Source: a virus. Taken from it: DNA of 64,000 bases. Positions 1 through 64,000 of the stretch are shown here, in pieces. The notes below the pieces were generated by a model. The model worked only from the letters and a program-made list of their open reading frames with translations, was not told the origin of the DNA and searched no databases. The first letter of the stretch is position 1. Each line of letters opens with the position of its first letter. A program made the position numbers and the translations under genes. The stretch lies in the IMG/VR virus record IMGVR_UViG_3300025163_000003. One strand, written 5' to 3'.

Positions 1-2
1 TG

Positions 3-143
3 AAGGGAGTCACTGTCAGTCTTGAACCAGATGATGAAATAGTCTGGAATGGACAAACTTTCATTGTCAGAAACATAGAGAAATACATAGCTGGTGAAGA
101 TGAAATTTATTTGAGAGTCTACTTGAAGAGGATAGAAGGATGA
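3..143 (+). CDS. 3' end of an upstream virion-module gene (partial, C-terminus only)
   Basis: Open frame from the window edge to TGA at 141-143 (...KGVTVSLEPDDEIVWNGQTFIVRNIEKYIAGEDEIYLRVYLKRIEG*). The stop overlaps the ATG of the next gene (ATGA at 140-143), same strand as the tail module. Confidence 0.4.
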   Translation, partial: KGVTVSLEPDDEIVWNGQTFIVRNIEKYIAGEDEIYLRVYLKRIEG

Positions 144-742
144 AACTGAAACCTTATATCAAAGCTAAAGTGACAAGAGGAAAGGGAATACAACGACAAA
201 TCTATGAAGCATTCTATCAAGCTTTTTCTGAATGGATGGAAGAAGTCTATCCTAAAGTATTGAGTGAAACACCTAGATATTCTGGACCAGAAAGACCTAG
301 AACACCAGCTAATATTGCTTCTTACATTAAATTGATGACAGTACCAGGAATCTTTGGAATCAAATACAGAACAATAGGAGTGCCAGGAGCAGACAGAGTA
401 GGTTCACCTCAGTGGAGAGCATGGGTGGTGATAAATGTACTTCATTCTGGTTGGAGAAAACCTTTCATCAGAAGACCAAAGAGAAAAAGAGTAATGACAT
501 TTCCTCTTCAACGTGGAGCAGTTGTAAGAAATCCTGATGTATTGAGAGGACCACCAGGTTCACCTAGAGGACCTAAGACTTGGGTAGTCACAAGAAAAGC
601 TCAACAGTTACCAAGAGTGAAATTGAATCCTTGGATACGTAGAATTGTTCATGCTTCTTATCCCAAACTATTAGTGAAGTATGAGAAAGCACTTAAAAGT
701 CTGAAAGGTAGAGTTAAAATTAGGAGGATTGAGTTCCATTGA
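140..742 (+). CDS. hypothetical virion/neck-region protein (basic, Pro/Arg-rich)
   Basis: 200-aa ORF co-oriented and translationally coupled with the downstream tail genes. No catalytic motif recognised; assignment by position only. Confidence 0.35.
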   Translation: MKLKPYIKAKVTRGKGIQRQIYEAFYQAFSEWMEEVYPKVLSETPRYSGPERPRTPANIASYIKLMTVPGIFGIKYRTIGVPGADRVGSPQWRAWVVINVLHSGWRKPFIRRPKRKRVMTFPLQRGAVVRNPDVLRGPPGSPRGPKTWVVTRKAQQLPRVKLNPWIRRIVHASYPKLLVKYEKALKSLKGRVKIRRIEFH

Positions 743-1224
743 AAATAGTAACAGTCAATAAGATCTTAGTTGATCTCTTGAGAAACAACTTACCAAATTT
801 GCATGGTGGAAAGCCTTATGTTTATGTGGATTATCCTAGAGTAGATGCTACTTTCCCACGTGTCTCTGTTACTCATGTAGGAGGAAACTTAACTCCTATA
901 GCTGTTGGAGAAGTAGTCACTTCTACTGACGGTCACACTTTTGCTCTACTTTCAACATTAGACTTTGACATTGATGTATGGGTCAAGATGGACAACAGAG
1001 CAACAATAGATGGAACAACTTATGTTGGTACTAAGTTGAGAGATGAATTGGCTGACAGGATAATTCAAATCTTAATAGAGAACAAGAAAACTTTGAAAGA
1101 GGATTATGGCATTCTAGACGTTGAAGTTTTAGGTGTCTATTCTCATCCTTTAGATGAGGATTTAATGTTGCATCGTAAAACAATAACTATTAGAATAACT
1201 TCAGAGAGAGTGAAGAGTGAGTAA
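739..1224 (+). CDS. hypothetical virion protein (head-tail joining / tail-terminator position)
   Basis: 161-aa ORF with a TTG start overlapping the previous stop, immediately upstream of the major tail protein paralogs. Confidence 0.35.
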   Translation: MKIVTVNKILVDLLRNNLPNLHGGKPYVYVDYPRVDATFPRVSVTHVGGNLTPIAVGEVVTSTDGHTFALLSTLDFDIDVWVKMDNRATIDGTTYVGTKLRDELADRIIQILIENKKTLKEDYGILDVEVLGVYSHPLDEDLMLHRKTITIRITSERVKSE

Positions 1225-1606
1225 AATGACAGCATACAAAGGTTGGAATGCAAAGATACTGAAAGATGGTCAAGTGATAGGAACTGCTAGAGAAGTAAGA
1301 GTCACAGTAGACCATTCTCTTGAAAGATATTACATCCCATTCAGTAGGACACCTTATGAAATACGAGAAGGACAGATAAAGATAGACGGAACAATACGAA
1401 AGTTGTGGGTTGACAAGACTTATCTAACTTTGTTGGCAAATACTGGTACTCTAACTAATTTTGATCTTGAATTACAGGTGAACAATTTGCATCTCTATAT
1501 CTACAATTGTAAGTTTTCTAAAGGAGAGATCACTGTTCCTCAAGATGGTTGGATAACAGAAGACCTTGACTTTATTGGTTCTTCTATTGCTGTTGTAGAA
1601 ACTTAA
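1217..1606 (+). CDS. major tail (tube) protein-like, paralog 1
   Basis: Tandem paralog of 1653..2030; shared blocks MxxYKGWNAKIxKDG, TGTLxxFDL, CKFxxGxxxxPQDGWxxEDxDF. Sits directly upstream of the chaperone and tape-measure genes. Confidence 0.5.
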   Translation: MSKMTAYKGWNAKILKDGQVIGTAREVRVTVDHSLERYYIPFSRTPYEIREGQIKIDGTIRKLWVDKTYLTLLANTGTLTNFDLELQVNNLHLYIYNCKFSKGEITVPQDGWITEDLDFIGSSIAVVET

Positions 1607-1652
1607 GGTTTAAATAACAATCAAAGATAAGATAGAAGGTGGTGAGAGAAGA

Positions 1653-2030
1653 ATGGCGACATATAAAGGTTGGAATGCTAAAATCTACAAGGATGGACTG
1701 TTGATAGGACACTGTGATTCAGCATCAGTAGAAATAGCCACTAACCTAGAAGCCTACTATGAAATAGGCTCCAGAGTACCAACTGATCTAGTTGCTGGTA
1801 ATCAAGAAGTCACTGGCTCCCTCTCAAAGGCTTGGGTCAACAAGGACTATCTACAACTAGTTGCTGGTACAGGAACACTCTCTGAATTTGATCTTTGCTT
1901 TGAAGTTGAAAATGGACCAAAAATCTATTGCTACGACTGTAAGTTTGAGAGAGGAGCAGTGGACATTCCACAAGACGGTTGGTTGAAAGAAGACTTTGAC
2001 TTCAGGGCAAAATCAGTAGCAGTCCTCTAG
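1653..2030 (+). CDS. major tail (tube) protein-like, paralog 2
   Basis: Same conserved blocks as 1217..1606; a gene duplication. Confidence 0.5.
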   Translation: MATYKGWNAKIYKDGLLIGHCDSASVEIATNLEAYYEIGSRVPTDLVAGNQEVTGSLSKAWVNKDYLQLVAGTGTLSEFDLCFEVENGPKIYCYDCKFERGAVDIPQDGWLKEDFDFRAKSVAVL

Positions 2031-2090
2031 AAGGATTAGTACCCTAAGTAAAGGGTTTAATCCGAATCTCCAAGAAGGAGGTGTTTCGGT

Positions 2091-2444
2091 ATGAGTGAAG
2101 AAATTAAAGAGTTTGCTGAAGCAGCTGACTTGCTAGCTCCAGATGAAACTAAAGAAGTGACTCTGAAGACTATAAAGAAGAAAGTCAAGATAAGACAACT
2201 GACATTTGGTGAAATAGCTGACATAGCTAAAGTATCACAGAATGATCTAGAACAGTATGTTTGGGTAGTCTACAAAGGACTAGTAGAACCAAAACTGAAA
2301 GTAGATCAAGTCAGAAAGATGGCTCCACTGACTCTAGTTGAACTAGCCTATCATATTCAGAAGTATTCAGGACTAGACCAAGACTCTATCAAGAAACTAG
2401 AAAATTTATTGAAAACAAATATCTCTTTACAGCCTTCCAAGTAA
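2091..2444 (+). CDS. tail assembly chaperone (gpG-like)
   Basis: Acidic 117-aa protein between the major tail protein and tape-measure genes. A slippery AAATTTA lies near its 3' end, with an open -1 frame downstream. Confidence 0.5.
   Translation: MSEEIKEFAEAADLLAPDETKEVTLKTIKKKVKIRQLTFGEIADIAKVSQNDLEQYVWVVYKGLVEPKLKVDQVRKMAPLTLVELAYHIQKYSGLDQDSIKKLENLLKTNISLQPSK
2402..2408 (+). other. candidate -1 programmed ribosomal frameshift heptamer A_AAT_TTA (XXXYYYZ)
   Basis: The 0-frame codons AAT TTA (N105, L106 of the chaperone) are preceded by A. The -1 frame is open from 2342 to the TAA at 2567-2569, so a slip here would give a ~159-aa G-T-like fusion. Confidence 0.4.
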
Positions 2445-2569
2445 TGTACTACATGAAGTGGACTTTAGAAGACTTAAAGAAACTGAGAATGCCTCAATAC
2501 ATTTGGATAGTGAAGTCACTAGAGAAACAGAAACGGATGGAGGCAAGAGCATTAAGAGGTAAAAAGTAA
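2444..2569 (+). CDS. 41-aa ORF in the -1 frame of the chaperone (putative T segment of a G/GT product; also has its own ATG in a TAATG overlap)
   Basis: ATG at 2444-2446 overlaps the chaperone stop. The ORF ends 1 nt before the tape-measure ATG at 2571 and is absent from the >=60-aa track. Confidence 0.4.
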   Translation: MYYMKWTLEDLKKLRMPQYIWIVKSLEKQKRMEARALRGKK

Positions 2570-2570
2570 G

Positions 2571-4946
2571 ATGACATTAAGATCAAATGTAATAGTAGGC
2601 TTTGAAGTTGCAGGAAGACCACTGCAATGGTTAGAGAAGACTCTTGACCGTTTTGGCATGAGAATGCGACTGACAGCCAGAGACCTACTAAGATTAGGTG
2701 GCACTATTTCCTCTTATTTCTCTAGAGTTGAATCAATTTGGTTAAGATTTCTACGTCTAGGAGATGTTTTTGCTGGAGGAATGGAAGAAGTAGAATGGGT
2801 ACTAGGAGATTTAGCTGATGTAGTGGGAGAAGCATTAGAACCTGCTCTTGAATTCTTAGCTGATATACTGGAAAATGTAGTAGACTATGCTGAAGAAAAT
2901 CCATGGTTACAATGGGCTATTATTCTACCACTTATAATTGCTTTAGTAGGTAAGTTAGCAGCTGGAATACTTAGGATGGTAGGTACTATCAAACTAGCTG
3001 CAGGAACATTGATGACATGGCACCGGGAAGCACTAGGCTTTGTTGATGGTATCAGATATGTCACTATAGCTTTGACAGAAGGAAAAGAAGCAGCTGATAA
3101 ATGGTTAGTTACCACAGGAAAACTTCAAAGAATGATAGCTGAAGAGAGAGACAGATTCTTCCAACTTAGAGAGGCATTAGCTGACAAGATACAAGTTACA
3201 CGACAGAACATCAGTTTTATTGACAAAGAAATAGCTTCAAGAAAACGAAATATAGCACAGATAGATCAACAGATAAATGCTCTTACAGGATTATTGGGAA
3301 CAAGTCCAGAAGTGGCTGATAGAATAGAAGAATTAACAGCAAAGAGAGAGAAAGAAAGTACAGCTATAGAGAAGTTACAAGCCAGAAGAGATAGAGAAGT
3401 CAAGAAGCTTTACAAGTATCAAGATCAATTGATTGAAGTTGAAGGAGAAATAGCTTCTATTAACAAGTTAACTAAAGAATATGCTAAACAGTCAAAGAAA
3501 CAAGAGAAAGGAGTCAGAGGAGTATTTACAACCGTAAAGAAAGGACTCAAACCAATGGCTAAGTGGGCTGCTATAGGAACTTCATTAATAGGACTTGCTT
3601 TTGGACTGTTTCTTGCATGGGAACCATTACAAGATCTATTTGAAGTTGTGACTGACATTCTATATGACTTACTTTCTCCATTAGAACCAATAATAGAAAG
3701 TTTTGCAGACTGGTTAGAAGAGAATCCTGATCTAGCTAAGGCACTTATACTCTTGATACTGCTCTTGCCTGCTGTATTTCTAGGAATGAAAGTTCTAGGA
3801 AAAGTGGGAGGAATACTAGGGAAAGTATTTGGTAAGTTAGGTGATATCTTAGGAAAAGTAACATCTCCATTTGGTAAACTGGAACAAGGAACATGGAAGA
3901 CATACTTGGCTGAAGCAGCATTGATAGGAGCAGTAGCTGCACTTATCTTTTCACTGGCTTACTTCTTCACTTCACTTATGAAGACTGGTGTGGGACTGTG
4001 GGAAGCAGTAGGTGCTCTGTCAGCTGTCTTTGCTGCTATCTTAGGATTCTTAGGTGGACTAGTGTTACTAGCTAGAGGACTAAGTACAGTATCTTCACAA
4101 GTGTGGATGGGAATAGCTGCTCTAGCTGCTCTAGTGGGAATAGTTACTCTTCTAACTTGGGCTTTCACTATGTTGCTTCAACCACTGACACAGATAGAAG
4201 GAGGAATAGCTGCATTGTGGAACTTAGTAGGAGCATTACTGGCACTGTTAGCTGGATGCACAATTTTGATAGCTGTTCTAGGTGCTCTAGGTCCTCTAGC
4301 TCTACTAGGAGCAATGGCATTCTTGATGTTAGGTGCAGCTGTCTTAATGGCAGGAACAGGATTCTATCTTGCTGGAATGGGTGCACAATTACTGGCTCAA
4401 GCAATAGGTTTCTTGATTGACAAATTGGTTGAAAGTATAAGTGTACTACCACAAGCTGTAGCACTCTTATTTGGTCTTGGTGCTGGACTTATGGCAGTTG
4501 GTATGGGAGGACTAGTAGCTCTTGCAGGACTAATGGCTGCATTCATGGGATTTACAATGTTCTCTACAGCAATTGCAATGACAGCAGGAGCTTTGTACAT
4601 GTTAGCAGGAGCAATTTCTGCTGTAGCTGCTGCTCTTAGAGCTGTACCTGACTGGGCAAGAGGAATAGTAGGAGGTTTCTTAGGTGGTCTTGCTTCTATA
4701 GGTAGAGCTATTGGAGGAATGTTTGGCATACCAGGAGCACAAAGAGGTGGTATAGTGGAAAGAGCAGGAATTGTCTATGTACATCCTGGAGAATTAATAG
4801 TACCAGCTAGAGTGACACCTGAAGTAGGAGGAGAATATCACAATACTTTCTTCATCACAGCTTACATCAGAGGAGAAGAAGACATTAGAGCATTAGCTGA
4901 AGAAATCAATAAATTGCAAGCAGCAAAGATAGGGAGGACTGTCTAA
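2571..4946 (+). CDS. tail tape-measure protein
   Basis: 791 aa. N-terminal coiled-coil region (e.g. REKESTAIEKLQARRDREVKKLYKYQDQLIEVEGEIASINKL) is followed by many Gly/Ala-rich hydrophobic segments. Canonical position after the chaperone pair. Confidence 0.8.
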   Translation: MTLRSNVIVGFEVAGRPLQWLEKTLDRFGMRMRLTARDLLRLGGTISSYFSRVESIWLRFLRLGDVFAGGMEEVEWVLGDLADVVGEALEPALEFLADILENVVDYAEENPWLQWAIILPLIIALVGKLAAGILRMVGTIKLAAGTLMTWHREALGFVDGIRYVTIALTEGKEAADKWLVTTGKLQRMIAEERDRFFQLREALADKIQVTRQNISFIDKEIASRKRNIAQIDQQINALTGLLGTSPEVADRIEELTAKREKESTAIEKLQARRDREVKKLYKYQDQLIEVEGEIASINKLTKEYAKQSKKQEKGVRGVFTTVKKGLKPMAKWAAIGTSLIGLAFGLFLAWEPLQDLFEVVTDILYDLLSPLEPIIESFADWLEENPDLAKALILLILLLPAVFLGMKVLGKVGGILGKVFGKLGDILGKVTSPFGKLEQGTWKTYLAEAALIGAVAALIFSLAYFFTSLMKTGVGLWEAVGALSAVFAAILGFLGGLVLLARGLSTVSSQVWMGIAALAALVGIVTLLTWAFTMLLQPLTQIEGGIAALWNLVGALLALLAGCTILIAVLGALGPLALLGAMAFLMLGAAVLMAGTGFYLAGMGAQLLAQAIGFLIDKLVESISVLPQAVALLFGLGAGLMAVGMGGLVALAGLMAAFMGFTMFSTAIAMTAGALYMLAGAISAVAAALRAVPDWARGIVGGFLGGLASIGRAIGGMFGIPGAQRGGIVERAGIVYVHPGELIVPARVTPEVGGEYHNTFFITAYIRGEEDIRALAEEINKLQAAKIGRTV

Positions 4947-5392
4947 TGGTAAAGTTAATAGAATACATTTGGGATCCAGACCAACATAAGTATGTTTCCT
5001 CAGGGAACACTTTCACTTTTGATCCTCCTCCTTCATCTATTCAAAAGAATGTCAAGTGTGAATGGCGTGTAAAGCACATTGGAAAGAATGAACTTAAGAA
5101 GTTCAAGTGGAGATACAGAAGAACTTCAGCTATTAAGTTGAGAGGAGTCTTACATTCAGAAAGTGACAGACTTACTCTAGAAACTTTAGGTACAAGAAAT
5201 GCTCTCTTCAAATTAGAGATAGACTTTCAAGAACCAAAGAGTGCAGGAGAAGACATTGGTTCTGCTTATCCTCCAACTGGAAGATATGGATACTTCATCA
5301 TAACAGAGATGGTCTTTCAAGGAGTACCAGGACAGAATGATATTCAATATGAAATAACACTAGAAAGAGTTAGAGAAGATCAGGTGGGCTAA
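4946..5392 (+). CDS. tail-tip/baseplate component (distal tail protein position)
   Basis: 148-aa ORF whose ATG overlaps the tape-measure stop (TAATG), immediately upstream of the fibre gene. Confidence 0.4.
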   Translation: MVKLIEYIWDPDQHKYVSSGNTFTFDPPPSSIQKNVKCEWRVKHIGKNELKKFKWRYRRTSAIKLRGVLHSESDRLTLETLGTRNALFKLEIDFQEPKSAGEDIGSAYPPTGRYGYFIITEMVFQGVPGQNDIQYEITLERVREDQVG

Positions 5393-5393
5393 A

Positions 5394-8300
5394 ATGCAAT
5401 ATCAAGTGATCATCAAAGACAAAAACACTGGTTCAACACTTTACACTATCGATGAAGTGAAAATTGAATATGTTGAGATAGAACTGAATCTGTCTGACTT
5501 GTCTAGATTTCATATCAAGGTATTGAATGATCCTCCAATGGACATTGAAGAAGGAGATCTACTGTACTTCCAAATACAAAACATTGGTACAGGACTAAAA
5601 ACTGTCATAGGAGGAGAAATCTTAAGAGCAAAGAAAGTAATTGATGAAGGAGAGAACTACCTTGAATTAGAAGGTGAAGATTTCTCTGCTCTATTGCAGT
5701 ACAAAACAATAACTTCTGCATGGGAAGACACAGATGCAACAGACATTGTTCTTGATGTTCTTTCTCAGTTTCCTGAAATAACAACTGGAACTTATGAGAG
5801 TGCAGGAACTATCTCTTATTCATGTACAGAAAAGACAGGTTTAGAAGTTCTCCAAGATCTACACAATTACACTGGTTTTGAATTCTATGTTACACCCAAC
5901 AAAGAACTCAAATGGTTTGATCCAAACGAACATACTGGGACGACACTTACTCTGTCTGATCTAGAAAACTATGAATGTTATGAAGAAGCACATAACATCG
6001 TAAACTTTGTTAAAGTTGTAGGAGATTATAGGAGTCCTTATCCGGAAAATGAAGCAGCTACAGAAAGTGACACTTCCAATTGGACTAGTAAAAATGGAAA
6101 GACAATTGAGTTAGTGAATTCTGGTGGATTAACTCCTAAAGTTGGTGACTACTGTCTAAGAGTAGGACCTTATTCTGGTGATGCCTCTGATGAAATTGTG
6201 TATGATTTGGGAGGAACTCTTGATCTTACTAAACCTGGTTGTTACAAGAAGATCGAAGCTTTCTATGGATTTGACTTTGAAGGAAAACAGAATCTCACTA
6301 CTACAATGAAAATAAGATTGTACACAGATGACAGCAACTACTTTGAAACACCTTTTGGTGGACATTGGGGTATTAACATCACTAAGTATTGGGAGAAGAA
6401 AACAGCTAAAGTAGGTCCTAGAAGAGGAGTCTGGTATGTCTATGGAAGTCCAGACTGGTCACAAATAACAAAAGTTGGTTTCTATTTTGAACTAAGTGGT
6501 TATTCAGATACTTGGTATTTCTATTTGGATGGTTTCCAATTTACAGGAGGACAGTATAATGCAACTGCATCAGATCAGACTTCACAGAATACATGGGGTC
6601 TAAGAAAAGCCAAGACTGTCAAAGACAACTCTCTAACTTCTGATGAAATGTGTCAAGAAGTAGCAAATGCTATTATTGCTAACTTCAAAGATCCAGTACC
6701 TGTGTTGGATAACCTAGAACTGTCAGAAGGAAATGAAACATTAGAACTAGGAAAACTGATTGATGTCCAAATACCAGAAGGAACATTCACTGACAAGAAA
6801 ATAGTAAAGATCGTTCACAAGATAGATGATGGTGACTTTATTACAACTCTTTCTCTTGAGAATCCACCTAAGACAATTAATGAATTGGTTGACAGTCTGA
6901 AACATAGAATTGAACATGAAGAGACTGAACCAATAATAGAAGAAGAACCTAGTCCTTCAGGAACAGAATATCATCCACCTCCTGACATGAGTGAAGCTGT
7001 AGATACAAGTCCTGATCCACCAAGTTTCACTTGTGCTAATATTTCAGTTGTAAGAGCAGAATCAGAGATAGAGACTAAAGTAGCAATACAAGTATCTATC
7101 CCAAGAGTAGAAGAAGCAGGAGGCTATCTAGTAGATTACAGAAGAACAGATGAACCTGAGTGGAGAAGCATTATAGTTGAACAACCTTCAGCTGGTCCAG
7201 CTACTGTTCTTATTTCTGATGTAGAACTAGGGAAAGACTATGAAGTACATGTTGCATCACTTTCAAAGTTAGGTACAGCATCTAATTTTGTACCAGATCC
7301 ACCATGTGTAGTAACAATAGAAGCAGACACTGTTCCTCCTCCTGCTCCAAGTACTATTAATGCATATGAACTGTTCAATGGAATTCTCTTAGAATGGCCT
7401 GAAGTAACTGCTGCTGACTTGAAATGTTACAATGTCTTGCATAACACTATTAATGACTTGAGTTCTGCTTCAACTATTGCAAAGATAGATGCTACAACTT
7501 ACTTGTGGAAAGTACAAGATCCTAGCACTGATTATGCTGAACAATATTTCTGGGTATCAGCTGAAGACATCTATGGAAATGAGAGTGACAAGACTGGACC
7601 AGCAAAAGGAACACCTGCAAGAGCTAAACCTATTGATCTAACTATAGAAACAAGACCATGGACTTCTGACATAGGAATAATTGAAGACCATAGAACTTTT
7701 GGTAAATTCTACTATGGAAGTTCTCCAATATACTATGATGTCTCTCCTGACACAATCACAGTTGGTTCAAACACTTACAATCAGTTTGTAAATTATGAAC
7801 CTGATTCTTCTGCCAATGTCGTTCATACTAGATCTAGCAGCACTTCTTATTACACTACTTATTGGGGTGTACGAGTATTCAAAGTAGACTCCTCAGGCAA
7901 TGAGTCAGAAATAACTGATGGGAACCCTGTTGCAATTGTATCAAGAACTTCTGATGGAGAAGGTGTTCAAACTACTACATGGTCATTTCCTGGTTGTACT
8001 CTTGATCCAACTGACAGAATTTGCATAAAATACTATTCTAGAATAGGCACATCTGACTGGGTAGAAAAACTTAACGTTGTGACTCCTGAATTAGGAGTTT
8101 CAAGTCTTCCCGCTCAGTTATGGAGATTCAAATACTACACGAAAAGATTAACTCTGTACTTTGATCAATACTACACTAACAATTATCTTTTCTTTGGAAA
8201 AGACAAGAACACTAGTTTTCTTGGTTTAGCTGATGGTTTCATTAAGTTTGCAGATGGTTCTAGTAAGTCAATTCTAAGAGACACTGATGGCACTAAATTG

Positions 8301-10241
8301 ACTTCATCAGTAGAAGGAGTTCACTATGTTTATTGGGAAGATGGTGTTTCAGACTTACAATGGTCAACAGATTATTCAGACGCAGTTGGAGAAGGTAAAG
8401 GTTTAATTGCAATAATAGATAGAAAGACTTCCGAACCTTCTTCTATACTTCCTTTCAATACTTACAAACCAACTATAAGTGCAGGTGTAATAGCTGCCAA
8501 AAGTATTTTAGCTGAACATATACGAGCCAATCAGATAACAGCAGATCATATAGTAACAGGTGCTATTCACAGTGATCATATTGCAGCAGGACAAATAAAA
8601 AGTGATCATATTGCCACAAGTCAGATTGAAGCTAAACACATTAAAGCAGGAGAAATAACAGCTGAAAAGTTAACTGTTGGCTTTGCCAACTACTTACCAG
8701 ATGGTGATTTTGAAATAGGAGATCTTTCCAAAGAATGGCAAGTAGAAACTGGTTCTGCAAGTCTAGACACATATGCTTATTCAGGAAATTATTCACTAAA
8801 AGTAACAGCTGATTATTACAATTCCGACACAGGAAACTATGAGGGACGAGTTCACAGTAGAACTTATATTCCATGTATCGGTGGGGAACGATTTTATATA
8901 CGAGCTAGATTAGACACAACCAACAATGCAAAAGCAAGAATAGAAATAGCCTTCTATGATCAAAACAAAAGTTATATTTCTTCAACTACTGCAATCTCAC
9001 TTCCCTTTACAGGAATTGATTGGACAGAAGGAAAAGTCTCATTTACTGCACCAGACAATGCCTCTTACTTTAGAGTCTACTGTATTGCATTTGAAAGTAG
9101 TAGTGGAGTGAGTGCTAATTTTGATGATATTTATATCAGGAAACAAATCTTCACAGAAGATATAGATGATGATGCTATAGTAGCAAGTAAAATCGCAGCA
9201 GGAGAAGTCAAGACAGAACATATTAGATTCAGTGGTACTCAACCTTCTCAAGTTGAAGCAGGAATGTTATGGTATGATTCTTCAGAACATCTGATAAAAT
9301 TTGCAGAAGGCCCTAATGCAACTGATTGGTATTACATTCCCAAATATCCACTTTATGAATCTATGGCACCTCAAGAAAACTTCATACCAAATCAAAGTTT
9401 TGAGTATGATAGAGATGGTGATGGACAACCAGATTATTGGGAACATCACTGGGATGAAGGAGGATCACCAACTTATGATTATGTTTCCGACCATACAAGA
9501 AAGGGAGGCAAAGCTGTCAAAACAACATGTGACGTAGGTGAAAAGGCAGGTTGGATATCCACAGTCTATATTCCCGTCGCTGAAGGACAGAAATACTATG
9601 CCTCGGTCTGGATCTATTCTGGAAGTGCGAATGCTAGTGGAACAGTCTATTTATTGGCTGAATGTTATGATGCAGAGAAAAATTGGATCAACTACGTAAA
9701 TTTCGCATCAACAAGTCCTCCAGTAAGCAGTTGGAAACAAGTGAGCGGTGTAGCAACTATTCCAACTAACACACGATATATAAGACTAGCATTCAAACAT
9801 GTAAATGAAGATGGTACAAACACAAAATCTGTTTGGTGGGATGACGTAACTCTAAGTGAACTAAGAATGTTACCAGCTTCAGCCTACAGCTCTTCCAGTA
9901 GCGAACTGACTAATATGCTCGAAGGTCAACATACGTTACTAAGCAAAACAGTGTATTGCAATGAAGAATCTTACCTTTGGATTATTGCAATATTCAAAAG
10001 AAAGAATCAAACTACTCAAGTCAGTTTCTTCTTTAAAGTCGACGGGAATGTAAAAGGTCTTACTTGGCCAGTCCTTAGTGAATCCTCTGATTACGTGACT
10101 GATTGCATCCAAGCCCTAGTTCCAGTATCAAAAGGCGATCACACTGTAGAATTAATCTGTTCAGTTGGGTCCTCACCAGCAGCAGCCTCGGTGTATCACA
10201 GGTACATGGTAATTCAAGTCCTAAGACAAATTTCTGCTTAA
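5394..10241 (+). CDS. tail fibre / receptor-binding protein with FN3-like and tandem carbohydrate-binding-module-like domains
   Basis: 1615 aa. Two FN3-like segments (aa ~540-750). A five-fold decapeptide repeat HIxxGQIxxD (EHIRANQITAD HIVTGAIHSD HIAAGQIKSD HIATSQIEAK HIKAGEITAEK) encoded around 8510-8670. Two C-terminal CBM4/9-like jelly-roll-looking domains (YSLKVTADYY...ANFDDIYI and NQSFEYDRDGD...VWWDDVTLSE). Confidence 0.7.
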   Translation: MQYQVIIKDKNTGSTLYTIDEVKIEYVEIELNLSDLSRFHIKVLNDPPMDIEEGDLLYFQIQNIGTGLKTVIGGEILRAKKVIDEGENYLELEGEDFSALLQYKTITSAWEDTDATDIVLDVLSQFPEITTGTYESAGTISYSCTEKTGLEVLQDLHNYTGFEFYVTPNKELKWFDPNEHTGTTLTLSDLENYECYEEAHNIVNFVKVVGDYRSPYPENEAATESDTSNWTSKNGKTIELVNSGGLTPKVGDYCLRVGPYSGDASDEIVYDLGGTLDLTKPGCYKKIEAFYGFDFEGKQNLTTTMKIRLYTDDSNYFETPFGGHWGINITKYWEKKTAKVGPRRGVWYVYGSPDWSQITKVGFYFELSGYSDTWYFYLDGFQFTGGQYNATASDQTSQNTWGLRKAKTVKDNSLTSDEMCQEVANAIIANFKDPVPVLDNLELSEGNETLELGKLIDVQIPEGTFTDKKIVKIVHKIDDGDFITTLSLENPPKTINELVDSLKHRIEHEETEPIIEEEPSPSGTEYHPPPDMSEAVDTSPDPPSFTCANISVVRAESEIETKVAIQVSIPRVEEAGGYLVDYRRTDEPEWRSIIVEQPSAGPATVLISDVELGKDYEVHVASLSKLGTASNFVPDPPCVVTIEADTVPPPAPSTINAYELFNGILLEWPEVTAADLKCYNVLHNTINDLSSASTIAKIDATTYLWKVQDPSTDYAEQYFWVSAEDIYGNESDKTGPAKGTPARAKPIDLTIETRPWTSDIGIIEDHRTFGKFYYGSSPIYYDVSPDTITVGSNTYNQFVNYEPDSSANVVHTRSSSTSYYTTYWGVRVFKVDSSGNESEITDGNPVAIVSRTSDGEGVQTTTWSFPGCTLDPTDRICIKYYSRIGTSDWVEKLNVVTPELGVSSLPAQLWRFKYYTKRLTLYFDQYYTNNYLFFGKDKNTSFLGLADGFIKFADGSSKSILRDTDGTKLTSSVEGVHYVYWEDGVSDLQWSTDYSDAVGEGKGLIAIIDRKTSEPSSILPFNTYKPTISAGVIAAKSILAEHIRANQITADHIVTGAIHSDHIAAGQIKSDHIATSQIEAKHIKAGEITAEKLTVGFANYLPDGDFEIGDLSKEWQVETGSASLDTYAYSGNYSLKVTADYYNSDTGNYEGRVHSRTYIPCIGGERFYIRARLDTTNNAKARIEIAFYDQNKSYISSTTAISLPFTGIDWTEGKVSFTAPDNASYFRVYCIAFESSSGVSANFDDIYIRKQIFTEDIDDDAIVASKIAAGEVKTEHIRFSGTQPSQVEAGMLWYDSSEHLIKFAEGPNATDWYYIPKYPLYESMAPQENFIPNQSFEYDRDGDGQPDYWEHHWDEGGSPTYDYVSDHTRKGGKAVKTTCDVGEKAGWISTVYIPVAEGQKYYASVWIYSGSANASGTVYLLAECYDAEKNWINYVNFASTSPPVSSWKQVSGVATIPTNTRYIRLAFKHVNEDGTNTKSVWWDDVTLSELRMLPASAYSSSSSELTNMLEGQHTLLSKTVYCNEESYLWIIAIFKRKNQTTQVSFFFKVDGNVKGLTWPVLSESSDYVTDCIQALVPVSKGDHTVELICSVGSSPAAASVYHRYMVIQVLRQISA

Positions 10242-10291
10242 AGAAAAACTTAAAAATCTTAGAGTCTTTAATCACATTCGGGTGAAGAGAC

Positions 10292-10567
10292 TTGGAAGAT
10301 GACATCAGAGAAATCTTACAAAGGTTGACAAGAATAGAAAGTAAGATGGAAGAAGTCTCACATCAATTCGAAAGAATAGACAAACGACTAGATAGAATAA
10401 ATTCAGAAATGGGTTCTCTTGATTCAAGAATGGATGGACTGGACAGGAAGTTTGTGGCACAAGAAGAGAGATACAACAGAATGATATTCATCTGGAAAGT
10501 AGCAACAATGTTCCTTGCACCTATAATCACAACACTTATAATCTATGTCATTCAAAGTCTTTTGTAA
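10292..10567 (+). CDS. XhlA-like lysis-associated protein (N-terminal coiled coil + C-terminal TM helix)
   Basis: TTG start; coiled coil REILQRLTRIESKMEEVSHQFERIDKRLDRINSEMGSLDSRMDGLDRKF followed by TM segment IFIWKVATMFLAPIITTLIIYVIQSLL. Same architecture as PBSX XhlA. Confidence 0.45.
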   Translation: MEDDIREILQRLTRIESKMEEVSHQFERIDKRLDRINSEMGSLDSRMDGLDRKFVAQEERYNRMIFIWKVATMFLAPIITTLIIYVIQSLL

Positions 10568-11567
10568 GGTGGAATACATGGATCCAGTTGTAGAAGAAAT
10601 CTTCAAGAAACACTGGAAGAAATTGAAGAAACTCCCCAATGTTATTGGTTTTGATGGTAAGTTGAGACCAAGAGAAAGAAACAAACAACTTGTACCTGGC
10701 ACTCAAGTCTTCAGAGTTTATGTTTCTAAGAAAGTGCCCATTCATCAATTGAAAGACTCTGAAATAATACCTAGGAAATTGAAAGCGTCAAATTGTGAAG
10801 TTGAAGTTGACGTGGTAGAGATAGGAGAGATAAAAGCTTTGTCATTAAACAAACAAAGACACAGACCTGTTAAAGGTGGAATTTCAACCATGCACTATCA
10901 AGGTACTGCATGTACATTGAATGGTTTCTTTCGTGACAAAGAAACAGGGAAAATCTTAGTAGCATCCAACAATCATTGTTATGCAATGGAGAATAAAGCT
11001 AAGAAAGGAGATCCAGTATTACAACCTGCTCCTTATGATGGTGGAATACTAGGGAAAGACAACATTGGAAGATATTACAAATGTGTTGAAATAAAGTTCA
11101 ATGAATTCACTTGCCCTGTAAGAAACTTCTTCCATAGAATTTATCGTTTCTTCAAACGTGAACAACCTACTAACAAAGTAGACATTGCATTTGCTGAATT
11201 AGATGTTGACTATGAAGTAGCTGCCACTTATATTCAAAATGCTTACAAAGGGAAACGTCTACCAGAAGAAGGAGAACAAGTACAAAAGACAGGAAGAACT
11301 ACTGAACATACTGTAGGTGAAGTAGTTTCTCTACATTGGAATGGTCAAGTACAATACTCAAGAGGCATTGCCTTCTTCGTTGACTGTATACTCATCAAAG
11401 GACATCATTTCTCTCAAGGAGGAGACAGTGGTTCTCCTGTCTTTGACATGGAAGGAAACTACATAGGAGCATTATTTGCTGGAAGTGATGAGTACACTAT
11501 TGTCTGTAAAGTGACAAACATTGAAGAGGAAGCAGAAGTAGAATTAATAACGGAAGAGGAGAAATGA
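10545..11567 (+). CDS. chymotrypsin/trypsin-fold serine protease (candidate lysis enzyme)
   Basis: Catalytic His in ASNNHCYAME, Asp in NKVDIAFAELD, Ser in GGDSGSPVFDMEGNYIGALFAGS (GDSGxP signature). No signal peptide. Confidence 0.8.
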   Translation: MSFKVFCKVEYMDPVVEEIFKKHWKKLKKLPNVIGFDGKLRPRERNKQLVPGTQVFRVYVSKKVPIHQLKDSEIIPRKLKASNCEVEVDVVEIGEIKALSLNKQRHRPVKGGISTMHYQGTACTLNGFFRDKETGKILVASNNHCYAMENKAKKGDPVLQPAPYDGGILGKDNIGRYYKCVEIKFNEFTCPVRNFFHRIYRFFKREQPTNKVDIAFAELDVDYEVAATYIQNAYKGKRLPEEGEQVQKTGRTTEHTVGEVVSLHWNGQVQYSRGIAFFVDCILIKGHHFSQGGDSGSPVFDMEGNYIGALFAGSDEYTIVCKVTNIEEEAEVELITEEEK

Positions 11568-11791
11568 AAGGAAGAAGAATAAGAATTGTAGCCCACATTC
11601 TCTTCAACTTAGGATTTGTCACATTATTCTGGGGTGCATTTGAATTTGCATTTGAATTGGGTGTACCTGTATGGTCTGGAACATTTGGTTTTCCTATTCC
11701 TCATCATTATATTGTTGGTGCAATTATAGCTTACATAGGATATTTGATGTTAACATTTAAAAGAGGGAAGAAAGAAAATAGAAAGAGGTGA
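11564..11791 (+). CDS. holin-like small membrane protein (2 TM, basic C-tail)
   Basis: 75 aa with two hydrophobic helices (IVAHILFNLGFVTLFWGAF; IVGAIIAYIGYLMLTF) and a KRGKKENRKR tail. Start overlaps the protease stop. Confidence 0.4.
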   Translation: MKGRRIRIVAHILFNLGFVTLFWGAFEFAFELGVPVWSGTFGFPIPHHYIVGAIIAYIGYLMLTFKRGKKENRKR

Positions 11792-11798
11792 AGAAAGA

Positions 11799-12005
11799 AT
11801 GGCACAAGCTGGAGTACCTGAAAAAGACAAGCCATTCATACTGGCTTTGATATCTGCAGGTGTGACTATTTTGAATATTGCAATTATGGCCTATGGAGCA
11901 TTGACAGGAAATCAAGAAATGGTAACGTCTGCTATGGAGTCATTGAAATTCACATTTCCACTGACTACAATGGCATGGACATTCTACTTCAAGGCCAAGA
12001 GTTAG
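11799..12005 (+). CDS. holin-like small membrane protein (2 TM)
   Basis: 68 aa with two hydrophobic helices; last gene of the + strand block before the convergent terminator. Confidence 0.35.
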   Translation: MAQAGVPEKDKPFILALISAGVTILNIAIMAYGALTGNQEMVTSAMESLKFTFPLTTMAWTFYFKAKS

Positions 12006-12039
12006 AGGTACAACAAATGGATTGACTAGAAATCATAAT

Positions 12040-12104
12040 TGCCTATATAGCCTATTTCTTTTTCAAAGTGTTCTCTATATTCAAGAGAAGAAGAAAAGAG
12101 TAGT
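12040..12104. terminator. convergent intergenic region with oligo-T / pyrimidine-rich tracts (candidate bidirectional archaeal terminator)
   Basis: TTTCTTTTT at 12055-12063 lies after the + strand stop at 12003-12005. The reverse complement of 12064-12104 is CTCTTTTCTTCTTCTCTT after the minus-strand stop at 12105. This is the only strand switch in the window. Confidence 0.3.
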
Positions 12105-12362
12105 TTAGTCCCATAGCCAGAAAGCTACAATAACTAACATTAGACCTATCATGATCCAAGCACAGAACATTACATAGGCTTCAGTGTTCAACATGTACCA
12201 GAAAGGCAATACTTCAATAACTTTCTTGTCTGCCCAGACATAAGGAGCACATAACAAGTCTAGTTGCCACAGTCCTATCCAGAAGAGAGAAAGACCAAGT
12301 AACAAGAGAACTATTTCTTTAGTGTGTTTCTTTATCTTCTGAATGACATATCTCAATTTCAT
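12105..12362 (-). CDS. small membrane protein, paralog A
   Basis: 85 aa with 2 TM helices. Shares the motif WQLDLLCxPxVW and topology with 12375..12683. Confidence 0.4.
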   Translation of the reverse strand: MKLRYVIQKIKKHTKEIVLLLLGLSLFWIGLWQLDLLCAPYVWADKKVIEVLPFWYMLNTEAYVMFCAWIMIGLMLVIVAFWLWD

Positions 12363-12374
12363 CTTTATTCACCA

Positions 12375-12683
12375 CTACATTTCTTTGATGAGGCTGTAAA
12401 TAAACCATCCTAAGACAAGAATGAGACCAAAGAAACTAATGAAGTTCAGGAATAACAAAGTGTCATAAGCTTCACCAACTGTTGTCTTCCACAACCAACA
12501 CTGGAAATAGTCATCAGCATATCTGCCTATAGGATGACACCATCCTGGTTCCCATACTGGTCTTACACATATCAGATCCAATTGCCAAATAGCAAACTGA
12601 TGAACTACAATGCAAAGTGCTACTAAGACAAATACCCATACCAATTGTTTCCTGTATTTCTTAGCAAATGCACGCAACTTCAA
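12375..12683 (-). CDS. small membrane protein, paralog B
   Basis: 102 aa; WQLDLICVRPVWEPGWCHP motif between TM helices; tandem duplicate of 12105..12362. Confidence 0.4.
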   Translation of the reverse strand: MKLRAFAKKYRKQLVWVFVLVALCIVVHQFAIWQLDLICVRPVWEPGWCHPIGRYADDYFQCWLWKTTVGEAYDTLLFLNFISFFGLILVLGWFIYSLIKEM

Positions 12684-12952
12684 CTTTCTATCCCTCTTTC
12701 TATTTCTTTCTTTTCACCCATTTTAATTCTTCTATAATGCACATTTTCTACTAGACCAAACTTCTTTAGAATTCTGAGAACAAAAGAGGCTTGGTGTTGT
12801 TGATACTTCAATGGATATTCACCTTCAATACAGTACAGTCTTCCATTAGTCTTTGAAATTAGGACAAGAGGTTTGTTGTCATATTGCACACCAATGAATG
12901 AAGGAGTCTCAAAGACATTGACTGTTCCTTTGATGTTCAGAAGACCATACAA
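12680..12952 (-). CDS. hypothetical protein
   Basis: 90-aa ORF with TTG start and no nearby ATG; extent uncertain. Confidence 0.25.
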   Translation of the reverse strand: MYGLLNIKGTVNVFETPSFIGVQYDNKPLVLISKTNGRLYCIEGEYPLKYQQHQASFVLRILKKFGLVENVHYRRIKMGEKKEIERGIES

Positions 12953-13143
12953 AGTCTTGAGTGTTGAAGCTGTGAGTTTCTCTGTCTTGATTCTACTGTA
13001 ACTGATAACTTCTGCTCTGTTTCTATGATACTGTACTGGTTGTACTTCAACAATTCTCCATTCTCTATTCTCTTGACTAACACAACAACTGTCAAAACCC
13101 AGATAGGTTTTAGATATACTGTCCCAGATAGGACAAGACGTTA

Positions 13144-14043
13144 TTAATTCCCTCCATCTTCAGGAGAGTTCACCTGATAGTGATCCTCTCCTGTTATGAC
13201 TTTCAACAGTCCCTCCTCCAAAGATATTTTAGGTTTCCAACCTAATTTTCTTATCTTGTTGTCTTCTTTTATTTCTTTCCTTTCCCAGTTGACAGGTGGT
13301 TCTGCATCAGTTAATATGACAGGTTTGAAACCATACATTAGTTGTCCTATTAGCAGTCCAAGTTCATAAATTGTCAGTTGATGATTTGTTCCTACCTCAT
13401 ATATTTCTCCCACTTCTCCTTTTTCCATGACTGTTATTAGAGCTTCAACTGCATCAGTGATGTATACAAAGTCTCTTACATCAAGTCCAGTTCCTCTGAT
13501 GTGTAACACATTTGGATTTCTTCTAAGTTTCTCTATGAAGTCAGGAATGACAAAACCTAGTCTCTGTCCTGGTCCATAAACATTCCAGAATCTGACAATA
13601 CTTGCATTCAACTTACGTTTCTTGACTGCTGAAAGAATGTATTTCTCTGCTGTTCTCTTGCTTATAGCATAATGAGAGTCAGGAGCATACTTTATTTGTG
13701 CAGTTGAAGTGAAGATCATCCTACAACGATATTTCACAGCCAAGTCTATTACATTCAATGTTCCAATCACATTTATTTTCAAGTCCCATCTAGGATTTAT
13801 AGTAGCTATTCTTGGTTCAGGATTAGCAGCAAGATGGAAGACAACGTCACAATCTTTCAACAGTGTATCCAACTGGAACAGATCTGTCACATCACAATAT
13901 TTCCAATATCTTCTAAGTTTTCCATCTCTGGGTTCTTTTATGTCAGCTATAATGACTTCATGTCCATCTTTCAAGAGTCTTCTAGCTAGATACGTTCCTA
14001 TGAAACCTGAACCACCAGTTATTACAATTTTCACTTCAGACAC
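13144..14043 (-). CDS. NAD-dependent nucleotide-sugar epimerase/dehydratase (extended SDR)
   Basis: Rossmann motif ITGGSGFIGTYLARRLL and catalytic YxxxK (YAISK). Confidence 0.85.
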   Translation of the reverse strand: MSEVKIVITGGSGFIGTYLARRLLKDGHEVIIADIKEPRDGKLRRYWKYCDVTDLFQLDTLLKDCDVVFHLAANPEPRIATINPRWDLKINVIGTLNVIDLAVKYRCRMIFTSTAQIKYAPDSHYAISKRTAEKYILSAVKKRKLNASIVRFWNVYGPGQRLGFVIPDFIEKLRRNPNVLHIRGTGLDVRDFVYITDAVEALITVMEKGEVGEIYEVGTNHQLTIYELGLLIGQLMYGFKPVILTDAEPPVNWERKEIKEDNKIRKLGWKPKISLEEGLLKVITGEDHYQVNSPEDGGN

Positions 14044-15134
14044 CTCTTCACTACATCTACTACTTCTTTAGCTTCTTCCTCTGTCAACTTGTTGTGTATA
14101 GGTAGAGAGACTATTCGTTTATAGACATATTCTGCATTATGGTGTTGTGTGTGCTGGAAACACCAAGACTTTTGTAGGTGTACTGGCTTCCATGTAATTT
14201 TAAGTTGAATTCCTTCTTTCAAAGCTTCTTTCACAATTTTCAGTTGTTTCTTTCTTGGTACTAGTATTCCAAATAAGAAATAAGGATGGACACATGGATG
14301 GTATTCTCTTGGAACACACTGATATTCCACTGTGTCACCTAATTCATCTTTATAAAGAGAAGCTATTTCTTGTCTGTGCCGTAGAAACTTAGATAATTTC
14401 TTCATCTGAACAACACCTATAGCAGCTGAAGTCTCTGGCATTCTAAAGTTGAACCCTATTCTTGAATGTTTGTATTCCCATGGTTGTTTCTTCTTGTAAT
14501 ATCCTTGGTTCACTATTGCTTTCATCTCTTCATAGAAGATCTTATTGTCAGTTAATATTGCACCTCCTTCTCCTGTGGTAACTATCTTAGCTGAGTGGAA
14601 AGAGAAAGTAGTTATATCAGCAATTGAACCTAACCGTTTGCCCTTGTACATTCCACCTAATCCTTCAGCTGCATCGTCCACCACTACTAATCCTTCTCTC
14701 ATCAAAAGATCATAGTCAGCAGATAGTCCTCCAACATCTGTTGCTACTATAACATTCTTCTCTTTCACTTTAGAGACTTCATATGGATCAATGTTCCAAG
14801 TATCTTTCTGGCAGTCAACTAAAGTGATCTTGTCAGCAAAAGGAACAGCAGCATTTACAGTTGCTATGAAAGTAAAAGTAGGAGCACACAATTTTAGTTC
14901 TCCCAGAAATTCTTTCAGGAAGAAATATACTGTCATCAATGCAGTAGTTCCATTGCAAGTAGCTATTGCATATTTTGCTCCTGTATATTGACAAAGTTTT
15001 CTTTCAAACTCTCTTACCAGTGGTCCATTTCCACCTATCCAAGTAGAATCTACAACTTCATTTAAGATTTCACGTTCTTCTTCACCAATATCTGGACAAG
15101 CCCAAGGTATTCTTATTTTGTATCTAGTACCCAT
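14031..15134 (-). CDS. DegT/DnrJ/EryC1/StrS-family PLP-dependent sugar aminotransferase
   Basis: Motif FSFHSAKIVTTGEGGAILTDN (PLP-lysine context) and overall ~367-aa size. Confidence 0.85.
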   Translation of the reverse strand: MGTRYKIRIPWACPDIGEEEREILNEVVDSTWIGGNGPLVREFERKLCQYTGAKYAIATCNGTTALMTVYFFLKEFLGELKLCAPTFTFIATVNAAVPFADKITLVDCQKDTWNIDPYEVSKVKEKNVIVATDVGGLSADYDLLMREGLVVVDDAAEGLGGMYKGKRLGSIADITTFSFHSAKIVTTGEGGAILTDNKIFYEEMKAIVNQGYYKKKQPWEYKHSRIGFNFRMPETSAAIGVVQMKKLSKFLRHRQEIASLYKDELGDTVEYQCVPREYHPCVHPYFLFGILVPRKKQLKIVKEALKEGIQLKITWKPVHLQKSWCFQHTQHHNAEYVYKRIVSLPIHNKLTEEEAKEVVDVVKRCLK

Positions 15135-15922
15135 TTGTCTCCTCTCCTCACATATCCTACTTTTTCAAGTTCTGACTCAGGAAGAACTCCTCTCTGAACA
15201 TAATATTCAACTGGAAGATGATATTCTCCCTCCTTAAGAACATTAGCATGATAAATTTTGATGTATGGAAGAGCATAGACTTTGTATCCTAGTTTTCTTG
15301 CATTCTTACAAAATTGTAGATGTGGAGCAGGATTCTCCCATCTGACTCTCTTGAAGACTTCTCCTTTTATCAGTATGAAAGTACCAACAGAATCAAGTTC
15401 AACAGGTTTCTTTTCATCTTTGAATGGTGGATTCAAGGAGTCATAGACTTTACCATTCAAGACTACTTTGTCAAATCTATACCCATTTATTCTGAAGACA
15501 TAAGTGTCAAAGAACTGTTTTGTTCCTTCAATGTAGACATAAGGAGCAACAATGTCTTTGTTCACTTTCACCATTTCCTTGAGGGTATTTCTCGGGACTT
15601 GAACAACATCAGTATCAGCAAACAGGACATACTCTTCATCTTTATAGAGTTCCTTGAATGCATTGCACAATTCAGCCACATACAATGAACTTCTAACTGG
15701 CATGTGAATAGGAAATTCTTCATACACTTCATACTTGTAGGAATGTTTCTTGTGAAAGTCAAGAATTATTTGTAAAGTGTTGTCCTTTGACTTTCCATAG
15801 ATCCATACCCAACGTAATTTAGTTTTAGGATAATCCAACTTATTCATAGTTGCTAGAAAACGAGGAAGATACTTGGCATCATTCTTGGTCAATAGACAAA
15901 TCATTATTCTAGGCCACTTCAT
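15113..15922 (-). CDS. GT-A fold glycosyltransferase (GT2-like)
   Basis: N-terminal MICLLTKNDAKYLPRFLATMNKLDYP and DxD-like FADTDVVQV; lies between the aminotransferase and the acetyltransferase. Confidence 0.5.
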   Translation of the reverse strand: MKWPRIMICLLTKNDAKYLPRFLATMNKLDYPKTKLRWVWIYGKSKDNTLQIILDFHKKHSYKYEVYEEFPIHMPVRSSLYVAELCNAFKELYKDEEYVLFADTDVVQVPRNTLKEMVKVNKDIVAPYVYIEGTKQFFDTYVFRINGYRFDKVVLNGKVYDSLNPPFKDEKKPVELDSVGTFILIKGEVFKRVRWENPAPHLQFCKNARKLGYKVYALPYIKIYHANVLKEGEYHLPVEYYVQRGVLPESELEKVGYVRRGDKWVLDTK

Positions 15923-16424
15923 TTCTTTTCACCTCTTTCAGAACAAGTTCCATTTCACATCTTGTTTTATTGTCTGGGAAGAAAGTAACTATCTTCCATC
16001 CAAATTTCTGATACAATTTCAAGGCAGCTTTATTTCTTGTGTCCACAGAAAGACATATTTTCTCTACTCCCAGTTCTCTTGCTATTCTTAAAATGTACTT
16101 GACATGTTCAGTCCCTATTTTTCTTCCTCTGTAAGATGGATGAACTACTATTCCAAATCTACAGTGTTTCTTGTTGGGATAGAATCTGTCCAAATATGCA
16201 AGAGAGATAATCTTGTCATCAAGTGTTCCAACAGTGAAGAGGACATTGTCAGTTGAAAGAATATTAGAGTAAGCAGTTTCTGCATCTCTTCCAAATCTAT
16301 ACCAATGTCTCCATGTTTCTTCATCCAGTTCATTCAGGAATTCTTTAAGTTTTCTCTTGTCTGTCAAACATGAGAATTTTACTCTTTCCATTGTTGAGTT
16401 GAAAGATGTTTGCAATATCTTCAC
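15909..16424 (-). CDS. GNAT-family N-acetyltransferase
   Basis: Acetyl-CoA-binding motif VHPSYRGRKIGTEHVKYILRIARELGVEKICLSV...ALKLYQKFGWK. Confidence 0.75.
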   Translation of the reverse strand: MKILQTSFNSTMERVKFSCLTDKRKLKEFLNELDEETWRHWYRFGRDAETAYSNILSTDNVLFTVGTLDDKIISLAYLDRFYPNKKHCRFGIVVHPSYRGRKIGTEHVKYILRIARELGVEKICLSVDTRNKAALKLYQKFGWKIVTFFPDNKTRCEMELVLKEVKRNEVA

Positions 16425-16426
16425 CT

Positions 16427-17704
16427 TTATGCTATTCTCTTTAGTTTTTTCTTAGAAGTCCTGGGTATTTCATCTGCTATTTCTTTCAAGAAAGGTATCC
16501 AGTGTTTATCTATGGCTACATCCCATGTCTGTCTTCTTGCATATTGCAGTCCTCTCTTTGCATAGTATTTTCTCTTGTTAGGACTCTGATATGCTTCAGT
16601 CATAGCATCAGCAAATCCTTCAGGGTCAGGAATTGAAGACAAACCATTCAACTGAGTGTAGACATAAGTTGCAGGTTTCACCATCCAACCTGCTCTTCCA
16701 TTGTCCACTCTTTCTATCAGTGCAGAGAAACCATTTACAATAACAGGTATTCCACATGCTTGAGCTTCTAGAACTGGCAGACAGAATCCTTCACGTCTTG
16801 AGGGAAGAACAAAGACATCCATACAGTTGTAAACTTTAGCCATTGAACTCTCTGGCAGTCCTAACACTGAAGCAGTATAGACATCATTCCATATTATCCA
16901 CTTGTCAACATTCTCTTGTTTAGCAAGTTCTATCAGATTTCTTCCTCTCTCATTTGTTGGATCTGTATGTATGAAAAGTCTTGCATCTTTAACTGCATTT
17001 GGATTCTGTTCCAAGAAAATTCTGAAAGCCCTGAACAGACAGTCCCATCCCTTTCTAGGTTCATCATCATTGTTTGCAGCTACAACACCAAACAAGAAGA
17101 GATCTTTAGGAATACCAAAATGTTGTCTACATTTCAACTTGTCCATAGGTTTGAAGATATTTATGTCAACACCATGTGGGATATAAGTAGCATCTATTCC
17201 TGCTTTCTTCAACACTTGAACTCCATGTTTACTAGCTACTGCCACCCATTTATAGCTTCTAAATACAGACAACCATTTCTCTGGATAAGAATCATGATCA
17301 ACTGGAGAATAACAGATAGAATTTTCTATCAATTCTGCAAACTTTCTAGACACCCAGAAATCAGCACACCAAACAGCAACATCACAATTTAATCTCTTAT
17401 AATGGTCTCTAACAGTATAGAAACCAAGAGGATCATCAGATCTTTTCTGAACAGGCAATACAAACAGACCTTTGAAGTTGACTATTCCAGGAGTCTGAAG
17501 TCCATAGTAAGCTGAACAGATAACTGAGAATCCTCTGTTGAAAAGACCAAGAGCATTGTAATAAGTTACTTTCCCATAGCCACTACGGATATATGGAGCC
17601 ACTGAATGCCACAGAATCCTGAGATCTCTCCAGTCAACTTTCTCTTTCTTCTGTTCAGGACCTTTTAGTTCTATTTCTAGTCTCGATTCTTTCATGTATC
17701 TCAC
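16427..17704 (-). CDS. GT-B fold glycosyltransferase family 1 (GT4-like)
   Basis: Signature FVLPSRREGFCLPVLEAQACGIPVI (E-x7-E). Confidence 0.8.
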   Translation of the reverse strand: MRYMKESRLEIELKGPEQKKEKVDWRDLRILWHSVAPYIRSGYGKVTYYNALGLFNRGFSVICSAYYGLQTPGIVNFKGLFVLPVQKRSDDPLGFYTVRDHYKRLNCDVAVWCADFWVSRKFAELIENSICYSPVDHDSYPEKWLSVFRSYKWVAVASKHGVQVLKKAGIDATYIPHGVDINIFKPMDKLKCRQHFGIPKDLFLFGVVAANNDDEPRKGWDCLFRAFRIFLEQNPNAVKDARLFIHTDPTNERGRNLIELAKQENVDKWIIWNDVYTASVLGLPESSMAKVYNCMDVFVLPSRREGFCLPVLEAQACGIPVIVNGFSALIERVDNGRAGWMVKPATYVYTQLNGLSSIPDPEGFADAMTEAYQSPNKRKYYAKRGLQYARRQTWDVAIDKHWIPFLKEIADEIPRTSKKKLKRIA

Positions 17705-17954
17705 CTGATGGAATCTTTAATCCTTTATCTATCTTCTTAAGTTCATAAGATGCTATTTCAGTGACATATCCACCTTGATGCTTCATTATCCAGACTTCAA
17801 CTGGAAATTCTTGTCCTAGTTCATACTTGAAGTCAACAGTGAAGTTCTTGTGAGATTCATAACAACGTAGTGCTTCTTCTTTAGTCTTGTATATTTCTCC
17901 ACATCCCTTACATCTCCAACCTTCCACTCTTTCTATTTTGTCTCTTTCTTCCAT
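17655..17954 (-). CDS. small Zn-ribbon protein
   Basis: CKGCGEIYK...C pattern; 99 aa. Confidence 0.35.
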   Translation of the reverse strand: MEERDKIERVEGWRCKGCGEIYKTKEEALRCYESHKNFTVDFKYELGQEFPVEVWIMKHQGGYVTEIASYELKKIDKGLKIPSGEIHERIETRNRTKRS

Positions 17955-18280
17955 TCAAACAGACCTCCTTTTCTATATGTCTTGATTACTTCTATCTGAA
18001 AAGATTCAAGACTTATTTCACCTTTGTCCACACTAAATGTTACTCTGTTTGTCTTTCCTTCAACTATTGTTCCACAGAATGGACAGAAAAGAGTTATGTC
18101 TGAACCCATGTCATATATTCTAGCATGTTTCAATTCCATGAAAGCTTTACAGTTGGGACAACAAGGAAGAACAGGCTGTCCCAACACTGCTTTCAATATT
18201 GACTCTTTGTCTGAAGGAAACAATTCTTTGGGAATGTCAATTATTCCTACAAACTTGAAGTTGAAGAATTCAGAGGACAT
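17933..18280 (-). CDS. small Zn-ribbon protein
   Basis: CCPNCKAF...CPFCG four-Cys pattern; 115 aa. Confidence 0.4.
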   Translation of the reverse strand: MSSEFFNFKFVGIIDIPKELFPSDKESILKAVLGQPVLPCCPNCKAFMELKHARIYDMGSDITLFCPFCGTIVEGKTNRVTFSVDKGEISLESFQIEVIKTYRKGGLFEWKKETK

Positions 18281-19310
18281 TTTCCAACTCCTTCACAGCT
18301 TTATCCCATGTCCAACGTTTAGCATTTTCAATTGCTTTTCTCTTTGTCTTTTTGTATGCTTGTTCTACTTCCATCAAGAATCTCATCTTTCTATACAAGT
18401 CTGGTACAGATATCAGACCAATTCTTCCAACATTTGTTTCCAGGAATTCATTGACTTTGACATACAATGCTCCATTGCCAAGTACTTCTCTACTTGCTCC
18501 ATGTTCAGAAGCAATTACTGGTACACCACATGCTTGAGCTTCCAATGCTGGTAGACCAAATGATTCTGTGCCAGGAGAAATGTACACATCCAAAGTTCTC
18601 AAGAAGTCTCTCACTCCTTCTCTAGATAGTGGAATACCATGTAACTTTTGTTCAATGAACACTGGAGAAATCTTAAGTCTTCTTGACAGTTCCAGTAGGT
18701 CATAATGTCCTTCTGCTGATGCAGCTATTGCTAGTATTCCTTTTCCTAGTCTCTTGTAAGCATAAAATACTCTAGGCAATTGCTTTCTAATGTCATTTAG
18801 ACCAATATATCCAAATCTGAATTCTCTCCACATTTCTTGTGTAGGAGTAAAGAAAGAAGTGTCAACTCCATGTGGCACTACTTCTGCTTTAATCCCTGCC
18901 TTCCTCAGAATTCTAGCAGAATACTTGGAAGGTGTAATCACTTTGTCAAATTTCTTTATCAGTTCTTGATAGTGAAGTGGAACATCTTCACCTTCATATG
19001 GCAAATACAAAATCTTCTCCATCCTGAAGTTCTTTATCTTGTCTCCTATTTTCTCTAGGAAGTAACAAGAATGGAACATAATTAATCTGTCAGCATCAGC
19101 TAATTTCTTGGCATAGTAATCCAATTGATAATTCTTCTTGAGTGGATAAACAGAGACATGTTCATTTAAAGTGATAGGCAGTCCTTCATAACCAAGTGAG
19201 AGACAGAAGAATTTGTGTTGCATTCTCATTGTCATTTCATAAGTCACAGTACCAAAAGAAGTACCCAGTAAAGGATAATCTGACAACCAGATAATCTTCA
19301 ACTCTTCCAC
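18270..19310 (-). CDS. GT-B fold glycosyltransferase family 1
   Basis: Signature SFGLPALEAQACGVPVIASEHG. Confidence 0.8.
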   Translation of the reverse strand: MEELKIIWLSDYPLLGTSFGTVTYEMTMRMQHKFFCLSLGYEGLPITLNEHVSVYPLKKNYQLDYYAKKLADADRLIMFHSCYFLEKIGDKIKNFRMEKILYLPYEGEDVPLHYQELIKKFDKVITPSKYSARILRKAGIKAEVVPHGVDTSFFTPTQEMWREFRFGYIGLNDIRKQLPRVFYAYKRLGKGILAIAASAEGHYDLLELSRRLKISPVFIEQKLHGIPLSREGVRDFLRTLDVYISPGTESFGLPALEAQACGVPVIASEHGASREVLGNGALYVKVNEFLETNVGRIGLISVPDLYRKMRFLMEVEQAYKKTKRKAIENAKRWTWDKAVKELENVL

Positions 19311-19753
19311 CTCTTGATTATCTTACAAAGTTTTCCTGTCTTCAAGTTGAGAGTTCCTGGAAGTATAAACTTAGCCATTTCATCCTTCACTATTTTCACT
19401 TTATATGGCAATGTGAACTTCTTAAGTTCTTCAATAGAACCCAGGAAGAGTTCAAGGAACAAGACATAGTCTTTACCGTCAAACACTAAAGTTGATCTCA
19501 CTTTCTTCTTGTGATATTCTTCAGCAATTTGTTCTAAGATTTCCTTCTTTCCTTTCAACATCACTACATCAATTATAGCTGTTCCTGGAACAGGCTTTCC
19601 ATTGTACCATGTTGTGAAAGAATAGAGTCCTATCTCACAAGACTTGTTGTTTTGAATAGCTTCTTTCACTCTCATCTTCAACTCTTCTATACTCAGTATA
19701 ATTCTATTCTCTTTGAATCCTACTCTAGGAAATCTTTTGAGCATCTTTCTCAC
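19298..19753 (-). CDS. hypothetical protein
   Basis: 151-aa ORF translationally coupled between PolB and the GT1 gene. Confidence 0.35.
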   Translation of the reverse strand: MRKMLKRFPRVGFKENRIILSIEELKMRVKEAIQNNKSCEIGLYSFTTWYNGKPVPGTAIIDVVMLKGKKEILEQIAEEYHKKKVRSTLVFDGKDYVLFLELFLGSIEELKKFTLPYKVKIVKDEMAKFILPGTLNLKTGKLCKIIKRWKS

Positions 19754-22274
19754 CTAGAAAGATGTCAAGTGTGACACTTTTCTTCTTTCGTCTTCTCTTC
19801 CTCTTTATCTTCAACTCTTCTTTCAAGTTCAGTGAATCCCAAGTGATACCTAGTGACTCCAACAGCTTCTCTATTTTAGGTCGTACTGTCTTCTCAAGCA
19901 TTTTTGGATAGTCTATTTTTATCCATTCAGGAAGAGTAATTGTATTGTCAAAAGCTATTACGTCAATTTCCTCCAATACAGTTGGAGGTTTATTTTCAGT
20001 ATAGACATAAGCTCTTAGTGGTTTAGAACCATAGTCATAGTTTGTTCCTAGATATCTATTGGCAAGTTCTGCTGCTTTCTTCTGTATTGAATTGACAGCA
20101 TATGCTTTTAATGGTTTGGACACTGCTGATGGAACACCTATTACTTCTTTAGGCAATGTGTCATACTTGTTTAACTCCTGTTCAACTTCTTTCTTGATCT
20201 CTTCTGCACTCTTGCCACTCATCATCATATCAAGCACTTTCTCTTGAAGTTGTTTTGCAAATGCTGATGCATCTGACCTTTTAATTTCTAGTCCTTTAGT
20301 TTCTTTAGTCAGTGAACCATCTTCATGGACAATATATCCAAAGTATCTTTTCTTGGTGATGAAGAAGATTCTTCTGTAGATTTTCTCAAGTTTGATTCTT
20401 ATGATCTGTTCTCCTTCATAGCCAAATTCTTTAAGTTTCTCTGGTAGTCCTCTGTTGATCTCTTCTTCCACCATAGTACCAATTTTCTTTGCTTCTTCAA
20501 AACTACTAGCATTAGTTGCAATGAATATGCTGTCAGTGTCACCATAAAGAGCTTCATAACCTAATGACTTAGCAACTTCTTCTGCAAAATGAAGCATTAT
20601 CTTACCCATCACTGTAACAGCTTGAGCACACTCTCTTGAAGCTTGTCTTGATCTGTAAGCTAGTCCTCCATAGACTGCATTAGCCAATGTCTTGTAGACA
20701 TTCTGTTTGACATCATACACTTTAGCTTTCTCAGGTTCTTTCTTCATGAGTTCCTTGTATTTCATTCTCAACTTAATGAAGTCATCTAGAATAGTAGGGA
20801 ACAGTCCTCTTGGTTCTTTCCTGAATCTGAACACTTCTCCTGTCTCAGGATCAGTGAACTTGTAACAGTCTTCACTTTCTATTGGCAACCAAGAGAACTG
20901 GTCAATGTTAAATGTCCTAATGATGGAAGGATAAAGTGAAGCATAGTCCAATTGTACTACCCATTCATGCATTCCTTTCTTGGGTGGAAAGACATATGCT
21001 CCTCTAAAGTCCTTCACTTTCTCATGTTTAGAAGGCAGTGGATCTTTACTTCTTCTCAGACATTCTACATCTATCATTCGTTGAGTAGAGAATGCATCTT
21101 CAAGACGTACACCTACTACTTTTCTCAGTTCATCCAAGAAGGAAATCAATTCATTTTCTTTGTCTAGATCAACACACAACTCAACATCTCTTTTGTTGTA
21201 TTCCAATACTAGACTTGGATTTGTCTTCCAGAGATAAACTATGTTGGTAGAAACAGGCTTTCCTTTCCAAGTCAACTTTGTCTTTCCAGACTTCAAGAAA
21301 ACTTTGGAGATATATTCAAGACTGTAAGACTCCAACTGTTTTCGTGATATCATTCGGATCAAGTCTAACAAGTCAATTATGTTTCTTCCAGGAATCTTAA
21401 TTGTCTTCTTGGAAAGATCAACTCCTCTTATTCTATACTTCTTTGTTCTTGGTCTACCAACACCATATCCTTTGTCTGATAAACTTGACAGTTTGTCAAA
21501 CTCTTTAAGGACACCTCTTCTCTTAGCCTCATATCTCATACACAACAAGTCAAAGTCAATGTTATATCCAGTTAGAACGTCAGGGTCTCTGTCAACAATA
21601 TAGTTAACAAATCGTCTCAACATTTCTCCTACAGTTGAACATCTTATTAACACCCAGTCCTTCTGTGACTTTATTGGCACTGGATTCTTTCTAACATACC
21701 AAGTATAATAGACTCTTTCATAACTGTCAAAGGCAGAGATACAGATTATCTTGTCATTCTTCCTAAGTTTCCCTTCATGAACAGGTTTGTCACTTAAGAC
21801 TTCTATGTCCAAGTAGACAATTCTGAGAGGAATCTGTAAGTCTTCATCTATTGGCTGTAAACCTTTAGGTGTTATCTCTACACTGCTTCTTATTTTAGAG
21901 TCTATCAGAAATCTTAGTACAAATGGAACATCTGCTTCAAAAGTTCTATCTTCTCCATAGTAGTTGTACAGAATCTGTCTTAGTTGTCTGACTTGATCAG
22001 GGGTATAAGTCCACACTTTCCACAGTACACCCACATTGTCAAAAGAAACAAGTTCTTTCTTTGCTATTATGTCAAAAACAAGATGGAAGTTCTTAGGTAC
22101 AAAGAAGTATGGTTTAAAGTTGGAAATCTTACATCTTTTTCTCTTCAGGTCTTCTGTTCTAACCCATAAGTAGATGACTGGATGATACTTCCTAGGATGT
22201 CCTTCACTCAGTCTTCTATCTTTAACTTCTTTCTTGTATTCTATTGCTGTCCATATTCCTTTCATTTTACACAA
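19725..22274 (-). CDS. polB: family B DNA polymerase with 3'-5' proofreading exonuclease
   Basis: Exo I VYLDIEV, Exo II YNIDFDLLCM, Exo III YNKRDVELCVDL. Pol motif A DYASLYPSII, motif B KTLANAVYGG, motif C LYGDTDSIFI. Confidence 0.95.
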   Translation of the reverse strand: MCKMKGIWTAIEYKKEVKDRRLSEGHPRKYHPVIYLWVRTEDLKRKRCKISNFKPYFFVPKNFHLVFDIIAKKELVSFDNVGVLWKVWTYTPDQVRQLRQILYNYYGEDRTFEADVPFVLRFLIDSKIRSSVEITPKGLQPIDEDLQIPLRIVYLDIEVLSDKPVHEGKLRKNDKIICISAFDSYERVYYTWYVRKNPVPIKSQKDWVLIRCSTVGEMLRRFVNYIVDRDPDVLTGYNIDFDLLCMRYEAKRRGVLKEFDKLSSLSDKGYGVGRPRTKKYRIRGVDLSKKTIKIPGRNIIDLLDLIRMISRKQLESYSLEYISKVFLKSGKTKLTWKGKPVSTNIVYLWKTNPSLVLEYNKRDVELCVDLDKENELISFLDELRKVVGVRLEDAFSTQRMIDVECLRRSKDPLPSKHEKVKDFRGAYVFPPKKGMHEWVVQLDYASLYPSIIRTFNIDQFSWLPIESEDCYKFTDPETGEVFRFRKEPRGLFPTILDDFIKLRMKYKELMKKEPEKAKVYDVKQNVYKTLANAVYGGLAYRSRQASRECAQAVTVMGKIMLHFAEEVAKSLGYEALYGDTDSIFIATNASSFEEAKKIGTMVEEEINRGLPEKLKEFGYEGEQIIRIKLEKIYRRIFFITKKRYFGYIVHEDGSLTKETKGLEIKRSDASAFAKQLQEKVLDMMMSGKSAEEIKKEVEQELNKYDTLPKEVIGVPSAVSKPLKAYAVNSIQKKAAELANRYLGTNYDYGSKPLRAYVYTENKPPTVLEEIDVIAFDNTITLPEWIKIDYPKMLEKTVRPKIEKLLESLGITWDSLNLKEELKIKRKRRRKKKSVTLDIFLGEKDAQKIS

Positions 22275-22557
22275 ACTCCAGTCTTTTCAATTCAGGTTCT
22301 TTCTTGGAAGGATTAATCCATATCAACAACAAAACAACTCTTAGTCGTAACAGTGCACCATAAAAGCCACATGGACAAGTAACTTCCACCGCGTTTACAG
22401 TGGGAGGAAGAATCGTTTTATGTTCTTTACCACAAAAGGGACATTCCCAAGAAATTCCTTTAGCACTTGGAGTTACTGTCCTTGGTGTCCTTATTGTTGG
22501 TATTTGATGACGTGCTCTTGTTCTCAAACTCGGAAAGCGTCTTATCTTTGACACCAT
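22267..22557 (-). CDS. small Zn-ribbon protein (start uncertain; overlaps the XPF 3' end)
   Basis: CPFCGKEHK...CPCG; basic N-terminus. The predicted start overlaps the last ~30 codons of 22460..23269. Confidence 0.3.
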   Translation of the reverse strand: MVSKIRRFPSLRTRARHQIPTIRTPRTVTPSAKGISWECPFCGKEHKTILPPTVNAVEVTCPCGFYGALLRLRVVLLLIWINPSKKEPELKRLEFV

Positions 22558-23269
22558 AAATCACCTTCTTCATCAAGTTCAGTCTTTTTCTTCCAATTCT
22601 AGGACACAGTTTCTTCCACTCTTCAGGAGTCATGTTACAGAATTCTTGGAAGGAAGAAATACGTGAAGCTATTTCATCAGCCATTTTTCTTCCAATGCTG
22701 GGTATCATACACAACATATCAGACCATATTTCTCTCAAGTTAGTTGCTTTCTTCTTTGGTATTGGTTTTATACTTGCTGCTTTCTTGTCTGATGCAAAGT
22801 AGAGAAAACTTAAGAATTCTACAAAGTCTCTATAGTTCCTTCCTGAACCAGGAATGATGATAATAGATATTCCCATGAGAGCTATTCTAGCTAGTGCACC
22901 AAACACTATTCTAGCTCTTCTAGCATCAAGTAAGAAGGCATCATTCCAACGTTCAATAACTAAGAAAGGTCTTTCACATGCTCTTCTCAGATTAAAGACT
23001 TGATTCCATATTCTCTTGTTACCTGACACTATAGAGTTGTAGAAATCATTCAAAGTTTTCCTTTCAATTATAATGTTGGAGAAAGCATAGTCACCTACTG
23101 GAAGAGGTACTCTTTCAACAAATATTCCCTTCTCTTGTCTCAATGTCTCTACAATAGCTTCAGGTTCATGTACATCAACTAGCATCTTTTGTAGACCAGA
23201 ACTAGTAGAAGAAAGAGAGGAATTTATCTTGACTTTCTTTGTCTTAAAGAAATCGTTTACCTCTATCAA
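22460..23269 (-). CDS. short archaeal-type XPF/Mus81-family ERCC4 nuclease with C-terminal (HhH)2
   Basis: ERCC4 motifs VGDYAFS and IERKTLNDFYNSI; HhH region MIPSIGRKMADEIASR...LCPRIGRKRLNLMKKVIYG; no helicase domain. Confidence 0.8.
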   Translation of the reverse strand: MIEVNDFFKTKKVKINSSLSSTSSGLQKMLVDVHEPEAIVETLRQEKGIFVERVPLPVGDYAFSNIIIERKTLNDFYNSIVSGNKRIWNQVFNLRRACERPFLVIERWNDAFLLDARRARIVFGALARIALMGISIIIIPGSGRNYRDFVEFLSFLYFASDKKAASIKPIPKKKATNLREIWSDMLCMIPSIGRKMADEIASRISSFQEFCNMTPEEWKKLCPRIGRKRLNLMKKVIYGVKDKTLSEFENKSTSSNTNNKDTKDSNSKC

Positions 23270-23423
23270 GTTTCCACCCTGCTCTTCTCAATACTTTCTG
23301 TTCCATCTTCAGTATCTTTCTCATTGCCATATCAAGACAACTGGCATTTATTGCTCCATAGACTGTTATGACTTCTTTCTTGTTCTTCTTTCTAGCTCTG
23401 ATAGTGAAATAAAAGAGAGGCAT
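23244..23423 (-). CDS. unlisted 59-aa basic ORF in a 297-bp gap
   Basis: MPLFYFTIRARKKNKKEVITVYGAINASCLDMAMRKILKMEQKVLRRAGWKLDRGKRFL. It fills the largest minus-strand gap and overlaps the XPF start by 26 nt. Confidence 0.25.
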   Translation of the reverse strand: MPLFYFTIRARKKNKKEVITVYGAINASCLDMAMRKILKMEQKVLRRAGWKLDRGKRFL

Positions 23424-23566
23424 TTACTTCTCCTCTCTGAGACGACAGATCTTGCACCATTCCACTAGTGATTCTGGCTTCAGTTTCCACTCTGTCCTGA
23501 TGGGGCATTTCTTTCTCTTGTCCCATACACAAGGGTATGACTTCTTTTCTGTCATAGGATACCTCC

Positions 23567-24493
23567 TCAAGCTGGTTGTGCTTTGTTCTTTGGTAGATCT
23601 ACATATCCTGTGTCTTTAGCTAACATCACTGTTACTATCTTTTCATCCTTTCCTGGCATTCTGTAACGTTGTATTCTTCTGAGTCTATGTCCATCTGGAC
23701 CAAATGCTTTTACTTGATCTTTCAATGCCTTGTACAGACCAAACTGATATTTGACATAGTAAGTTACATTCTGTCCTCCCCAAGGATCACCTACTCCTAG
23801 ATGATATCCTGGATTCATTGGATTTCTAGTGACATGATTAGTGATCAATATAGATACATCATGTCCTCTTGCAAAAGTGTACATAGCACCTAGAAGTATT
23901 TGCAACAGTGAAGTTCTAGCTGGTAGGTTCTGAGTAGTAGAGGGTATAACTGACTTTATTGGAACAGTTATAGAGTCAATGACCACCATGCCATATTCTC
24001 CAGAAGAAAGTTTCTGCCATATTGGTGATCTTTCTTTCCAGTCTTCTCTTTGTACAGAAGTACTTGGTAGTTTACCCTTTGTCTTTGCTATCTTGGTCTG
24101 TCTTTCTGTTGGAAACTTAGCAACTACAGATACTCTCTTGTCTTCTTGTAGTATTTCAAACTGTACACCAAACAGTCTTCCTAGAGTAAAGATGTCTGGC
24201 ACTATCTCAAGTTCAATTTTAGGTTTGTCTGGTAGATCAGGCCAACGTTTCTTGAAGTAACCATAGAACATGTCAAAAGTGTTCCCTACGAAGAAAGATT
24301 CTGTGTCTAAGTAGAGGACTTTCTTTCCTAGTCCTCCATATTTTGGATCTCTAGTGCACATACATGCCAGTTGGAAACACAGCCATGTCTTACCCAAGTT
24401 AGGCATTCCAAATATCAGTAGAGGAACACCTGTTGGTACTCCTCCACACAATAAATCATCAAGTGTTTGACATCCTGTCTTTATGAATGCCAT
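23567..24493 (-). CDS. RecA-superfamily ATPase (RadB/KaiC-like)
   Basis: N-terminal LDDLLCGGVPTGVPLLIFGMPNLGKT (Walker A) and Walker B-like VLYLDTES. Confidence 0.6.
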   Translation of the reverse strand: MAFIKTGCQTLDDLLCGGVPTGVPLLIFGMPNLGKTWLCFQLACMCTRDPKYGGLGKKVLYLDTESFFVGNTFDMFYGYFKKRWPDLPDKPKIELEIVPDIFTLGRLFGVQFEILQEDKRVSVVAKFPTERQTKIAKTKGKLPSTSVQREDWKERSPIWQKLSSGEYGMVVIDSITVPIKSVIPSTTQNLPARTSLLQILLGAMYTFARGHDVSILITNHVTRNPMNPGYHLGVGDPWGGQNVTYYVKYQFGLYKALKDQVKAFGPDGHRLRRIQRYRMPGKDEKIVTVMLAKDTGYVDLPKNKAQPA

Positions 24494-24494
24494 C

Positions 24495-25337
24495 CTACAT
24501 TCCCTCCTCTTCCAGATATTCTGGTGCTTTCTTTCTAATGAACTTCAAGAACTCATACTTCCAAGTTGACTTCTTCTTGGATGCTAGGAATATGAACTTC
24601 TCTAGAATGTCTTTTGGTATTGGCACTGGTGATATCCATCTCAAGTCTCTAAGTTTCTCTTTAATCTGCTCTATTGCACTTTCTCTTTCTTCTTCACTAT
24701 AAGTGGACAGTTCTGCTTCAGCAAGTCGTCTCTCTTCAATTGTTAGACCAGCTAAAGGATCAACCACTTTACCATCTTCTTTCACTTCAGGAACAAAAGT
24801 CACTGTCTTAGTCTCTAGTGTTGCTTGTTTAGTTTCCTTTTTCTCTTCAGTGTCTAGTTTAGCAGGTGGAGTAGATCCAAGTCTACTTTCAAAGTAGTGT
24901 CTTGTACTAGTTGATATTCCAAGTTTAGCTTCTATCTCTCTGTATGACAGACCTGCTTCTCTCAGTTTCTTTATAGCAGCACCAAAGTCTCTGTCTACTA
25001 TTGGAAACTTCTGTAAGTCTTCCAGACAAGAGACAATTATTGCTTCAATGTCATCATAGTCAACTACTACACATGGAATTTCCATCTTCAGTCCTTTTTC
25101 TTGTGCTAGTTTTATTGCAGCTAACCATCGTCTTTGTCCAAGTATAATTTCATATTTCCCATCTGGTCTCTCTCTGACTATTAGAGGAACAGCTATTCCA
25201 CCAAAATTGTCTATTGTGCTCTTCAATACATCCAATTGTACTTCAATGTTGGACTTTCTGATGTTCAATGGAGAGACAATTAGTTGGTCAGGAGAAAGAG
25301 TGAGGAACTTCCATTTCCTAGGATCCAACTTCTTCAC
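24495..25337 (-). CDS. ParB-like nuclease-domain protein
   Basis: ParB N-terminal domain motif LIVRERPDGKYEIILGQRRWLAAIK. Confidence 0.65.
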   Translation of the reverse strand: MKKLDPRKWKFLTLSPDQLIVSPLNIRKSNIEVQLDVLKSTIDNFGGIAVPLIVRERPDGKYEIILGQRRWLAAIKLAQEKGLKMEIPCVVVDYDDIEAIIVSCLEDLQKFPIVDRDFGAAIKKLREAGLSYREIEAKLGISTSTRHYFESRLGSTPPAKLDTEEKKETKQATLETKTVTFVPEVKEDGKVVDPLAGLTIEERRLAEAELSTYSEEERESAIEQIKEKLRDLRWISPVPIPKDILEKFIFLASKKKSTWKYEFLKFIRKKAPEYLEEEGM

Positions 25338-25338
25338 C

Positions 25339-26397
25339 TCACTCTTCCCATTCTACTATGAACTCTTCAGCTTCTTCTGCTTCTGCAGGTCTAGCTTCTT
25401 CTACTTCTCCTTCAGGTTGGATTATTGGATACACTGAATATCCTTCTATTGAGAATCTAGGTTCATCTTCCTCTGTTCTAGTCCATATTCTAGGTCTACC
25501 AAACACTAACACTCTAGAGTATTCTCTGAATCCAAGTGGAAAGTCTTGTGGCAGGAATACTCTGATAGGCCAAGTGTAGTCACTTTCAGAGTCTGTCAAT
25601 AGAATACTTCTTGAACCTGTCTTTGGATTAATGTTGGTATCTATTAAGTCCACATCTCCTTCAATCATTATCCATGGATCAGTTGCATTCTGACAAGACT
25701 GAACAGCTTCTTCCAATTTGTCAAAGGAATAGAATCTATCTGCTAGAGCTGTTCTCATCCACTGTTCAATGTCTATTTCTTCATCCACTACTGTGAATTT
25801 AGTGTGTCTTGAAGGTGTCAATTCAAAGTATGGTGTTTCCTGCTGTACAAGTGCCAGAAATCTTACTGGTACAAATGGCTTGTATCTGAACTTCTCTGCA
25901 GCTGCTCTCCACAGTTTCATTCTAAAGAGTCTAGGTTTAGGATCATTCTCTCTTTTTGCTATTCCAAAGACACTTCTAGTGAACAAATGTCCTGTCAATG
26001 GTTTATGATAGTTTGGATTAGGAACTTCTTCTCCTCTTCTGTTCTTTATTGTTGGTCTATCATCCAATGGCACTCCATTCTCATCCACTAGTCCTAGTAG
26101 TTTAGCTTCTTCTGGATCTTCTGCCCACTTGTTAAGTGCTCGTCTTTTCTTGAGTTCTATCAAGTCTACTAGTCTGTCACATCCAAGGATAAAACCAAAG
26201 AAATATTCTGGTTTTCTTCCTCCACCTCCAGTCAATAATCTTCTAAGTTTTCTTGCAAGTTGAATTCTGACAATTCTCTCATCAGTGATTCCTGACTTAG
26301 CTGCTAGTTCTTTTTGTTTCTTCCATAGTTCTCTCATTTCCTTCATTGATTTTCCTGTTTTCTTAGCCCATTTCTTCAAAAATTGTTCCAATTCCAT
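25339..26397 (-). CDS. hypothetical protein with acidic C-terminal tail (possible ssDNA-binding protein)
   Basis: 352 aa ending EGEVEEARPAEAEEAEEFIVEWEE. Position within the replication module; no diagnostic motif. Confidence 0.3.
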   Translation of the reverse strand: MELEQFLKKWAKKTGKSMKEMRELWKKQKELAAKSGITDERIVRIQLARKLRRLLTGGGGRKPEYFFGFILGCDRLVDLIELKKRRALNKWAEDPEEAKLLGLVDENGVPLDDRPTIKNRRGEEVPNPNYHKPLTGHLFTRSVFGIAKRENDPKPRLFRMKLWRAAAEKFRYKPFVPVRFLALVQQETPYFELTPSRHTKFTVVDEEIDIEQWMRTALADRFYSFDKLEEAVQSCQNATDPWIMIEGDVDLIDTNINPKTGSRSILLTDSESDYTWPIRVFLPQDFPLGFREYSRVLVFGRPRIWTRTEEDEPRFSIEGYSVYPIIQPEGEVEEARPAEAEEAEEFIVEWEE

Positions 26398-26440
26398 TCT
26401 TCCTATTCCCTCCTTTTACTTTTAAACATGATTTCTCTTC

Positions 26441-26450
26441 TTATAAATAT
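26441..26450 (-). promoter_or_regulatory. TATA-like element upstream of 25339..26397
   Basis: TTATAAATAT (reads ATATTTATAA on the minus strand), about 45-55 nt upstream of the ATG at 26395-26397. Archaeal TTTAWA-type box. Confidence 0.3.
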
Positions 26451-26461
26451 TTAGCTTGTAG

Positions 26462-26523
26462 GGATAGAGGATAGAAAGAGAAGATTTGGTACTTGGGAGA
26501 AACAGCAATTCTATCCTCCATCC
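26462..26523. repeat. 15-nt near-perfect inverted repeat (14/15) with 32-nt spacer, containing direct GGATAGA repeats
   Basis: GGATAGAGGATAGAA at 26462-26476 versus the reverse complement of TTCTATCCTCCATCC at 26509-26523 (GGATGGAGGATAGAA). Lies in the 133-bp intergenic region between two minus-strand genes. Confidence 0.5.
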
Positions 26524-26530
26524 TTTCTAC

Positions 26531-27550
26531 CTAAACAAACTTAAGATCTCTTAGAGCAAGATACAAGTCTCTAAATGTCTGATCAGGTTTGAGTCTTAGA
26601 CCACCATATCCTGGATGACCAGATGCTATAAATCCTTTTGACTGTAAGTGTTGAAAGACAGCTTGAGCTAATGTTCCTCTTATGCTTCCTCTCCCTGTCT
26701 TCACATTTACTACCACTGTTGTTATCCTGTCACGTTGTTCAGCTACAAATGCTAAAGTTCTCTCCAACTTATAGTCTGACTGGATTTTCCAAAGTCTAAT
26801 TCCATTGTTCAATTGAATAGCATTTGACTCTTTTAGTATTCTTCTGTATTCATCATCTACAAACTTTCTAGCTGCATCTAAAGCTGGATCTTCCAGTATG
26901 TCTATTGGATCAGTAGCATTTCTCAAAACTGAATAGGCAGTGTACCACTTGTCAGGTATCTTACAGGCAGCATTTAAGGGAGCAGACAACTTAAGATAAA
27001 TTGGAAACTTTCTCAGTTCTATTTTTCCATACTTCTCATACACAGTAACATAGTTTTCCAACAGTTGAGGAGTCTCTTTAAAGACTTCAGGTGGTATCAA
27101 TTCTGGTTGTCCATCACCAACAATACCACACACTACTTTCCATCTATGTTCTTTAGGGATATAGTCTCTAAACAAGTTGTAGATTATCAAAGAAGTAGGA
27201 ACTTCACCCCAAATCAGTTTGTATGCTCTCTGCCCCTCTGGTGGATGACCTGGATGATGATCAATACATAGTTTCCCTGGCCATTGAGGATTAGCTGGAA
27301 CCATATCAACACAAGCATCTGGTGGATAGAACATTTCACCATCTATCTTTCTAGGCTTAATAGGCCATTCACCAAAATCTAATGGTGCCCATACTTTCTT
27401 TATCTTCAGTACAAAAGAGAGTAGAACACCAGAAGTTATTCCATCTGCATCATCATGTAAAGCTAGTTTCTCTATTGGTTCTACTTCCTTCTTCAATTGT
27501 TGATATTGTTTCCTGTCCAACATCCTTCCTACCTCCATCCTAATACACAT
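26531..27550 (-). CDS. DHH-DHHA1 phosphoesterase (RecJ/GAN/NrnA-like)
   Basis: Motif LHDDADGITSG, motif LCIDHHPGHPPE (DHH), DHHA1-like FIASGHPGYGGL. Confidence 0.8.
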   Translation of the reverse strand: MCIRMEVGRMLDRKQYQQLKKEVEPIEKLALHDDADGITSGVLLSFVLKIKKVWAPLDFGEWPIKPRKIDGEMFYPPDACVDMVPANPQWPGKLCIDHHPGHPPEGQRAYKLIWGEVPTSLIIYNLFRDYIPKEHRWKVVCGIVGDGQPELIPPEVFKETPQLLENYVTVYEKYGKIELRKFPIYLKLSAPLNAACKIPDKWYTAYSVLRNATDPIDILEDPALDAARKFVDDEYRRILKESNAIQLNNGIRLWKIQSDYKLERTLAFVAEQRDRITTVVVNVKTGRGSIRGTLAQAVFQHLQSKGFIASGHPGYGGLRLKPDQTFRDLYLALRDLKFV

Positions 27551-27761
27551 CTCTTCCTCTATACTTCCCTCTTCCTTTATACTTTCCCTTGTATCTTCTT
27601 GTCCTACCTTTAGAATTTCTTGTCAGAGACTTACACAACCACTTTAGAGGACAATTCTTACAGTCAAAGTGTTGTCCATATTCTCCTAGACAATATTTGT
27701 AGGAGTTGCTATAAGACACATTTTCCTCCTCTACATTTTCCATAGATGCTGACATCTTCAT
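27540..27761 (-). CDS. small Cys-rich protein with Arg/Lys/Tyr-rich tail
   Basis: CLGEYGQHFDCKNCPLKWLC followed by RRYKGKYKGRGKYRGRDVY; overlaps the ribonucleotide reductase start. Confidence 0.3.
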   Translation of the reverse strand: MKMSASMENVEEENVSYSNSYKYCLGEYGQHFDCKNCPLKWLCKSLTRNSKGRTRRYKGKYKGRGKYRGRDVY

Positions 27762-29817
27762 CCTCTTCTTCTTTAGATTCTTTTTTCACAGTAGTGAGAA
27801 CTTGAACACTTCTACAACGATCTCTAAATACCGTGATTCCTTTACACCCTAAACGGTAAGCCAACCAGTACACTTTCTCTACATCATGAGGTGTAGCTTC
27901 ATAAGGCAAATTGACAGTCTTAGAGACTGCATTGTCAGTGTATTTCTGAAAGGCCGCTTGCATTCTAACGTGCCATTCAGGAGACACATCATGAGCAGTC
28001 ATAAATAGACGTCTGATATGTTTGGGAATTTCTTCAACATCTTGAATACTTGTCTTGTTTGCTATCTTGTGTATTAGTTCAGGAGAATAGAATCCTTCTT
28101 TCACTGCTATCTCTTCAAACAATGGATTTATCTCTATCAGAGTATGTCCTAAAGATTTCTCTAGATTCCTCATGAGAACAATAGCAAAGAGAGGTTCAAT
28201 ACCACTTGAACAATTAGCTATAATTGAGATACTACCAGTAGGAGCTATAGCAGTTACACATGAGTTTCTGAGATATTTGTACCCTTTCTTCTTCCAGATA
28301 GACCTCTCAAACAATGGAAAGTTACCTTTCTCTTTCCCTAGTCTAACTGATTCTTTTCTTGCTTCTTCAGTGATAAACTTCATTATCTTCTCTGCCAAGT
28401 CAAGTGCTTCTTGAGAGGCATATGGTATGCCCAATAAGATTAACATTTCAGCCCAACCCATTACGCCTAGTCCTATTCTTCTAGTTGACTTTGTAAGTTC
28501 TTCTATCTGTTTCAAGGGATAATGATTAGCATCTATGACATTATCAAGAAATCTAACAGCTAGTCTTACTGTCTTTCTAAGTTTCTTCCAGTCTATCTCA
28601 TAACCAGAATTCTTTCTCCTCAACATCTTCTTCAAGTTGATTGAACCTAGGTTACATGATTCAAAAGGATACAGTGGAAGTTCACCACATGGATTAGTTG
28701 CTTCTATTGGTCCTAAAGATTTCACACAGTTAGAATAGGACTTGTTTATTGTGTCAATGAACAATAATCCTGGATCACCTGTCTTCCATGCTTCTGTTAT
28801 TAGAAGATCCCATACTCCTACCGCTTTTATCTTTCTCACAATTTTACCTGTCCTTGGATTTATCAATGGATATTCTTCATCATTCTCTAGTGCCTTCATG
28901 AACTCATCAGTTACAGCCACTGAAATGTTAAAGTTTTCAAATTTACCTTCTCTTGACTTGCATGTGATGAATTCAATTATGTCTGGATGATGAACAGAAA
29001 GAACTCCCATGTTAGCTCCTCTACGTTTACCTCCTTGCTTTATCTCATTAGTCGCTGCATCAAATACTCTCATGAAAGAGACTGGTCCAGAAGCTACTCC
29101 TCCAGTTGTTCTAACTACATCACCAGCAGGTCTAAGTTTAGAGAAAGAAAACCCTGTTCCTCCTCCTGTCTTGTGAATAATAGCTGCCCATTTAACAGCA
29201 TTGAAGATTTCTTCTAGAGAGTCTTCAACTGGAAGAACAAAACAAGCTGACAATTGTCCTAGTGGTCCACCTGCATTCATCAGAGTAGGAGAGTTAGGTA
29301 AGAACTCAAAGTTAGTCATCATCTTGAAGAATTCTCTTTCTAGTCTCTTCACATATTTCTTGTCCTTGCCATACTTGTATTCCACTTCAGCTATTGTCCT
29401 TGCTACTCTTCTAAACAACTGTTTAGGAGTCTCTTTCACTTCACCATTTTCATCTCTCAACAAGTATCGTTGATAAAGGACAATGAAAGAATTCAGTGGT
29501 AGTTTCAAGTCATTCTCTACACCAACTTTCTTAGCAAAGTCTCTTGCTCTTGCTTTTCGTTCTCGATACAGGATAAATGCTTTGGAAGTCTTGTAGAGTT
29601 TGTTCTGCACTAATGTCTCTTCTATCATGTCTTGTATCTCTTCAACATGCAATACTTCTTTCTTGACTGCTTTTATCTTATTCATCACACCAGAGAAAAC
29701 TTTCTCAAGAGTTTGTTTCTTGTATTCTCCTGATGCAAGTAATGCTTTCTTGATAGCTTGTTTAACTTTACAAGGATTGAACTTGACAACTCTATTGTTT
29801 CTTTTTCTTACCTTCAT
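27709..29817 (-). CDS. ribonucleotide reductase large (catalytic) subunit with N-terminal ATP-cone; probably class II (B12-dependent)
   Basis: ATP-cone [17 protein letters not shown]. Active-site motifs [17 protein letters not shown] and [10 protein letters not shown]-terminal Cys pair CRGGKC. No small-subunit gene in the window, which favours class II, but the class is not provable from sequence alone. Confidence 0.85.
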
Positions 29818-30169
29818 TCTTCTCCCTCTCCTTCAGCAAGATAAGACAGAGTAAAGAATAGTTAGCGAGATCTATAAGTGTATCTTCTAAAGACTCCATC
29901 TTGACTGCATCTTGCATGTCAGGATCGTCCATCTTTCTAGCCAAATTGTTTATTCTTGTCCATTTGTCACCCATTCTTACTAGACAACCTTTCCATGCAG
30001 GAATACCTAGTCTCTCACATTCCATGAAATTACCTAGTGGATTACCACCACCATATCCTTTGTTCTTGACTTCATGAATTTCACACATTTTGATGACAAG
30101 TTCATAGAACATTGGATGTCCATACTTCCAAATCTTTCTAAATTCTCTTAAGATTTCTTCCTTCTTCAT
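29792..30169 (-). CDS. hypothetical all-alpha protein, possibly MazG-like nucleotide pyrophosphohydrolase
   Basis: KGYGGGNPLGNF...MESLEDTLIDLANYSLLCLILL resembles the E-x2-D-x3-D-L-a-N-Y tail of the MazG/dATP-dGTP pyrophosphohydrolase superfamily; weak. Confidence 0.3.
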   Translation of the reverse strand: MKKEEILREFRKIWKYGHPMFYELVIKMCEIHEVKNKGYGGGNPLGNFMECERLGIPAWKGCLVRMGDKWTRINNLARKMDDPDMQDAVKMESLEDTLIDLANYSLLCLILLKEREKNEGKKKKQ

Positions 30170-30173
30170 CTTC

Positions 30174-30422
30174 CTACCCTCTCAACAGAAGTCCTATGAT
30201 AAGGCCAAGTTCAAAACCAAATAAGGCTCCTATGAAGAGAGCAACTTTCACTTTTCTACTGTTTTCTTCTCTAACTCTCTTAAGTGCTCTTTCTTGACTT
30301 CTATTTACTCTATTCATCAGCTCTAGTTGTCTTCTTAGTTCTCGTAATATTGGATCTTCTTCTCTTTTTCTTTCACGCAAGGAAGGATTTAACTCTTCGC
30401 AATCACCAACCATTCCAACCAA
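30174..30422 (-). CDS. small protein with C-terminal TM helix
   Basis: 82 aa; coiled-coil N-terminus, TM ALFIGALFGFELGLIIGLLL. Confidence 0.3.
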   Translation of the reverse strand: MVGMVGDCEELNPSLRERKREEDPILRELRRQLELMNRVNRSQERALKRVREENSRKVKVALFIGALFGFELGLIIGLLLRG

Positions 30423-30727
30423 TCCACCACTTTAAATTTTAAACCTAATTGACTGATCAGAAGACTTAACATTATTTTAAAGTTTGTAGATGGAAGGGTT
30501 CTCCATTCTTGATCAACTGCATAAATTGTGTTTTCCTTTTCTACCAAATGGAACCCTTCTCCTCTTAATCCTTCTATCAGGAGTTGCAACAGTTGTCTTT
30601 TCTGTTCCTTGTTCAAGATCATCTCACTCACATTCAAGTGATCTTGCCATGCTTGTATGGTCTCTTTCTGTTTATTTCCATCTTTCTCCTGATGGCTTTC
30701 TCTATATCTATTTCTAAGTCTCCACAC
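30389..30727 (-). CDS. hypothetical protein
   Basis: 112-aa ORF in the co-directional array. Confidence 0.3.
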   Translation of the reverse strand: MWRLRNRYRESHQEKDGNKQKETIQAWQDHLNVSEMILNKEQKRQLLQLLIEGLRGEGFHLVEKENTIYAVDQEWRTLPSTNFKIMLSLLISQLGLKFKVVDWLEWLVIAKS

Positions 30728-30948
30728 AAATGAAAAAGTCTGATGAAAGTGTCAGCTATTTCTTCTTCAAACTTTTCTTCCCAGTTCTTTTTCTGTTCTC
30801 TGTATACTTCTGCTGCTTCTGACAGTTCAGTTACTACAAGCATCAATGCTTCTAATACTCTCATCCAACCTTTTCTGTGAAATGTGATATAGAAACCATG
30901 TTCATTAGCTATCTTCTTGCATTCTTGTACCAGTTCATTTAATTCCAA
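30634..30948 (-). CDS. MazG-like NTP pyrophosphohydrolase
   Basis: LMLVVTELSEAAEVY...EEIADTFIRLFHLCGDLEIDIEKAIRRKMEINRKR (EExxE / ExxD metal-binding helices). Confidence 0.55.
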   Translation of the reverse strand: MELNELVQECKKIANEHGFYITFHRKGWMRVLEALMLVVTELSEAAEVYREQKKNWEEKFEEEIADTFIRLFHLCGDLEIDIEKAIRRKMEINRKRPYKHGKIT

Positions 30949-31552
30949 GATACAACCACCTGAATAAAGTCTTTAACCAGTGTTCTTGGACTAGTCTAAA
31001 TTCAGGTCTAGAGACAATAAAATCTCCTAGAGCAAACAGTCTTTCAAGTTCTGTAGTTGGTTCTGGTAGTCCCTTATACCAATGACCCATGTGAGACAAG
31101 ATAATTCGTTTAATCCTTTTGATTCTAGCTGAAGGTACTTTAGCTCTCTTCATATATTCTTCAGCTACTTTGGCAGAGACAACGGGATGATGATCTCCTG
31201 TCTCAACTCTTCTTGAGACAACGACTTTTCTCATCACTTTTTTCATTTTTTGATAGACTACTTTCTGTTCTACTCTTGTATCAACCACTTTCCCTATGTC
31301 ATGGAAATAAGCAGCAGTTAACATCTCATCTAGTGTGTCCTGATCCCACTGAAATTCATCACTACAACATAACAAGAACCAACACAATTTTTCTATATGA
31401 CGTATCAGACCTTCAAGACCATGTTCATCTGGTGGATGATAATGTCCTGTCATTGAAGAAGGAATAAATCTCAACTTGTAGCCCCAGTCAGACAACATCA
31501 TCTTGACAGCATTCTTTAACTTTGGATCTTTAATAATTTCATAGTACTTCAA
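30935..31552 (-). CDS. HD-domain metal-dependent phosphohydrolase
   Basis: H...HD motif AAYFHDIGKVVD plus the downstream His LSHMGHWY. Confidence 0.7.
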   Translation of the reverse strand: MKYYEIIKDPKLKNAVKMMLSDWGYKLRFIPSSMTGHYHPPDEHGLEGLIRHIEKLCWFLLCCSDEFQWDQDTLDEMLTAAYFHDIGKVVDTRVEQKVVYQKMKKVMRKVVVSRRVETGDHHPVVSAKVAEEYMKRAKVPSARIKRIKRIILSHMGHWYKGLPEPTTELERLFALGDFIVSRPEFRLVQEHWLKTLFRWLYLGIK

Positions 31553-31553
31553 T

Positions 31554-32249
31554 TCACTCTAACTCCTTCAATACCTTTTCATAATCTTTGTAAGTGTTGA
31601 TAGTAACCCATCTTCCTCGAAGTTTATAAACTTTAAGAAGATGATCACGAGCCATGTTCTGCCATACACATAGTTCTAGATCTCCTTTCTCTGGAAAGTA
31701 CTTCTTGATAACTCTTCTCTTGAGAGCATAATGTCCACATGAAACCCAGTAAGAAGTAAATGGTTTCTCTTCAAATCTCAGTACTTCATTCTTGTAGTCA
31801 AAGTAAACAACACCATAAGGCAGTCTTGTCTGTTGAACTAGAATTGTTCCTCCTCTTCCTAAGTTCTCTAGAAGTTCATTAGGATCATAATCAACTATGT
31901 CATCTACATTCATGACATAAAGAACTCTAGCTGTTGTATACTGAAGAGCTTGTCTCACTGCACCACCTGTTCCTAGTCTTTCCTTTTCTATTGAGAAAGT
32001 GAAATCATCAGTCTTAGCTAGATAAGAATAGTGTTTGAGCATGTACTTGTAGTCTTGTTCATTAATAGCTACAACAACATGTTCAAAGTCATGAGCTAAC
32101 AACCATTCCAACTGCAGTTCAAGAAGAGTCTGATCTTTAAAAGTTAGAAATGGTTTTGGAGTCATTACTTCTGGTTTCAGTCTTTTGGCCCATCCACCAG
32201 CTAATATAATTGCTTCTTTCAAAGTACTTCCTCCACTTCTTTCCTCCAT
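31554..32249 (-). CDS. sugar-phosphate nucleotidyltransferase
   Basis: N-terminal AIILAGGWAKRLKP (GGxGxRL-type) and overall NTP-transferase layout. Confidence 0.65.
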   Translation of the reverse strand: MEERSGGSTLKEAIILAGGWAKRLKPEVMTPKPFLTFKDQTLLELQLEWLLAHDFEHVVVAINEQDYKYMLKHYSYLAKTDDFTFSIEKERLGTGGAVRQALQYTTARVLYVMNVDDIVDYDPNELLENLGRGGTILVQQTRLPYGVVYFDYKNEVLRFEEKPFTSYWVSCGHYALKRRVIKKYFPEKGDLELCVWQNMARDHLLKVYKLRGRWVTINTYKDYEKVLKELE

Positions 32250-33415
32250 TCATCCCATATAGAACGCAAGTAAGGAGAAATATAAATTTGCACTGGATTA
32301 CTTCTACTTCCCCTTTGACTACGTGTCAGATATTTTGAACTAGAAGCATATGTTAGAATTGTTCTTGACACCATACGCATATCAGCAAAATCTTTCTGTT
32401 TACTTCGAACTCTTAAACGATAAACAAGATCAATTAAAGGTGTCTTATATCCACCAGTACGAACTATCTCTTCAACAAGAAAGAGTTCTTTCTTCTTCAT
32501 GTCTGCTGTTATCAAGAATCTAGAGAATAGTTTGTTCACAACTTGATAGTCTTCTGGCAACACTTCACTTCTACCATTTATCCTTGCATGTCCTTCAGCA
32601 AGTGAATCTATCATCTTCAGAAGATTCTCAGGGAATTTCTTGAACTGTCTAAGTTTCTGATACAAGTCCATTCTTTCAAACGCATCAACTGTTATTCTCT
32701 TCATTGGACCATAATATGGTTCTACTCCTACCTTTTTCACTCTATCACACCATTCAAGAATTACATTCCAGTCATCTTTAATTGACCTCTGGAATGCTAA
32801 GTTCTCTCTTGTTTCCCACTCTTCTGGTCTCATTAGTGCAATACAAGTTAAACTTCTTCTGTCAATGAATTCTTCATATAGACTAGTAGCTGATATCTCT
32901 TCCCAGTCAGAAGGAGTGCCTGACAACATAGCTTTCTTTGGTATTTCTCCTAGTTTAATCTCAAGTGAACCACCTTCAGAAGTTAAGTCATCTAAGTGAG
33001 TTGTTTGAGTTAGACCAGCAAGGAACTGTACAGAAGTTAGTTTAAGATAATGAGTAGTTGCTCTAGACAAGTCTTCTACAAATATTAGTTGAGCATTCTT
33101 CAGACGTTCAAATTCCATACTACTTCTGTGATTTTTCAAAGACTTCTTGTGTAGTTTAGCTACTCCAGCAGGTGTAAATCTGCCTGTCAGTATAAGTGGG
33201 TGAAGTCTTTCACCATACAGCTTTATTGCTATCTTGTCAGTTATTGTCTTTCCTGTTCCTGAGTAACCAAACTTCATAAACAACCATCTGGAGTCAGTAG
33301 CTACATAACATGAAGTCAGGAGAATAAGAGAAGACCAGAAGAGTCCTACTTCATCATAGTCATCATAAGCTGACTTGAGAAGATGAACTGTCACAGGTGA
33401 ACTATTCAGTTTCAA
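32219..33415 (-). CDS. P-loop AAA+-like ATPase (Orc1/Cdc6-type Walker A; possible replication initiator or loader)
   Basis: Walker A FGYSGTGKT and Walker B LIFVEDL. Confidence 0.45.
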   Translation of the reverse strand: MKLNSSPVTVHLLKSAYDDYDEVGLFWSSLILLTSCYVATDSRWLFMKFGYSGTGKTITDKIAIKLYGERLHPLILTGRFTPAGVAKLHKKSLKNHRSSMEFERLKNAQLIFVEDLSRATTHYLKLTSVQFLAGLTQTTHLDDLTSEGGSLEIKLGEIPKKAMLSGTPSDWEEISATSLYEEFIDRRSLTCIALMRPEEWETRENLAFQRSIKDDWNVILEWCDRVKKVGVEPYYGPMKRITVDAFERMDLYQKLRQFKKFPENLLKMIDSLAEGHARINGRSEVLPEDYQVVNKLFSRFLITADMKKKELFLVEEIVRTGGYKTPLIDLVYRLRVRSKQKDFADMRMVSRTILTYASSSKYLTRSQRGSRSNPVQIYISPYLRSIWDEWRKEVEEVL

Positions 33416-33656
33416 TTTTAATTACACCCTTTGAGAAGAGTTCATCCAAGTTTATCTTAGTAGTTACTTCATCAGCTATCATAGAAGAACTACCAGAAGA
33501 GCTTGTAGTACCAAAAGTTGTCACTATTGAAACAGTTCCTGAGTTCACTCCTGCTGGACCAAGATTAACTGGATACCATAAAGTTGAACTGTAAGAGTAT
33601 TCTGGAATTTCTAAGTCTGCCTTCTTATCTCTTAGAGAAGGATTAGTGATCTCCAC
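33402..33656 (-). CDS. hypothetical protein
   Basis: 84-aa ORF. Confidence 0.25.
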   Translation of the reverse strand: MEITNPSLRDKKADLEIPEYSYSSTLWYPVNLGPAGVNSGTVSIVTTFGTTSSSGSSSMIADEVTTKINLDELFSKGVIKIETE

Positions 33657-33660
33657 TCTC

Positions 33661-34029
33661 TTACCCTCCTGTGCTGTGGTCTGAAATATGATAAGTGGGA
33701 GGAGTAGTTCTCCACCATTCCCATTGCTCTGTAGGAAAACTTTCTTTAGATTCCAATTGTTGGAGCTTAAGTTCTATTCGACTGACTTCTTGCTTCAGAC
33801 GTTCAATTTCTTGCACTAACTTTTCCATTTGCTTTTGTAAGTAGGACAATAGAATTGTGCCATGTTCTTTACTAATGAAGAAGTCTAATGGAGTCTTTAT
33901 CTCCACCTCATAGAGAACTCCTGGTTGAAACTTACCTGACAAATTCTTAGAATTTCTTATACAGAACTTACATGGTTCACTTACAGGTCTACCTTTGTCA
34001 TCAGAATAAACACATTCACTGCAACTCAT
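33661..34029 (-). CDS. Zn-ribbon + coiled-coil protein
   Basis: CSEC...CKFC followed by EKLVQEIERLKQEVSRIELKLQQLE. Confidence 0.35.
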   Translation of the reverse strand: MSCSECVYSDDKGRPVSEPCKFCIRNSKNLSGKFQPGVLYEVEIKTPLDFFISKEHGTILLSYLQKQMEKLVQEIERLKQEVSRIELKLQQLESKESFPTEQWEWWRTTPPTYHISDHSTGG

Positions 34030-34360
34030 CTGCCAATTCCTCCAAGGTAACTTCTCTCTGTTTCTTCTCTTCCTTCTTTATTAAGTTACCATCTTTGTCA
34101 TATGCTTCCAAATCTATTATCTCTCCCTTCCATTCAACAAATCTAAAAGGCAAATACTTCTTTCTCTTCAACTGTCTGATAAACTTTCTCTTTGCAAGTT
34201 CACTTCGTTGTGCTCTCAAGATATCAGGATCACCTTTAGGTGGTATTATTTGTAGATCTTTATCAAACTTGAGATTACAGTGAGGACATTTGAAGTACTT
34301 GTTCTTTCCACTCCCTTTTCGTTTCAACTTCTGTTTACAAACAGGACATAATTTCTTCAT
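34016..34360 (-). CDS. small Zn-ribbon protein
   Basis: CPVCKQK...CPHC. Confidence 0.4.
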   Translation of the reverse strand: MKKLCPVCKQKLKRKGSGKNKYFKCPHCNLKFDKDLQIIPPKGDPDILRAQRSELAKRKFIRQLKRKKYLPFRFVEWKGEIIDLEAYDKDGNLIKKEEKKQREVTLEELADELQ

Positions 34361-34361
34361 A

Positions 34362-34640
34362 CTATCGCCTCAGAGAAGGATTAATATTTAACAGTCTTTT
34401 CAACTCTTTCTCTAGTTTCTGTTTCTTCTGCACTAACTGTGTTAGTTTCTTCTCAGCTTCACTTATTCTTCTTCTCCAGAGTCTAACTTCATACTTCATT
34501 GTTTCTGCTTCTTTCTCTAGTTTCATTGCACCTACTTGTGCTGTCAAGAGAGAATCTTTATAGTCCCTGATTTCAGTCTCTACTTTCTCTATTGCCTCTT
34601 CCAACTTCTTTATCTCCTCTTTCAAATGTTCAATTATCAA
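34362..34640 (-). CDS. coiled-coil protein
   Basis: 92 aa, heptad-rich. Confidence 0.35.
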   Translation of the reverse strand: MIIEHLKEEIKKLEEAIEKVETEIRDYKDSLLTAQVGAMKLEKEAETMKYEVRLWRRRISEAEKKLTQLVQKKQKLEKELKRLLNINPSLRR

Positions 34641-34842
34641 CTTGTTCTCCTTCCATGTCTTTTAGTTCTCTCAACAGTTGAACTAAGACTTCTCTTGCAA
34701 CATCCTGTCGCCTTTCTTTCCAACTTCTCCAATATTCTCGTGATTCTTTTAAAGTTCTCCAGTTGAGGTAAGTTCTGACAAGAGCAAATATGAAGTTTAA
34801 AGTGGCAACAACTAAGGTGCAAATCAGAAGGGTTTCGTACAT
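34630..34842 (-). CDS. small membrane protein
   Basis: N-terminal TM LLICTLVVATLNFIFALV. Preferred over the overlapping 34637..34822 frame because of the membrane helix and coupling. Confidence 0.3.
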   Translation of the reverse strand: MYETLLICTLVVATLNFIFALVRTYLNWRTLKESREYWRSWKERRQDVAREVLVQLLRELKDMEGEQVDN

Positions 34843-35180
34843 CTTTTCACTTTCCCTATCAACATCTTTCTTTCATTGTCCCATTTGACATCTACATCTT
34901 GAGGAGGAATATTGTAGTACTTCAAGAAATGTGAACAATAAAAGATATTGCAGTATCTCTTGCCTGAACCAGAAGGTCTAAGTCTAAAGTCAAGTGGATT
35001 AGAAGATGGTTTGATTCCAATTAAGTTATTCTTGGGATCAAAAAGAAGTTCCACATATTTCTCTTTGAAGTGTTCCAACTGTGTCAGAGGAAGAACTATT
35101 CTTCCATTGCGTATCTTAAGTTTGTCTGGAATTATTCTGACTTTAGGTTGTATTCTTATGAAAGAGTTACTTCCTTCCAT
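34824..35180 (-). CDS. hypothetical protein
   Basis: 118-aa ORF. Confidence 0.3.
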   Translation of the reverse strand: MEGSNSFIRIQPKVRIIPDKLKIRNGRIVLPLTQLEHFKEKYVELLFDPKNNLIGIKPSSNPLDFRLRPSGSGKRYCNIFYCSHFLKYYNIPPQDVDVKWDNERKMLIGKVKRCTKPF

Positions 35181-36142
35181 CTTCTTCTCTCCTTGAATTC
35201 TCTGACTATTCTATCTATGTCATGTTCAGGAGGTCTAACACCTACTATTCTTCTAAGTTCCTGTAGGGACAGACCTCCTGCTTTCTTGTCTGTCTTGAGA
35301 CCAATGTTATAAGTTACTCTTGGATCATCTATGATCTCTATTGCTTCTTTGTCCCAGTAGAATCTGACAATAGGTGCACCTATCTTTGTTATTGGATAAC
35401 TTCTCTTTTCAGCATATCCTAGACGCTTTACAAAACAACCAGTTGTTAACCAGTGTTGTTCATGGCAAGTCAAGTAGAAAGAGTTTCCTACTCTTCTGAC
35501 AGCATAATAAGTCTTGTGATCTTTGTATATTTGATGAATGTGAGCATGTGCTATCAATGCTGTTCGTAAGTTTTCAAATATCTTCTTCAACTGTGTCTCT
35601 TTTCTGATAGTTGCTGAAGTGTAACCATGAATAGCATAGACAGGATAGAACTGCTCAAACTCTTTCTGCTTAATATGAACAACAAACAATTGTCCTCTTT
35701 CTGGCCCAGGCAAGAGAGGTTTGATTCCTAACTTAGCTGCAATTATTTCTGTCAGACAGTCTGTTCCTTTAGTTGCTTTCCAGAATCTCTCTTCATGATT
35801 TCCTTCAAGTAAGACTATAATTCTATCCTTGATAGGTTCTAATAGTCTGATGACTTCAGTCAATTGCATTGCCACTAACTGTTTCTCTGATGCACCATAA
35901 CGTGACAGAGCAGCCATTTCAACATAGTCACCCATAAGAACTACTTTGACATTTGGATGTTCCTTGATGTACTTGACATATTCTAGATATTGCTTCTCTG
36001 AGAAGTAACCAGAACCGATATGAAAGTCGCCCATGAAGACTATTTCACCATAAGTACATCCTTTCTTAGGCTTCAGTTCTATCACTGGGATTTCTGCTTC
36101 CATTTCATCAAGAGTTATACCTGGCAAGATATCTCTTATCAT
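35156..36142 (-). CDS. calcineurin-like metallophosphoesterase (Mre11/SbcD-like fold)
   Basis: Motifs FMGDFHIGSGY, LMGDYVE, LEGNHEE, IHGYTS, AHAHIH. Confidence 0.8.
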   Translation of the reverse strand: MIRDILPGITLDEMEAEIPVIELKPKKGCTYGEIVFMGDFHIGSGYFSEKQYLEYVKYIKEHPNVKVVLMGDYVEMAALSRYGASEKQLVAMQLTEVIRLLEPIKDRIIVLLEGNHEERFWKATKGTDCLTEIIAAKLGIKPLLPGPERGQLFVVHIKQKEFEQFYPVYAIHGYTSATIRKETQLKKIFENLRTALIAHAHIHQIYKDHKTYYAVRRVGNSFYLTCHEQHWLTTGCFVKRLGYAEKRSYPITKIGAPIVRFYWDKEAIEIIDDPRVTYNIGLKTDKKAGGLSLQELRRIVGVRPPEHDIDRIVREFKERRRWKEVTLS

Positions 36143-36148
36143 GCTAAT

Positions 36149-36622
36149 TTACACCTTGTTTGCCTGGATTACTATTTCAAATGAGAACTCTACAAACTCA
36201 GTAGGATAACCTGTTTCCAGATACAATACTATCTCTCTAACTTCTTGTGGATTTATTACTGAACCATTGTAGTTCCAAGTCAGATTAAAGTAGGAAACAG
36301 CAATGTCTGGTTCCCAATTCTGTGACCACATCTCAAGAGTAACAGGACTATTTCCTTCATTTCTCAAGTAAATAGTGTAATTGTAAGTATAGCCTGCTAT
36401 CAAGTCAGTCCAGTTAATCAATGTCAGTTTGTTGATACATTCTGGTTCTGAGTAGCATTCAATTCCTAAAGTTATGATTCTACCTGTACTTTCAAGATGT
36501 TTTAGAACTGGTCTTAAAGTTAAAGCACCCAAGAGAAATGCAGCTAGACAGACAAAGAATATTGCTAAGATTTCTTTCCTCCTCAAAATCTCACCACCTG
36601 AAGAAATTGAATAATGTCCCAA
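36149..36622 (-). CDS. secreted/membrane-anchored protein with N-glycosylation sequons
   Basis: N-terminal TM ILAIFFVCLAAFLLGAL; sequons NWT, NYT, NLT, NGS. Confidence 0.4.
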   Translation of the reverse strand: MGHYSISSGGEILRRKEILAIFFVCLAAFLLGALTLRPVLKHLESTGRIITLGIECYSEPECINKLTLINWTDLIAGYTYNYTIYLRNEGNSPVTLEMWSQNWEPDIAVSYFNLTWNYNGSVINPQEVREIVLYLETGYPTEFVEFSFEIVIQANKV

Positions 36623-36891
36623 ATGAAGTCAATACCAAGAGCAATGACAGGAATCAGACGAAAGACAAGATCATATTTAGGTAGTCGTAAGCCAAGTTCT
36701 TCAAAGATGATCAAGCATACTAGAAGAGCTGCAAAATGACCAATTACATTTAGAGGAAAAGGAAGATGATACATTGCAATTGGATTAAGTTCAACTCCAA
36801 TTCCACTCTTAACTGCAAAGTCAGTTAGAAGGAAATTTACAGAGGCAAAGAAAGCAGGAAGAATTCTTGTCAACCACAAGAACTTTCTCAT
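36583..36891 (-). CDS. membrane protein
   Basis: Multiple hydrophobic helices. Confidence 0.35.
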   Translation of the reverse strand: MRKFLWLTRILPAFFASVNFLLTDFAVKSGIGVELNPIAMYHLPFPLNVIGHFAALLVCLIIFEELGLRLPKYDLVFRLIPVIALGIDFIWDIIQFLQVVRF

Positions 36892-36979
36892 TTGTACCTC
36901 TTCCTCCTCAATTTTCTCTTTCTTCTATTCCTACGTTGTCTCTTTTTCTTACTCTTTTTACTTCTATGTTTTCTGCTCA

Positions 36980-37204
36980 TTACCATGTTCTCCTTCTACG
37001 TTTCCATGGTTGACCAGGCAACTTCTTCTGGAGTATTCTCTTTTTATAAATGTTTCTTACACGTTGTTTGGGATTCTTCTTTTTCTTTCGGAGGAATACT
37101 TTCTTCTCACCTTTCTTGTTCTTACGTTCATGTTTGACTTGTGGTCTGTGACCAGGCATGTCTCTTACTTTACCAGCTTTAGCAAGACTACCATGTGTTG
37201 GCAT
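36980..37204 (-). CDS. rps30e: ribosomal protein eS30 (S30e) homolog
   Basis: MPTHGSLAKAGKVRDMPGHRPQV...KKRIL matches the conserved eS30 N-terminus (human FAU-derived S30 has HGSLARAGKVRGQTPKV...RRMQYNRRF). Extremely Lys/Arg-rich, 74 aa. Confidence 0.6.
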   Translation of the reverse strand: MPTHGSLAKAGKVRDMPGHRPQVKHERKNKKGEKKVFLRKKKKNPKQRVRNIYKKRILQKKLPGQPWKRRRRTW

Positions 37205-37205
37205 T

Positions 37206-37562
37206 TCACTTCCTCCTACTTGGTCTTATATCTCCATTCTCCTCTGCTTTCTTGTCTTCATACGGTGCTAATATTCTTCTGTAGAACTCCAATTTAACAC
37301 TTTCTAATACTTTCAGTGCATTTGATCTTCTTTCATAGTTGCCTCTTCCATAGACATCAACTAGTATTTTGTAGATGACATAAGTTACAACTCCTGAGTT
37401 TCTAGTACCTGAACTGGTCAAGTTTACTAGATTAAGAATAAGACCATCTAACCACTTTGCTAGATGTCTTCTTATTTCTCTTTTCACATATGGCATTGTT
37501 AATACTCTCACAAGACTTTGTCTATCAGGCCAAACTTCAATGCTTCTTCTGCTGACATCCAA
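37206..37562 (-). CDS. hypothetical basic protein
   Basis: 118 aa; no confident assignment. Confidence 0.3.
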   Translation of the reverse strand: MDVSRRSIEVWPDRQSLVRVLTMPYVKREIRRHLAKWLDGLILNLVNLTSSGTRNSGVVTYVIYKILVDVYGRGNYERRSNALKVLESVKLEFYRRILAPYEDKKAEENGDIRPSRRK

Positions 37563-38095
37563 TAGTCTTTCTTTCTTACTAATTTCTTTAAAGTTTTCAG
37601 CTTCTTTCCTGTTCTCTCTGCTAGAATTCTTAGAACCATCTCATTCAGTTTTGCTACTTCAGTTGACTGTTCCTGTAATTCTGTGCACTTTCCATATTCA
37701 AATGCTCCTACTTCATGGAGCATGAATCTAGACCACTTGTGAGCTATTCTCTCACTTCCTGCTTGTAGGATAATTGCTCCTGCTGATGCTGCTAATCCTC
37801 TCACTTCAATTGTTACTTTAGCACCTGAGAGAACAAGAGACCTGATAGAGTTGTACACTAGAAGAGCATGATAAACTTCTCCACCAACTGTGTTGAGAAT
37901 TATCTTGACATGTTTAGGTTTCTTCTCTTCCAGGATCAGACATTCTTTTGCTATTCTATTGCACAACTTCTCATCCAATTCTCCATGTATCACAATAATG
38001 TTCTTTTCAAGTAGATCTCTTTCTAATTCAACTGAAAAAACTGAAGTTGTTCTATCTTCCTCCTCCTGAAAATCCCAGTCAGTCATCCTTCTCAT
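37508..38095 (-). CDS. ClpP-family (S14) serine protease
   Basis: IILNTVGGEV, Ser in GLAASAGAIILQAG, His in MLHEVGAFEY. Confidence 0.8.
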   Translation of the reverse strand: MRRMTDWDFQEEEDRTTSVFSVELERDLLEKNIIVIHGELDEKLCNRIAKECLILEEKKPKHVKIILNTVGGEVYHALLVYNSIRSLVLSGAKVTIEVRGLAASAGAIILQAGSERIAHKWSRFMLHEVGAFEYGKCTELQEQSTEVAKLNEMVLRILAERTGKKLKTLKKLVRKKDYWMSAEEALKFGLIDKVL

Positions 38096-38636
38096 CTCCT
38101 TCTTTTAATTCTCTCTGGAGGAATCGTATAAAGGTTCTTTTAGAGGAGAAGATAATGTTAGAGTTACCAAACAACCATAGAGGAATACTTCCACCATCCT
38201 CTTTGTTCGTATAGATGACAATAACAGGTTTCCTGAGAATTCGATATGCAAAGAATATTTCCATGCTTGTTCCAACTGACAGTCGAGGAATGTAAGCTAG
38301 TAACATGTCACATTGAGCAATATCTTTCAAGTCATCAGTAATGACTTCTTCAGCTATCTCACGTTTCTCCTCCTCTTTCTCCAAATCTCTAAATGTCATG
38401 TGTTTACCTCTGAACTTTACCTGTTCTCTTTCCCATGGATCATGTATCTTGAACTTACTTGAGACTCTTGTCAGTTCTTCTTTCAAGATTTCTCTGTACT
38501 CTTGTTGCTCTTCTACAAAGGAAATAGGACCAGCTAAGTAGACATGAATTTCATCTTTTGTTCTCAACAACTTCCTTACTTGTTCTGAGTCTCTCTGTCT
38601 CCTCTTCCTAAGAATCCTTCTTAGAGGGATTTCCAA
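38079..38636 (-). CDS. nucleoside 2-deoxyribosyltransferase-like / deoxynucleotide N-hydrolase-like protein
   Basis: HVYLAGPISF N-terminal signature and LSVGTSMEIFFAYR (GT..E catalytic region). Confidence 0.5.
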   Translation of the reverse strand: MEIPLRRILRKRRQRDSEQVRKLLRTKDEIHVYLAGPISFVEEQQEYREILKEELTRVSSKFKIHDPWEREQVKFRGKHMTFRDLEKEEEKREIAEEVITDDLKDIAQCDMLLAYIPRLSVGTSMEIFFAYRILRKPVIVIYTNKEDGGSIPLWLFGNSNIIFSSKRTFIRFLQRELKEGDEKDD

Positions 38637-38973
38637 TTTCCTTCACCCACAAGTATTTGAAGGGATACCATACTTTACCAGACCAATGAGTGTAACCACA
38701 TAATGGACATTCTTCATCATGTTTCTCATCAGAACAGAACTCTGAATCTCTAAAAGGTTCAAATGGTAACTTTGTTATCTCCAACCAACACATCCAACAG
38801 ACACCTAAGTCAGGTGGATACTCTTGCCATTTTCTAGCTGCTCTTTTTCGTTTCTCTGGGTACTTGACATACTTCTCACGTTCTTTACAGATCTTTAGGA
38901 AATAGTAATAACTGTCTCTCCAACGTTTAGGTATCTTCTTTTTCTTCTCTTTCTTTAGAGATGGGTTTATCAA
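38608..38973 (-). CDS. Cys-rich hypothetical protein
   Basis: CWMCW...CSDEKHDEECPLCG. Confidence 0.3.
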   Translation of the reverse strand: MINPSLKKEKKKKIPKRWRDSYYYFLKICKEREKYVKYPEKRKRAARKWQEYPPDLGVCWMCWLEITKLPFEPFRDSEFCSDEKHDEECPLCGYTHWSGKVWYPFKYLWVKEIGNPSKKDS

Positions 38974-38974
38974 C

Positions 38975-39343
38975 TTATTTCACACTCGGGTTAGAAACTC
39001 GGAGTGACAGTATCTTCTTGAGGAGTTCAATTTCTTTCTTGAGGTTCTCTATCTGTGTCCTTTTAAGTTCTATCTTCTTCATTAGGTTCTTCTCATACTT
39101 TTCAGCTTCTCTCTCCAAGACTTCTTTGTTAGTTGTATAGGGACAAGTGAAAGAACAAGTTCTACAAATCAAATCATCTATAATTGTTTCATAGGTAATT
39201 GTTCTAACTCTTGTTAGAGTATTTACTCCACAGAATGGACATTTAATTTTTGTCTCCACTGGCAACAACCACCACAACAGACTTTCTTCGTTTTCTTGGT
39301 CTGACTGCCATGACTTGAACTTGTACGGTGTCTCCTTCTTCAA
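38975..39343 (-). CDS. Zn-ribbon + coiled-coil protein
   Basis: CPFCG...CRTCSFTC followed by IELKRTQIENLKKEIELLKK. Confidence 0.4.
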   Translation of the reverse strand: MKKETPYKFKSWQSDQENEESLLWWLLPVETKIKCPFCGVNTLTRVRTITYETIIDDLICRTCSFTCPYTTNKEVLEREAEKYEKNLMKKIELKRTQIENLKKEIELLKKILSLRVSNPSVK

Positions 39344-39662
39344 CTTCTATACCACCCAAGTTGGGAAATGTTTCTATTCTGTGCCATTTGTTCTTGACAT
39401 ATCTATAAATTGGTTTCCTATTCCAGACAATTCTGAATGGTCTATACTCCAACAGTCTTTCAATGTATTCTCGTGGTAAAGTAATCTTGGTAATAACAAT
39501 GTTCTTCTCATCTGGTAGTTTACGTTTCTCTTTAAAGTAAGCTCTTAAGATTTCTCTCAGAATATCCCTGTACTTTTTTTCAAGTTCAGTCAGTTCCCTC
39601 TCTAGATCCATTGACATACTCCTCCAGTTCTGACAACCTTGATGAAGGAGACAACTCTCCAA
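39243..39662 (-). CDS. hypothetical protein
   Basis: 139 aa. Confidence 0.3.
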   Translation of the reverse strand: MESCLLHQGCQNWRSMSMDLERELTELEKKYRDILREILRAYFKEKRKLPDEKNIVITKITLPREYIERLLEYRPFRIVWNRKPIYRYVKNKWHRIETFPNLGGIEVEEGDTVQVQVMAVRPRKRRKSVVVVVASGDKN

Positions 39663-39912
39663 ATAAATAGATTTTCAACACTCTAATTACTTCCTTGAAA
39701 TCTTTAACTTGAATTATTTTCGTTCTTCCATCACGATAAGCTTGAATGTATCTAACTTCAGCAGGAAAAGTTGTGTAATTAAGAGAAGAATCTAAACAAT
39801 GAAAGTTCAAGACATGACGAACTAAACCCCATGAAGTCTTGTAAGCATAAGAAGAATTACTTGGACAGAATGGACATTTTCTTGGTGGACTTAATCTAGC
39901 TTTCTGCAACAT
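39586..39912 (-). CDS. C2H2-like zinc-finger protein
   Basis: CPFCPSNSSYAYKTSWGLVRHVLNFHC. Confidence 0.4.
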   Translation of the reverse strand: MLQKARLSPPRKCPFCPSNSSYAYKTSWGLVRHVLNFHCLDSSLNYTTFPAEVRYIQAYRDGRTKIIQVKDFKEVIRVLKIYLFGELSPSSRLSELEEYVNGSREGTD

Positions 39913-39946
39913 AACTGTTCCTCCTTAAAGAGAAAGAAAAAAGAGG

Positions 39947-40864
39947 TTAAGGAGTTGGTTGAATCAATACAGGTACTCCATTTTCTCCTGTTGCAAGAAT
40001 TATCACTGGAACATCTAATTCTTTCAATGTCTGCAACCACAAATACAGCTCCAACAGTTCTGTTGAATTCATATCTGGATAAATGGACATTATCAGTTCC
40101 ATAGCTTCTTTAATACCCTCTGCTTCAATTATTTTTGCTTGTGCATATCCTTCTGCTTCTATTATCTTGGACTGTGCAGTGGCATTAGCTAATATCAACA
40201 TTCTTTCTTTCTCAAACTCTGCTTGTATTTTCTGTTGCTCTGCACATAACTTCTGTTCTATGGCATCTACATATGCTTGCGGTAGAGCAATATTTCTCAA
40301 GTCCACTTGCAAGTTGATCAGAGCATTTGCCAGTGAAGGTTCATTTTGTATAGCTGCAATAATTTCAGATTCTGCTTGATCAGCTATGACATCACGATAT
40401 AGTATAGTTTCTACAGCAGTGTATTGCTTAGTAATAAATCTCACTCGTTCTCTAACCAGTGATGCAATAGTCTTTTCTTTGTAGTCCAAGTGAGGGTAAT
40501 TGAGATAAAGATCTCTGATTTTCTCTATGTCCAATGACCATCTGACCATTATGTCAATTCTCATTTCCAACTGATCTTTAGAGAAACAAGCTACTGCAGG
40601 AAAGTCAGCAGTAGGATCGGAACCATCTCCCCACATTCCCAAAGTGTCTGTTGCAACATAAATTTTCACTACTGATACCCAAGGTGCTTTTGTACCCCAA
40701 GCAGGTCCTAAAATTGGACCAGAGACAGAACCTGACAATGGATTCACTAGGAGTGCAGCATAACCTGTTCCCACTGTGTAGAACATTGTTCCAAAGAAGA
40801 CTCCAAGAAATATTGCTGACAGTAGAATACCAATCAACAGAATAACTTTCTTTTCCATCCTCAA
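39947..40864 (-). CDS. SPFH/band-7 (stomatin/prohibitin/HflK-like) membrane protein
   Basis: N-terminal TM VILLIGILLSAIFLGVFFG. SPFH core with coiled-coil QKIQAEFEKERMLILANATAQSKIIEAEGYAQAKIIEAEGIKEA. Confidence 0.75.
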   Translation of the reverse strand: MRMEKKVILLIGILLSAIFLGVFFGTMFYTVGTGYAALLVNPLSGSVSGPILGPAWGTKAPWVSVVKIYVATDTLGMWGDGSDPTADFPAVACFSKDQLEMRIDIMVRWSLDIEKIRDLYLNYPHLDYKEKTIASLVRERVRFITKQYTAVETILYRDVIADQAESEIIAAIQNEPSLANALINLQVDLRNIALPQAYVDAIEQKLCAEQQKIQAEFEKERMLILANATAQSKIIEAEGYAQAKIIEAEGIKEAMELIMSIYPDMNSTELLELYLWLQTLKELDVPVIILATGENGVPVLIQPTP

Positions 40865-41484
40865 CTTTCACCTCCATTAGGAATTTCATATTCTTCCAAA
40901 CAGTCAAAGATTTCATACAGTCTCTTACAGTTCTCAGTTTTAGGATACTTTGACTTCTTCCTTCTTTTGTTAAGTTGGTTAACATCCTTCTCATTCAAGT
41001 GAATAACTTCCCAACCTAAATCTTCCAGTATTTTATTCTTACGTTCATCTGCACTTTCTCTATTCCACATCTTGTGCCATACAGAAGGTGACACTTCAAT
41101 AACTAATTTCTTTTCTGGTATCACAAAATCACACCAGTAATAGACTTTATTGTCATTTTCATTTATGAATGGTCCAATACGAGAATTGTGAAAGAAATCT
41201 AGACCTTCGAATAGTCCTCTGTTCTTTAGAAATCTTCTCACTTTCTCTTCTGAAGAAGTGTAATAAGTAGGACTTCTGTTTGGCTTACTTCCTACTTTGC
41301 TACAGAACTTTCTAAAGTTAGCTGATACAGCTGTTGAAGTCTTATACTGACACTTGCACTTGGAACATAACATTAGAGCAAATCCTTTTCTGTCATGCAT
41401 GTAGGGAGGATTATAAGTGCCACATTTGGGACAAGGATATTCTACTTCTACAGTTTTCACGTTTTTCTTCACTTTCATTGGCAC
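40861..41484 (-). CDS. Zn-ribbon + PD-(D/E)xK-fold nuclease-like protein
   Basis: CPKCG...CSKCKC N-terminus; C-terminal YYWCDFVIPEKKLVIEVSPSVWH (D...E.K). Confidence 0.45.
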   Translation of the reverse strand: MPMKVKKNVKTVEVEYPCPKCGTYNPPYMHDRKGFALMLCSKCKCQYKTSTAVSANFRKFCSKVGSKPNRSPTYYTSSEEKVRRFLKNRGLFEGLDFFHNSRIGPFINENDNKVYYWCDFVIPEKKLVIEVSPSVWHKMWNRESADERKNKILEDLGWEVIHLNEKDVNQLNKRRKKSKYPKTENCKRLYEIFDCLEEYEIPNGGES

Positions 41485-41882
41485 TGTTTCTTCACCTCAT
41501 CAAAACACAATTTCAAGAGAACTTCTGACTTTCCAATAGCTCCTTGTAATGGTATTTCTTTCTTGTATTCCAAGACAGGTTTCTCATCAGCTGGATTCAG
41601 AAACACTATCACTACTTTTCCCTTCAAACATGGTTTCTTTATCTTCAGAAGTAATTTCATTGAAAGAGAAGAAGTGTGATAATCCCAGTTGAGATAAGAG
41701 ATGTCAAGAGGAAGTTTCTTCCCATCTCCATATGCAAAAACTAGTAACTTGCATTTCTGAAGACGAGTAAAGACATGTTTTTGTAAAGACTTCAGTGATG
41801 GATTGTCAAGGTAATAAGGATCATGCAAAATAACTTCTGTCATTTCTTCACCAATAGGAGTAATAGAGTCTTTCCCACTCAT
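41475..41882 (-). CDS. hypothetical protein
   Basis: 135 aa. Confidence 0.3.
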   Translation of the reverse strand: MSGKDSITPIGEEMTEVILHDPYYLDNPSLKSLQKHVFTRLQKCKLLVFAYGDGKKLPLDISYLNWDYHTSSLSMKLLLKIKKPCLKGKVVIVFLNPADEKPVLEYKKEIPLQGAIGKSEVLLKLCFDEVKKQCQ

Positions 41883-43092
41883 TGACTACTGCATTTTTAC
41901 CACGAGTCAAGAAGTCCTTGATTTCTCTCTCTTTTAGTTCTATGTATTTGTCAAACATTTCACTACCAAGAGTCTCTTTCACAAGAGTATCAGATTTCAT
42001 TTCTGAAAGAGCTTCTAGTAATGACTTGGGAAGAGAAGGTAAGTTGTGTTCATAGGCATTACTTGAAAGTGGATCACCAGGATCAATTTTCTTTCTTACT
42101 CCCTCTAGACCAGCTTTCAACAGAACACTTAAGGCAAGATAAGGATTAGCAAGAGGATCAGATGCTCTATATTCAATTCTCATTCTCTCTTCCAAATTCT
42201 GTGAAGAATACAGAGGAACTCTTATCAGACAAGACCTATTCTTGAAACCCCAACTTATGTTGACAGGAGCTTCAGAATTCTTCTTTAGTCGTCTATAAGA
42301 ATTTACAGTTGGGCACATAATGGCTGACATTCCTCTAGCATGTTCCAATATACCACCAATGAAATATCTTCCAAATTGTGAGAGACCATTGTCATAGAAG
42401 AGATTTCCATTGTCAAACATTGAAATATGAAAGTGCATACCATTTCCTGGTAAGTGTGCCCATGGTTTTGGCATGAAGTTTACTTCTACTGTATGACTTT
42501 CTTTCAAGTATCTTCTCAAGAGAAATTTTATGAGAATAATGTTCTCAGAAGTGTTGATAGGAGAAGAATACTTAATACAGATTTCACTCTGGGAAGGACC
42601 AACTTCATGATTTCCATATTCCACATCTAATCCTGCTTTCTCTAAGACTTCCATAGCTTCCATTCTCAGACTTTCTGTTTCATCAGGAAAGATTTGACAG
42701 TATCTGTCAAGTAAATTCTCTGGCTCAAGAGGATTACCATTCTTAGTAAAGTAAAATTCTACTTCTGCTCCTACACGGATATTCTGATGAAATTCTTCTA
42801 AAGTTTTCTCTAAGACATACCTTGGATCAAGAGAGAATCTTTTGTCATCTTGATAGACTTCACAGAAGACTGTTGAGAATGGCTCACTCAAGTCACTGAA
42901 AAATATCTCTTTCTTAGTTCTTTCTATTGGCTTCAGAAGAAGATCAGAATTTTCTATTGTTGCAAAACCATCTACTGAAGAACCATCAAAACCAGTTCCC
43001 TCTTGTAGAACTACTTGATACTTGTCTTCAGGAATTGTTCTTACTCTTAATTTACCATTCAAGTCTAGGAAGAGAAGATAGACTATTTTCAT
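41848..43092 (-). CDS. glnA: glutamine synthetase family protein
   Basis: N-terminal beta-grasp signature GTGFDGSSVDGFATIENSDLLLKP. ATP-binding signature MPKPWAHLPGNGMHFHISMF. 414 aa. Confidence 0.85.
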   Translation of the reverse strand: MKIVYLLFLDLNGKLRVRTIPEDKYQVVLQEGTGFDGSSVDGFATIENSDLLLKPIERTKKEIFFSDLSEPFSTVFCEVYQDDKRFSLDPRYVLEKTLEEFHQNIRVGAEVEFYFTKNGNPLEPENLLDRYCQIFPDETESLRMEAMEVLEKAGLDVEYGNHEVGPSQSEICIKYSSPINTSENIILIKFLLRRYLKESHTVEVNFMPKPWAHLPGNGMHFHISMFDNGNLFYDNGLSQFGRYFIGGILEHARGMSAIMCPTVNSYRRLKKNSEAPVNISWGFKNRSCLIRVPLYSSQNLEERMRIEYRASDPLANPYLALSVLLKAGLEGVRKKIDPGDPLSSNAYEHNLPSLPKSLLEALSEMKSDTLVKETLGSEMFDKYIELKEREIKDFLTRGKNAVVNEWERLYYSYW

Positions 43093-43212
43093 TCTGTCTT
43101 CTCCTTTGCAAAGTGTTTCTTGAGTCTAGCTAACATGCAGATGGGGCATATTGGACTTAGAGGATGATCAACTTCTTCAATCTGAAAGATTTCACTTAGT
43201 TTTTCTCTCCAT

Positions 43213-43641
43213 TTACCCATTCAGTTCACCCTCCAATTCATCTAACAACTGAATAAAGAATTCAAGTTGTTCTCTCCATTCTCTGTTATCTAACCAAATA
43301 CAGTATCGTAAACGATCACAGTGAAGGCCATAAAGACTGAAACTTAGTTTTGGAGAAAACTTTCTGTCAAGTGGCTTCAAGATTCTATCAATAACTGTCT
43401 CAGGATCAAGAGAAGTTCTGAAGTCAATATGTGCTCTTCTACCTCCTTTCTCTGGATCTTCTCCATGACCACAGCAACTTTGAGTTGTCACTATAAATTT
43501 GTGTCTGTTTATTCTCTCAAGATAAGGAATCATTTCTTCATCTACATATCCCATTTGTATTTCTTCCTTCAGAGATTCTAATCTAAGTCTTCGTTCTTGT
43601 GGTGTCATCCTGTTTCCTTTGAACCTCTCCATCGAAAACAC
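43213..43641 (-). CDS. hypothetical protein
   Basis: 142 aa; QSCCGHGED motif; start region overlaps the topoisomerase 3' end. Confidence 0.3.
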   Translation of the reverse strand: MFSMERFKGNRMTPQERRLRLESLKEEIQMGYVDEEMIPYLERINRHKFIVTTQSCCGHGEDPEKGGRRAHIDFRTSLDPETVIDRILKPLDRKFSPKLSFSLYGLHCDRLRYCIWLDNREWREQLEFFIQLLDELEGELNG

Positions 43642-45253
43642 CTAATTCTTTCATGGCCCATTCAAACTTCTTTCTTAGACTTTTTGAATATGCTTTTTCA
43701 ACAGGATAATTGTATTTCAAACAGTACTTCAGAATTCTTCTTGGGTCAATGTATGAATTGAGAGAAGTGTTCAAGTTCCATTCAGCTGTTTCCTTTGTAA
43801 CTTCATAATCAAGTCTGTACTCAACTATCTTCTCCTTAATCTTTCTTATTCGTTCAAGTAGTCTTGCTTTCTGTTTCTCTGTCTTTGCCTTCTTTAACTT
43901 TTCTTCCAATTCCTTCAACTTTTCTTCATACTTCTGTATCCTTTCTTCTTTCTTCTTTAGTCTCTCTTGAAAGTTCTTAGGTAATTTCTTCTTGTGGTTA
44001 AGTCTTTTAGCAACATCACAATTGATAAGTTTGAAGGCTGTCTTCTTCAGATATAATGGTGAGTCTTCCTTGACTTCATAAAGGGAAGTGTACTTTTCTT
44101 CTGACATTTCCCATGTCTTACCAGCTAAGTGAGTCCTGAATATCTTTGCAGTTGCATTTGGAATTACTTCTTGTAAGAACTTGGCTATCTTCTTAGAATT
44201 CAAAGAGTCAAACACTCTCTGTCCTTTAGGAGTCTTCTTCCACAGTTTGAAGAAAACTTTGTGAATATCAGAAGGAAGCTCCAACTCTCTATGCCATGGG
44301 ACAAAATCTTTCCCTATGAAGTCAAGAATAACTTTGTTTCCTTCAAACTGAATATTTTCTTTTTTGAGTGTGGTACAACCTACGTTCCCTGTTTCACCAG
44401 CTATCTTTTCATCACCAACTCTAATTCCCATTTGCTGTATCAACCATACAGCAAGACCTAATTTCTGTCTTTCTTCATCATCTGAGAGAATAGCACTCTT
44501 GATGTGTTTGTCTAATTTCTTTTGATACTTGGGAATCTTAAGAGCTAGATCCCATTTCTTCTTTGCTCGTTCTTGTCTTATAACTGAATCCATACTGAAC
44601 CAGACATACTTCCACTTTCCACTGAGAGGATCTCGCCAACGAGCTATGTATAATTTGTCTGGCTTCCATTCTACCTTCCATCTTCCATCCGGTCTCGGTG
44701 CATCAGGAGATAAGTTGAGTATGATCTCCTCTTCCTTGATCCTTCTTTTGTAGCGTCCTCTCAGTGGATGTTTTCCTTTTGAAATATATAGTCCTGGTGG
44801 CTCAACTGTCCAATTCATAATTGGTACTCTTTGTCCATCCACAATAGCATATCCATATTTCTCCTTCAATGCTTCCCTCATCTTCTTTCTATCTTCTCTT
44901 AGTTTCTTCTTCATCTCTTTAGGTAAGTTCTTCTTCAGTTCCTTCTCTTTCTGTAATGCTTCATAGACCGATGAAAAGTCAAAGTCTTCCAACTTTACTT
45001 CTTCTTCAATGTTGAGTGCTATTCTCAAATCAGACAAGAAGTTGTTGACAAAGACTTCATCTTTCATGTAGTCAGTATCAAATTTCTTGACAAATGCAAC
45101 TACCATTTCTTCTTGTTCTGGTGTAAGTTTTATTTTCTTTCCTTTGTACTTGATAGTGTATCCTTTTGGCTCATAGGGAGGGATGTAAACTCCATTGTGT
45201 ATCAGTTGTTTCATAAGATTTCCCTCAGATACTTCCAAGCAAACCAAGTACAA
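43583..45253 (-). CDS. eukaryotic-type DNA topoisomerase IB
   Basis: HNGVYIPPYEPKGYTIKYKGKKIKLTPEQEEMVVAFVKKFDTDYMKDEVFVNNFLSDLR aligns with the human TOP1 core (HKGPVFAPPYEPL...YDGKVMKLSPKAEEVATFF...KEIFRKNFFKDWR). The active-site Tyr context TSLNSYIDPR matches TSKLNYLDPR. Confidence 0.9.
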   Translation of the reverse strand: MYLVCLEVSEGNLMKQLIHNGVYIPPYEPKGYTIKYKGKKIKLTPEQEEMVVAFVKKFDTDYMKDEVFVNNFLSDLRIALNIEEEVKLEDFDFSSVYEALQKEKELKKNLPKEMKKKLREDRKKMREALKEKYGYAIVDGQRVPIMNWTVEPPGLYISKGKHPLRGRYKRRIKEEEIILNLSPDAPRPDGRWKVEWKPDKLYIARWRDPLSGKWKYVWFSMDSVIRQERAKKKWDLALKIPKYQKKLDKHIKSAILSDDEERQKLGLAVWLIQQMGIRVGDEKIAGETGNVGCTTLKKENIQFEGNKVILDFIGKDFVPWHRELELPSDIHKVFFKLWKKTPKGQRVFDSLNSKKIAKFLQEVIPNATAKIFRTHLAGKTWEMSEEKYTSLYEVKEDSPLYLKKTAFKLINCDVAKRLNHKKKLPKNFQERLKKKEERIQKYEEKLKELEEKLKKAKTEKQKARLLERIRKIKEKIVEYRLDYEVTKETAEWNLNTSLNSYIDPRRILKYCLKYNYPVEKAYSKSLRKKFEWAMKELGVFDGEVQRKQDDTTRTKT

Positions 45254-45405
45254 ATACTACCAACAGTGAAAGACAGGACTCCTAATATAAGTTTTGTAAT
45301 CACTGACAATTTACAAATACAGATCACACAAGACAAGACAAGAAGATCTAAACCAGTAAGGAGAAGAAGTGCAACAAAAGCAAAGAACAGAAGTTCTCTT
45401 ATCAT
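45211..45405 (-). CDS. small membrane protein
   Basis: 64 aa, two hydrophobic helices; overlaps the topoisomerase 5' end. Confidence 0.25.
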   Translation of the reverse strand: MIRELLFFAFVALLLLTGLDLLVLSCVICICKLSVITKLILGVLSFTVGSICTWFAWKYLREIL

Positions 45406-45785
45406 CTTACTGCCTCATAGAGAACAGCTAGTGATTCAAATTTCTCTCTGTCTTGAGGCTTCATTACCTTTAGAACTTCATCCTTGAAGAAATGCCAGTA
45501 CTCCAAGAACTGAGGAGTGAAACAAACTTCATCTTCTTCAAGAGTAGACATTTCTACTCGTTGAAAGAACTTCAAACGAAGATTAGAAGAAAAGTCCAAG
45601 AAGACTCTAGACTTACTCAATACAATAGAAACTGTATAAGTACGTGTTTGCTTCAAGGTCATAGTGAAAAGTTCATGTTCAGACAAGTCCTGTTGTTTCT
45701 CTTTCAGATAAGTAACTGTTTCAGGAGGAATTTCAATTAAGACAGGAAGACCATAGAAGGCATGATAAACTCTCACTTCTTCCAC
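45402..45785 (-). CDS. hypothetical protein
   Basis: 127 aa. Confidence 0.3.
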   Translation of the reverse strand: MEEVRVYHAFYGLPVLIEIPPETVTYLKEKQQDLSEHELFTMTLKQTRTYTVSIVLSKSRVFLDFSSNLRLKFFQRVEMSTLEEDEVCFTPQFLEYWHFFKDEVLKVMKPQDREKFESLAVLYEAVR

Positions 45786-46165
45786 CGTTCAGCTCTTCTC
45801 CTATGAACTTCACGTTCAAGAATCTTACCAAACAAGTTCTCCTTACGGGGTATCCACTTAAGTTCTACCTCAAGATTTCTAGTCTTCATTACAATTCTAC
45901 ACCAAGAAGCAATTCGTTTAAGATCTTCATCTTTCACTTTATATCTTCCATTGAACTGATTAACTACAAGTTGAGAGTCAGAAAAGATTTGTATTCTTGA
46001 ATTGACAGGAGCATGAAGAAGACATATGAATAGAGCAAGCCATTCTGCTTGGTTGTTAGTGAGAGGTTGATCAACTTCAATGTGAGTGTCAACTATTTTC
46101 TTGTTCTTGACTTCACAGAAACCATATAGGCCAAGTGAAGAACCATCTATATGATATACTTTCAT
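45773..46165 (-). CDS. rnhA: ribonuclease H (type 1)
   Basis: Catalytic D in HIDGSS, E in NNQAEWLAL, D in IFSDSQLV, and a C-terminal WIPRKEN motif. Confidence 0.8.
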   Translation of the reverse strand: MKVYHIDGSSLGLYGFCEVKNKKIVDTHIEVDQPLTNNQAEWLALFICLLHAPVNSRIQIFSDSQLVVNQFNGRYKVKDEDLKRIASWCRIVMKTRNLEVELKWIPRKENLFGKILEREVHRRRAERWKK

Positions 46166-46353
46166 TTCTTCTTCCTCTTCTTTATTGGCACTTTGTCTTC
46201 ATGAAAAGGAAGACATTCTTCACACACCCAACAATGACAGGAAAGACAATAAGTCAGTTCTTCTTCAGGGAAGTATTCACCACAATAGTCACACATTCGG
46301 TATCCTTCTTTAGGTTCCTTCTTCCTTTTGAACAGCTTTCTAAAGAATTTCAT
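46162..46353 (-). CDS. small Zn-ribbon protein
   Basis: CDYCGEYF...CLSCHCWVCEEC. Confidence 0.4.
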   Translation of the reverse strand: MKFFRKLFKRKKEPKEGYRMCDYCGEYFPEEELTYCLSCHCWVCEECLPFHEDKVPIKKRKKK

Positions 46354-46354
46354 G

Positions 46355-46531
46355 TTAGTCCTTCCTTGACGGATTAAGTTCTCCTTTCAACATTTCAAAG
46401 TAGGCTAGAGCAGCTTCATATATCTTTAACTCTTTCTCTATCTCCTTCTTCCGTCTCTTCAATGCTTTAATCTCTTGCTTACAGAGTGAAATTAGAAAGT
46501 CAAGTTCTTTTCTTGACAGTGTCAACTTCAT
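46355..46531 (-). CDS. unlisted 58-aa coiled-coil protein
   Basis: MKLTLSRKELDFLISLCKQEIKALKRRKKEIEKELKIYEAALAYFEMLKGELNPSRKD. Its ATG overlaps the upstream stop (ATGA) and its stop abuts the next ATG; it fills a 150-bp gap. Confidence 0.35.
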   Translation of the reverse strand: MKLTLSRKELDFLISLCKQEIKALKRRKKEIEKELKIYEAALAYFEMLKGELNPSRKD

Positions 46532-46986
46532 TGTAACTTCTTCCTCAACAGGTAAGTGTAAATAAGTTCTTTCTCTTTCTTAAATCCTAGCTTCTCATAG
46601 AACTTTAATGCTTCAGTATTGTCTTTCTTGACTTCAAGAATTATTTCTTTGCCATTGTTGAGAAGAATTAAAGACATCAAGTACTTCATCATTCTCTTGC
46701 CAAAACCTTGTCTCTGATAACTGTCTGCTACTACAAGACCAGAAACTTCCCATGTCTCATCATCTATACGCGTCAACTTGCCACAAGCAATTATTTTCTT
46801 GTCTGTCAATAGTAAGATAAGTTGTTCATCTGGAAGACATTTCTTCAAATTAGAGTGAATGGTTTTGGGATCTATTCCAGACAGTGAGAGTCTCTTTCTG
46901 GTATCCTCAGACAATGACTCTACAAACTCAAGCAGTTTACGAGAAAAGCGACTGTTATACTTACGAAACTTGAACTTCAAGTTCAT
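46528..46986 (-). CDS. GNAT-family N-acetyltransferase
   Basis: VVADSYQRQGFGKRMMKYLMS and ALKFYEKLGFK. Confidence 0.75.
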   Translation of the reverse strand: MNLKFKFRKYNSRFSRKLLEFVESLSEDTRKRLSLSGIDPKTIHSNLKKCLPDEQLILLLTDKKIIACGKLTRIDDETWEVSGLVVADSYQRQGFGKRMMKYLMSLILLNNGKEIILEVKKDNTEALKFYEKLGFKKEKELIYTYLLRKKLQ

Positions 46987-47180
46987 TACCTCTTGGATGG
47001 AGATCTACTTCTTCTCCCTGTTGCTTCAAGTAGAAGTCTGATAGCTTCTTCCAACTTCTTCAGTTCTGTTTCTGGAATAACTTTGTCTTTGAAGGTAATC
47101 CAAATTGTAAGTTTCTCTGATGAACCTTCTTTTATTTCAACTTCCCAGTATTCTGTTCTCATCTGAAATTCAGATGCCAA
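46986..47180 (-). CDS. hypothetical protein
   Basis: 64 aa. Confidence 0.25.
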   Translation of the reverse strand: MASEFQMRTEYWEVEIKEGSSEKLTIWITFKDKVIPETELKKLEEAIRLLLEATGRRSRSPSKR

Positions 47181-48168
47181 TATCTTTCACCTCTATAGCC
47201 AATATCTTTACATTTCCTTCTGGAAATAAAGATTGTGTCTCTTCAATACGTTTAGGTGTAAGTTCAGAAGGTTTCTCTATAAGAATTATCTTGAATGAAT
47301 TTGTCAGGAGTGCTATTTCTTTTATCTTGTCTCTTGTCTTCTCAAAGTCAGCTATGTCCATGTCAGAAATGATGATGACATTAGCATCCTTGTATTCTTT
47401 GTCAGTAAAGAGGTCAAGTGCTTTAGAGAGAACTGTTCCTCCATTCCACACACCAAGTTCTCTCTTAGCTTCTGCTGTTGTGAAGAAATCTTTAATTCTT
47501 TTCTGAGGAATTCTTACTGCTGTGTCAGTGAAGAGAGCAAGGTAGAAATCAAAGTTGTTTGCTTTACAGATTTTCCATGTCTCTTCTGCTAGTAACAATG
47601 CCTTTCCTATTTTTCCCTTAGAAGTGTTCTGTCCTGAACCATAGAACATTGAACCAGAAGTATCCAAGATACAAATGATTTTAATTCCTTTCAGACGTTC
47701 TACTGATCTTCCTTTAGTGTAACCATACACTCTTTTCTGAAGAGTAACTCCAGGAATAAGACGTAAGTCTTCTAGTCCCATTGACTTTACTTCTGAAGAA
47801 GGAAGATCTATGTCCTTGAAAGAATCCCCCATTCTCCAAGGTTCAGTAGAAACTTGATACTTCTCACCTGCTACTCTTTTAAGTTCACGACTTACTCTCA
47901 AGTTTTCTTTAATGAACTTTCTAACTATCCTACGTTCCATGGCACTTTCCCATTCTGCTTTATCAACTTCAATTCCTAACTGATGAAGTTCTTCTAGAGA
48001 AGCTCCTTGTGATGCTTCTAATATCTTGTCCAAGACATCTGGATTTCCTTTTATCTTCATACCTTTTGCTTTACTTTCTGCATCTGGTTTAAGAGAACCT
48101 AATGGTTTGGGTATTACTTCTGTCTCTATTTCATAACCACATTTTGAACATCTGACTCTAATCTTCAT
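47170..48168 (-). CDS. von Willebrand factor type A (vWA) domain protein with N-terminal Zn ribbon
   Basis: RCSKCGYEIE at the N-terminus; MIDAS DxSxS motif ICILDTSGSMF. Confidence 0.8.
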   Translation of the reverse strand: MKIRVRCSKCGYEIETEVIPKPLGSLKPDAESKAKGMKIKGNPDVLDKILEASQGASLEELHQLGIEVDKAEWESAMERRIVRKFIKENLRVSRELKRVAGEKYQVSTEPWRMGDSFKDIDLPSSEVKSMGLEDLRLIPGVTLQKRVYGYTKGRSVERLKGIKIICILDTSGSMFYGSGQNTSKGKIGKALLLAEETWKICKANNFDFYLALFTDTAVRIPQKRIKDFFTTAEAKRELGVWNGGTVLSKALDLFTDKEYKDANVIIISDMDIADFEKTRDKIKEIALLTNSFKIILIEKPSELTPKRIEETQSLFPEGNVKILAIEVKDIGI

Positions 48169-48356
48169 GAGTTAATATCACCTTCTCTCTTGGAAGGATT
48201 CTTGATGGTTACTTTAACTTCTTTCATTTCAGTTGCTTCTCCTTTAACTGGTACAACCATGTTTGAACCACAATATGGACAAGAAGGTTCTTTCTGTCCC
48301 AAGAACATCCTTCCACACAACATACAGAGAAACAATTTCACTTCACTTTCACCCAC
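48165..48356 (-). CDS. small Zn-ribbon protein
   Basis: CMLCG...CPYCG. Confidence 0.35.
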   Translation of the reverse strand: MGESEVKLFLCMLCGRMFLGQKEPSCPYCGSNMVVPVKGEATEMKEVKVTIKNPSKREGDINS

Positions 48357-49225
48357 TTGCCAGTCTTAGGATCTTCATAAGCAACTATTTCCCATTCATC
48401 ATTTCCACATTTTGGACATTTAGGTGATCCTTCTCCTTCTTGTTCTTTCTTCTTCATTTCTTCAATGTCTTGTAGAATGTTCTCATGAAACAGTTTGCAC
48501 ATTTCCTTGAGAGCTAGGACAGTTGAAATTTTTCCTTCACGACATAAAGTAACAAGTTCAGCTATCTTCACAGCTTTCTCTTTAGACTTTTCATCTTTCA
48601 GTGGTACTTCAGGAAGAGTAGGATCTAGAATGGGATAGACAGAAAGATAGAGCATGAAAGTAGTATCTCTTTTAGCAGCCTTTTCTTTCTCATAGAAAGT
48701 TCCATCATTGTAGAGGAATAGCCACAATGTGTCCCAGAGTGAAGGATGCATGTCTCTAATATGTAGATTGACCAAGTAGTCTCCTAGAATGTTCTGAACA
48801 AATTGTATTTCTTTAACAGTGTATTCAAAACCTGACCAGTCTTCTATCTTGTACCACAATGTCTCCTTCTTTATTTTCGGTTTGAAGTGTAACTCTTCAG
48901 CTAGCATCCTTCTAGCTTCAAATACTTCTCTAATGCCTCTGAACAAATCAACTGGATATATTACCCAGTGATAGGCTTCATGGAACATTATAACATCAGA
49001 GAATTCTCTGCCTCTGAAGTAAGGTGTCTGAAAGAATATTTCACCAACAGTTGAGTAATAGCTTTCTACAAATGAGATCTTGAAGTGAAACCTCATCCTT
49101 GGAGTCATCGGTCTAGAGGTCTTCCACACTTTAATGAGACTCTGTTCAAATATTGACCTAACTTCATCAACTGTGTCTTTCGTGATGATCTTCTTTACTG
49201 AACCCTTCAAACTCTGTTTGGACAT
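48338..49225 (-). CDS. HExxH putative Zn-metallopeptidase-like protein (resembles vWA-associated peptidases) with C-terminal Zn ribbon
   Basis: IMFHEAYHWVIYP (HExxH) and C-terminal CPKCGNDEWEIVAYEDPKTGKWVKVK. Confidence 0.5.
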   Translation of the reverse strand: MSKQSLKGSVKKIITKDTVDEVRSIFEQSLIKVWKTSRPMTPRMRFHFKISFVESYYSTVGEIFFQTPYFRGREFSDVIMFHEAYHWVIYPVDLFRGIREVFEARRMLAEELHFKPKIKKETLWYKIEDWSGFEYTVKEIQFVQNILGDYLVNLHIRDMHPSLWDTLWLFLYNDGTFYEKEKAAKRDTTFMLYLSVYPILDPTLPEVPLKDEKSKEKAVKIAELVTLCREGKISTVLALKEMCKLFHENILQDIEEMKKKEQEGEGSPKCPKCGNDEWEIVAYEDPKTGKWVKVK

Positions 49226-49229
49226 GTGG

Positions 49230-49706
49230 CTATTCCTCTAATATTCCCAAATCTAATTCATCCAACACTTGAAAGACACTCTTTCTCACTCTAGTCTTAA
49301 TGTTGAATTTTTTCTTGAAGTATTCTATGAAGATGATGATTCTTTCCATTGGTGTCTTTTCTTGTCCTTCTTCTTCATTGAATATGACATGTCCTCTATA
49401 GACATAGAAACCAGCATCACCAAAAATGTCTAAAGATTTCTCTGCTCTCAAAATTGTCTTGAACTGATACAAGTCAAGTGAACGTTCTTTTGGTCCTCTA
49501 TGAGCATCTACTTTCTCCAACCAAGTCTTGAAGTGTTGGAACAGTTCACCATTGTTCTCAATTGGAATTCTGTATCCTTTTATTCCTTTGTCAGTTTCAT
49601 ATGCATAAGCTCTAAACTCTATACCTTTCACTGTGAGAAGAGTCTCTTCTTCCTTGACTACTTTGTGAGAGAAGACTTTAGGGTATGCTACTTGCTTTTG
49701 TGACAA
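49230..49706 (-). CDS. hypothetical protein
   Basis: 158 aa. Confidence 0.3.
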   Translation of the reverse strand: MSQKQVAYPKVFSHKVVKEEETLLTVKGIEFRAYAYETDKGIKGYRIPIENNGELFQHFKTWLEKVDAHRGPKERSLDLYQFKTILRAEKSLDIFGDAGFYVYRGHVIFNEEEGQEKTPMERIIIFIEYFKKKFNIKTRVRKSVFQVLDELDLGILEE

Positions 49707-51342
49707 GTCCTCTCTCCTCCAATTTTCTCTTTAACTCTTCTTTCAACTTGGTAGTCATAGCTGTTACTCTGACTAGACCATCTTCCTCTTCAAGAATAAC
49801 TAAGTCTGTCAACAGACTAATTTCTTTCTCAAATCTCATCTTCAAGAAAGCAAGGTCTTCTATCTCTGCATTTTGTTCTTGATGGAAGGAATGAATAACT
49901 TCAGCAAATACATCAATAGCAGTAGGTTCAACAGTCACATAGAAAGTGAAATTGGGATTGTCTTTAGTTGCCTCTGAAAGGACTTCTGACTTGTCTATTA
50001 CAGGCAGACCAGACATGTTCAAGAACTCATTAACTTCTTTCAAGTTGTTCCATTTCTTTTCTTGTATCATCTTCAAGTACTTTTTCTTGACTAAGTCTTT
50101 AACAGAATTGATTGTGTCTTCACAGAATTTGTATAGAGCATATATTTCTCGTGTTTCTGACAGGAGAGAACTTACTTCCTCTTCATTGAAGTGAGGTGGA
50201 TCACTTCTAGCATCTTCAACTATGGCATTCAATGTCAGGAAGATACCTCTGTTCTTCCAAGCTAACATGTCATCATTAAACTGTTGAACTAAGTCTTTTA
50301 CACTTTCAAGACTTTCAAATATTGTCTTTTCTTCACCTATCCAGACAAGACGATGAGGAAGAGTGAATGGAATTGCTTCATTTATCTCTTCAAATCCAAC
50401 TTGTCTCTTTCCTGCATACCATGCTAGAGCTTTAGCTAACAGAACAGTTGCTCTTAGAAATCTTGGTTTAGAGAGTGCTACTTTGGAACAGAGGTGTTGT
50501 TTCTCGTTACATTCTGCACATGTCTTCTGAAGTTTAGCTGCTGAGACATCAAACTTAGACTTGTAATGTTTACAGAGAGAAAGACAATTGGTGAAAAGTG
50601 TCAACCAGACTACTATTTTACTTGGTACCTCAATACCCATTATTTCTTTCCGTATCTCTTCATACTCTTTCCAAGTGATTATCTGTTTAAGAGGTCTCTC
50701 TTTTCTACCACAAGTAGCAAACTTATGAACCATCTTCTCTGATGCAACAGAATCTGCTTGAAAGACTGGTACTACAACGTCAATTCTGTCCAATGTAGCT
50801 AAGTTCTTTTCTTCCACTTGACCAGCATACCATTCTGTCAATGGATTTGTTAGAAATGTGTAGGTCTTAGTTAGAACATCTAAACCAGCATAAGTTCGTT
50901 CTTCTAACAACTGATGAAGTTTAGCTCTATATTTGTTGTTCCAGAGGAAGAATTCATCTATAATAATGTGATCTCTTTCCATCAATTCTCCTCTTCTCAT
51001 CTGTACTATGTTCTTCTCTCTGAAGACAGCTGGATCTATGTAAGCTATCATTGACTCATCTACTTCTGAAGAAGTAACAATTCTGTAATCAAGACCAGTT
51101 GTTATTGACCAGACTCTGGCTAAAGCAGATTTAGCTACTGCATGTTCTCCTATCAACATTATAGTCAAGTCAACAGCTTTTGAGAGACAGAAGATCTTGA
51201 TGACTTCATCCATGCCATAAAGTGTCTTCTTGATTTCTCTTATCTGTTCTTTTAATTTCTCTCTCAACTGCATTCTTTTCCCTACTTCTTTCTTGCTAGG
51301 AGACTTTTCTAAAATTTTCGTTGACATGGTATCACTCTCCAA
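49678..51342 (-). CDS. MoxR-like AAA+ ATPase
   Basis: Walker A of MoxR type (GxxxxAK[ST]) in IMLIGEHAVAKSALAR; Walker B HIIIDEFFLWNNKYRAKLHQLLEER. Confidence 0.55.
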   Translation of the reverse strand: MESDTMSTKILEKSPSKKEVGKRMQLREKLKEQIREIKKTLYGMDEVIKIFCLSKAVDLTIMLIGEHAVAKSALARVWSITTGLDYRIVTSSEVDESMIAYIDPAVFREKNIVQMRRGELMERDHIIIDEFFLWNNKYRAKLHQLLEERTYAGLDVLTKTYTFLTNPLTEWYAGQVEEKNLATLDRIDVVVPVFQADSVASEKMVHKFATCGRKERPLKQIITWKEYEEIRKEIMGIEVPSKIVVWLTLFTNCLSLCKHYKSKFDVSAAKLQKTCAECNEKQHLCSKVALSKPRFLRATVLLAKALAWYAGKRQVGFEEINEAIPFTLPHRLVWIGEEKTIFESLESVKDLVQQFNDDMLAWKNRGIFLTLNAIVEDARSDPPHFNEEEVSSLLSETREIYALYKFCEDTINSVKDLVKKKYLKMIQEKKWNNLKEVNEFLNMSGLPVIDKSEVLSEATKDNPNFTFYVTVEPTAIDVFAEVIHSFHQEQNAEIEDLAFLKMRFEKEISLLTDLVILEEEDGLVRVTAMTTKLKEELKRKLEERGLVTKASSIP

Positions 51343-51655
51343 GTATTTCTTCTAAAACAAGAACTGTTTGAAGTTTCTGTTTGTCAGCTTTGGTTAGACT
51401 GACAGTCTCAATTTCCTTCACGAAGACACTTCCCTTCAACTTGTTTCCAAATTCTTCCAATTTCTTTACAAGAGTCGTAACAGAAATAGGTTTCATGTTG
51501 TAGAGTTCTAAGATGTAACTACCCATTGAAAGAGAGAAATTGATTTTGGAAGGATGGAATTCCAGAATAACAAAATCTAACAATTTAGGAACTGGAACAC
51601 GATACAGATCAAGTTTAAGAATCACATCCATCCTTCCTTCCATCCATCCTTTCAA
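51332..51655 (-). CDS. hypothetical protein
   Basis: 107 aa. Confidence 0.3.
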   Translation of the reverse strand: MKGWMEGRMDVILKLDLYRVPVPKLLDFVILEFHPSKINFSLSMGSYILELYNMKPISVTTLVKKLEEFGNKLKGSVFVKEIETVSLTKADKQKLQTVLVLEEILGE

Positions 51656-51803
51656 TGACTACATTGAGAACAAGTTCTTTGGGTACTATGTTTCCTAATG
51701 CTCTGTCCAAGTATTCAAGGACTTCTTCAAGAGTATCACAACAAGTTATTATTGGTTCTTTGTCTTGTCCTGTTCTTGTCAAAACAATTATCACTCTATA
51801 CAT
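51615..51803 (-). CDS. hypothetical protein
   Basis: 62 aa. Confidence 0.25.
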   Translation of the reverse strand: MYRVIIVLTRTGQDKEPIITCCDTLEEVLEYLDRALGNIVPKELVLNVVIERMDGRKDGCDS

Positions 51804-52014
51804 ACTTCACCCGATTAAGTCTAGCTTCTAATTCTGCCACTCGTCTTTCTAAGTCTCTTAATCTTCTAAGAATTTCTTCCAACTTAGAGTAAGGATCATA
51901 GAGAGGAACTCTTGACACTTGAAACTCTTCTCTCAATGGATAGCCACAATTAGGACAGACTGGTACAGTCCCTTCCATTTCCCAACCACATCTAGGACAT
52001 TTCACTCTTTTCAC
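51796..52014 (-). CDS. Zn-ribbon + coiled-coil protein
   Basis: CPRCGWEMEGTVPVCPNCGYPL followed by LEEILRRLRDLERRVAELEARL. Confidence 0.4.
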   Translation of the reverse strand: MKRVKCPRCGWEMEGTVPVCPNCGYPLREEFQVSRVPLYDPYSKLEEILRRLRDLERRVAELEARLNRVKYV

Positions 52015-53251
52015 CTTTCAGTTCAGCTTTCACTTTCTGGTATACTCTATACAACACTTTTCCATCTATCTCTCCTATTCTTCTGTGAATTGTGGAGAGA
52101 ACTACTCTCTTGTTATCTAAGTCTATTCCTGCCAACTGAAGTCCTTCCATTATCTCCTTCACGACATCTTTAAGATCTTCTGGTGTTGGCATCAAGTATC
52201 TTCTTATTTCTGCTTTCACTCTGTCAATAGAATTCTCATATAACTCTGGTGTTACATCCTCCAAGAGTTCCTCTCTCACCTTAGGCTCTATGTCCTCTAT
52301 TTTCTCTAGTTCTGGATAGTTCTCGAGGACTTTCCTAATTGCTTTTCTGATGATACTTTTAGGGATAGTTGTTCTTGCATGTTCCCAACATTTCTCTTTT
52401 ATCTCTTCACACTTCAGTTTAGCCATTAACTCATCTTTCAAGTCAGTGTCATAATACTTAGCAACTAGACCTTCCATTCCATCTGGTTTCACTTCTTTCT
52501 TCAGTTCAAATTCTAGTCTCTCTATTTCCTTAGCAGTGAGTTCACCAGACCAGATTTCTTTTACTCTTCTCAGACCATTCGACCATGCTAATTCTTTAGT
52601 CTTGGACCAAGGAAGAAATCTCATTGTCTTCATGTCAACTATGTCAAATACTTTGAAGTCAATTGGAACTGAATATTGAATGAAATCTGTAGGATTCAAT
52701 GCTCCATAAAGTTCTCCAAATACAAGATATCCGTCTTTCAGAACTCTCTGTATTCTCTCATGTGTTCTTCCATCCTGTACTTTCATGAACAAGTCTTTCC
52801 ATGAAGAGATTCCTCTCTTGGCAGCTGGAGCTGTTTGAAGATCCCATCTAGGAACTAGTCTTGTCTTCCCCATTATTGTTCCATCTGGGAGCATGAAGAT
52901 ACCTAAGTTTGTACCATCAACTTTCTCTTGACAGACAACATGCTTTCCTTTCACTTCTGTCTCATCTGCATATCTTAGTTTGGGATATCCACGAACAATA
53001 AAGAGTTCTTTATCGAAGAAAGAGACAATCGTACCCATCAGACTATTTCTCTTCTGATAGATTATTCCTCTCCACTTGTGACCATTGATGCTATAAGAGA
53101 ATTCTTTCATATCTGCTGGTTTAGCATTCCATAGTTCGGAGACAGTTGCTCTAATACTCTGTAAGCTTTTCTTACCTTCCAACTCTTCTCTCAAGATGTC
53201 AAGTCTTTTACAAGTGGGTAATTCCATCACATTTACTTTCTTCACTTTCAA
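51992..53251 (-). CDS. ATP-dependent nucleic-acid ligase (Rnl2-like KxDGTN motif; RNA or DNA ligase)
   Basis: Motif I VCQEKVDGTNLG, motif III-like FKVFDIVDM, motif IV MEGLVAKYYD, motif V LMAKLKCEEIKEK. Confidence 0.7.
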   Translation of the reverse strand: MKVKKVNVMELPTCKRLDILREELEGKKSLQSIRATVSELWNAKPADMKEFSYSINGHKWRGIIYQKRNSLMGTIVSFFDKELFIVRGYPKLRYADETEVKGKHVVCQEKVDGTNLGIFMLPDGTIMGKTRLVPRWDLQTAPAAKRGISSWKDLFMKVQDGRTHERIQRVLKDGYLVFGELYGALNPTDFIQYSVPIDFKVFDIVDMKTMRFLPWSKTKELAWSNGLRRVKEIWSGELTAKEIERLEFELKKEVKPDGMEGLVAKYYDTDLKDELMAKLKCEEIKEKCWEHARTTIPKSIIRKAIRKVLENYPELEKIEDIEPKVREELLEDVTPELYENSIDRVKAEIRRYLMPTPEDLKDVVKEIMEGLQLAGIDLDNKRVVLSTIHRRIGEIDGKVLYRVYQKVKAELKGEKSEMS

Positions 53252-53295
53252 CGTTCCTCACTCCTTTCTTCTTAAACTTCTTTCCTCTTATAAAG

Positions 53296-53718
53296 TTACA
53301 GTTCAAATTTGTCGTCTTCCTTCTCTTTCCACCAGACTGTGTAACTTGGATAATAGTCATCAGAATTCAACGTTCCAATTATGAACACTACTTCTCCATC
53401 TTTATAAGCTATAATGTCCCAAGTGTTCGTTTCAGTATAGACATAGCCATGTTCTACTTGCTTGATCTTTTCTACATCAAATTCTATCTTGTCATATTCT
53501 ATTTCTCTGAACTTGTCAATGCTTCCTATCAAATCAATAATATCAACAGGAGGATTTTCATGGATGACAGTGAAACTTCTATATCCATCACAATTGTCTA
53601 GCTCAATGAAGAAAGTCTTGTTCTTCTCTGGTACATCAACTACAACTAAGTCATTGTCTCCTCCTATGTCTTCATTTTGAATTACCTTCTCCAAGATAGC
53701 AAATCTTAACTTAGGCAA
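53296..53718 (-). CDS. hypothetical protein
   Basis: 140 aa. Confidence 0.3.
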   Translation of the reverse strand: MPKLRFAILEKVIQNEDIGGDNDLVVVDVPEKNKTFFIELDNCDGYRSFTVIHENPPVDIIDLIGSIDKFREIEYDKIEFDVEKIKQVEHGYVYTETNTWDIIAYKDGEVVFIIGTLNSDDYYPSYTVWWKEKEDDKFEL

Positions 53719-54001
53719 GTAGTTCCCTCATTTCTATCAAGATGAGATGAAACGAAGAAAACTTCTTCTTGAGTAAGGACAAAATAGAATCTCGTAGATG
53801 ATACCACTTTCCACCCACGATGATAATATCAGCAACAACTGGATAGTTAGAAGGGTTAAGAACATCCTGTTCACTCAAGCTATCTGTTTCGAAGACTTTA
53901 AGTCCAGTCCTTCTGAAGAGAGTGGATTTCCCTACATTAGGCTTGCCTACAACAATATACTTGACTGGCTTTGGAAATCCTTTCTTCTTGAGCCATGTCA
54001 T
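53711..54001 (-). CDS. small P-loop protein
   Basis: YIVVGKPNVGKSTLF Walker A resembling GTPase G1 boxes, but only 96 aa. Confidence 0.35.
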   Translation of the reverse strand: MTWLKKKGFPKPVKYIVVGKPNVGKSTLFRRTGLKVFETDSLSEQDVLNPSNYPVVADIIIVGGKWYHLRDSILSLLKKKFSSFHLILIEMRELLA

Positions 54002-54444
54002 TTTTCACGTAGTTCCTCCCAGACCATGTCATTTATTTCTTCATCATACTTGAGAGAAAGAATACCCAAAACAACAATAGAACTACAAATCAGTAAGATG
54101 ATTAAAGAGACTGGAAAGAAGGTGAAGAGATAAGGAGCAGTTATAAATGCTGTGCCAACAGCCAGATATATCATGAAATATCGGAAAATGTCTCTTGGTT
54201 CTTCATAAGCTATCTTAAGTTTTCCACAGAGTGCACACTTCCAGACATCACCAATATCATCTTTAGGAGAGTAAGCAACATACCAACGATGTTCTCTGAA
54301 GATAACATGAAAGATTTTCATCAATAGTTTCAGTCTCTTCTTGTGTTTTTCCTTGAATTCTTGTATCTTCATTTGGTAGTATTTTTCAGGTTCCAATTCT
54401 TCCAGGAACTGTTCCTTTATTTTCTTCTTATTCAATTTTAACAA
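53998..54444 (-). CDS. membrane protein with CxxC
   Basis: CALCGKL and TM helices YLAVGTAFITAPYLFTFFPVSLIILLICSSIVVLGIL. Confidence 0.35.
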   Translation of the reverse strand: MLKLNKKKIKEQFLEELEPEKYYQMKIQEFKEKHKKRLKLLMKIFHVIFREHRWYVAYSPKDDIGDVWKCALCGKLKIAYEEPRDIFRYFMIYLAVGTAFITAPYLFTFFPVSLIILLICSSIVVLGILSLKYDEEINDMVWEELREK

Positions 54445-54908
54445 CCCTTGTATGGTTCTACATCACCACGGATAATGTAAGTGTCGATCTCTTCCTCATG
54501 ATACTTGAAAGTGAAAGTCTCAAAATGACCATGAACATCTACTTTCTGTCCAAGAAGATCATACTTAGGAACTTCTAAGCGTATTAGTATTCCCTTCTCA
54601 AATGAGTTGGAAGTGTAGACAGCAAAGTAATAGTCAGTATCTCGCAGAGGAACCCAAATGACCGTAGTTGTCTCTCCAGTAGAAATTATAATTGGAATGA
54701 GAATAGCTGACACATCAATTTCTCCTGTGTCTCCCAAGTAACCAATAGTATGTATGTCCTTTCCAACATATTTCTCTGGGTGTTCAATTAGTTCAGTAAG
54801 TTCAACATCAAGATATTCTCTGGGTTGCAGTAAGTAAGCTACTCCTATTCCGATTAGAACTAACAGACCAATGATTAAAGAAACAATTCCTGCTGTGAAC
54901 TTATCCAT
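54438..54908 (-). CDS. membrane-anchored protein
   Basis: N-terminal TM AGIVSLIIGLLVLIGIGVAYLL. Confidence 0.35.
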   Translation of the reverse strand: MDKFTAGIVSLIIGLLVLIGIGVAYLLQPREYLDVELTELIEHPEKYVGKDIHTIGYLGDTGEIDVSAILIPIIISTGETTTVIWVPLRDTDYYFAVYTSNSFEKGILIRLEVPKYDLLGQKVDVHGHFETFTFKYHEEEIDTYIIRGDVEPYKGC

Positions 54909-54912
54909 GAAA

Positions 54913-55200
54913 TCACTTCTGCTTGTTCCATTCTCTAGGTTTCTTTCCTTTCTTCTTTCTTTCTAATTCTCTAAAATAAGGACATACTTGCCAAGCATGT
55001 TGACCTGCTGCATGAAGCATCACTACATTCTGTGATACTTCTTGGTCTTTACAGAGAACTCTAAATTCTTCTTCTAGAACTATTTGGTCACAGGTTCCCA
55101 AGTAAGGACAGTCTTGAGGTTTCACTCTCTTCTTAAGTTTCTCTGCTAGAGACTTGGCATTGGCAAGTAGTCCTTTTGGTTTCTTGTTGAACTTTACCAA
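54913..55200 (-). CDS. hypothetical Cys-containing protein
   Basis: 95 aa. Confidence 0.3.
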   Translation of the reverse strand: MVKFNKKPKGLLANAKSLAEKLKKRVKPQDCPYLGTCDQIVLEEEFRVLCKDQEVSQNVVMLHAAGQHAWQVCPYFRELERKKKGKKPREWNKQK

Positions 55201-55215
55201 CTATTTCACCTCCAA

Positions 55216-55470
55216 CTAAGTCTCTTCACCAATTGAATAGAAGGGTGAACTCTTAGCCTTCTTCTTCAGTAGTTCCTCTTTTCTTATCAGTTCTGTCAAT
55301 GTTACAATGACATCTTTACCAGCAAACATGTCTTCAAACTGACGAATGTACTTTCTCTCCATAGGTCTGTCTTTTTCTAAGACTAGATAAAGTTCATTAG
55401 GATTCTCTGGGTTGATTAGAATTCTCTTAAGTTTTCCATATATCTGATTCTTCTGTCCCAATTTAACCAA
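55216..55470 (-). CDS. hypothetical protein
   Basis: 84 aa. Confidence 0.3.
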   Translation of the reverse strand: MVKLGQKNQIYGKLKRILINPENPNELYLVLEKDRPMERKYIRQFEDMFAGKDVIVTLTELIRKEELLKKKAKSSPFYSIGEET

Positions 55471-55831
55471 CCAACTTCTTTAGGAGTGTTCCAAATGCTA
55501 TGACTGCAACTATTGAAGTTACTAGACATATCAAGACACTCACTATGAAACCATAAAAGCAACCTATCATCAGAGCAATTGGTGTATTAACATTGAAGTA
55601 AATTGTTAATGAAGACCACCATTCCCAAAGTAACAAATACAAGTATGGACCAGCAAATGGTATCAGTCCCAGAAGTCCAAAGAAAGGTGCTAGTATCCCT
55701 GAGACAAAAGCAAAGACTGCCCCACTAATTCCTCCCTCTAAAAATCCAATAGCTGTCATCACTATTAAGACAATTAAACCTATGGGAATGCTCCATTTCC
55801 TTCCTTCTCTCTTAACAACTTCTAGTGTCAA
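55463..55831 (-). CDS. membrane protein
   Basis: Four hydrophobic helices. Confidence 0.35.
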   Translation of the reverse strand: MTLEVVKREGRKWSIPIGLIVLIVMTAIGFLEGGISGAVFAFVSGILAPFFGLLGLIPFAGPYLYLLLWEWWSSLTIYFNVNTPIALMIGCFYGFIVSVLICLVTSIVAVIAFGTLLKKLVG

Positions 55832-55846
55832 TATTTCACCTCCAGT

Positions 55847-56146
55847 CTAAGAGATATAAGACATACTTCTCCTTTCTTCTTGAGCATTAATCCACTTGAG
55901 AGTGTACCACACTCCAAAGCATACACCAGCTCTAAGAGAGACTTCATCTAAAGATTTCCCTTTGAATATCGTGTTGTTCCACCAATTCTCTACTTCATGA
56001 GTCAACATCTTTTCAACTTCTCTTGAATCTTTACCTTGTAACAAGTCATCAATTGCTTCCTCTATCTTCTTCATGATTTCCTTGTAATTGTTCTTATCTA
56101 CTTTTCCCTTCTTACGTTTCCAGAACAAATTTAATTCCTCATGCAA
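55847..56146 (-). CDS. hypothetical protein
   Basis: 99 aa. Confidence 0.3.
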   Translation of the reverse strand: MHEELNLFWKRKKGKVDKNNYKEIMKKIEEAIDDLLQGKDSREVEKMLTHEVENWWNNTIFKGKSLDEVSLRAGVCFGVWYTLKWINAQEERRSMSYIS

Positions 56147-56387
56147 TATATTCTAAACGCATCTTCCTTATCTTCTTGACACTCTCTCTTGAACCATACA
56201 ATTCAGCTAAAGAGTTGAAAAGATTATAGAGAATTTGTTCAGACAGTGGTGGATCACAGTCTAAGTGCAACTTGTATTCTCCATTTGTCAGTTCAGCTTT
56301 GATAGTAACTTTGAACTTGTCTAATGCTTTCTCTTTCCTGTTATTAGATGAACTATTCTTATGTTTCTTGAACCGCATCTTGGACAT
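56139..56387 (-). CDS. hypothetical protein (5' extent uncertain; overlaps the eL40-like ORF)
   Basis: 82-aa ORF; its low-complexity basic N-terminus overlaps 56321..56494 in another frame. Confidence 0.25.
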   Translation of the reverse strand: MSKMRFKKHKNSSSNNRKEKALDKFKVTIKAELTNGEYKLHLDCDPPLSEQILYNLFNSLAELYGSRESVKKIRKMRLEYIA

Positions 56388-56494
56388 TTGTTTTCAGACC
56401 TTCTGAATTTCTTGTGGCATTTCCTACATAGTTTGAAATGTCGTCTACGGGAATATTGTGCTATTCTCAGTTTCACAGGGTCAATAATTGGCAT
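56321..56494 (-). CDS. rpl40e: ribosomal protein eL40 (L40e) homolog, C4 Zn ribbon
   Basis: Unlisted 57-aa ORF: MPIIDPVKLRIAQYSRRRHFKLCRKCHKKFRRSENKCPRCGSRNIRIVHLITGKRKH. Compare human eL40: [49 protein letters not shown]. ATG 2 nt after the alba stop. Confidence 0.55.
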   Translation of the reverse strand: MPIIDPVKLRIAQYSRRRHFKLCRKCHKKFRRSENKCPRCGSRNIRIVHLITGKRKH

Positions 56495-56495
56495 T

Positions 56496-56753
56496 TTACT
56501 TGCCTAATGTCAGCTCAATGAAAGAGACATTCTTCTGTCCCTGTTGTGTGTCAATTGTCTCTGTTCCTATCTTTATCTCTTTAAGTTGAATGTCAGTTGC
56601 AAATCTGTGTCTGACTATTTCAGCAACATCAATAGCTTTTGATATCAGTCTTCCTCTTGCTTTGATGACAATATCTTCTTTTCCTCTAAGTCTAGAAAGA
56701 ACAGCAACTACATATGTCATAGTTGGTTTCTTTCCAATTAGAATCTCAGCCAC
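56496..56753 (-). CDS. albA: Alba (Sso10b-type) DNA/RNA-binding chromatin protein
   Basis: ILIGKKPTMTYVVAVLSRLRGKEDIVIKARGRLISKAIDVAEIVRHRF...VSFIELTL matches the Alba fold consensus. Confidence 0.85.
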   Translation of the reverse strand: MAEILIGKKPTMTYVVAVLSRLRGKEDIVIKARGRLISKAIDVAEIVRHRFATDIQLKEIKIGTETIDTQQGQKNVSFIELTLGK

Positions 56754-57009
56754 TTCTCTTCACCTCTTGTTTCTTCTTAGTGACTTTAATTTCTCTCTCT
56801 TTCTGAAGTTCTTGAATCTTGACACCTAACTCATTTATAGTTTGACTCAGGTCTTCTATTTCTTCTTTCAAGAAGTTTACTGCATTGACTAGGTTTGTAT
56901 ATTTCTCAAGCAGTTTCTTAAGTCTGACATTCAGTTGGAAGTATTGTTTTGAGACATCTTCTATTCCCAACTTGTTCACCTCTAATAGTCTGGTAAGACA
57001 CCTATACAC
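56746..57009 (-). CDS. coiled-coil protein
   Basis: 87 aa. Confidence 0.3.
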   Translation of the reverse strand: MYRCLTRLLEVNKLGIEDVSKQYFQLNVRLKKLLEKYTNLVNAVNFLKEEIEDLSQTINELGVKIQELQKEREIKVTKKKQEVKRSG

Positions 57010-57494
57010 CAGTCAACTCTTCTCTTTTCAGGAGGAATATTCTTCCAGTTCTCACAATCTGAATCTGAAGCAATAATCCATTCTTGAAGTTCTTCATTCC
57101 AAACTCTAGGTATCCATCTATTTGGTATTACAAAACTACCATTAGGGAATCGTTCTAGATTAGTAGGGTTGATTACTGCCCACAACATCATTCCCATTTG
57201 CACAGTTACTTCCTCTTCTACTTCTTGTTTTCCTTCCCTTCTAATTTGCTTTGCTTTTATATTTGTTTTGTATTCAACATAGACTTGTCCATGTTTTGCT
57301 CTCTGACAAGCTCTGTCTCCATCAACATCCCAATCTAAAGTTGGATCATTTCCATCTAGGACAGGTGGTGGATCATCCCACTTTACTTGTCTTGTCCTCA
57401 GTCTTATTTTCTGTTTCTTGAAACTTGGTTTGATTTGTCTTAAGATTTCTAGTTCTTCTTCAGTCAGCATTTCCTGTAAGTTCTTTGTAGACAA
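56982..57494 (-). CDS. hypothetical protein
   Basis: 170 aa. Confidence 0.3.
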   Translation of the reverse strand: MSTKNLQEMLTEEELEILRQIKPSFKKQKIRLRTRQVKWDDPPPVLDGNDPTLDWDVDGDRACQRAKHGQVYVEYKTNIKAKQIRREGKQEVEEEVTVQMGMMLWAVINPTNLERFPNGSFVIPNRWIPRVWNEELQEWIIASDSDCENWKNIPPEKRRVDWCIGVLPDY

Positions 57495-58398
57495 AAGGAT
57501 CTACCTCTAGAACCCAATAAGTCTCAGTCTTCTTTCCTATGCATCTACCATAACATTTCTTAGCAAATTCTGTTGCTTCATTCTCATCTTTGAAAGCATC
57601 AGCTGGTAACATAACTTTCTTAAGTTTTCTCTTTCCATTGACTAGGAATTCCCATCTATATTCCAAATAGTCAAATGACAAGTCCTCTGTCCACAGAACA
57701 TCTTCAAATTCTGCTTTCAATTGCTTCTGTATTTCCTCTGTTGGTGCTTGCTCTATCAATTGGAGTGCAGCCTTAGACTTTGAAATGATTCGTTGAAGTT
57801 TAGAGAAATCTATTTCTCCTGTTTCAAGTCTTTGAATTAGTATCTCTCTCTTGTCATCAGGAATAATATCTAGAGCTAGCAACCTAGCTTGTTCAAAAGT
57901 CAAAGTCGTCACGCCGTGACGATTGAGTCGTTCCCAAATTCTAATTCTATCTCTGACATAGCCTTCTGACACACCTAGTTTCTTAGCTAATTTTCTTTTT
58001 GAAATACCACCTAATTCACACATCTGTAAGAACAGTCTTCCTTCGTCCAAATAGTTTGGTTCTTTTCTATGGAAGTTTTCTGTGTAACTAGCTATCATCT
58101 GTTCAAAAGGTGTTGCATCACGAATTTCTACTAACATCCACTCTTCTCCAAGTTCATCGTGAGCTATGAGTCTCCTACCACCAATGTAGACTTCACCGTT
58201 GGATGTGCAGACTGGTATCTGTTGCAAGCCTAGTTCCTTAATTGACTTTGCTAGTGAACTTCGTATTTCTTCTCTTTCCTCTTCTGTCACTTCTGGTCTG
58301 ACATTGTATGGTGAAACTTTCAAGTCTTTTACTCTAGCCCATGCAAATACTTTATTCCCAACTTGTGTCTTATTTCTAAACTCAACCACACTTATCAC
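57460..58398 (-). CDS. ParB-like nuclease-domain protein with HTH
   Basis: ParB-N-like LQQIPVCTSNGEVYIGGRRLIAH; HTH-like KRKLAKKLGVSEGYVRDRIRIWERL. Confidence 0.55.
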   Translation of the reverse strand: MISVVEFRNKTQVGNKVFAWARVKDLKVSPYNVRPEVTEEEREEIRSSLAKSIKELGLQQIPVCTSNGEVYIGGRRLIAHDELGEEWMLVEIRDATPFEQMIASYTENFHRKEPNYLDEGRLFLQMCELGGISKRKLAKKLGVSEGYVRDRIRIWERLNRHGVTTLTFEQARLLALDIIPDDKREILIQRLETGEIDFSKLQRIISKSKAALQLIEQAPTEEIQKQLKAEFEDVLWTEDLSFDYLEYRWEFLVNGKRKLKKVMLPADAFKDENEATEFAKKCYGRCIGKKTETYWVLEVDPFVYKELTGNAD

Positions 58399-58718
58399 CT
58401 TTTAACTTTCATAACTCTAACTTTCATGTCTTTTGTTTGTTCTTTAAAGTCTGAAAGAGACATGAGGGAAAGATTTTCACCTTTCAAATAAAAGGCTTGT
58501 GGATACTCAAACACAACAACTTCTCTTTCTATTTCCTTGTTGTTACCAAAGGCACAACAATGTTCTATTACTTGACATTCCTTCACTATGTGATAACCTT
58601 CTTTGTCAACTTTGTCATAGACATAAAATCTTGAAAGAGGAAACGTGTCATATCCAAGACACTTCTCCTTTATACATGGTTCTCCCAAGAAGGGACAAAT
58701 CTTAACCAGTTTTCTCAC
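58395..58718 (-). CDS. hypothetical Cys-containing protein
   Basis: 107 aa. Confidence 0.3.
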   Translation of the reverse strand: MRKLVKICPFLGEPCIKEKCLGYDTFPLSRFYVYDKVDKEGYHIVKECQVIEHCCAFGNNKEIEREVVVFEYPQAFYLKGENLSLMSLSDFKEQTKDMKVRVMKVKR

Positions 58719-58980
58719 CTCTCATAACTAACTCTTTAATATAAAGGATACCTGACACAAGAACATCTTTGTAGTCTACTCCTTTCTTTTCACAGACTTC
58801 TTTGAAGTCTTCCAACCATTTTTTAGGAATGAGTATTGATACCCATGTAGTGTTCTTGAACTCTTTAACTTCTATGTCAGGGCATCTTCGTATCTTAAGA
58901 GGTTCTAGTTCTGGAGCAAACTTAGAGAGTATTCTGATTTTCACTTTGTCTTCCAACTTCGTGGTTTCTTCTCTTTTCAT
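58702..58980 (-). CDS. hypothetical protein
   Basis: 92 aa. Confidence 0.3.
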   Translation of the reverse strand: MKREETTKLEDKVKIRILSKFAPELEPLKIRRCPDIEVKEFKNTTWVSILIPKKWLEDFKEVCEKKGVDYKDVLVSGILYIKELVMRGEKTG

Positions 58981-59029
58981 TTCGTCTTCTCCTTTGTCTC
59001 TTTAAACTGTTCTCTTGTAATATAAACTT

Positions 59030-59374
59030 TTACTGTATTGCATTTCTGATAGCAAATAAATTCAAGACTTCTTCCTTGCTTAATTTTTCTCTTAAGATGC
59101 GTGACAACAAACCCCACTTATTTCTATCTTTCTTGAGTTGTTCAAAGAGCAGTCTCTCTTCTCTGGTAATTTGTTTCTCATCTTCATTTCTTCCTATCAG
59201 ATACTTGAAAATTAGTTCAGCAACATAAGTTGTTTCACCACAGACTATCCAGTCTCTTGAGACCACTTCTCCATCTCTCTTAATGAACAGTTCTACTTCT
59301 ATGAATCTTCTAGTTGGATATCGAGCATAATATTTGACAAAGTGTCGTTTCTTCAAGATGTATTCTTCACTCAT
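59030..59374 (-). CDS. hypothetical protein
   Basis: 114 aa. Confidence 0.3.
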   Translation of the reverse strand: MSEEYILKKRHFVKYYARYPTRRFIEVELFIKRDGEVVSRDWIVCGETTYVAELIFKYLIGRNEDEKQITREERLLFEQLKKDRNKWGLLSRILREKLSKEEVLNLFAIRNAIQ

Positions 59375-59592
59375 TTCTTTTTCCTCAACAGTCGTTTAGA
59401 GAACAGCATGTTGTGACAGACAATTCCATGTTTAAGGTAAAGGAGTAAGTAGTTTTCAAGAGGAGAAAGGTCAGTTAAAGTGTAGAGTTTTACCCAAGCT
59501 GTTAGACTTCTCCAAGACTTAGGTTCAAATTTGAGTAATAGACGGAGACGGAACATGTTTATTCTGTGGATAAATGAGACTAGCCTTTCCAT
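59371..59592 (-). CDS. hypothetical protein
   Basis: 73 aa. Confidence 0.25.
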   Translation of the reverse strand: MERLVSFIHRINMFRLRLLLKFEPKSWRSLTAWVKLYTLTDLSPLENYLLLYLKHGIVCHNMLFSKRLLRKKK

Positions 59593-59601
59593 CCTCTCTC
59601 C

Positions 59602-60027
59602 CTAATCTGAATTGGGATAGTAAAGAGCAACTATCATTCCTACTAACTTGTGTCTATCATCAATAGGTGAATCCCATCTTGTAATCTTAATCCATTGTAA
59701 GCCTTCTTGATTTCTTGGTTGTCCTTCTGGAGCCTCTACTTCTTCAAACTCTAAGTTCTCTCTTTCCCGTAACCACTCTTTCATCTCTTTCCAGAGTCTT
59801 TCTGCTTTCTCTCTGTTACCAGCATAGTTAGCCATTTGAAGGTCTACAAGGATTCTTCTAGGCATTGGAAGAGGAATAAAGATACCTTCAATAGTTACAT
59901 GTTCACAGAGAACACCACAAGTTTGTTGTTCCCAACAGAACCCTGAAGGATAAGGAATCACAATACCAAAGTTGTGGTGATAAGTGTGGAGTTTAATTTC
60001 TTCTACTATTCCTATCATTCTCATCAC
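59602..60027 (-). CDS. hypothetical protein
   Basis: 141 aa; GTG start. Confidence 0.3.
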   Translation of the reverse strand: MMRMIGIVEEIKLHTYHHNFGIVIPYPSGFCWEQQTCGVLCEHVTIEGIFIPLPMPRRILVDLQMANYAGNREKAERLWKEMKEWLRERENLEFEEVEAPEGQPRNQEGLQWIKITRWDSPIDDRHKLVGMIVALYYPNSD

Positions 60028-60203
60028 AAGAGTCCTATTTTCTTGAATATACTTTCTAAAGCCTTAGACCTTTTCTTTCCAAAGTTGTCTTCCCAAAAAC
60101 TTACAAGTGATTCAGCAAGTTCACTTGCACTTTCTGGATAAGCCATTTCCTTGAAATAATTTTTCAATTCTTCTACTTCTTCATCAGTCAATTCAACTGT
60201 CAT
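60024..60203 (-). CDS. unlisted 59-aa acidic protein
   Basis: MTVELTDEEVEELKNYFKEMAYPESASELAESLVSFWEDNFGKKRSKALESIFKKIGLL. It fills a 165-bp gap, and its stop overlaps the next start. Confidence 0.3.
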   Translation of the reverse strand: MTVELTDEEVEELKNYFKEMAYPESASELAESLVSFWEDNFGKKRSKALESIFKKIGLL

Positions 60204-60612
60204 GTTTTACTCCCTCCTTTTCTCTTTCTTCTAAATATTCAACAAACTGTAAGGCTCTAGGAACTGCTTCCCATTTAATATCTAGTTGAGTGAGAGTAGG
60301 CATTTCAGTTACAAACACAAAGACATCTCTTTCTTTCCAATAAAAGAAACCTATGTAAGGCATTCTCTTGTGTAAGTTTTCATCTCTATCAGCAATTGTT
60401 GAATAAGGCAATACTCTTCCATCAAAGGAAACTCCATCAACATCAAACACATGTTTCTCTAGTCCTCCTTCTTTCAATAAGAAGTCTCTGAAAGTTCTAA
60501 GTGAAGGATTGTCACTTACTTTTAATGCAACTGCCTCTTGACAACCTAAAACTTCTAGAAGAGTAAGCTTTTCTGACAAGTCTTTCAAAGATTTACTCTC
60601 TATTGTTATCAT
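60193..60612 (-). CDS. member 3 of tandem triplicated gene family (unknown function)
   Basis: Shares with 60593..60994 and 60981..61457: ES(K/E)(S/T)L.DL...L.FLE.L.C.E......V.GNP(S/H)L..F...L......DG....G...P....I......GFFYWEE.D.FVF. Confidence 0.45.
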   Translation of the reverse strand: MITIESKSLKDLSEKLTLLEVLGCQEAVALKVSDNPSLRTFRDFLLKEGGLEKHVFDVDGVSFDGRVLPYSTIADRDENLHKRMPYIGFFYWKERDVFVFVTEMPTLTQLDIKWEAVPRALQFVEYLEEREKEGVKHDS

Positions 60613-60994
60613 CTTCCTCTCTCCTCTTCAAGTATCTCACAAGTCTTAAAGCTCTTCTGACTGGAGGTTCTGGTGAAGGAGTTATAGGAGAAGTGAAGAC
60701 AAAGGCATCCTTTTCTTCCCAATAGAAGAAGCCACGATGAGTGAAGAGAAAACTAAGAGCATCTTCAACTTCTGTGATTGTCCAGAAAGCTAAAGCATTT
60801 CCTTTAACTTTCTGCCCCTCAATTACAAAACGATATTCTTGAGGCTTACGATACTTTAATAGTTTGTCTCTAAATCGTTCTAGACTAGGATTGCCTTTCA
60901 CTAGAATCATTATTCCTTCTTTACAGTCTAAAGTTTCCAAGAAAGCTAGTTTGCCTTCAAGGTCAATTAAGGATTCACTTTCAAGAGTCAACAT
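60593..60994 (-). CDS. member 2 of tandem triplicated gene family
   Basis: See 60193..60612; GNPSLERFRDKLLKY...HRGFFYWEEKDAFVFT. Confidence 0.45.
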   Translation of the reverse strand: MLTLESESLIDLEGKLAFLETLDCKEGIMILVKGNPSLERFRDKLLKYRKPQEYRFVIEGQKVKGNALAFWTITEVEDALSFLFTHRGFFYWEEKDAFVFTSPITPSPEPPVRRALRLVRYLKRREEDDNNRE

Positions 60995-61457
60995 CTTTAT
61001 TCCGTGCCTTCAAATATCTTATGAACTTTAAAGCTCTCTTGACTCCTGCTTCTTTTGGATTCTTCATGATTCCAAAGTCATAGTCAAAGACTAACAACTC
61101 TTCTTCTATCCAATAGTAGAAACCGTATGTAGGCAAGACTTCTTTGATTCTTTTCTCCTTGTGTATGATGTTGTAGTAAGGAACAACAGTCCCATTGAAC
61201 TTTTGACCATCTATTGTGAAATGAGCATTCTTGATTTTCCTCATTCGTTTCAAGTTTTCACAGTAAGATTCCAAGTGTGGATTACCAGAGACTTTTATCA
61301 GAATTGATTCTTCACATTCTAAGAACTCCAAGAACATCAAGATATTTTCCAATTCTTCTAGTGTTTTGTTCTCTATGATTATCATCTTCTCACCTAGTGA
61401 CGGAGGAAACAGACATGAATGTTTTTCCTCAGACATAACTGACATTCTTTCATGCAT
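60981..61457 (-). CDS. member 1 of tandem triplicated gene family
   Basis: See 60193..60612; GNPHLESYCENLKRM...TYGFYYWIEEELLVFD. Confidence 0.45.
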   Translation of the reverse strand: MHERMSVMSEEKHSCLFPPSLGEKMIIIENKTLEELENILMFLEFLECEESILIKVSGNPHLESYCENLKRMRKIKNAHFTIDGQKFNGTVVPYYNIIHKEKRIKEVLPTYGFYYWIEEELLVFDYDFGIMKNPKEAGVKRALKFIRYLKARNKDVDS

Positions 61458-62002
61458 TCTATTTTCTTACCCTTCTTCTTAGCTAGTTGCTCTGGACAGA
61501 TAAACTCAAATGACTTCCTTTCACTTGGTTTCTCTATTACTCTGGCAGTTGACTTTTCCCAGTTAACTTTCTCTGGAAATCTAGATTCTACACTTTGTAT
61601 TATTCGCAAGTTGTCTGGTATATTGTCCCAGAAGTTGTCAAAGAAGTATGACTTTGTGTAAGCATAGAAAATTTTGTCTGGTAGTTGTCTAGCTATTTCA
61701 CACCATTTGTTCAAGTATTCTTTGTTGTAGAAGTCACCACTCTCATGTAAACGGATAATTGTCTCTTTTCGTTTCCTTAAGAATTGAACTATCTTTTCAA
61801 CAAACTGTTCACTTTTAGAGAACTCAAAATTTCTTAATCGTGATTTTCTTGCAGATGGATAACATCTTTCAGCCTTGAGGGCATAACAGATTCTTCTACA
61901 ATAGGTTGAACTGCCAGGACAAGTCTTTACAGCTGGTAAGTTCCAGATAAGAACATTATTGGACAACTTTCTATTTCCTTTACTGAAAGTAAATTCCTTC
62001 AA
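61394..62002 (-). CDS. Cys-rich hypothetical protein
   Basis: VKTCPGSSTYCRRICYALKAERCYP cluster plus C-terminal CMKECQLCLRKNIHVC. Confidence 0.3.
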   Translation of the reverse strand: MKEFTFSKGNRKLSNNVLIWNLPAVKTCPGSSTYCRRICYALKAERCYPSARKSRLRNFEFSKSEQFVEKIVQFLRKRKETIIRLHESGDFYNKEYLNKWCEIARQLPDKIFYAYTKSYFFDNFWDNIPDNLRIIQSVESRFPEKVNWEKSTARVIEKPSERKSFEFICPEQLAKKKGKKIECMKECQLCLRKNIHVCFLRH

Positions 62003-62011
62003 ATTCCTCCC

Positions 62012-62308
62012 TCACAATACATCAACAAGTTCAACTTTATCTTTTGTAACTTGGACTCTTCTTATTCCATCATCTATCCAGACAATTTCAATCATTACTG
62101 CATGTTCTTTTACTTCAACAACTTTACCTATCCAACCAGCTGTTAGAATCCAAAATTGAAGATGAGTTCTGTCTGGTAATGCAATTGTTCTAACTAGGTT
62201 GATTACTTCTTTTGTTCTGACTATGGAGTTGAGAGGGAAGTCAACACCTAATAAGTTTCTCAAGTCCTCTAAGGAATCAGATTGTGTTTCAATAGTATCC
62301 TTATCCAT
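62012..62308 (-). CDS. hypothetical protein
   Basis: 98 aa. Confidence 0.3.
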   Translation of the reverse strand: MDKDTIETQSDSLEDLRNLLGVDFPLNSIVRTKEVINLVRTIALPDRTHLQFWILTAGWIGKVVEVKEHAVMIEIVWIDDGIRRVQVTKDKVELVDVL

Positions 62309-62652
62309 TTTCTAAACCTCCTCTTGAAGTTTGAATTGACGAAGTAGAATCTCTTCTCATCTGGACAATAAGCAAAACCAAATTGACCTAATTCCCTTTC
62401 CCAAAACTTTTCCTTGTCACAGATAATCCAATAAGGAACAACTTTAACTCCTGTAAATCCTCTTGTCTGAGTAGGATAGGTTTCTAGTCTCTGAGCATAT
62501 CTCTTGAGGAAAGTGAGATAGTCTATTGGTATTTTGACTTCAGTTGAAGTTGTTTCTGGAAAGAGACCAAGTTCCATGAGAAGAAAGAAGTTCTCTACTG
62601 CTCGTAGGATTTTAGTCTTTGACCATTTTTCATTCATTAGTAAGCCACACAT
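62269..62652 (-). CDS. hypothetical protein
   Basis: 127 aa. Confidence 0.3.
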   Translation of the reverse strand: MCGLLMNEKWSKTKILRAVENFFLLMELGLFPETTSTEVKIPIDYLTFLKRYAQRLETYPTQTRGFTGVKVVPYWIICDKEKFWERELGQFGFAYCPDEKRFYFVNSNFKRRFRKWIRILLKHNLIP

Positions 62653-63014
62653 GAAATCATTATGACTAAGAACTTTGTGTATATCCAGATTGTCTTTCTT
62701 GAAACTTGTATCTGCTTCTGAATGAAATAATGTTTCACTAACTCATATAAAGCTCCTTTAGAGAGACAAGCTAAGTTACAACCCAAGTCATTCCTTATCC
62801 ATAAAGCTATGTCTAACAGTTTCTGAAGTGTCTTATATTCGATTTTTCCATCACTGGTTACTCCACAAGTTACTTTAGTATTCTTGTAGAGTTTAACATG
62901 AGAAACTTTCTTTTTGCTAGGAGGCAATACCCACATTCTAGCTTGAGAGTCCCATACAAATCCTAATTTCTGGAAGAGAGTCTTTCCTTCTTGGTTTCCA
63001 TTCTGCAACAACAT
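62637..63014 (-). CDS. hypothetical protein
   Basis: 125 aa. Confidence 0.3.
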   Translation of the reverse strand: MLLQNGNQEGKTLFQKLGFVWDSQARMWVLPPSKKKVSHVKLYKNTKVTCGVTSDGKIEYKTLQKLLDIALWIRNDLGCNLACLSKGALYELVKHYFIQKQIQVSRKTIWIYTKFLVIMISCVAY

Positions 63015-63394
63015 TACTCTATCACCTTCTTGAGGACTAGATATTCTCTCAACTTTTCTACTACTTCGTCTACCTTGTTCTCTTGAAGTCTCTTGAAGAA
63101 ATCTATGGAGTCAAACACTATTAACAGTTCATGTCTGTGTTTCTCTGGTATCTTTTCAAGAAGTCTAAGAAGTTCTATCACATTCTCTGGTGTTCTCCAG
63201 AAGTAAGCTTCTAAGTTTTCTGTGTCATAAATGAAAGGTTTAGAGTTCTCTTGAAAGACCTTGACAAGAAAGTCAGAAGCAAGACTCCATATTGGGCGAC
63301 TTATCCAAATTTCCTTCTCAAACTTCCAGACATCATCTTCTTGTTTCCAGATTTTGAACTTGAAGTCCATTCGTCTAACAATATATTTGCTCAT
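63014..63394 (-). CDS. hypothetical protein
   Basis: 126 aa. Confidence 0.3.
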   Translation of the reverse strand: MSKYIVRRMDFKFKIWKQEDDVWKFEKEIWISRPIWSLASDFLVKVFQENSKPFIYDTENLEAYFWRTPENVIELLRLLEKIPEKHRHELLIVFDSIDFFKRLQENKVDEVVEKLREYLVLKKVIE

Positions 63395-63699
63395 TCTTTA
63401 ACTGCCTCTCTCAAGACTAGATTAGCTGTTTCTGTCTTGTTGAGTTTTATCTTAGTGAATTTGAAGTAATAGAGACAACCTCCAAACAAGTCTCTTATTT
63501 TCTTTCTCACTTCCTCTGGTGTCATGTTCTCTACTTTAGCTTTAACATGATAACCATTAGGCTTGTATTCTAATCTCTTAAGAGTGAGTTCTGAACAGAA
63601 GAGAGCTAATTGATTGGTGACAAACACAGCATCAACTTTTATTCTTTCCTTGTCTCGATACATAATAGAACCCAAGTGGATGTCAAATTCTACTTCCAT
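63391..63699 (-). CDS. hypothetical protein
   Basis: 102 aa. Confidence 0.3.
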   Translation of the reverse strand: MEVEFDIHLGSIMYRDKERIKVDAVFVTNQLALFCSELTLKRLEYKPNGYHVKAKVENMTPEEVRKKIRDLFGGCLYYFKFTKIKLNKTETANLVLREAVKE

Positions 63700-63708
63700 C
63701 TTCTCACC

Positions 63709-63972
63709 TTAAGCTATGTAACTTGGAGTCTTCTCTTTCTCTTTCACTTTCAAGGTGATTTTCCTCTTATCAACCTCTACTTTGTCTGAAAGTTGAAATT
63801 CTACTGCTAGTAGTTTACCAGCATTTCTGACTGGAATGAACAGAGGATAGTATAGACCTTCTGCTTTCTCTATGAAGATAGGAGTCAAGACTTCTCTAGT
63901 CTTCCGTCTCTTCATCAAACAAATCTTCTTCAGCAGTGCTTTCAAACCCTTTAATTTCTGCAAACTCATCAT
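63709..63972 (-). CDS. hypothetical protein
   Basis: 87 aa. Confidence 0.3.
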   Translation of the reverse strand: MMSLQKLKGLKALLKKICLMKRRKTREVLTPIFIEKAEGLYYPLFIPVRNAGKLLAVEFQLSDKVEVDKRKITLKVKEKEKTPSYIA

Positions 63973-64000
63973 CTCTGTAAAAGTCTTTCTTGAACCTATT

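What the first reader, a model, noticed from the sequence alone, without database searches (positions are those of the whole stretch)
2342..2569. Putative -1 programmed frameshift producing a G-T-type tail chaperone fusion
The chaperone-position gene 2091..2444 carries the slippery heptamer A_AAT_TTA at 2402-2408, in the correct register (0-frame codons AAT TTA). The -1 frame is open from 2342 through a 41-codon ORF (2444..2569) that ends 1 nt before the tape-measure ATG. This is the conserved G/GT arrangement of siphoviruses, here in an apparently archaeal virus. The short ORF also has its own ATG in a TAATG overlap, so independent translation is an alternative.
Basis: seen in the sequence. 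Interest (0 to 1): 0.55.

Follow-up and report, generated by a model that had tools for sequence, protein, structure and literature searches.

The report
Conserved frameshift in tail chaperone gene
A small gene just before the tail-length ruler gene of this probably archaeal tailed virus very likely makes a second, longer protein when ribosomes slip back one base at A_AAT_TTA; this is the classic tail-assembly frameshift of long-tailed phages, here in an undescribed group of sediment viruses.

Summary
Gene 2091..2444 encodes 117 aa. It carries A_AAT_TTA at 2402-2408 in the right register. The -1 frame is open from 2342 to 2569, and the tape-measure ATG is at 2571.

- I collected 30 distinct related loci, forming about 18 clusters at 80% aa identity. 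Every complete locus has an in-register A_AAT_TTA (A_AAT_TTT in three) at the same alignment column.
- Asn is AAT in 30/30 and Leu is TTA in 27/27. The preceding base is A in 30/30, even where that codon's amino acid changes. Every other conserved multi-codon column uses 2-6 codons.
- The -1 frame is always open into a conserved ~53-aa extension.
- The 12-14 codons upstream of the extension's ATG evolve as protein in the -1 frame. In most loci they lie after the chaperone's stop and have no usable start codon or ribosome-binding site.
- Distant relatives keep A_AAT_TTA or have A_AAA_AAC at the same place.

No downstream RNA structure is conserved. The host is probably archaeal, but this is not proven.

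This is a new member of a known kind. G/GT frameshifting is already predicted for haloarchaeal siphoviruses. Nothing has been shown at the protein level.

The parts
1226..1606 (+). Tail tube protein, paralog 1 (126 aa from the ATG at 1226; the mechanical ORF starts at GTG 1217)
   Evidence: Pfam Phage_tube_2 E=1.6e-9. PHROG 290 tail protein. 47% identical to paralog 2.
1653..2030 (+). Tail tube protein, paralog 2 (125 aa)
   Evidence: Pfam Phage_tube_2 E=1.7e-9. The same gene sits directly upstream of the chaperone gene in related loci.
2031..2090 (+). Intergenic region between the tube gene and G. It holds a hairpin (GGAUUAGUACCCU-AAGUAA-AGGGUUUAAUCC) and the strong Shine-Dalgarno AAGGAGGTG of the chaperone gene.
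   Evidence: Fold -14.6 kcal/mol, z=-2.4. An ACCC-AAGUAA-GGGU hairpin recurs in relatives. The AAGGAGGTG-type SD is present in nearly all relatives.
2091..2444 (+). G-like tail assembly chaperone, 0-frame product (117 aa, 13.4 kDa)
   Evidence: Position between tube and tape measure. PHROG 344 'tail assembly chaperone' is hit by 8 of 19 family members, best E=4.9e-6. The AlphaFold model (pLDDT 72.6) matches annotated tail assembly chaperones in BFVD (E 1e-4 to 1e-2, TM about 0.55).
2402..2408 (+). Slippery heptamer A_AAT_TTA (P-site codon AAT, A-site codon TTA)
   Evidence: In register. Invariant in all relatives: AAT 30/30, TTA 27/27 plus 3 TTT, preceding base A 30/30. Distant relatives have A_AAT_TTA or A_AAA_AAC at the same place.
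2408..2443 (+). -1 frame linker (IENKYLFTAFQV). It is reachable only by frameshifting and overlaps the dispensable 0-frame tail LKTNISLQPSK.
   Evidence: Conserved as L-x-T-x-F-Q-V, with 2-6 synonymous codons per column and third-position wobble in the -1 frame. In 14 of 21 loci it lies after G's stop. 15 of 30 loci have no ATG/GTG/TTG upstream of the T ATG in that frame.
2444..2569 (+). T segment: the 41-codon ORF in the -1 frame (MYYMKWTLEDLKKLRMPQYIWIVKSLEKQKRMEARALRGKK; basic, pI 10.2). It forms the C-terminal part of the 159-aa G-T fusion.
   Evidence: Conserved in all relatives. No Shine-Dalgarno at a usable distance. Ends 1 nt before the tape-measure ATG.
2571..4946 (+). Tape measure protein (791 aa: coiled-coil N-terminal part, long hydrophobic Gly/Ala-rich part)
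   Evidence: Weak hits to several PHROG tape-measure families. The orthologous genes of relatives hit only tape-measure families (phrog_28 E=1.9e-8, phrog_4200 E=2.3e-6, phrog_1533 E=1.4e-5).

Best explanation
Gene 2091..2444 is the tail assembly chaperone ('G') of a long-tailed virus. Most ribosomes translate it to its stop and make the 117-aa G protein.

A minority slip back one base when tRNA-Asn is on AAU in the P site and tRNA-Leu is on UUA in the A site. They re-pair on AAA and UUU, resume at AUU (2408-2410), and read the -1 frame to 2569. The result is a 159-aa G-T fusion in which the last 11 residues of G are replaced by a basic 53-residue T segment.

By analogy with phage lambda, the shared G part would coat the tape-measure protein encoded immediately downstream. 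The rare T part would recruit the tail-tube protein, so that the slip frequency sets the G:GT ratio.

What is shown here:
- the anatomy;
- purifying selection on the heptamer at the nucleotide level;
- purifying selection on the -1 frame peptide upstream of any start codon.

What is inferred: that the slip occurs on the host's ribosomes, its efficiency, and the roles of G and T in assembly.
For: 1. Anatomy. The heptamer is in register and the -1 frame is open from 2342 to 2569. The gene order is tube, tube, G, T, tape measure.

2. The heptamer is invariant across 30 distinct loci. These form 10 clusters at 70% aa identity and 18 at 80%.
- Asn is AAT in 30/30 and Leu is TTA in 27/27; the other three have TTT.
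- Every other conserved multi-codon column uses 2-6 codons; Leu columns use 4-6.
- The base before AAT is A in 30/30, although that codon encodes Glu, Ala, Arg, Gln or Lys.
- With the window's codon usage (GAA 74%, AAT 61%, TTA 19%), the chance per lineage is 0.084. That gives about 2e-10 for nine further independent lineages.

3. The -1 frame is open from the heptamer to a conserved T stop in every complete locus. Stops occur at 9.3% per codon in the -1 frame of the window's genes. Only 24% of 14-codon stretches there are open.

4. The linker upstream of the T ATG is selected as protein in the -1 frame.
- The Leu column uses 6 codons; the Thr, Phe, Gln and Val columns vary only at third positions.
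- In 14 of 21 loci the G stop lies only 5 codons after the heptamer, so the linker is outside G.
- 15 of 30 loci have no canonical start upstream of the T ATG in that frame. In most of the others the only one is the GTG codon immediately before it.

5. G always has an AAGGAGGTG-type ribosome-binding site. T never has one at a usable distance.

6. Distant relatives, detected by HMM at E 1e-7 to 1e-19, keep a slip site at the same column.
- L067 and L068 have A_AAT_TTA. L066 and L069 have A_AAA_AAC.
- All four are open in the -1 frame into a ~60-aa basic peptide that ends at the tape-measure gene.
- L068 has no ATG at the start of T.

7. The G model resembles annotated tail assembly chaperones, and family members hit PHROG 344.
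Against: - There is no protein evidence. All support is comparative.
- No conserved RNA structure lies downstream of the heptamer. The consensus fold is -0.76 kcal/mol with no compensatory pairs, and the window fold has z=-1.1. Efficiency therefore cannot be argued from a stimulator. Many phage G/GT sites also lack one.
- The ATG of the 41-aa ORF is conserved in 30/30 close relatives, so some independent or re-initiated translation of T is not excluded.
- The T profile shows no detectable homology to lambda gpT (hhalign probability 0.2%; no Pfam Phage_tail_T hit).
- The best match among solved structures is weak (HK97 chaperone 2ob9, E=0.64).
- Whether A_AAU_UUA is shift-prone on this host's ribosomes is unknown, and the host itself is unidentified.
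Confidence: 0.88

Rival explanations
1. There is no frameshift. The 41-aa ORF 2444..2569 is a separate small gene, translated from its own conserved ATG by coupling or re-initiation at the TAATG overlap. The heptamer is incidental.
For: The ATG is conserved in 30/30 close relatives. TAATG-type overlaps occur in the window, L007 and L010. Gene callers annotated a 41/42-aa ORF at this position in several contigs.
Against: - No Shine-Dalgarno lies at a usable distance, whereas G always has a strong one.
- In most lineages G stops about 18 nt before the ATG, so there is no overlap.
- This reading does not explain the invariant synonymous sites of the heptamer.
- It does not explain the always-open -1 frame between heptamer and ATG.
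- It does not explain protein-level selection on the linker upstream of the ATG.
- The distant relative L068 has no ATG there at all.
Confidence: 0.05
2. The invariant AAAATTTA is a DNA or RNA signal rather than a slip site. For example, it could be the TATA box of an internal archaeal promoter about 40 nt upstream of the T ATG, producing a short-leader transcript for T and the tape measure.
For: The motif is A/T-rich and TATA-like. It is conserved at the nucleotide level independently of the amino acid of the preceding codon. It lies about 36-40 nt upstream of the ATG.
Against: - A promoter would not require the -1 frame to stay open, nor to be conserved as protein from the motif to the ATG.
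- It would not require the motif to keep exact codon register.
- It would not be replaceable by A_AAA_AAC, which is not TATA-like, at the same column in L066 and L069.
- The sigma-70 scan found nothing there. Archaeal promoters were not scanned.
Confidence: 0.03
3. The heptamer is conserved only because the G protein needs the motif L-E-N-L-L, and the open -1 frame is a by-product of sequence similarity among relatives.
For: L-E-N-L-L is invariant in the eight closest proteins.
Against: - Selection on amino acids would leave synonymous sites free. The Leu codons on either side use CTA/TTG/CTT/CTC and TTG/TTA/CTG, while the heptamer's codons never vary.
- The residue before Asn changes (E, A, R, Q, K) but its third base stays A.
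- The Leu becomes Phe (TTT) in three lineages, which keeps the slippery pattern.
Confidence: 0.02
4. The change of frame is made by RNA polymerase slipping on the A or T run (transcriptional slippage), not by the ribosome.
For: The site contains the short homopolymer runs A4 and T3.
Against: From established knowledge, productive transcriptional slippage needs runs of about 6-9 or more identical bases. Here the runs are 3-5 bases in all relatives. The conserved pattern is the two-codon X_XXY_YYZ register.
Confidence: 0.02

Closest known systems
Phage lambda G / G-T tail assembly chaperones and the conserved frameshift of long-tailed dsDNA phages (Levin, Hendrix & Casjens 1993; Xu, Hendrix & Duda 2004, 2013, 2014; summarised in PMC5009743)
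   Same: Two overlapping reading frames lie between the major tail (tube) gene and the tape-measure gene. [quoted passage not shown] The second frame is in -1, has no ribosome-binding site of its own, and ends at the tape-measure start. The sizes are small (G 117 aa, fusion 159 aa). No strong RNA stimulator is present.
   Different: The heptamer is A_AAT_TTA, not lambda's G_GGA_AAG. The T segment is short (53 aa, against about 140 aa for the lambda T frame) and shows no detectable homology to lambda gpT. G matches no Pfam chaperone family. The virus has two tandem tube paralogs. Function and G:GT ratio are untested.
Predicted G-T -1 frameshifts of haloarchaeal siphoviruses HVTV-1 and HCTV-1, -2, -5 (Pietila et al. 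2013; Sencilo et al. 2013; as cited in PMC5009743)
   Same: A tail-chaperone frameshift in tailed viruses of archaea, predicted from sequence. The window's family-B DNA polymerase finds these haloviruses as its best deposited viral relatives, at 25-28% identity.
   Different: [quoted passage not shown] This virus is low-GC (37%). Two related contigs are from Guaymas Basin sediment MAGs. Its host is not a haloarchaeon, judging by composition.
Rous sarcoma virus gag-pol -1 frameshift site A_AAU_UUA (Jacks et al. 1988; heptamer recalled from memory, not checked with the tools)
   Same: The slippery heptamer is identical, with simultaneous slippage of tRNA-Asn and tRNA-Leu.
   Different: The retroviral site depends on a downstream pseudoknot (PMC5009743). 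Here no conserved downstream structure exists. The translation system (eukaryotic versus prokaryotic) and the proteins are unrelated.

Membership tests
G/GT tail assembly chaperone pair with programmed -1 frameshift (long-tailed Caudoviricetes) | Two overlapping ORFs located between the major tail/tube gene and the tape-measure gene | tested here: met
   Tube genes 1226..1606 and 1653..2030 hit Pfam Phage_tube_2 at E about 1e-9. G is 2091..2444, T is 2444..2569, and the 791-aa tape-measure candidate is 2571..4946. Orthologous downstream genes hit only tape-measure PHROGs.
G/GT tail assembly chaperone pair with programmed -1 frameshift (long-tailed Caudoviricetes) | [quoted passage not shown] | tested here: met
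   A_AAT_TTA lies at 2402-2408, 12 codons before the stop. Such heptamers occur at 1.2 per 1000 codons in the window's other genes.
G/GT tail assembly chaperone pair with programmed -1 frameshift (long-tailed Caudoviricetes) | Second ORF in the -1 frame, open from the slip site, without its own ribosome-binding site | tested here: met
   The -1 frame is open 2342..2569. No SD lies before the T ATG in any of 30 loci, while G has AAGGAGGTG.
G/GT tail assembly chaperone pair with programmed -1 frameshift (long-tailed Caudoviricetes) | Slip site and frame relationship conserved among diverged relatives, with the heptamer under selection at the nucleotide level | tested here: met
   38 of 38 complete loci (30 distinct) keep the site. 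Its synonymous positions are invariant, against 2-6 codons at other conserved columns. Distant relatives have A_AAT_TTA or A_AAA_AAC at the same column.
G/GT tail assembly chaperone pair with programmed -1 frameshift (long-tailed Caudoviricetes) | First ORF has the sequence or fold of known tail assembly chaperones | tested here: inconclusive
   PHROG 344 is hit by 8 of 19 members, best E=4.9e-6, but the window protein alone reaches only E=2e-3. BFVD Foldseek hits are annotated chaperones (E 1e-4 to 1e-2, TM about 0.55) from a model of pLDDT 72.6. The top PDB hit, HK97 chaperone 2ob9, is not significant (E=0.64). No Pfam family matches.
G/GT tail assembly chaperone pair with programmed -1 frameshift (long-tailed Caudoviricetes) | A fusion protein is actually made at a low, fixed ratio, is needed for tail assembly and is absent from virions | not testable with these tools
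   Needs expression, proteomics or genetics.
Lambda gpT family (Pfam PF06223 Phage_tail_T) | Sequence homology of the -1 frame segment to gpT | tested here: not met
   hhalign of the T profile against lambda T gives probability 0.2%. PF06223 hits lambda T (E=2e-14) but none of the T segments tested. The T segment here is not a member of that family. This does not bear on the mechanism.
-1 frameshift sites with a downstream stimulatory stem-loop or pseudoknot (dnaX / retroviral type) | Conserved RNA structure 5-9 nt downstream of the heptamer | tested here: not met
   RNAalifold on 22 sequences gives -0.76 kcal/mol with no compensatory pairs. The only helix lies about 35 nt downstream. The window's own fold has z=-1.1.
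Tailed viruses of archaea | Host is an archaeon | tested here: inconclusive
   - PolB is closest to Thermococcales polymerases among solved structures (E about 1e-51) and to haloarchaeal viruses among deposited viruses.
- The full-length type IB topoisomerase is closest to archaeal Caldiarchaeum CsTOP1 (6z01, E=7e-111, against 1e-69 for human TOP1).
- An ERCC4-HhH nuclease and a Rad51/RadA-like ATPase are present.
- The only genome-collection hits are two ~3-kb contigs binned into an Archaeoglobales MAG and a Shapirobacteria MAG, which is not reliable.
- There are no tRNAs. No CRISPR-spacer test was possible.

The most novel reading that the evidence does not exclude
A_AAU_UUA, with no RNA stimulator, is a dedicated shift site for the ribosomes and tRNAs of a non-halophilic archaeal host. 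The type IB topoisomerase hints at a TACK-group host. The site has been held absolutely fixed across a whole clade of large sediment viruses, with contigs up to 172 kb. In the same viruses the universally conserved ATG would also let some free T peptide be made, giving three products (G, G-T, T) rather than the canonical two. That would provide a natural, sequence-minimal reporter for -1 frameshifting in an archaeal lineage where almost nothing is known about recoding.
Probability: 0.2. Interest if true: 0.5.

Novelty: new member of a known kind. Interest (0 to 1): 0.35.

Why it matters
For annotation, the finding shows that automatic gene calls here are wrong or incomplete. The T frame was missed in many related contigs or called in the wrong frame, and the 159-aa fusion is never annotated.

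For biology, it extends the G/GT tail-assembly frameshift to an uncharacterised clade of large, low-GC, probably archaeal siphoviruses; at least two related contigs come from Guaymas Basin sediment. This is one of the most conserved recoding events in viruses. The heptamer here is not the one reported for haloarchaeal viruses, and there is no RNA stimulator.

The comparative signal is unusually clean: it combines an invariant heptamer, a swap to A_AAA_AAC in distant relatives, and a coding linker with no start codon. The locus is therefore a good candidate for testing -1 frameshifting on archaeal ribosomes. It does not reveal a new mechanism.

Tried and rejected
- **Close-relative scan of IMG/VR with the single G protein:** nothing found. 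An alignment query was needed.
- **tblastn of the fusion against 50,697 deposited phage genomes:** no match. No annotated precedent could be read off.
- **Downstream stimulatory RNA:** none, by RNAalifold and single-sequence folding.
- **Upstream SD-like stimulator:** GGGAGG lies 5 nt upstream of the heptamer in some lineages (L010, L029), but not in the window or most others. Rejected as a conserved element.
- **Homology of the T segment:** I thought I saw a shared motif with lambda gpT and with the T frames of distant relatives. hhalign gives probabilities of 0.2-0.7% and Pfam gives nothing. Rejected.
- **PDB fold search for G:** not significant.
- **Pfam on 19 fusion sequences:** only noise.
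- **Host from the genome collection:** two ~3-kb contigs in conflicting MAG bins, one archaeal and one bacterial. Not usable.
- **Sigma-70 promoter and intrinsic terminator scan around the site:** nothing beyond the number expected from shuffles.
- **Motif CCAAGWAAGG:** it is shared by the G leader hairpin and the G/T junction. It is enriched in the window (25 matches against 8.9 expected) but scattered through coding sequence. Not pursued.
- **Pattern scans with very diverse alignments or single distant proteins:** failed or found nothing. DNA of distant relatives was obtained through a second protein search instead.
- **Literature search for the RSV heptamer string:** nothing usable. That comparison rests on memory.
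Full report
**1. The observation**

- ORF 2091..2444 encodes 117 aa ending ...KKLENLLKTNISLQPSK.
- Its codons GAA (2400-2402), AAT (2403-2405) and TTA (2406-2408) place A_AAT_TTA at 2402-2408 in the X_XXY_YYZ register.
- The -1 frame has a stop at 2339-2341 and is then open to the TAA at 2567-2569.
- That frame contains the 41-codon ORF 2444..2569, whose ATG overlaps the stop of the first gene (TAATG).
- The next gene (791 aa) starts at 2571.
- A -1 slip would give a 159-aa, 18.8-kDa protein reading ...KKLENL|IENKYLFTAFQVMYYMKW....

Such heptamers are rare here. There are 17 in-register X_XXY_YYZ sites in 14,200 codons of the window's other long ORFs, and none of them is A_AAT_TTA. Stop codons occur at 9.3% per codon in the -1 frame of those ORFs. 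Only about 1% of 55-codon stretches are open in that frame.

**2. Context**

Upstream lie two tandem paralogous tail-tube genes, 1226..1606 and 1653..2030. They hit Pfam Phage_tube_2 at E about 1e-9 and are 47% identical to each other.

The 791-aa downstream protein has a coiled-coil part and a long hydrophobic part. It hits several PHROG tape-measure families weakly. Its orthologues in related contigs hit only tape-measure families, with phrog_28 at E=1.9e-8 and phrog_4200 at E=2.3e-6.

The 117-aa protein hits PHROG 344, 'tail assembly chaperone', only weakly on its own (E=2e-3). Eight of 19 family members hit it, with a best E of 4.9e-6.

An AlphaFold model (pLDDT 72.6) finds annotated tail assembly chaperones of bacterial and archaeal viruses in BFVD, at E 1e-4 to 1e-2 and TM about 0.55. 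Examples are Halobacterium phage ChaoS9, Bacillus phage Gemini and several actinophages. The top PDB hit is the HK97 chaperone, but it is not significant. Position therefore identifies the gene firmly. Fold and sequence support it moderately.

**3. Relatives**

A protein search with the hypothetical fusion found seven G homologues at 50-93% identity. Contig look-ups and alignment-based scans of IMG/VR, JGI metagenomes and GTDB genomes followed. Together they gave 38 complete loci, of which 30 are distinct. These form 10 clusters at 70% and 18 clusters at 80% amino-acid identity. Some of the contigs are 113-172 kb long.

Every complete locus has an in-register A_AAT_TTA at the same alignment column. 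In three lineages it is A_AAT_TTT.

**4. Selection on the heptamer itself**

I built a codon alignment of the 30 fusion sequences.
- Every conserved amino-acid column with more than one possible codon uses 2-6 codons. Leu columns use 4-6.
- The only exceptions are the two heptamer codons. Asn is AAT in 30/30. Leu is TTA in 27/27, and the other three sequences have TTT (Phe), which keeps the slippery pattern.
- The base before AAT is A in 30/30, although that codon encodes Glu, Ala, Arg, Gln or Lys (GAA, GCA, CGA, CAA, AAA).
- The Leu codons on either side vary freely: CTA/TTG/CTT/CTC before and TTG/TTA/CTG/CTC after.

With the window's codon usage (GAA 74%, AAT 61%, TTA 19%), the chance of this triplet of choices is 0.084 per lineage. 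For nine further lineages treated as independent, that is about 2e-10. The figure is rough because lineages share ancestry. The scrambled synonymous sites elsewhere show that ancestry alone does not explain it.

**5. Selection on the -1 frame upstream of the ATG**

The -1 frame is open from the heptamer to the stop of a conserved extension of about 53 aa in every complete locus. The consensus is I-x-N-K-x-L-x-T-x-F-Q-V-M-Y-H-M-H-W-T-L...A-x-R-R-R. By chance a 14-codon stretch is open in that frame 24% of the time.

The decisive point is the 12-14 codon linker between the heptamer and the ATG of the small ORF.
- It is conserved as L-x-T-x-F-Q-V.
- Its Leu column uses six codons.
- Its Thr, Phe, Gln and Val columns vary almost only at third positions of the -1 frame.
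- In 14 of 21 loci with an ungapped linker, the G stop comes only five codons after the heptamer. Most of the linker there lies outside G.
- In 15 of 30 loci there is no ATG, GTG or TTG in the -1 frame upstream of the T ATG. In most of the others the only candidate is the GTG codon directly before it.

This stretch is therefore translated in the -1 frame and can be reached only from the 0 frame. In addition, G has a strong AAGGAGGTG-type ribosome-binding site in nearly all loci, while T never has one at a usable distance.

**6. Depth of conservation**

A profile of the G family finds only 94 cluster representatives at E<=1e-3 among 1.84 billion proteins. Most of the distant ones keep x-N-L or x-N-F at the same column. 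I obtained DNA for four of them.
- L067 (AGA AAT TTA) and L068 (CGA AAT TTA) have A_AAT_TTA.
- L066 and L069 have GCA AAA AAC TTG, that is A_AAA_AAC. The same Asn codon now sits in the A site.
- In all four the -1 frame runs into a basic peptide of about 60 aa that ends at the tape-measure gene.
- L068 has no ATG at the start of that peptide.

Replacing one canonical heptamer by another at a fixed position is the classic signature of a programmed frameshift. It also argues against the motif being a DNA signal such as a TATA box.

**7. What was not found**

- No RNA structure is conserved downstream. RNAalifold gives -0.76 kcal/mol with no compensatory pairs. The window's own fold has z=-1.1.
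- An SD-like GGGAGG lies upstream of the heptamer in some lineages only.
- The T segment has no detectable homology to lambda gpT or Pfam Phage_tail_T.
- No deposited phage genome resembles the G-T protein.

**8. Mechanism proposed**

Most ribosomes finish G (13.4 kDa). A minority undergo tandem -1 slippage. tRNA-Asn moves from AAU to AAA and tRNA-Leu from UUA to UUU; in each case the first two codon positions still pair after the shift. They then continue in the -1 frame to make G-T (18.8 kDa).

AAU is read by the GUU anticodon through a G-U wobble. From general knowledge, this weakens the pre-slip pairing, which may be why AAT is never replaced by AAC.

By analogy with lambda (PMC5009743), G would coat the tape measure and the rare T end would recruit tube protein. 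That step is inferred, not tested.

**9. Rivals**

- Independent translation of the 41-aa ORF alone cannot explain sections 4, 5 and 6. As an additional minor route it stays open, because the ATG is conserved in 30/30 close relatives.
- An internal promoter or another nucleic-acid signal does not explain the open, protein-constrained -1 frame or the swap to A_AAA_AAC.
- Amino-acid selection on L-E-N-L-L does not explain the fixed synonymous sites.
- Transcriptional slippage is unlikely because the homopolymer runs are only 3-5 bases long.

**10. Host and novelty**

The window is 37% GC. It also encodes the following.
- A family-B DNA polymerase. It is closest to Thermococcales enzymes among solved structures and to haloarchaeal tailed viruses among deposited viral genomes, at 25-28% identity.
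- A full-length 'eukaryotic-type' topoisomerase IB. Its best solved relative is archaeal Caldiarchaeum CsTOP1 (6z01, E=7e-111, against 1e-69 for human TOP1).
- An ERCC4-HhH nuclease and a Rad51/RadA-like protein.

An archaeal host is therefore likely but unproven. The only genome-collection hits are two ~3-kb Guaymas contigs in conflicting MAG bins.

[quoted passage not shown] This is a new, very well supported member of a known kind in an undescribed viral clade. It is not a new mechanism.

**11. Verdict**

Interest is moderate to low (0.35). The arrangement is textbook. The value lies in correct annotation, in the unusually clean comparative evidence, and in a simple candidate site for studying frameshifting on archaeal ribosomes.

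Noticed in passing
window 1226-1606 and 1653-2030 (+): Two tandem paralogous tail-tube genes of 126 and 125 aa, 47% identical, both Pfam Phage_tube_2. The pair is also present in the L002-L006 lineage. L007, L009 and L012 have a single 127-aa tube gene before the chaperone.
   Followed up: partly
window 2031-2090 (+); also L002 1605-1660, L010 4940-4990, L030 935-990: The tube-chaperone intergenic region holds a conserved small hairpin, ACCC-AAGUAA-GGGU (window fold -14.6 kcal/mol, z=-2.4). In several loci a second hairpin, CUCC-AAGWA-GGAG, pairs with the chaperone's Shine-Dalgarno. These may attenuate or process the transcript and mask the ribosome-binding site, setting chaperone levels below tube levels. 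The junction sequence TTCCAAGTAATG at 2433-2446 resembles the same CCAAGTAA motif.
   Followed up: partly
window 43583-45253 (-): Full-length 'eukaryotic-type' topoisomerase IB (Topoisom_I_N + Topoisom_I + Topo_C_assoc) in a tailed-virus genome. The best solved relative is archaeal Caldiarchaeum subterraneum CsTOP1 (6z01, E=7e-111), far ahead of human TOP1.
   Followed up: partly
window 41848-43092 (-): A complete glutamine synthetase (Gln-synt_N + Gln-synt_C, E=4e-89) encoded among the viral genes. It may be an auxiliary metabolic gene.
   Followed up: no
window 13144-19310 (-): A sugar-modification cluster: NAD-dependent epimerase/dehydratase, DegT/DnrJ aminotransferase, an Anp1/GT2-like transferase and two GT4 glycosyltransferases. 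This suggests virion or host-surface glycosylation.
   Followed up: no
window 19725-29817 (-): An archaeal-looking replication and repair module: family-B DNA polymerase, ERCC4-HhH (XPF-like) nuclease, Rad51/RadA-like ATPase, ParB-like protein and class I/II-type ribonucleotide reductase with an ATP-cone. Further on are an RNA ligase (51992-53251) and a MoxR-like AAA protein (49678-51342).
   Followed up: partly
window about 12000: The coding strand switches from + (structural genes, 1-11.6 kb) to - (the rest of the window). GC skew and AT skew change sign at the same place. No tRNA genes occur in 64 kb.
   Followed up: no
L002 1998-2004; L017 3201-3207, L032/L034 3297-3303: Some lineages carry a second in-register slippery heptamer next to the conserved one. 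L002 has G_GGA_AAA 9 nt downstream. The A_AAT_TTT lineages have T_TTT_TTC overlapping it. Both would lead into the same open -1 frame.
   Followed up: no
L002 2051-2176, L006 1712-1837; L003, L004, L011, L012, L013: Public gene calls are inconsistent at this locus. In L002 and L006 the caller annotated a 41-aa ORF in a different frame from the conserved T frame. In five other contigs nothing is called between the chaperone and the tape measure.
   Followed up: yes
L050-L064 (marine IMG/VR contigs), e.g. L051 2019-2600: Very distant chaperone-like genes end ...AEDFKS*. The downstream T-like frame is in +1 rather than -1, and there is no in-register heptamer near the end. This could be a +1 or -2 recoding variant. 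L049, a GC-rich relative, has a canonical A_AAA_AAC -1 site two codons before its stop.
   Followed up: no
L067 498-1973: In a distant relative (55.9-kb contig, 29% GC) a 491-aa gene upstream of the tail genes carries weak intein-splicing and LAGLIDADG hits.
   Followed up: no
L010 about 5315-5325, L029 about 3291-3301: An SD-like GGGAGG lies 5 nt upstream of the heptamer (codons M-G-R) in several lineages, but not in the window. It may modulate slippage locally but is not a conserved feature.
   Followed up: no

Follow-up and report, generated by a model that had tools for sequence, protein, structure and literature searches.

The window analysed here, i.e., the whole 64-kb stretch of DNA, comes from a large archaeal head-tailed virus of hydrothermal sediment with a genome of at least about 106 kb. 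Between positions 13144 and 19310, eight ORFs are found on the minus strand (six enzymes and two small ORFs), where an earlier note had counted seven genes. All genes named in that note are present at their coordinates on that strand, with Pfam support far above chance. The SDR gene is the final enzyme gene of the block, and on the way to it from PolB each junction is either overlapping or leaves a gap of just 2 nt. The features considered are as follows, in the order of transcription for the island and its neighbours.

19298..19753, minus strand: conserved ORF of 151 aa, located after PolB and before the first GT4 gene; island membership uncertain
18270..19310, minus strand: GT4 (GT-B fold) glycosyltransferase 'a' (PF00534, E=8.8e-12; PF13439, E=1.6e-9)
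17933..18280, minus strand: small Zn-ribbon-like ORF of 115 aa with two CxxC, at residues 41 and 66
17655..17954, minus strand: small Cys-containing ORF of 99 aa with a single CxxC, conserved between both GT4 genes
16427..17704, minus strand: GT4 (GT-B fold) glycosyltransferase 'b' (PF13692, E=9.3e-18; PF00534, E=5.3e-15)
15909..16424, minus strand: GNAT acetyltransferase (PF00583, E=2.6e-16)
15113..15922, minus strand: GT-A glycosyltransferase (PF03452 Anp1, E=6.5e-16, 59 bits vs. a cutoff of 28.8 bits)
14031..15134, minus strand: DegT/DnrJ/EryC1-family PLP sugar aminotransferase (PF01041, E=5e-84)
13144..14043, minus strand: extended SDR, putatively NAD-type, GalE-like (PF01370, E=1.1e-43)
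12680..12952, minus strand: conserved small ORF of 90 aa directly downstream of the SDR; island membership uncertain
31554..32249, minus strand: sugar-1-phosphate nucleotidyltransferase, ManC/HddC-like (PF00483, E=7.2e-22)

With regard to the outer ORFs, the 151-aa protein has no family match in Pfam, PHROG or PADLOC and one homologue at the same position in the related locus L125 (34% identity). Family searches with the 90-aa protein gave no match either; its homologues (41-49% identity) come after the SDR in L004, L005, L008, L074 and L076. The 99-aa ORF, without a Pfam family match, recurs in the same place in L076, L005 and L125 (38-49% identity). For the 115-aa ORF, we observe only weak, sub-threshold matches to Zn-binding families, and tblastn of the related loci returned no match. 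The two "GT-B family-1" enzymes of the earlier note correspond to Pfam Glycos_transf_1, i.e., CAZy GT4, and both keep the E-x7-E motif (residue 249 in 'a', residue 305 in 'b'). Orthologues of 'a' show 57% (L076) and 37% (L125) identity, those of 'b' 58% (L005), 50% (L076) and 42% (L125). A TM segment is absent from both, and all island enzymes are soluble, i.e., without a membrane segment.

The island is located at the distal end of the virus's 'enzymatic arm'. It is flanked by PolB, ERCC4, RadA and ParB on one side and by the tape measure and a 1615-aa CBM fibre on the other, and an HK97 capsid gene is located just beyond the window. G+C is flat at 0.36-0.39, and G+C and skew are uniform over island and flanks. 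The gene order is shared with at least seven related viral contigs (17-144 kb) at the same genome position, and the same sequence was independently assembled in ENA, JGI and Logan data. Archaeal MAGs do include binned fragments of this virus group, which might suggest host DNA at a provirus junction, as the earlier note had considered, or a chimeric assembly. The two MAG assignments (Aenigmatarchaeota, Archaeoglobales), however, conflict and are based on 3-4 kb contigs. Given the uniform composition, the viral genes on both sides, the independent assemblies and the synteny, a host origin is extremely unlikely, and the notion of a virus-encoded aminosugar and glycosylation island holds. Compared to its relatives, the island represents the most reduced version of a glycan cassette that is hypervariable in this virus group. 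The cassette ends, GT4-Zn-GT4-GT-A and DegT-SDR, are conserved; between them, relatives carry additional genes of the ATP-grasp, methyltransferase, phosphonate, glycerophosphate and sulfatase-superfamily types.

The GT-A enzyme is a member of a small family, nearly without annotation, that has GT62 (Anp1/Mnn9) and GT25 as relatives. Only 38 matching clusters were found among 5.8 billion, its score against PF00535 (21 bits) is under the cutoff, and its DxD motif (D103-T-D105) is invariant in 27 homologues. The structure model (pLDDT 95.7) has COLGALT1, Mnn9, TarS and Mimivirus R699 as top folds, each with a TM of about 0.6. The orthologue in L005 is interrupted by an intein. RimI (37.6 bits) and PseH (36 bits) lead the NCBIfam matches of the GNAT, each with a sub-cutoff score, and among solved structures 3f8k, a protein acetyltransferase of Sulfolobus, comes closest. 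That is, of the proposed sugar N-acetyltransferase the GNAT family membership stands, while a specific sugar-N-acetyltransferase signature is missing (PseH, 36 vs. 93 bits). The gene is genetically linked to the GT-A and not specifically to DegT, since a gene fusion of the two exists elsewhere: P0127 is a 427-aa GT-A+GNAT protein whose GNAT half matches the island GNAT. In L007, a GNAT likewise adjoins the GT-A.

The aminotransferase assignment is well preserved under scrutiny. The PLP lysine in FSFHSAKIVTTGEGG (FSFHSAK) aligns with its counterparts in 7b0m and in 3bn1, a perosamine synthetase, and the best-scoring families are 4-aminotransferases, i.e., PseC (263.5 bits), LegC (244.5 bits) and perosamine synthase, with PseC and LegC each under its own cutoff. 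JGI names the clade 'perosamine synthetase'. The gene is translationally coupled to the SDR, and its orthologues (44-55% identity) immediately precede the SDR gene in L004, L005, L007, L008, L074, L075 and L076. Since the two genes are overlapping or contiguous in all relatives, and adjacent in the cell-type glycan locus L075 too, we consider this arrangement to argue for consecutive steps. No other redox enzyme and no dehydratase were found in the approximately 94 kb of genome inspected.

The motifs of the SDR (TGGSGFIG at residues 9-16, YAISK at 125-129) and its catalytic triad (T114/Y125/K129) are intact. Its cofactor is presumably NAD and not NADP, as suggested by D34 at the end of beta-2. 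The earlier note had read the enzyme as an epimerase/dehydratase and placed it within the textbook route to an acetamido-dideoxy hexose of bacillosamine or viosamine type. In this route, the SDR would be an NDP-hexose 4,6-dehydratase that yields, together with DegT and GNAT, an NDP-4-acetamido-4,6-dideoxyhexose of bacillosamine, viosamine or N-acetylperosamine type. This agrees with the ranking of NCBIfam models, where dTDP-glucose 4,6-dehydratase comes first and LegB second, and with the matches of DegT, whose best-scoring families share 4-keto-6-deoxy sugars as substrates. A pathway of this kind is known from Mimivirus, whose dehydratase R141 (6vlo) is among the SDR matches. In L125, furthermore, a GNAT directly follows the DegT orthologue, with a LegB-like SDR carrying an S-E motif 1.5 kb further; the order implies that an SDR fills the keto-forming slot of the pathway in L125.

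The active site, on the other hand, does not carry the dyad for beta-elimination. Sequence comparison places D-E, S-E or D-K of dehydratases at the positions directly after the catalytic T114, where the island SDR has A115-Q116 and its clade A-A (T-A-Q, where the LegB-like SDR of L125 reads S-S-E and GME-like SDRs read S-A-C). The scores are far below the cutoffs (RmlB: 120.7 vs. 365.1 bits; LegB: 95.5 vs. 475 bits), the loop forming the sugar pocket has a deletion of about 13-20 residues between T and Y relative to normal-length homologues, and the nearest solved structures by both sequence and fold are C4-epimerases (4zrm, 3aw9, 6wj9, 8rdg; model pLDDT 92.6 with 3aw9, 4zrm and 6wj9 as top folds). 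With only 28% identity, the enzyme is also not an orthologue of the dehydratase-type SDR of L125. We therefore drop the dehydratase reading and regard the textbook route as quite improbable: without dehydratase residues in the SDR, an acetamido-dideoxy product of bacillosamine or viosamine type is not predicted by the gene set alone.

Given its triad-only (S/T-Y-K) active site, the GalE-like SDR could also be a plain C4-epimerase. It would then provide a second donor (e.g., Gal or GalNAc), and DegT would rely on a host dehydratase for its keto sugar. The epimerase structures closest to the SDR and the JGI label of its homologues ('UDP-glucose 4-epimerase') are in line with such a division of labour. 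Still, the overlap or adjacency of DegT and SDR in all relatives and in the cellular locus, the loop deletion not seen in characterised epimerases, the low score against the GalE equivalog (61 vs. 262 bits) and the near absence of the clade from 185,579 reference genomes (a single match on one 3-kb contig) speak against it, such that we deem it unlikely.

The nucleotidyltransferase that the earlier note had listed outside the island is borne out as well. Its gene is located 12 kb away; the top NCBIfam match is HddC (heptose-1-P guanylyltransferase, 79.9 bits vs. a cutoff of 300 bits), and the best PDB matches are the mannose-1-phosphate guanylyltransferases 7whr and 7d72. By these matches, the enzyme is of the GDP-sugar type and possibly supplies the island with its activated donor. 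A homologue (31% identity) is found near the DegT-SDR pair in L007.

Our preferred reading is that of C4 oxidation without dehydration. A nucleotide sugar, probably a GDP-hexose or GDP-heptose from the ManC/HddC-like enzyme or from the host, would be oxidised by the loop-deleted SDR at C4 to the keto level without 6-deoxygenation; alternatively, the keto sugar would come from the host. A precedent for the former is Cj1427, a non-dehydrating SDR C4-dehydrogenase (PMC10680097), which is absent from the close matches of the SDR. The arrangement in L125, with an SDR in the keto-forming slot, is in line with such a role. Transamination by DegT would then yield an NDP-4-amino sugar, whose amine the GNAT may acetylate while the sugar is still on the donor or once its partner GT-A has transferred it. 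Finally, the GT-A and the two GT4 enzymes would build a short oligosaccharide on a cytoplasm-accessible acceptor.

With regard to this acceptor, viral glycosyltransferases have three known roles, namely phage virion glycosylation, serotype conversion and DNA glycosylation (PMC12619734). Base glycosylation of the viral DNA against restriction would fit the position of the island directly after the DNA polymerase gene within one gene string, the known activity of phage glycosyltransferases on DNA (PMC13326640; PMC12619734) and the presence of a nucleoside 2-deoxyribosyltransferase-like protein and an HD protein in the window. Known DNA glycosylation, however, requires a thymidylate-synthase homologue for the acceptor hydroxyl (PMC13326640), and none was found among the window's ORFs of at least 190 aa and in about 30 kb outside. 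Moreover, glycan synthesis is the typical setting of GT4, GT62-like, DegT and GNAT enzymes, which makes DNA hypermodification very unlikely.

The host envelope is another candidate, i.e., dolichol-linked N-glycan precursors, the S-layer or other surface glycans would be remodelled for receptor masking and superinfection exclusion, leaving the virions undecorated. The assembly of archaeal N-glycans on dolichol phosphate likewise takes place on the cytoplasmic side and involves soluble GT2/GT4 enzymes, so that the absent TM segments are compatible with such a target. The hypervariable middle of the island in relatives (phosphonate, TagF-like glycerophosphate, sulfatase-superfamily, LicD-like and methyltransferase genes) resembles surface-antigen diversification, and membrane-anchored polymers are the usual substrates of TagF-like and LicD-like enzymes. 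A cellular locus with a gene of the exosortase/archaeosortase family contains the DegT-SDR pair as well, and serotype conversion by phages is established (PMC12619734). Yet the inspected parts contain no flippase, polyprenyl-phosphate glycosyltransferase, oligosaccharyltransferase or integrase, a lysogeny module was not seen, and the island enzymes are all soluble. We assign envelope remodelling a rather low, though by no means negligible, probability.

Virion proteins, i.e., tail fibre or capsid, would most likely be the acceptors, since tailed virions assemble in the cytoplasm and no enzyme has a membrane segment. Mycobacteriophages glycosylate Ser/Thr-rich C-terminal tails, whereas the capsid and tail-tube proteins show no such tails here; the fibre carries 18 N-x-S/T sequons compared to about 12 roughly estimated from composition, which is only a mild excess. 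On balance, we consider it probable that the virus encodes a soluble module that produces an NDP-aminosugar and assembles a short glycan, most likely on its own virion proteins.

The island, i.e., the minus-strand gene block at 13144-19310, comprises eight open reading frames (ORFs), which are listed below together with the nucleotidyltransferase found elsewhere in the window.

Genes of the island and the sugar nucleotidyltransferase (window coordinates, strand, assignment)
13144-14043, minus strand, extended short-chain dehydrogenase/reductase (SDR), Pfam family Epimerase, E=1.1e-43
14031-15134, minus strand, aminotransferase, Pfam family DegT_DnrJ_EryC1, E=5e-84
15113-15922, minus strand, GT-A glycosyltransferase, Pfam family Anp1, 59 bits at a cutoff of 28.8; weak match to Glycos_transf_2
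15909-16424, minus strand, GNAT acetyltransferase, Pfam E=2.6e-16
16427-17704, minus strand, glycosyltransferase, Pfam family Glycos_transf_1 (CAZy GT4)
17655-17954, minus strand, small ORF without Pfam family, one CxxC motif
17933-18280, minus strand, small ORF without Pfam family, two CxxC motifs
18270-19310, minus strand, glycosyltransferase, Pfam family Glycos_transf_1 (CAZy GT4)
31554-32249, nucleotidyltransferase, PF00483, E=7.2e-22

According to Pfam, the genes are present as the earlier note had described them, while its count of seven falls one short. The SDR motifs it named are also in place, i.e., TGGSGFIG at residues 9-16, which forms the Rossmann GxxGxxG motif, and YAISK at residues 125-129, and its sugar nucleotidyltransferase is borne out by the PF00483 match. 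From PolB to the last enzyme gene of the island, all junctions are overlapping or 2 nt apart, and no membrane segment is predicted in any protein of the island. A promoter and terminator scan, which models no archaeal promoters, gave counts equal to the shuffled expectation.

We regard it as firmly established that the island exists and that it is viral. The window is part of a head-tailed virus of archaeal type. At its left end, the plus strand encodes two paralogous tail-tube proteins, a tape-measure-like protein (791 aa) and a fibre of 1615 aa (5394-10241) that contains a carbohydrate-binding module; just beyond the window, there is a gene for an HK97-type capsid. In the remainder, the genes are on the minus strand and comprise PolB, an ERCC4/XPF nuclease, RadA/Rad51, ParB and ribonucleotide reductase as well as a eukaryote-type topoisomerase IB, glutamine synthetase, ClpP and an RNA ligase. 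A host origin of the island at a provirus junction, which the earlier note had considered, does not hold: G+C is flat (0.35-0.40 over the 64 kb, 0.36-0.39 in the island test, no break at the island), viral genes flank it on either side, none of the scanned ORFs contains an integrase domain and the island is syntenic in relatives.

Several further features of the genome were recorded along the way. The tail-tube paralogues (1217-1606 and 1653-2030, both plus strand) are adjacent, similar in size and both match Phage_tube_2 with E ~1e-9. Topoisomerase IB (43583-45253, minus strand) matches Topoisom_I_N, Topoisom_I and Topo_C_assoc with E=1e-49 to 1e-15 and is also found in a 144-kb relative (L125, 20238-20777); to our knowledge, this eukaryote-type enzyme is rare in archaea and prokaryotic viruses. 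A run of auxiliary minus-strand genes (41848-43092, 37508-38095, 38079-38636, 39947-40864) encodes a full-length glutamine synthetase (E=3.6e-89), a ClpP protease, a nucleoside 2-deoxyribosyltransferase-like protein and an SPFH/Band-7 protein. A small Alba-domain ORF is located at ~56496-56753 on the minus strand, its position being mapped from the gene call of contig L128. Just downstream of the island, at the very point where the structural arm meets the enzymatic arm, two minus-strand ORFs (12105-12362 and 12375-12683) encode paralogous small proteins that contain strongly hydrophobic segments and, as judged by eye, probably have two transmembrane helices each; one of them has a 53%-identical homologue in the 112-kb relative L005.

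Independent assemblies in ENA, JGI and Logan data yielded the same sequence. Since a JGI contig of 106,197 bp encodes island and non-island proteins identical to those of the window, the genome measures at least ~106 kb. A complete circular genome of 73.9 kb was rejected, given that a second ENA contig holds the window's right half and the 106-kb JGI contig has the same genes. For one sample, the ENA assembly splits the genome into contigs of 73,856 and 43,127 bp near ~34555-34985; by coordinate extrapolation their ends would overlap by ~430 nt, which might mark a repeat. The ~30 kb that we read outside the window (contigs L123, L128 and L132) encode structural genes, a ConA-lectin protein, a nuclease-ligase fusion and small ORFs. 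These ~30 kb hold no sugar genes, with ~17-20 kb of the genome lying beyond the data read. The fusion (L132, 4917-8660), from the same virus group, is a 1247-aa protein that joins a metallo-beta-lactamase-fold nuclease to an ATP-dependent DNA ligase domain; the next protein along, of 771 aa, weakly matches LigD phosphoesterase.

With regard to relatives and host, DNA similarity gave no match of the island to deposited phages or archaeal viruses. The nearest PolB sequences among the deposited viruses searched, a set without the ANME-1 virus OP880252, are those of haloarchaeal tailed viruses (25-28% identity). IMG/VR contained no exact match to a 40-mer taken from beyond the window, and a tRNA scan gave no hits. 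A GP88-family protein (61394-62002, minus strand) has an identical counterpart, RLJ09859.1, in the annotation of an Aenigmatarchaeota MAG, and a 58%-identical SDR is encoded on a 3-kb contig (L077) binned as an Archaeoglobales MAG from Guaymas Basin. We did not take either group as evidence of the host, given the shortness of the contigs and the contradiction between the assignments; probably, viral contigs were swept into the bins.

We also compared the gene block with those of related viruses by fetching the contigs of SDR homologues, among them viral contigs of 17-144 kb, and running a tblastn matrix. The layout is constant, i.e., PolB, a small ORF, GT4, a small Cys-containing ORF, GT4, an Anp1-like GT-A, a stretch of variable genes, DegT, SDR and a small conserved ORF, beyond which converging tail-fibre genes follow. 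Depending on the virus, the variable middle holds an ATP-grasp ligase, methyltransferases, a PAPS reductase, GT-A/sulfatase-superfamily fusion proteins of 920 aa, a TagF-like glycerophosphotransferase, a phosphonate set or an F420-type luciferase-like oxidoreductase. For instance, two relatives (L004, 95 kb; L074, 72 kb) carry between GT-A and DegT a PEP-mutase/cytidylyltransferase fusion, a fragment of a TPP-dependent decarboxylase and an Fe-alcohol dehydrogenase along with a TagF-like glycerophosphotransferase and a 918-aa GT-A/sulfatase-superfamily fusion. In the window the variable part is GNAT alone, such that the island represents the minimal form of the cassette.

Both GT4 enzymes score above their Pfam cutoffs and keep the E-x7-E motif (EGFCLPVLE at residue 305 of ORF 16427-17704, ESFGLPALE at residue 249 of ORF 18270-19310). 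One of them matches the Pfam family 'GT4-conflict'; a reading as a conflict system was dropped, since PADLOC defence models gave no meaningful match. The GT-A, a candidate member of CAZy GT62 (Anp1/Mnn9 mannosyltransferases), matches Anp1 (PF03452) in two partial stretches, the best of which covers 48 residues, and its DxD motif is invariant among homologues. Its family is tiny, i.e., only 38 clusters among 5.8 billion, none of which bears a functional name. The predicted GT-A model (pLDDT 95.7) folds like COLGALT1, Mnn9, TarS, LH3, a Pyrobaculum mannosyltransferase and Mimivirus R699 (TM ~0.6), with Mnn9 (3zf8) in 8th place (TM 0.62) and COLGALT1 (GT25) ranking ahead of it; GT-A proteins of giant viruses and phages are matched as well. 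As side observations, the GT-A orthologue of L005 (1496-3271) is split by a LAGLIDADG intein inserted at about residue 140, with 72% identity to the window's GT-A before and 61% after the insertion, and the homologue P0134 is a 464-aa GT-A fusion whose N-terminal domain is predicted by eye to be LicD-like.

The catalytic triad of the SDR is T114, Y125 and K129, as seen in alignment to human UDP-xylose synthase and Thermotoga maritima GalE. In 4,6-dehydratases and decarboxylases, the catalytic Thr is followed by D-E (RmlB), S-E (GMD, LegB, UXS) or D-K (PseB, PglF). Here, the sequence is T-A-Q (A115-Q116), and the consensus of the clade is S-A-A, with mostly A-A after Ser/Thr, i.e., there is no acid/base dyad. 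The same alignment columns show S-S-E for the SDR of L125, which scores 217 bits on LegB, and S-A-C, the motif of GDP-mannose 3,5-epimerase and fucose synthase, for a second SDR in the relative L007; thus, the alignment discriminates between SDR classes. The earlier note had read dehydratase, aminotransferase and acetyltransferase as the textbook route to an acetamido-dideoxy hexose. Its dehydratase step is not borne out, since the epimerase lacks the dehydratase residues, an outcome that the note itself had named as a refutation.

This is also reflected in the profile scores, which stay below the dehydratase equivalog cutoffs (RmlB TIGR01181, 120.7 vs 365.1; LegB TIGR04180, 95.5 vs 475), and gmd is absent from the best 25 NCBIfam families listed for the SDR. 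The short spacing between T and Y resembles that of the PseB/PglF/CapD family (Polysacc_synt_2), but the residues differ: no D-K follows T114, and PseB TIGR03589 scores 49.5 vs 407.75. T114 and Y125 are 11 residues apart, compared with a normal substrate loop of ~25 residues between S/T and Y; in the alignments, the corresponding gap of 13-20 residues is common to the whole clade. The acidic residue D34 after beta-2 suggests NAD rather than NADP as cofactor.

The closest solved structures are GalE-type C4-epimerases of thermophiles (T. maritima 4zrm, Pyrobaculum 3aw9/3icp, P. horikoshii 8rdg; E=2e-36 to 2e-27, TM ~0.8), with 4zrm as the top PDB sequence match (E=2e-36) and UDP-xylose synthase also among the best matches by sequence. 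The predicted model (pLDDT 92.6) gives the same picture, its top folds being the archaeal and thermophile C4-epimerases 3aw9, 4zrm and 6wj9. These epimerases share with the SDR the S/T-Y-K triad, and neither side has an acid/base dyad. Judged by this triad-only active site and its nearest solved structures, the SDR is GalE-like and not a canonical 4,6-dehydratase. However, identity to the thermophile enzymes is ~30%, and the loop deletion of ~13-20 residues as well as a strict pairing with DegT are found on the SDR side only.

Homologues with 45-61% identity to the SDR form a small clade of ~28 clusters. A scan of IMG/VR with a short-SDR profile returned one close locus (L008) and 65 generic SDRs, while a scan of the 185,579 GTDB reference genomes gave a single match on a 3-kb contig binned as Archaeoglobales. 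The loop-deleted clade is mainly viral, nearly absent from the reference genomes and rare in IMG/VR.

By motif and profile, DegT is classified as an intact sugar aminotransferase: PF01041 matches with 283 bits across residues 15-362, and its FSFHSAK motif has the PLP lysine in register with those of 7b0m and perosamine synthetase 3bn1. Its clade has ~55 members, and the JGI label is 'perosamine synthetase'. Since its best NCBIfam scores remain below the equivalog cutoffs (PseC, 263.5 vs 423.5; LegC, 244.5 vs 420), family membership fixes neither the substrate and its nucleotide nor the position of amination. The GNAT (PF00583, 60.4 bits) scores 36 on PseH at a cutoff of 93.1 and about the same on RimI, and neither profile nor structure-sequence matches reveal a specific sugar-acetyltransferase signature. 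Clues to its role come from context: in L125 DegT overlaps at its end with a GNAT, if only a distantly related one, and the homologue P0127 is a single 427-aa protein that combines GT-A with a GNAT of the island type, both of which would link the enzyme to the pathway. A second, unrelated RimI-like GNAT is encoded far from the island (46528-46986, minus strand); its PseH score of 33 bits is similar to that of the island GNAT.

The nucleotidyltransferase has its nearest matches among guanylyltransferases for heptose-1-P and mannose-1-P. This and the GME-like SDR of L007 both point to GDP-sugars. For its reaction DegT depends on a keto sugar, and no redox enzyme other than the SDR is its constant companion; hence, the SDR is the likeliest maker of this keto sugar. 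Most likely, it would oxidize C4 of an NDP-sugar to the keto level without 6-deoxygenation. DegT would then aminate the keto sugar and GNAT acetylate the resulting amine, whereupon the three glycosyltransferases (GT-A and both GT4) would build a short glycan.

For such an oxidation there is a precedent in Cj1427, which oxidizes C4 of GDP-heptose without 6-deoxygenation, sets the 4-keto sugar free and has its tightly bound NADH recycled by alpha-ketoglutarate (PMC10680097). The likeness is mechanistic, i.e., it concerns the C4 oxidation of a GDP-sugar and alpha-ketoglutarate, which is the product of a glutamate-dependent DegT; furthermore, the nucleotidyltransferase of the window scores best on the guanylyltransferase of Cj1427's heptose pathway. 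It is thus conceivable that alpha-ketoglutarate released by DegT re-oxidizes the bound NADH of the SDR in a coupled cycle. On the other hand, Cj1427 feeds epimerases and reductases, whereas the SDR is paired with an aminotransferase, and it is absent from the 63 PDB matches of the SDR with E<=1e-10. Since the two are not close relatives, the precedent serves as an analogy only. Septacidin SepI was discarded as a precedent for an SDR oxidase with aminotransferase, since it is a GMC flavoenzyme and not an SDR.

The main alternative takes the SDR for a plain C4-epimerase, with DegT being fed by a keto sugar made by the host. This would fit the triad-only active site and the C4-epimerases that lead the matches by sequence and fold, but the score on the GalE equivalog TIGR01179 (61.3) is below the cutoff of 262.3, the substrate loop is deleted and strict DegT pairing is not a GalE trait. 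Extending the C4-oxidase reading to its full form, the SDR clade, nearly restricted to these archaeal viruses, would be a non-dehydrating C4 oxidase in a closed couple with DegT, from which a 4-amino-4-deoxy sugar, i.e., a hexose or heptose that is not 6-deoxy, would result. Self-contained viral machinery would install it on the virion, and the neighbouring phosphonate, glycerophosphate and amino-acyl genes would act as a rapidly exchanging 'glycan coat' diversity locus. Taken as a whole, we consider this extended scenario speculative and rather improbable.

As acceptor we favour virion proteins (tail fibre, capsid), to which the evidence points weakly: tailed virions assemble in the cytoplasm and all island enzymes are soluble. 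In addition, relatives have a further small GT2-like gene embedded in the tail-fibre module. Against this counts that Ser/Thr-rich C-terminal tails were not found in the structural proteins of the window virus. Neither were collagen-like G-X-Y runs, which we sought because of the GT25/COLGALT1 resemblance, and the 18 N-x-S/T sequons of the fibre are only mildly above the ~12 roughly estimated from composition. Alternatively, the glycan could be destined for membrane-linked or envelope glycans of the host. The TagF-like and LicD-like genes of relatives would fit a membrane-anchored polymer, and archaeal lipid-linked glycans are also built by soluble enzymes at the cytoplasmic face. Glycosylation of viral DNA by the island enzymes is unlikely, since neither the window ORFs of at least 190 aa nor L123, L128 and L132 contain a homologue of thymidylate synthase (ThyA/ThyX-like), with ~17-20 kb of the genome lying beyond these data. 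Such a homologue, which provides the hydroxylated or hydroxymethylated pyrimidine as acceptor, is a hallmark of viral DNA glycosylation systems (PMC13326640).

Finally, we related the island to known systems, among which the fibril clusters of Mimivirus and Megavirinae, virion glycosylation in mycobacteriophages and the serotype-conversion genes of phages come closest. The fibril clusters are likewise virus-encoded and host-independent, combine an SDR, a DegT-type aminotransferase, an acetyltransferase and several glycosyltransferases, and are clustered and lineage-variable. Mimivirus, following work by Piacente and co-workers from 2012, reportedly makes UDP-viosamine via the dehydratase R141, the aminotransferase L136 and the acetyltransferase L142. 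R141 (6vlo) is found among the structural matches of the SDR and R699 (9dzs) among those of the GT-A. In contrast to Mimivirus, the island belongs to a head-tailed HK97 virus of an archaeal host, its SDR lacks the dyad that R141 has, its acetyltransferase is a generic GNAT tied to the GT-A and its nucleotide is probably GDP, not UDP.

We know of no aminosugar-synthesis genes in mycobacteriophages with virion glycosylation. According to passages on Freeman et al. 2023 in PMC12619734, these phages decorate capsid and tail proteins in the cytoplasm with their own soluble glycosyltransferases, the gene sets vary, and the glycosylated sites are Ser/Thr-rich C-terminal tails of capsid and tail-tube proteins, which the window virus lacks. 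The head-tailed viruses of ANME-1, i.e., Nakonvirales (PMC9894754), share with the window virus the Guaymas-type hydrothermal sediment, PolB, the HK97 capsid and the division into structural and enzymatic arms, the latter varied by multigene insertions. The window virus differs in its larger genome (at least 106 kb), and its PolB reaches only 25-28% identity, namely to haloarchaeal tailed viruses. The main text of PMC9894754 does not mention glycosyltransferases, and our literature search for such islands in archaeal Caudoviricetes found nothing specific. The island resembles known viral glycosylation systems in how it would work but stands apart by its occurrence in an archaeal head-tailed virus, the loop-deleted clade of non-dehydratase SDRs, the tiny, uncharacterized GT-A family and the modular cassette with conserved ends.

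There is a general lesson: the dyad beside the catalytic Thr should be checked before 'epimerase/dehydratase + DegT + acetyltransferase' is read as a dideoxy-aminosugar route. That viruses encode glycan synthesis is an established finding in giant viruses, chloroviruses, cyanophages and certain mycobacteriophages, but the record is scant for archaeal head-tailed viruses, and so is what is known of the glycobiology of their virions and host surfaces. If the proposed reading is true, an uncultivated lineage of archaeal viruses would carry an autonomous glycosylation toolkit with a conserved core (two GT4, a rare GT62/GT25-like GT-A and the pair of DegT and short SDR) and a freely exchangeable middle. 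It would provide a compact, thermophile-derived enzyme pair for 4-amino sugars that needs no dehydratase, and a natural system for the diversification of viral or host-surface glycans in hydrothermal archaea.

Follow-up and report, generated by a model that had tools for sequence, protein, structure and literature searches.

The eS30-like gene and its viral surroundings

Within the analysed stretch of DNA (64 kb, hereafter the window), the minus strand carries an ORF of 74 codons with an ATG start and a TAA stop, whose product, MPTHGSLAKAGKVRDMPGHRPQVKHERKNKKGEKKVFLRKKKKNPKQRVRNIYKKRILQKKLPGQPWKRRRRTW, resembles ribosomal protein eS30 (S30e) (Table 1). The protein is extremely basic (K+R 39%, D+E 4%), and both the coordinates and the translation quoted in the first-pass annotation were reproduced exactly. 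Shine-Dalgarno-like motifs such as the GGAGG 5' of its ATG precede 67 of the 116 predicted genes in the window, compared with 15% of random positions. Starts and stops of the eS30-like gene are coupled to those of both neighbours, the DUF6899 gene and a 32-aa ORF, and the gene is predicted from this arrangement to be translationally coupled to them. Because the DUF6899 stop codon lies 1 nt from the eS30-like start, the two genes probably belong to one operon. Homologues of the DUF6899 protein are encoded on further eS30-carrying contigs (L002/L003 and L011).

The gene that follows the 32-aa mini-ORF overlaps it by ATGA. Between the window and L001, a 2.2-kb metagenomic contig with 96% identical DNA, the mini-ORF shows three synonymous and no non-synonymous differences and thus appears to be conserved; similar mini-ORFs follow the eS30-like gene of contig L004. 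Its reading as an eL41-like protein found no match in Pfam or the PDB and is unsupported. The first-pass annotation had placed the eS30-like gene between a ClpP-like gene and a basic protein: the downstream basic protein is indeed there in the form of the 32-aa ORF, whereas the DUF6899 gene separates the eS30-like gene from clpP.

L001 also served as the reference for dN/dS analysis. In this contig the eS30-like ORF is intact, neither absent nor frameshifted, and differs from that of the window in seven codons, five synonymously and two by conservative or non-synonymous changes. The resulting dN/dS (Nei-Gojobori) is about 0.11, a test that rests on 8 substitutions only, and this pattern shows a gene apparently under purifying selection. 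A second pair of contigs, L007 and L008, displayed synonymous changes in 7 of 7 differences, all at third positions, but these counts were left unused as a selection test because retrieval of the contigs by exact protein identity biases them.

The window forms one dense gene array of uniform GC content (about 0.37) with a strand switch near 12 kb. Neither tRNA, rRNA or Rfam matches nor cellular housekeeping genes were found within the 64 kb, and capsid, portal and terminase genes were likewise not among the genes inside it. The plus-strand tail module comprises two paralogous genes for tail proteins (phrog_290), weak matches to chaperone and tape-measure proteins, a protease and a fibre or hub protein of 1615 aa that contains a carbohydrate-binding module. 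The minus-strand array encodes a family-B DNA polymerase, ribonucleotide reductase (RNR), a RadA-like ATPase, ClpP, nucleoside deoxyribosyltransferase and glutamine synthetase, together with a eukaryote-type Topo IB, RNase HI, RNA ligase, ParB, Alba and a MoxR-like ATPase. Among deposited viruses, the best matches of the polymerase were haloarchaeal tailed viruses (25-28% identity). For Topo IB, a 100%-identical cluster lists a longest contig of 106 kb; the contigs retrieved measured 15 kb and 4.7 kb. Judged by its gene content, the window represents a tailed archaeal virus. The viral rather than host-like context proposed by the first-pass annotation is borne out by the tail module, the kinship of the polymerase and relatives in IMG/VR.

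The same annotation had counted the eS30-like gene as the second putative ribosomal-protein gene of this genome, which agrees with the eL40-like zinc-ribbon protein encoded next to the Alba gene. Its top three PDB matches were archaeal eL40 (E=3e-5 to 4.8e-5) and it matched L40e in NCBIfam (E=0.0076), while no L40e match was obtained in Pfam. A homologue of uL16 is encoded by L096, a contig of the same virus group. Comparison of the C-terminal zinc ribbon of another protein, P0024, with the eL40-like protein of the window gave E=0.037, and a fusion was not established. Contrary to the statement that eS30 is ubiquitin-fused in eukaryotes, its fusion partner is the ubiquitin-like FUBI and not ubiquitin itself (PMC8354635).

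Table 1 Features of the eS30-like locus and of the window discussed in the text.
Feature	Position	Strand	Evidence or remark
eS30-like gene, 74-aa virus-type ('expanded') eS30 homologue	36980..37204 (including stop codon)	minus	ORF, family matches, dN/dS
GGAGG Shine-Dalgarno-like motif	37212..37216	minus	7 nt 5' of the eS30-like ATG, within the end of the DUF6899 gene
Residues 1-14, MPTHGSLAKAGKVR, eS30 N-terminal tail with archaeal Pro2 and conserved His4	37163..37204	minus	alignments
Residues 15-34, DMPGH in place of SQTPK, then 15-residue basic insertion RPQVKHERKNKKGEK	37103..37162	minus	alignments
Residues 45-58, PKQRVRNIYKKRIL, conserved eS30 C-terminal helix	37031..37072	minus	AlphaFold2 block, pLDDT 89-90
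Residues 59-74, QKKLPGQPWKRRRRTW, Bathyarchaeia-type C-terminal tail	36983..37030	minus	cellular consensus LQRKPGQNW
32-aa hyper-basic mini-ORF	36888..36986	minus	K+R 66%; overlaps the eS30-like stop (ATGGTAATGA); GGAG upstream
DUF6899 gene, upstream of the eS30-like gene	37206..37562	minus	Pfam PF21840, E=4.4e-19
ClpP gene	37508..38095		one gene beyond DUF6899
57-aa eL40-like zinc-ribbon protein	56321..56494	minus	PDB archaeal eL40; adjoins Alba gene
Tail module	140..11567	plus	tail proteins, chaperone/tape-measure, fibre or hub, protease

Homology to eS30 and anatomy of the viral protein

Searches with the single sequence returned one family each from Pfam (Ribosomal_S30, PF04758; E=0.01, 16.4 bits) and NCBIfam (S30e, NF006817; E=3.8e-6, 26.6 bits). 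Neither score reached its curated cut-off (27 bits for Pfam gathering, 75 bits for NCBIfam), since the protein is a remodelled variant. Among PDB sequences, 45 of 46 matches at E<=10 were eS30 chains, the best of all being the archaeal 9fhl_e (E=0.0016). An exhaustive HMMER run over 1.84 billion representative proteins identified seven relatives at E<1e-3, all of them small and starting with MP[TS]HG, whereas PHROGs held no family for the protein. A viral-only profile, composed of nine virus-borne relatives, matched both solved archaeal S30e structures in the PDB (E=1.3e-12 and 2.4e-10), with its N- and C-terminal halves matching archaeal S30e separately on either side of an insertion. Competing PDB matches of this profile were limited to a designer PPR protein and an alpha-solenoid protein, both via a short segment, and eight of the nine members matched Pfam Ribosomal_S30 individually. 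Alignment of the viral profile to 33 cellular Bathyarchaeia S30e with hhalign gave a probability of 99.7% (E=9.5e-27) and covered template columns 1-56 of 57. These comparisons firmly point to the 74-aa protein as a true but divergent eS30/S30e homologue. The first-pass annotation had proposed such a virus-borne homologue: a Ribosomal_S30 match was obtained, though below the curated cut-off, and no unrelated basic protein competes with eS30 as best match.

AlphaFold2 modelling of the free protein predicted the canonical C-terminal helix (residues 45-58) at a pLDDT of about 90 and the remainder with low confidence, including a weak beta-hairpin in the insertion region (residues 15-34, pLDDT about 60). 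A Foldseek search with this model yielded no significant match, its top three being human eS30 at E>2. Such an insignificant result is expected for an extended ribosomal protein.

Compared with archaeal N-termini and 68 Bathyarchaeia sequences, the window protein retains the N-terminal tail motif H-G-S-L-x-[KR]-A-G-K-V-[RK] together with Pro2 and the histidine. Residues 1-14 are nearly invariant in viral and cellular sequences, at least 90% conserved at most positions, a figure that is partly inflated in that relatives were sought with N-terminal words and patterns; an unseeded HMMER run gave the same motif. The C-terminal basic helix motif P-x2-R-x-R-R-x-Y-x-K-R is also present, as PKQRVRNIYKKR. 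Residues 45-58 align with PRVRNRKEYEKRV of solved archaeal S30e, with P45 and R50 invariant, and throughout the viral family P45, R50 and Y/F53 are conserved while linker and C-tail vary. The segment between tail and helix differs from the cellular proteins: QTPK, the linker after GKVR, does not vary among the 68 distinct cellular Bathyarchaeia sequences, whereas its conservation in the viral set is only 21-34%. The C-tail of the window protein carries a Bathyarchaeia-like LPGQPW with extra arginines. Overall, the viral protein measures 74 aa as against 53-58 aa in 80 cellular genomes (Bathyarchaeia S30e consensus, 53 aa), and its identity to cellular S30e is only about 50% over the core. This enlarged form, in which a 15-aa insertion replaces QTPK, is absent from the first-pass annotation, as is the sizeable family on virus-like contigs to which the protein belongs. 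With tail and anchor helix kept and the connecting linker altered, the virus thus seems to preserve the anchoring and decoding-site parts of eS30 and to rebuild the connection between them.

Expanded eS30 proteins, their donor and host lineage

When a collection of 5.8 billion proteins was searched with the profile, about 28 clusters of 60-92 aa headed the results (E=1e-24 to 1e-9). The majority of these clusters had no precomputed Pfam match, and the 53-aa cellular S30e followed below them. Including that of the window, at least 29 distinct expanded eS30 proteins carry a basic insertion of 13-22 residues at the same site, and all keep the N-terminal tail and the C-terminal helix. In contrast, none of 68 distinct cellular S30e from 80 genomes contains such an insertion. 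Usually, R-E/D follows an aromatic residue in the viral insertion and the helix is preceded by a (H/K)KKHK.P run; the window protein has V where most viral insertions have the aromatic residue (W/F). Overall, the expanded proteins are only about 40% identical, yet the N-tail and the helix motif P..R.R..Y.KR are kept. Together, these features describe what appears, by sequence, to be a previously undescribed subfamily.

Scanned directly with the single protein, IMG/VR gave no match; an alignment-based scan was required and found three viral contigs of 58-121 kb (L011-L013). A word-indexed protein search with the single sequence matched only a 97% relative, and GenBank phage and archaeal-virus records gave no match in tblastn with either the eS30-like protein or a conserved neighbouring protein. 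Related contigs with eS30 homologues are L002/L003, L007, L011-L013, L094 and L096; among those inspected, L094 spans 86 kb, L096 144 kb, L007 30 kb and L098 10.5 kb, while L004, at 3 kb, is too short to judge its viral context. Most eS30-carrying contigs have several genes of the window at 25-74% identity, the exceptions being L004 with none and L098 with RNR only. The rest of each long contig consists of small unannotated genes with RNR, RadA, ERCC4, ParB and similar, and every long contig examined with an expanded eS30 looks viral.

L002/L003, a family-level relative, has six genes in common with the window at 40-54% identity. It encodes an S30e of canonical length (P0007, 54 aa) that is 61% identical to the window protein and lies at a different genome position. 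In a neighbour-joining tree of 50 core columns, the viral sequences formed one group with a bootstrap of 28%, or 43% with P0007 inside, and because of these low values a single acquisition is not claimed from the tree. The insertion site common to the expanded proteins is the main feature that suggests a single origin for them.

With respect to the donor, eS30 occurs only in TACK/Asgard archaea and eukaryotes (PMC11698992), which restricts the possible hosts. When one genome per GTDB species was scanned with a seed pattern that excludes T at residue 8, almost all of the best 80 among 310 matches came from Bathyarchaeia. Similarly, nearly all NCBI-named proteins among the top 120 of the profile search were from Bathyarchaeota/Bathyarchaeia, the two exceptions being labelled Crenarchaeota and Bacteroidales. 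In published N-terminal alignments, residue 8 is T in Nitrososphaeria (M[PA]THGSLTKAGKVRGQTPK), whose S30e were compared over their first 19 residues, and in Sulfolobales, and is S in Bathyarchaeota; the viral eS30 family has S or A. Moreover, the viral protein and Bathyarchaeia S30e have the PGQ.W tail in common. We conclude that the host lies within the Thermoproteota, and these likenesses favour Bathyarchaeia as the candidate eS30 donor. The recent acquisition from Nitrososphaerota envisaged earlier is not favoured, the nearest cellular S30e being those of Bathyarchaeia and residue 8 being A/S, not T. Topo IB of the window is closest to proteins of MAGs labelled 'Nitrososphaeria archaeon' (49-51% identity, compared with 40-43% to Bathyarchaeia), so that Nitrososphaerota are a possible host, with no support for this from eS30.

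Proposed function and relation to known systems

In the 30S subunit of Saccharolobus, eS30 lies in the mRNA entry channel, where it contacts h16, and its Pro2 packs on h44 beside the A site; in eukaryotes, a histidine of the eS30 tail helps to stabilise codon-anticodon pairing (PMC11698992). Against this background, we lean, with reserve, towards the view that the window encodes a functional, virus-adapted eS30 paralogue of host origin, which would bind the 30S subunit at the eS30 site and alter translation in favour of the virus. The gene would have been taken from a Thermoproteota host, most likely of Bathyarchaeia-like kind, by a virus ancestral to this tailed archaeal group, and it would be expressed as part of an operon within the array of replication and nucleotide-metabolism genes. 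During infection, viral eS30 may replace or compete with host eS30 on the 30S subunit, its conserved C-terminal helix anchoring on h16/h18 and its N-terminal tail (Pro2, His4) reaching h44 and the A site. The basic insertion, which would lie at the mRNA entry channel in place of QTPK, might then change the handling of mRNA or of factors. Possible benefits to the virus are that viral mRNAs would be favoured, or that ribosomes would stay active under host translation shut-down or in the presence of hibernation factors. Homology, location in a virus, conservation on many virus-like contigs, purifying selection and signals for translation are shown by the analysis, whereas ribosome incorporation, the placement of the insertion and any effect on translation are inferred.

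Replacement of host eS30 is suggested by the retention under selection of both the helix that anchors on rRNA and the tail that reaches the decoding site, and by the eL40 (window) and uL16 (L096) homologues carried by the same virus group. With about thirty versions of the protein on other virus-like contigs, these viruses probably alter the ribosomes of their hosts. Several points count against this reading. As a single sequence the protein stays below both family cut-offs, the dN/dS test involves few substitutions, conservation of the N-terminus is partly a product of the seeded searches, and the window protein has no W/F in its insertion, unlike most of its viral relatives. Moreover, loss of the universally conserved QTPK could mean that the protein does not fit at the eS30 site, and the hyper-basic mini-ORFs next to the gene would be just as consistent with nucleic-acid binding of a general kind.

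Two further readings concern the reality and origin of the gene. The A/G-rich composition of the region and several overlapping ORFs on the opposite strand across 36980-37204 could indicate a spurious ORF in a lysine/arginine-rich, low-complexity reading frame. This notion deserves almost no credence and was rejected: the homology to eS30 is full-length and specific, a ribosome-binding site is present, differences from L001 are biased to synonymous ones, and it is the opposite-strand ORFs, Leu/Phe-rich and without support of their own, that mirror the K/R codons and not vice versa. Very improbable, too, is that the gene was captured recently from a host and is carried as a neutral passenger, or that a host contig was taken for viral through mis-assembly or mis-binning. 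The LPGQPW of the C-tail and residue 8 do resemble Bathyarchaeia S30e, but core identity to cellular S30e is only about 50%, the insertion occurs in 0 of 68 cellular sequences while at least 28 other proteins have it at the same site, and the longer contigs inspected are virus-like. The dN/dS of 0.11 argues in the same direction, as do the surrounding 64 kb, which form a uniform array of viral genes and include a tail module. Given the insertion, the extent to which the protein has diverged, how broad the family is and the signal of selection, we regard both of these readings as effectively excluded.

The other two rivals accept the gene as viral and differ in what its product does. A ribosome-targeting inhibitor or decoy would dock at the eS30 site or the A site by the same conserved binding elements as a replacement protein, and its insertion, which substitutes for a linker situated within the mRNA entry channel, would plug that channel and shut off the host; the position of the gene among early or middle-type genes would suit this role. 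However, viral mRNAs need host ribosomes and a stoichiometric plug would block these too, and the co-occurring eL40 and uL16 homologues look more like supply or replacement than like blocking, which makes an inhibitor unlikely. We assign an equally low probability to an exapted nucleic-acid-binding peptide that, jointly with the 32-aa hyper-basic peptide, would condense or protect viral DNA or RNA and have no ribosomal role. Such a function would match the K+R content of 39% followed directly by a mini-ORF at 66%, the similar pair of mini-ORFs after the eS30-like gene in L004, the loss of the QTPK linker and the variable C-tail. In contrast, binding based on charge would not keep a specific 14-residue tail and the helix motif P..R.R..Y.KR, and the gene belongs to the replication and metabolism array and lies a long way from the structural module.

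A broader extension of the preferred reading, a ribosome-bound viral eS30, can be put forward only tentatively: widespread, large tailed viruses of TACK archaea might make virus-specialised ribosomes, with a remodelled eS30 whose conserved insertion would reshape the mRNA entry channel beside the decoding site and, in some of them, with eL40, uL16 and hyper-basic mini-proteins swapped as well during infection. If true, eS30-based remodelling of ribosomes would be a first for any virus and would offer a natural means of probing what a protein confined to TACK/Asgard archaea and eukaryotes does; eS30 is one of three small-subunit proteins common only to these lineages (PMC11698992). Since tail and anchor helix are kept while the channel-lining linker is systematically rebuilt, the viral family amounts to a natural experiment on the role of this ribosomal region. 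The family also suggests that interference of archaeal viruses with the translation machinery goes further than is appreciated, and the expanded eS30 could serve as a marker gene for uncharacterised viruses of sediment archaea.

Among known systems, cellular S30e of TACK archaea, especially that of Bathyarchaeia and the solved protein of Saccharolobus solfataricus (9fhl), resembles the viral protein in the N-tail MP[TS]HGSL.KAGKVR with the archaeal Pro2, in the helix P..R.RR.Y.KR, in the PGQ.W tail (Bathyarchaeia) and in an alignment over the whole length. The viral protein differs in being 74 rather than 53 aa long, in the replacement of QTPK(I) with an additional 15 residues and in being virus-encoded. 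Viral genes for ribosomal proteins are known chiefly from phages, which encode bS21, bL12, bL9 and others (Mizuno et al. 2019, PMC6375957), and archaeal viruses encode eL21 (haloarchaeal tailed viruses) and bL19 (the Bathyarchaeia virus Kunpengvirus) (PMC10848311). The eS30 of the window is likewise of the small, peripheral, late-assembling type, encoded by a tailed virus, under purifying selection and presumed to modify the ribosome. The eL40 of the giant eukaryotic virus FloV-SA2 (PMC11499249) is also a stand-alone ribosomal protein of the eukaryote/archaea type, not ubiquitin-fused, of a large DNA virus; it is, however, 85% identical to the host protein, as compared with about 50% for the remodelled eS30 of the window, and the domain of the host differs.

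In the open-access literature searched, the only viral eS30 was the untranslated antisense fau insert of the mouse retrovirus FBR-MuSV; nothing relevant on eS30/S30e in archaeal viruses was found there, and the only archaeal-virus ribosomal proteins it describes are the eL21 and bL19 mentioned above. On the strength of this record, eS30 therefore represents a new ribosomal-protein family for viruses. Instead of near-copies of the host gene, the viral eS30 copies are a structural variant of their own with a conserved insertion, unlike most reported cases.

Gene order around the eS30-like gene

The eS30-like gene is flanked by a DUF6899 gene, homologues of which occur on further eS30-carrying contigs, and by a lysine- and arginine-rich mini-ORF; both neighbours are translationally coupled to it. 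The DUF6899 protein may also have a functional connection with the eS30-like protein, perhaps that of a chaperone. Comparison of the mini-ORF with L001, a 2.2-kb metagenomic contig 96% identical to the window in DNA, revealed three differences, all three synonymous (probability if neutral ~0.004, based on site counts), and searches of Pfam and PDB yielded no match for its product. In L004, a virus-like contig, two such mini-ORFs directly follow the eS30-like gene.

L001 lacks 715 bp relative to the window (36143-36857), comprising the whole of a 157-aa ORF (36149-36622) and most of a 102-aa membrane ORF (36583-36891), and as a result its eS30 mini-operon directly adjoins the phosphoesterase gene. 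The window, L001, L094, and L096 each have a calcineurin-like phosphoesterase gene at a distance of ~1 kb or less from their eS30-like gene, and tblastn comparison of these phosphoesterases detected no similarity to one another. The gene that comes after the eS30-like one in L004 and L007 is not a phosphoesterase gene but one of the metallo-beta-lactamase fold.

Features of the window and of contigs carrying eS30-like genes
Feature	Location	Strand	Remarks
Tail-protein paralogues, two adjacent	window 1217-2030	+	phrog_290
Calcineurin-like phosphoesterase	window 35156-36142	-	
Same, other contigs	L094 9195-9728; L096 8948-9571		
32-aa hyper-basic ORF	window 36888-36986	-	MVMSRKHRSKKSKKKRQRRNRRKRKLRRKRYK; 66% K+R
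Similar mini-ORFs	L004 969-1085; 1096-1197		63%; 79% K+R
DUF6899 gene	window 37206-37562	-	immediately upstream of eS30-like gene
DUF6899 homologues	L002 3407-3679; L011 about 14262-14525		
Metallo-beta-lactamase-fold genes	L004 1240-3243; L007 10503-12101		
Glutamine synthetase	window 41848-43092	-	full-length
TYW3-like (tRNA wybutosine methyltransferase)	window 43213-43641	-	short fragment
Topoisomerase IB	window 43583-45253	-	eukaryote-type
MoxR-like AAA+ ATPase	window 49678-51342	-	
RNA ligase	window 51992-53251	-	
P-loop ORF	window 53711-54001	-	96 aa
eL40-like zinc-ribbon protein	window 56321-56494	-	57 aa; PDB matches
Alba	window 56496-56753	-	adjoins eL40-like gene
Three consecutive paralogous ORFs	window 60193-61457	-	133-158 aa; similar N-termini MITIESKSL / MLTLESESL...
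uL16/L10e homologue	L096 8108-8656		144-kb contig ERZ27247703 k141_248326

Other genes of the virus

Glutamine synthetase, the TYW3-like fragment, topoisomerase IB, RNA ligase, and the MoxR-like ATPase constitute an auxiliary set that is unusual for an archaeal virus. The P-loop ORF, which has a homologue in each of L011 and L096, weakly matched the ribosome-biogenesis GTPases YlqF (E=1.3e-4) and Der (E=4e-4) in NCBIfam, and may simply be a generic GTPase fragment. Tandem paralogous genes were observed at two places in the window, one on each strand.

Ribosomal-protein homologues in the window and its relatives

The top three PDB matches of the 57-aa zinc-ribbon protein were archaeal eL40, aligned over the full length (E=3e-5), while NCBIfam L40e was reached at only E=0.0076 and a Pfam search did not match L40e. 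Its gene probably represents the virus's second ribosomal-protein gene, a divergent one. L096, a large related contig of virus-like character, has a gene for a uL16/L10e homologue (Pfam Ribosomal_L16, E=5e-12, above cut-off) 1.3 kb upstream of its own expanded eS30 gene; several ribosomal-protein genes are therefore present together in some members of the group. In P0024, a 92-aa homologue from the expanded eS30 family, which directly compared with the eL40-like protein of the window gave only E=0.037, the C-terminus (last residues KGLRP) forms a CxxC...CxxC zinc ribbon that recalls eL40.
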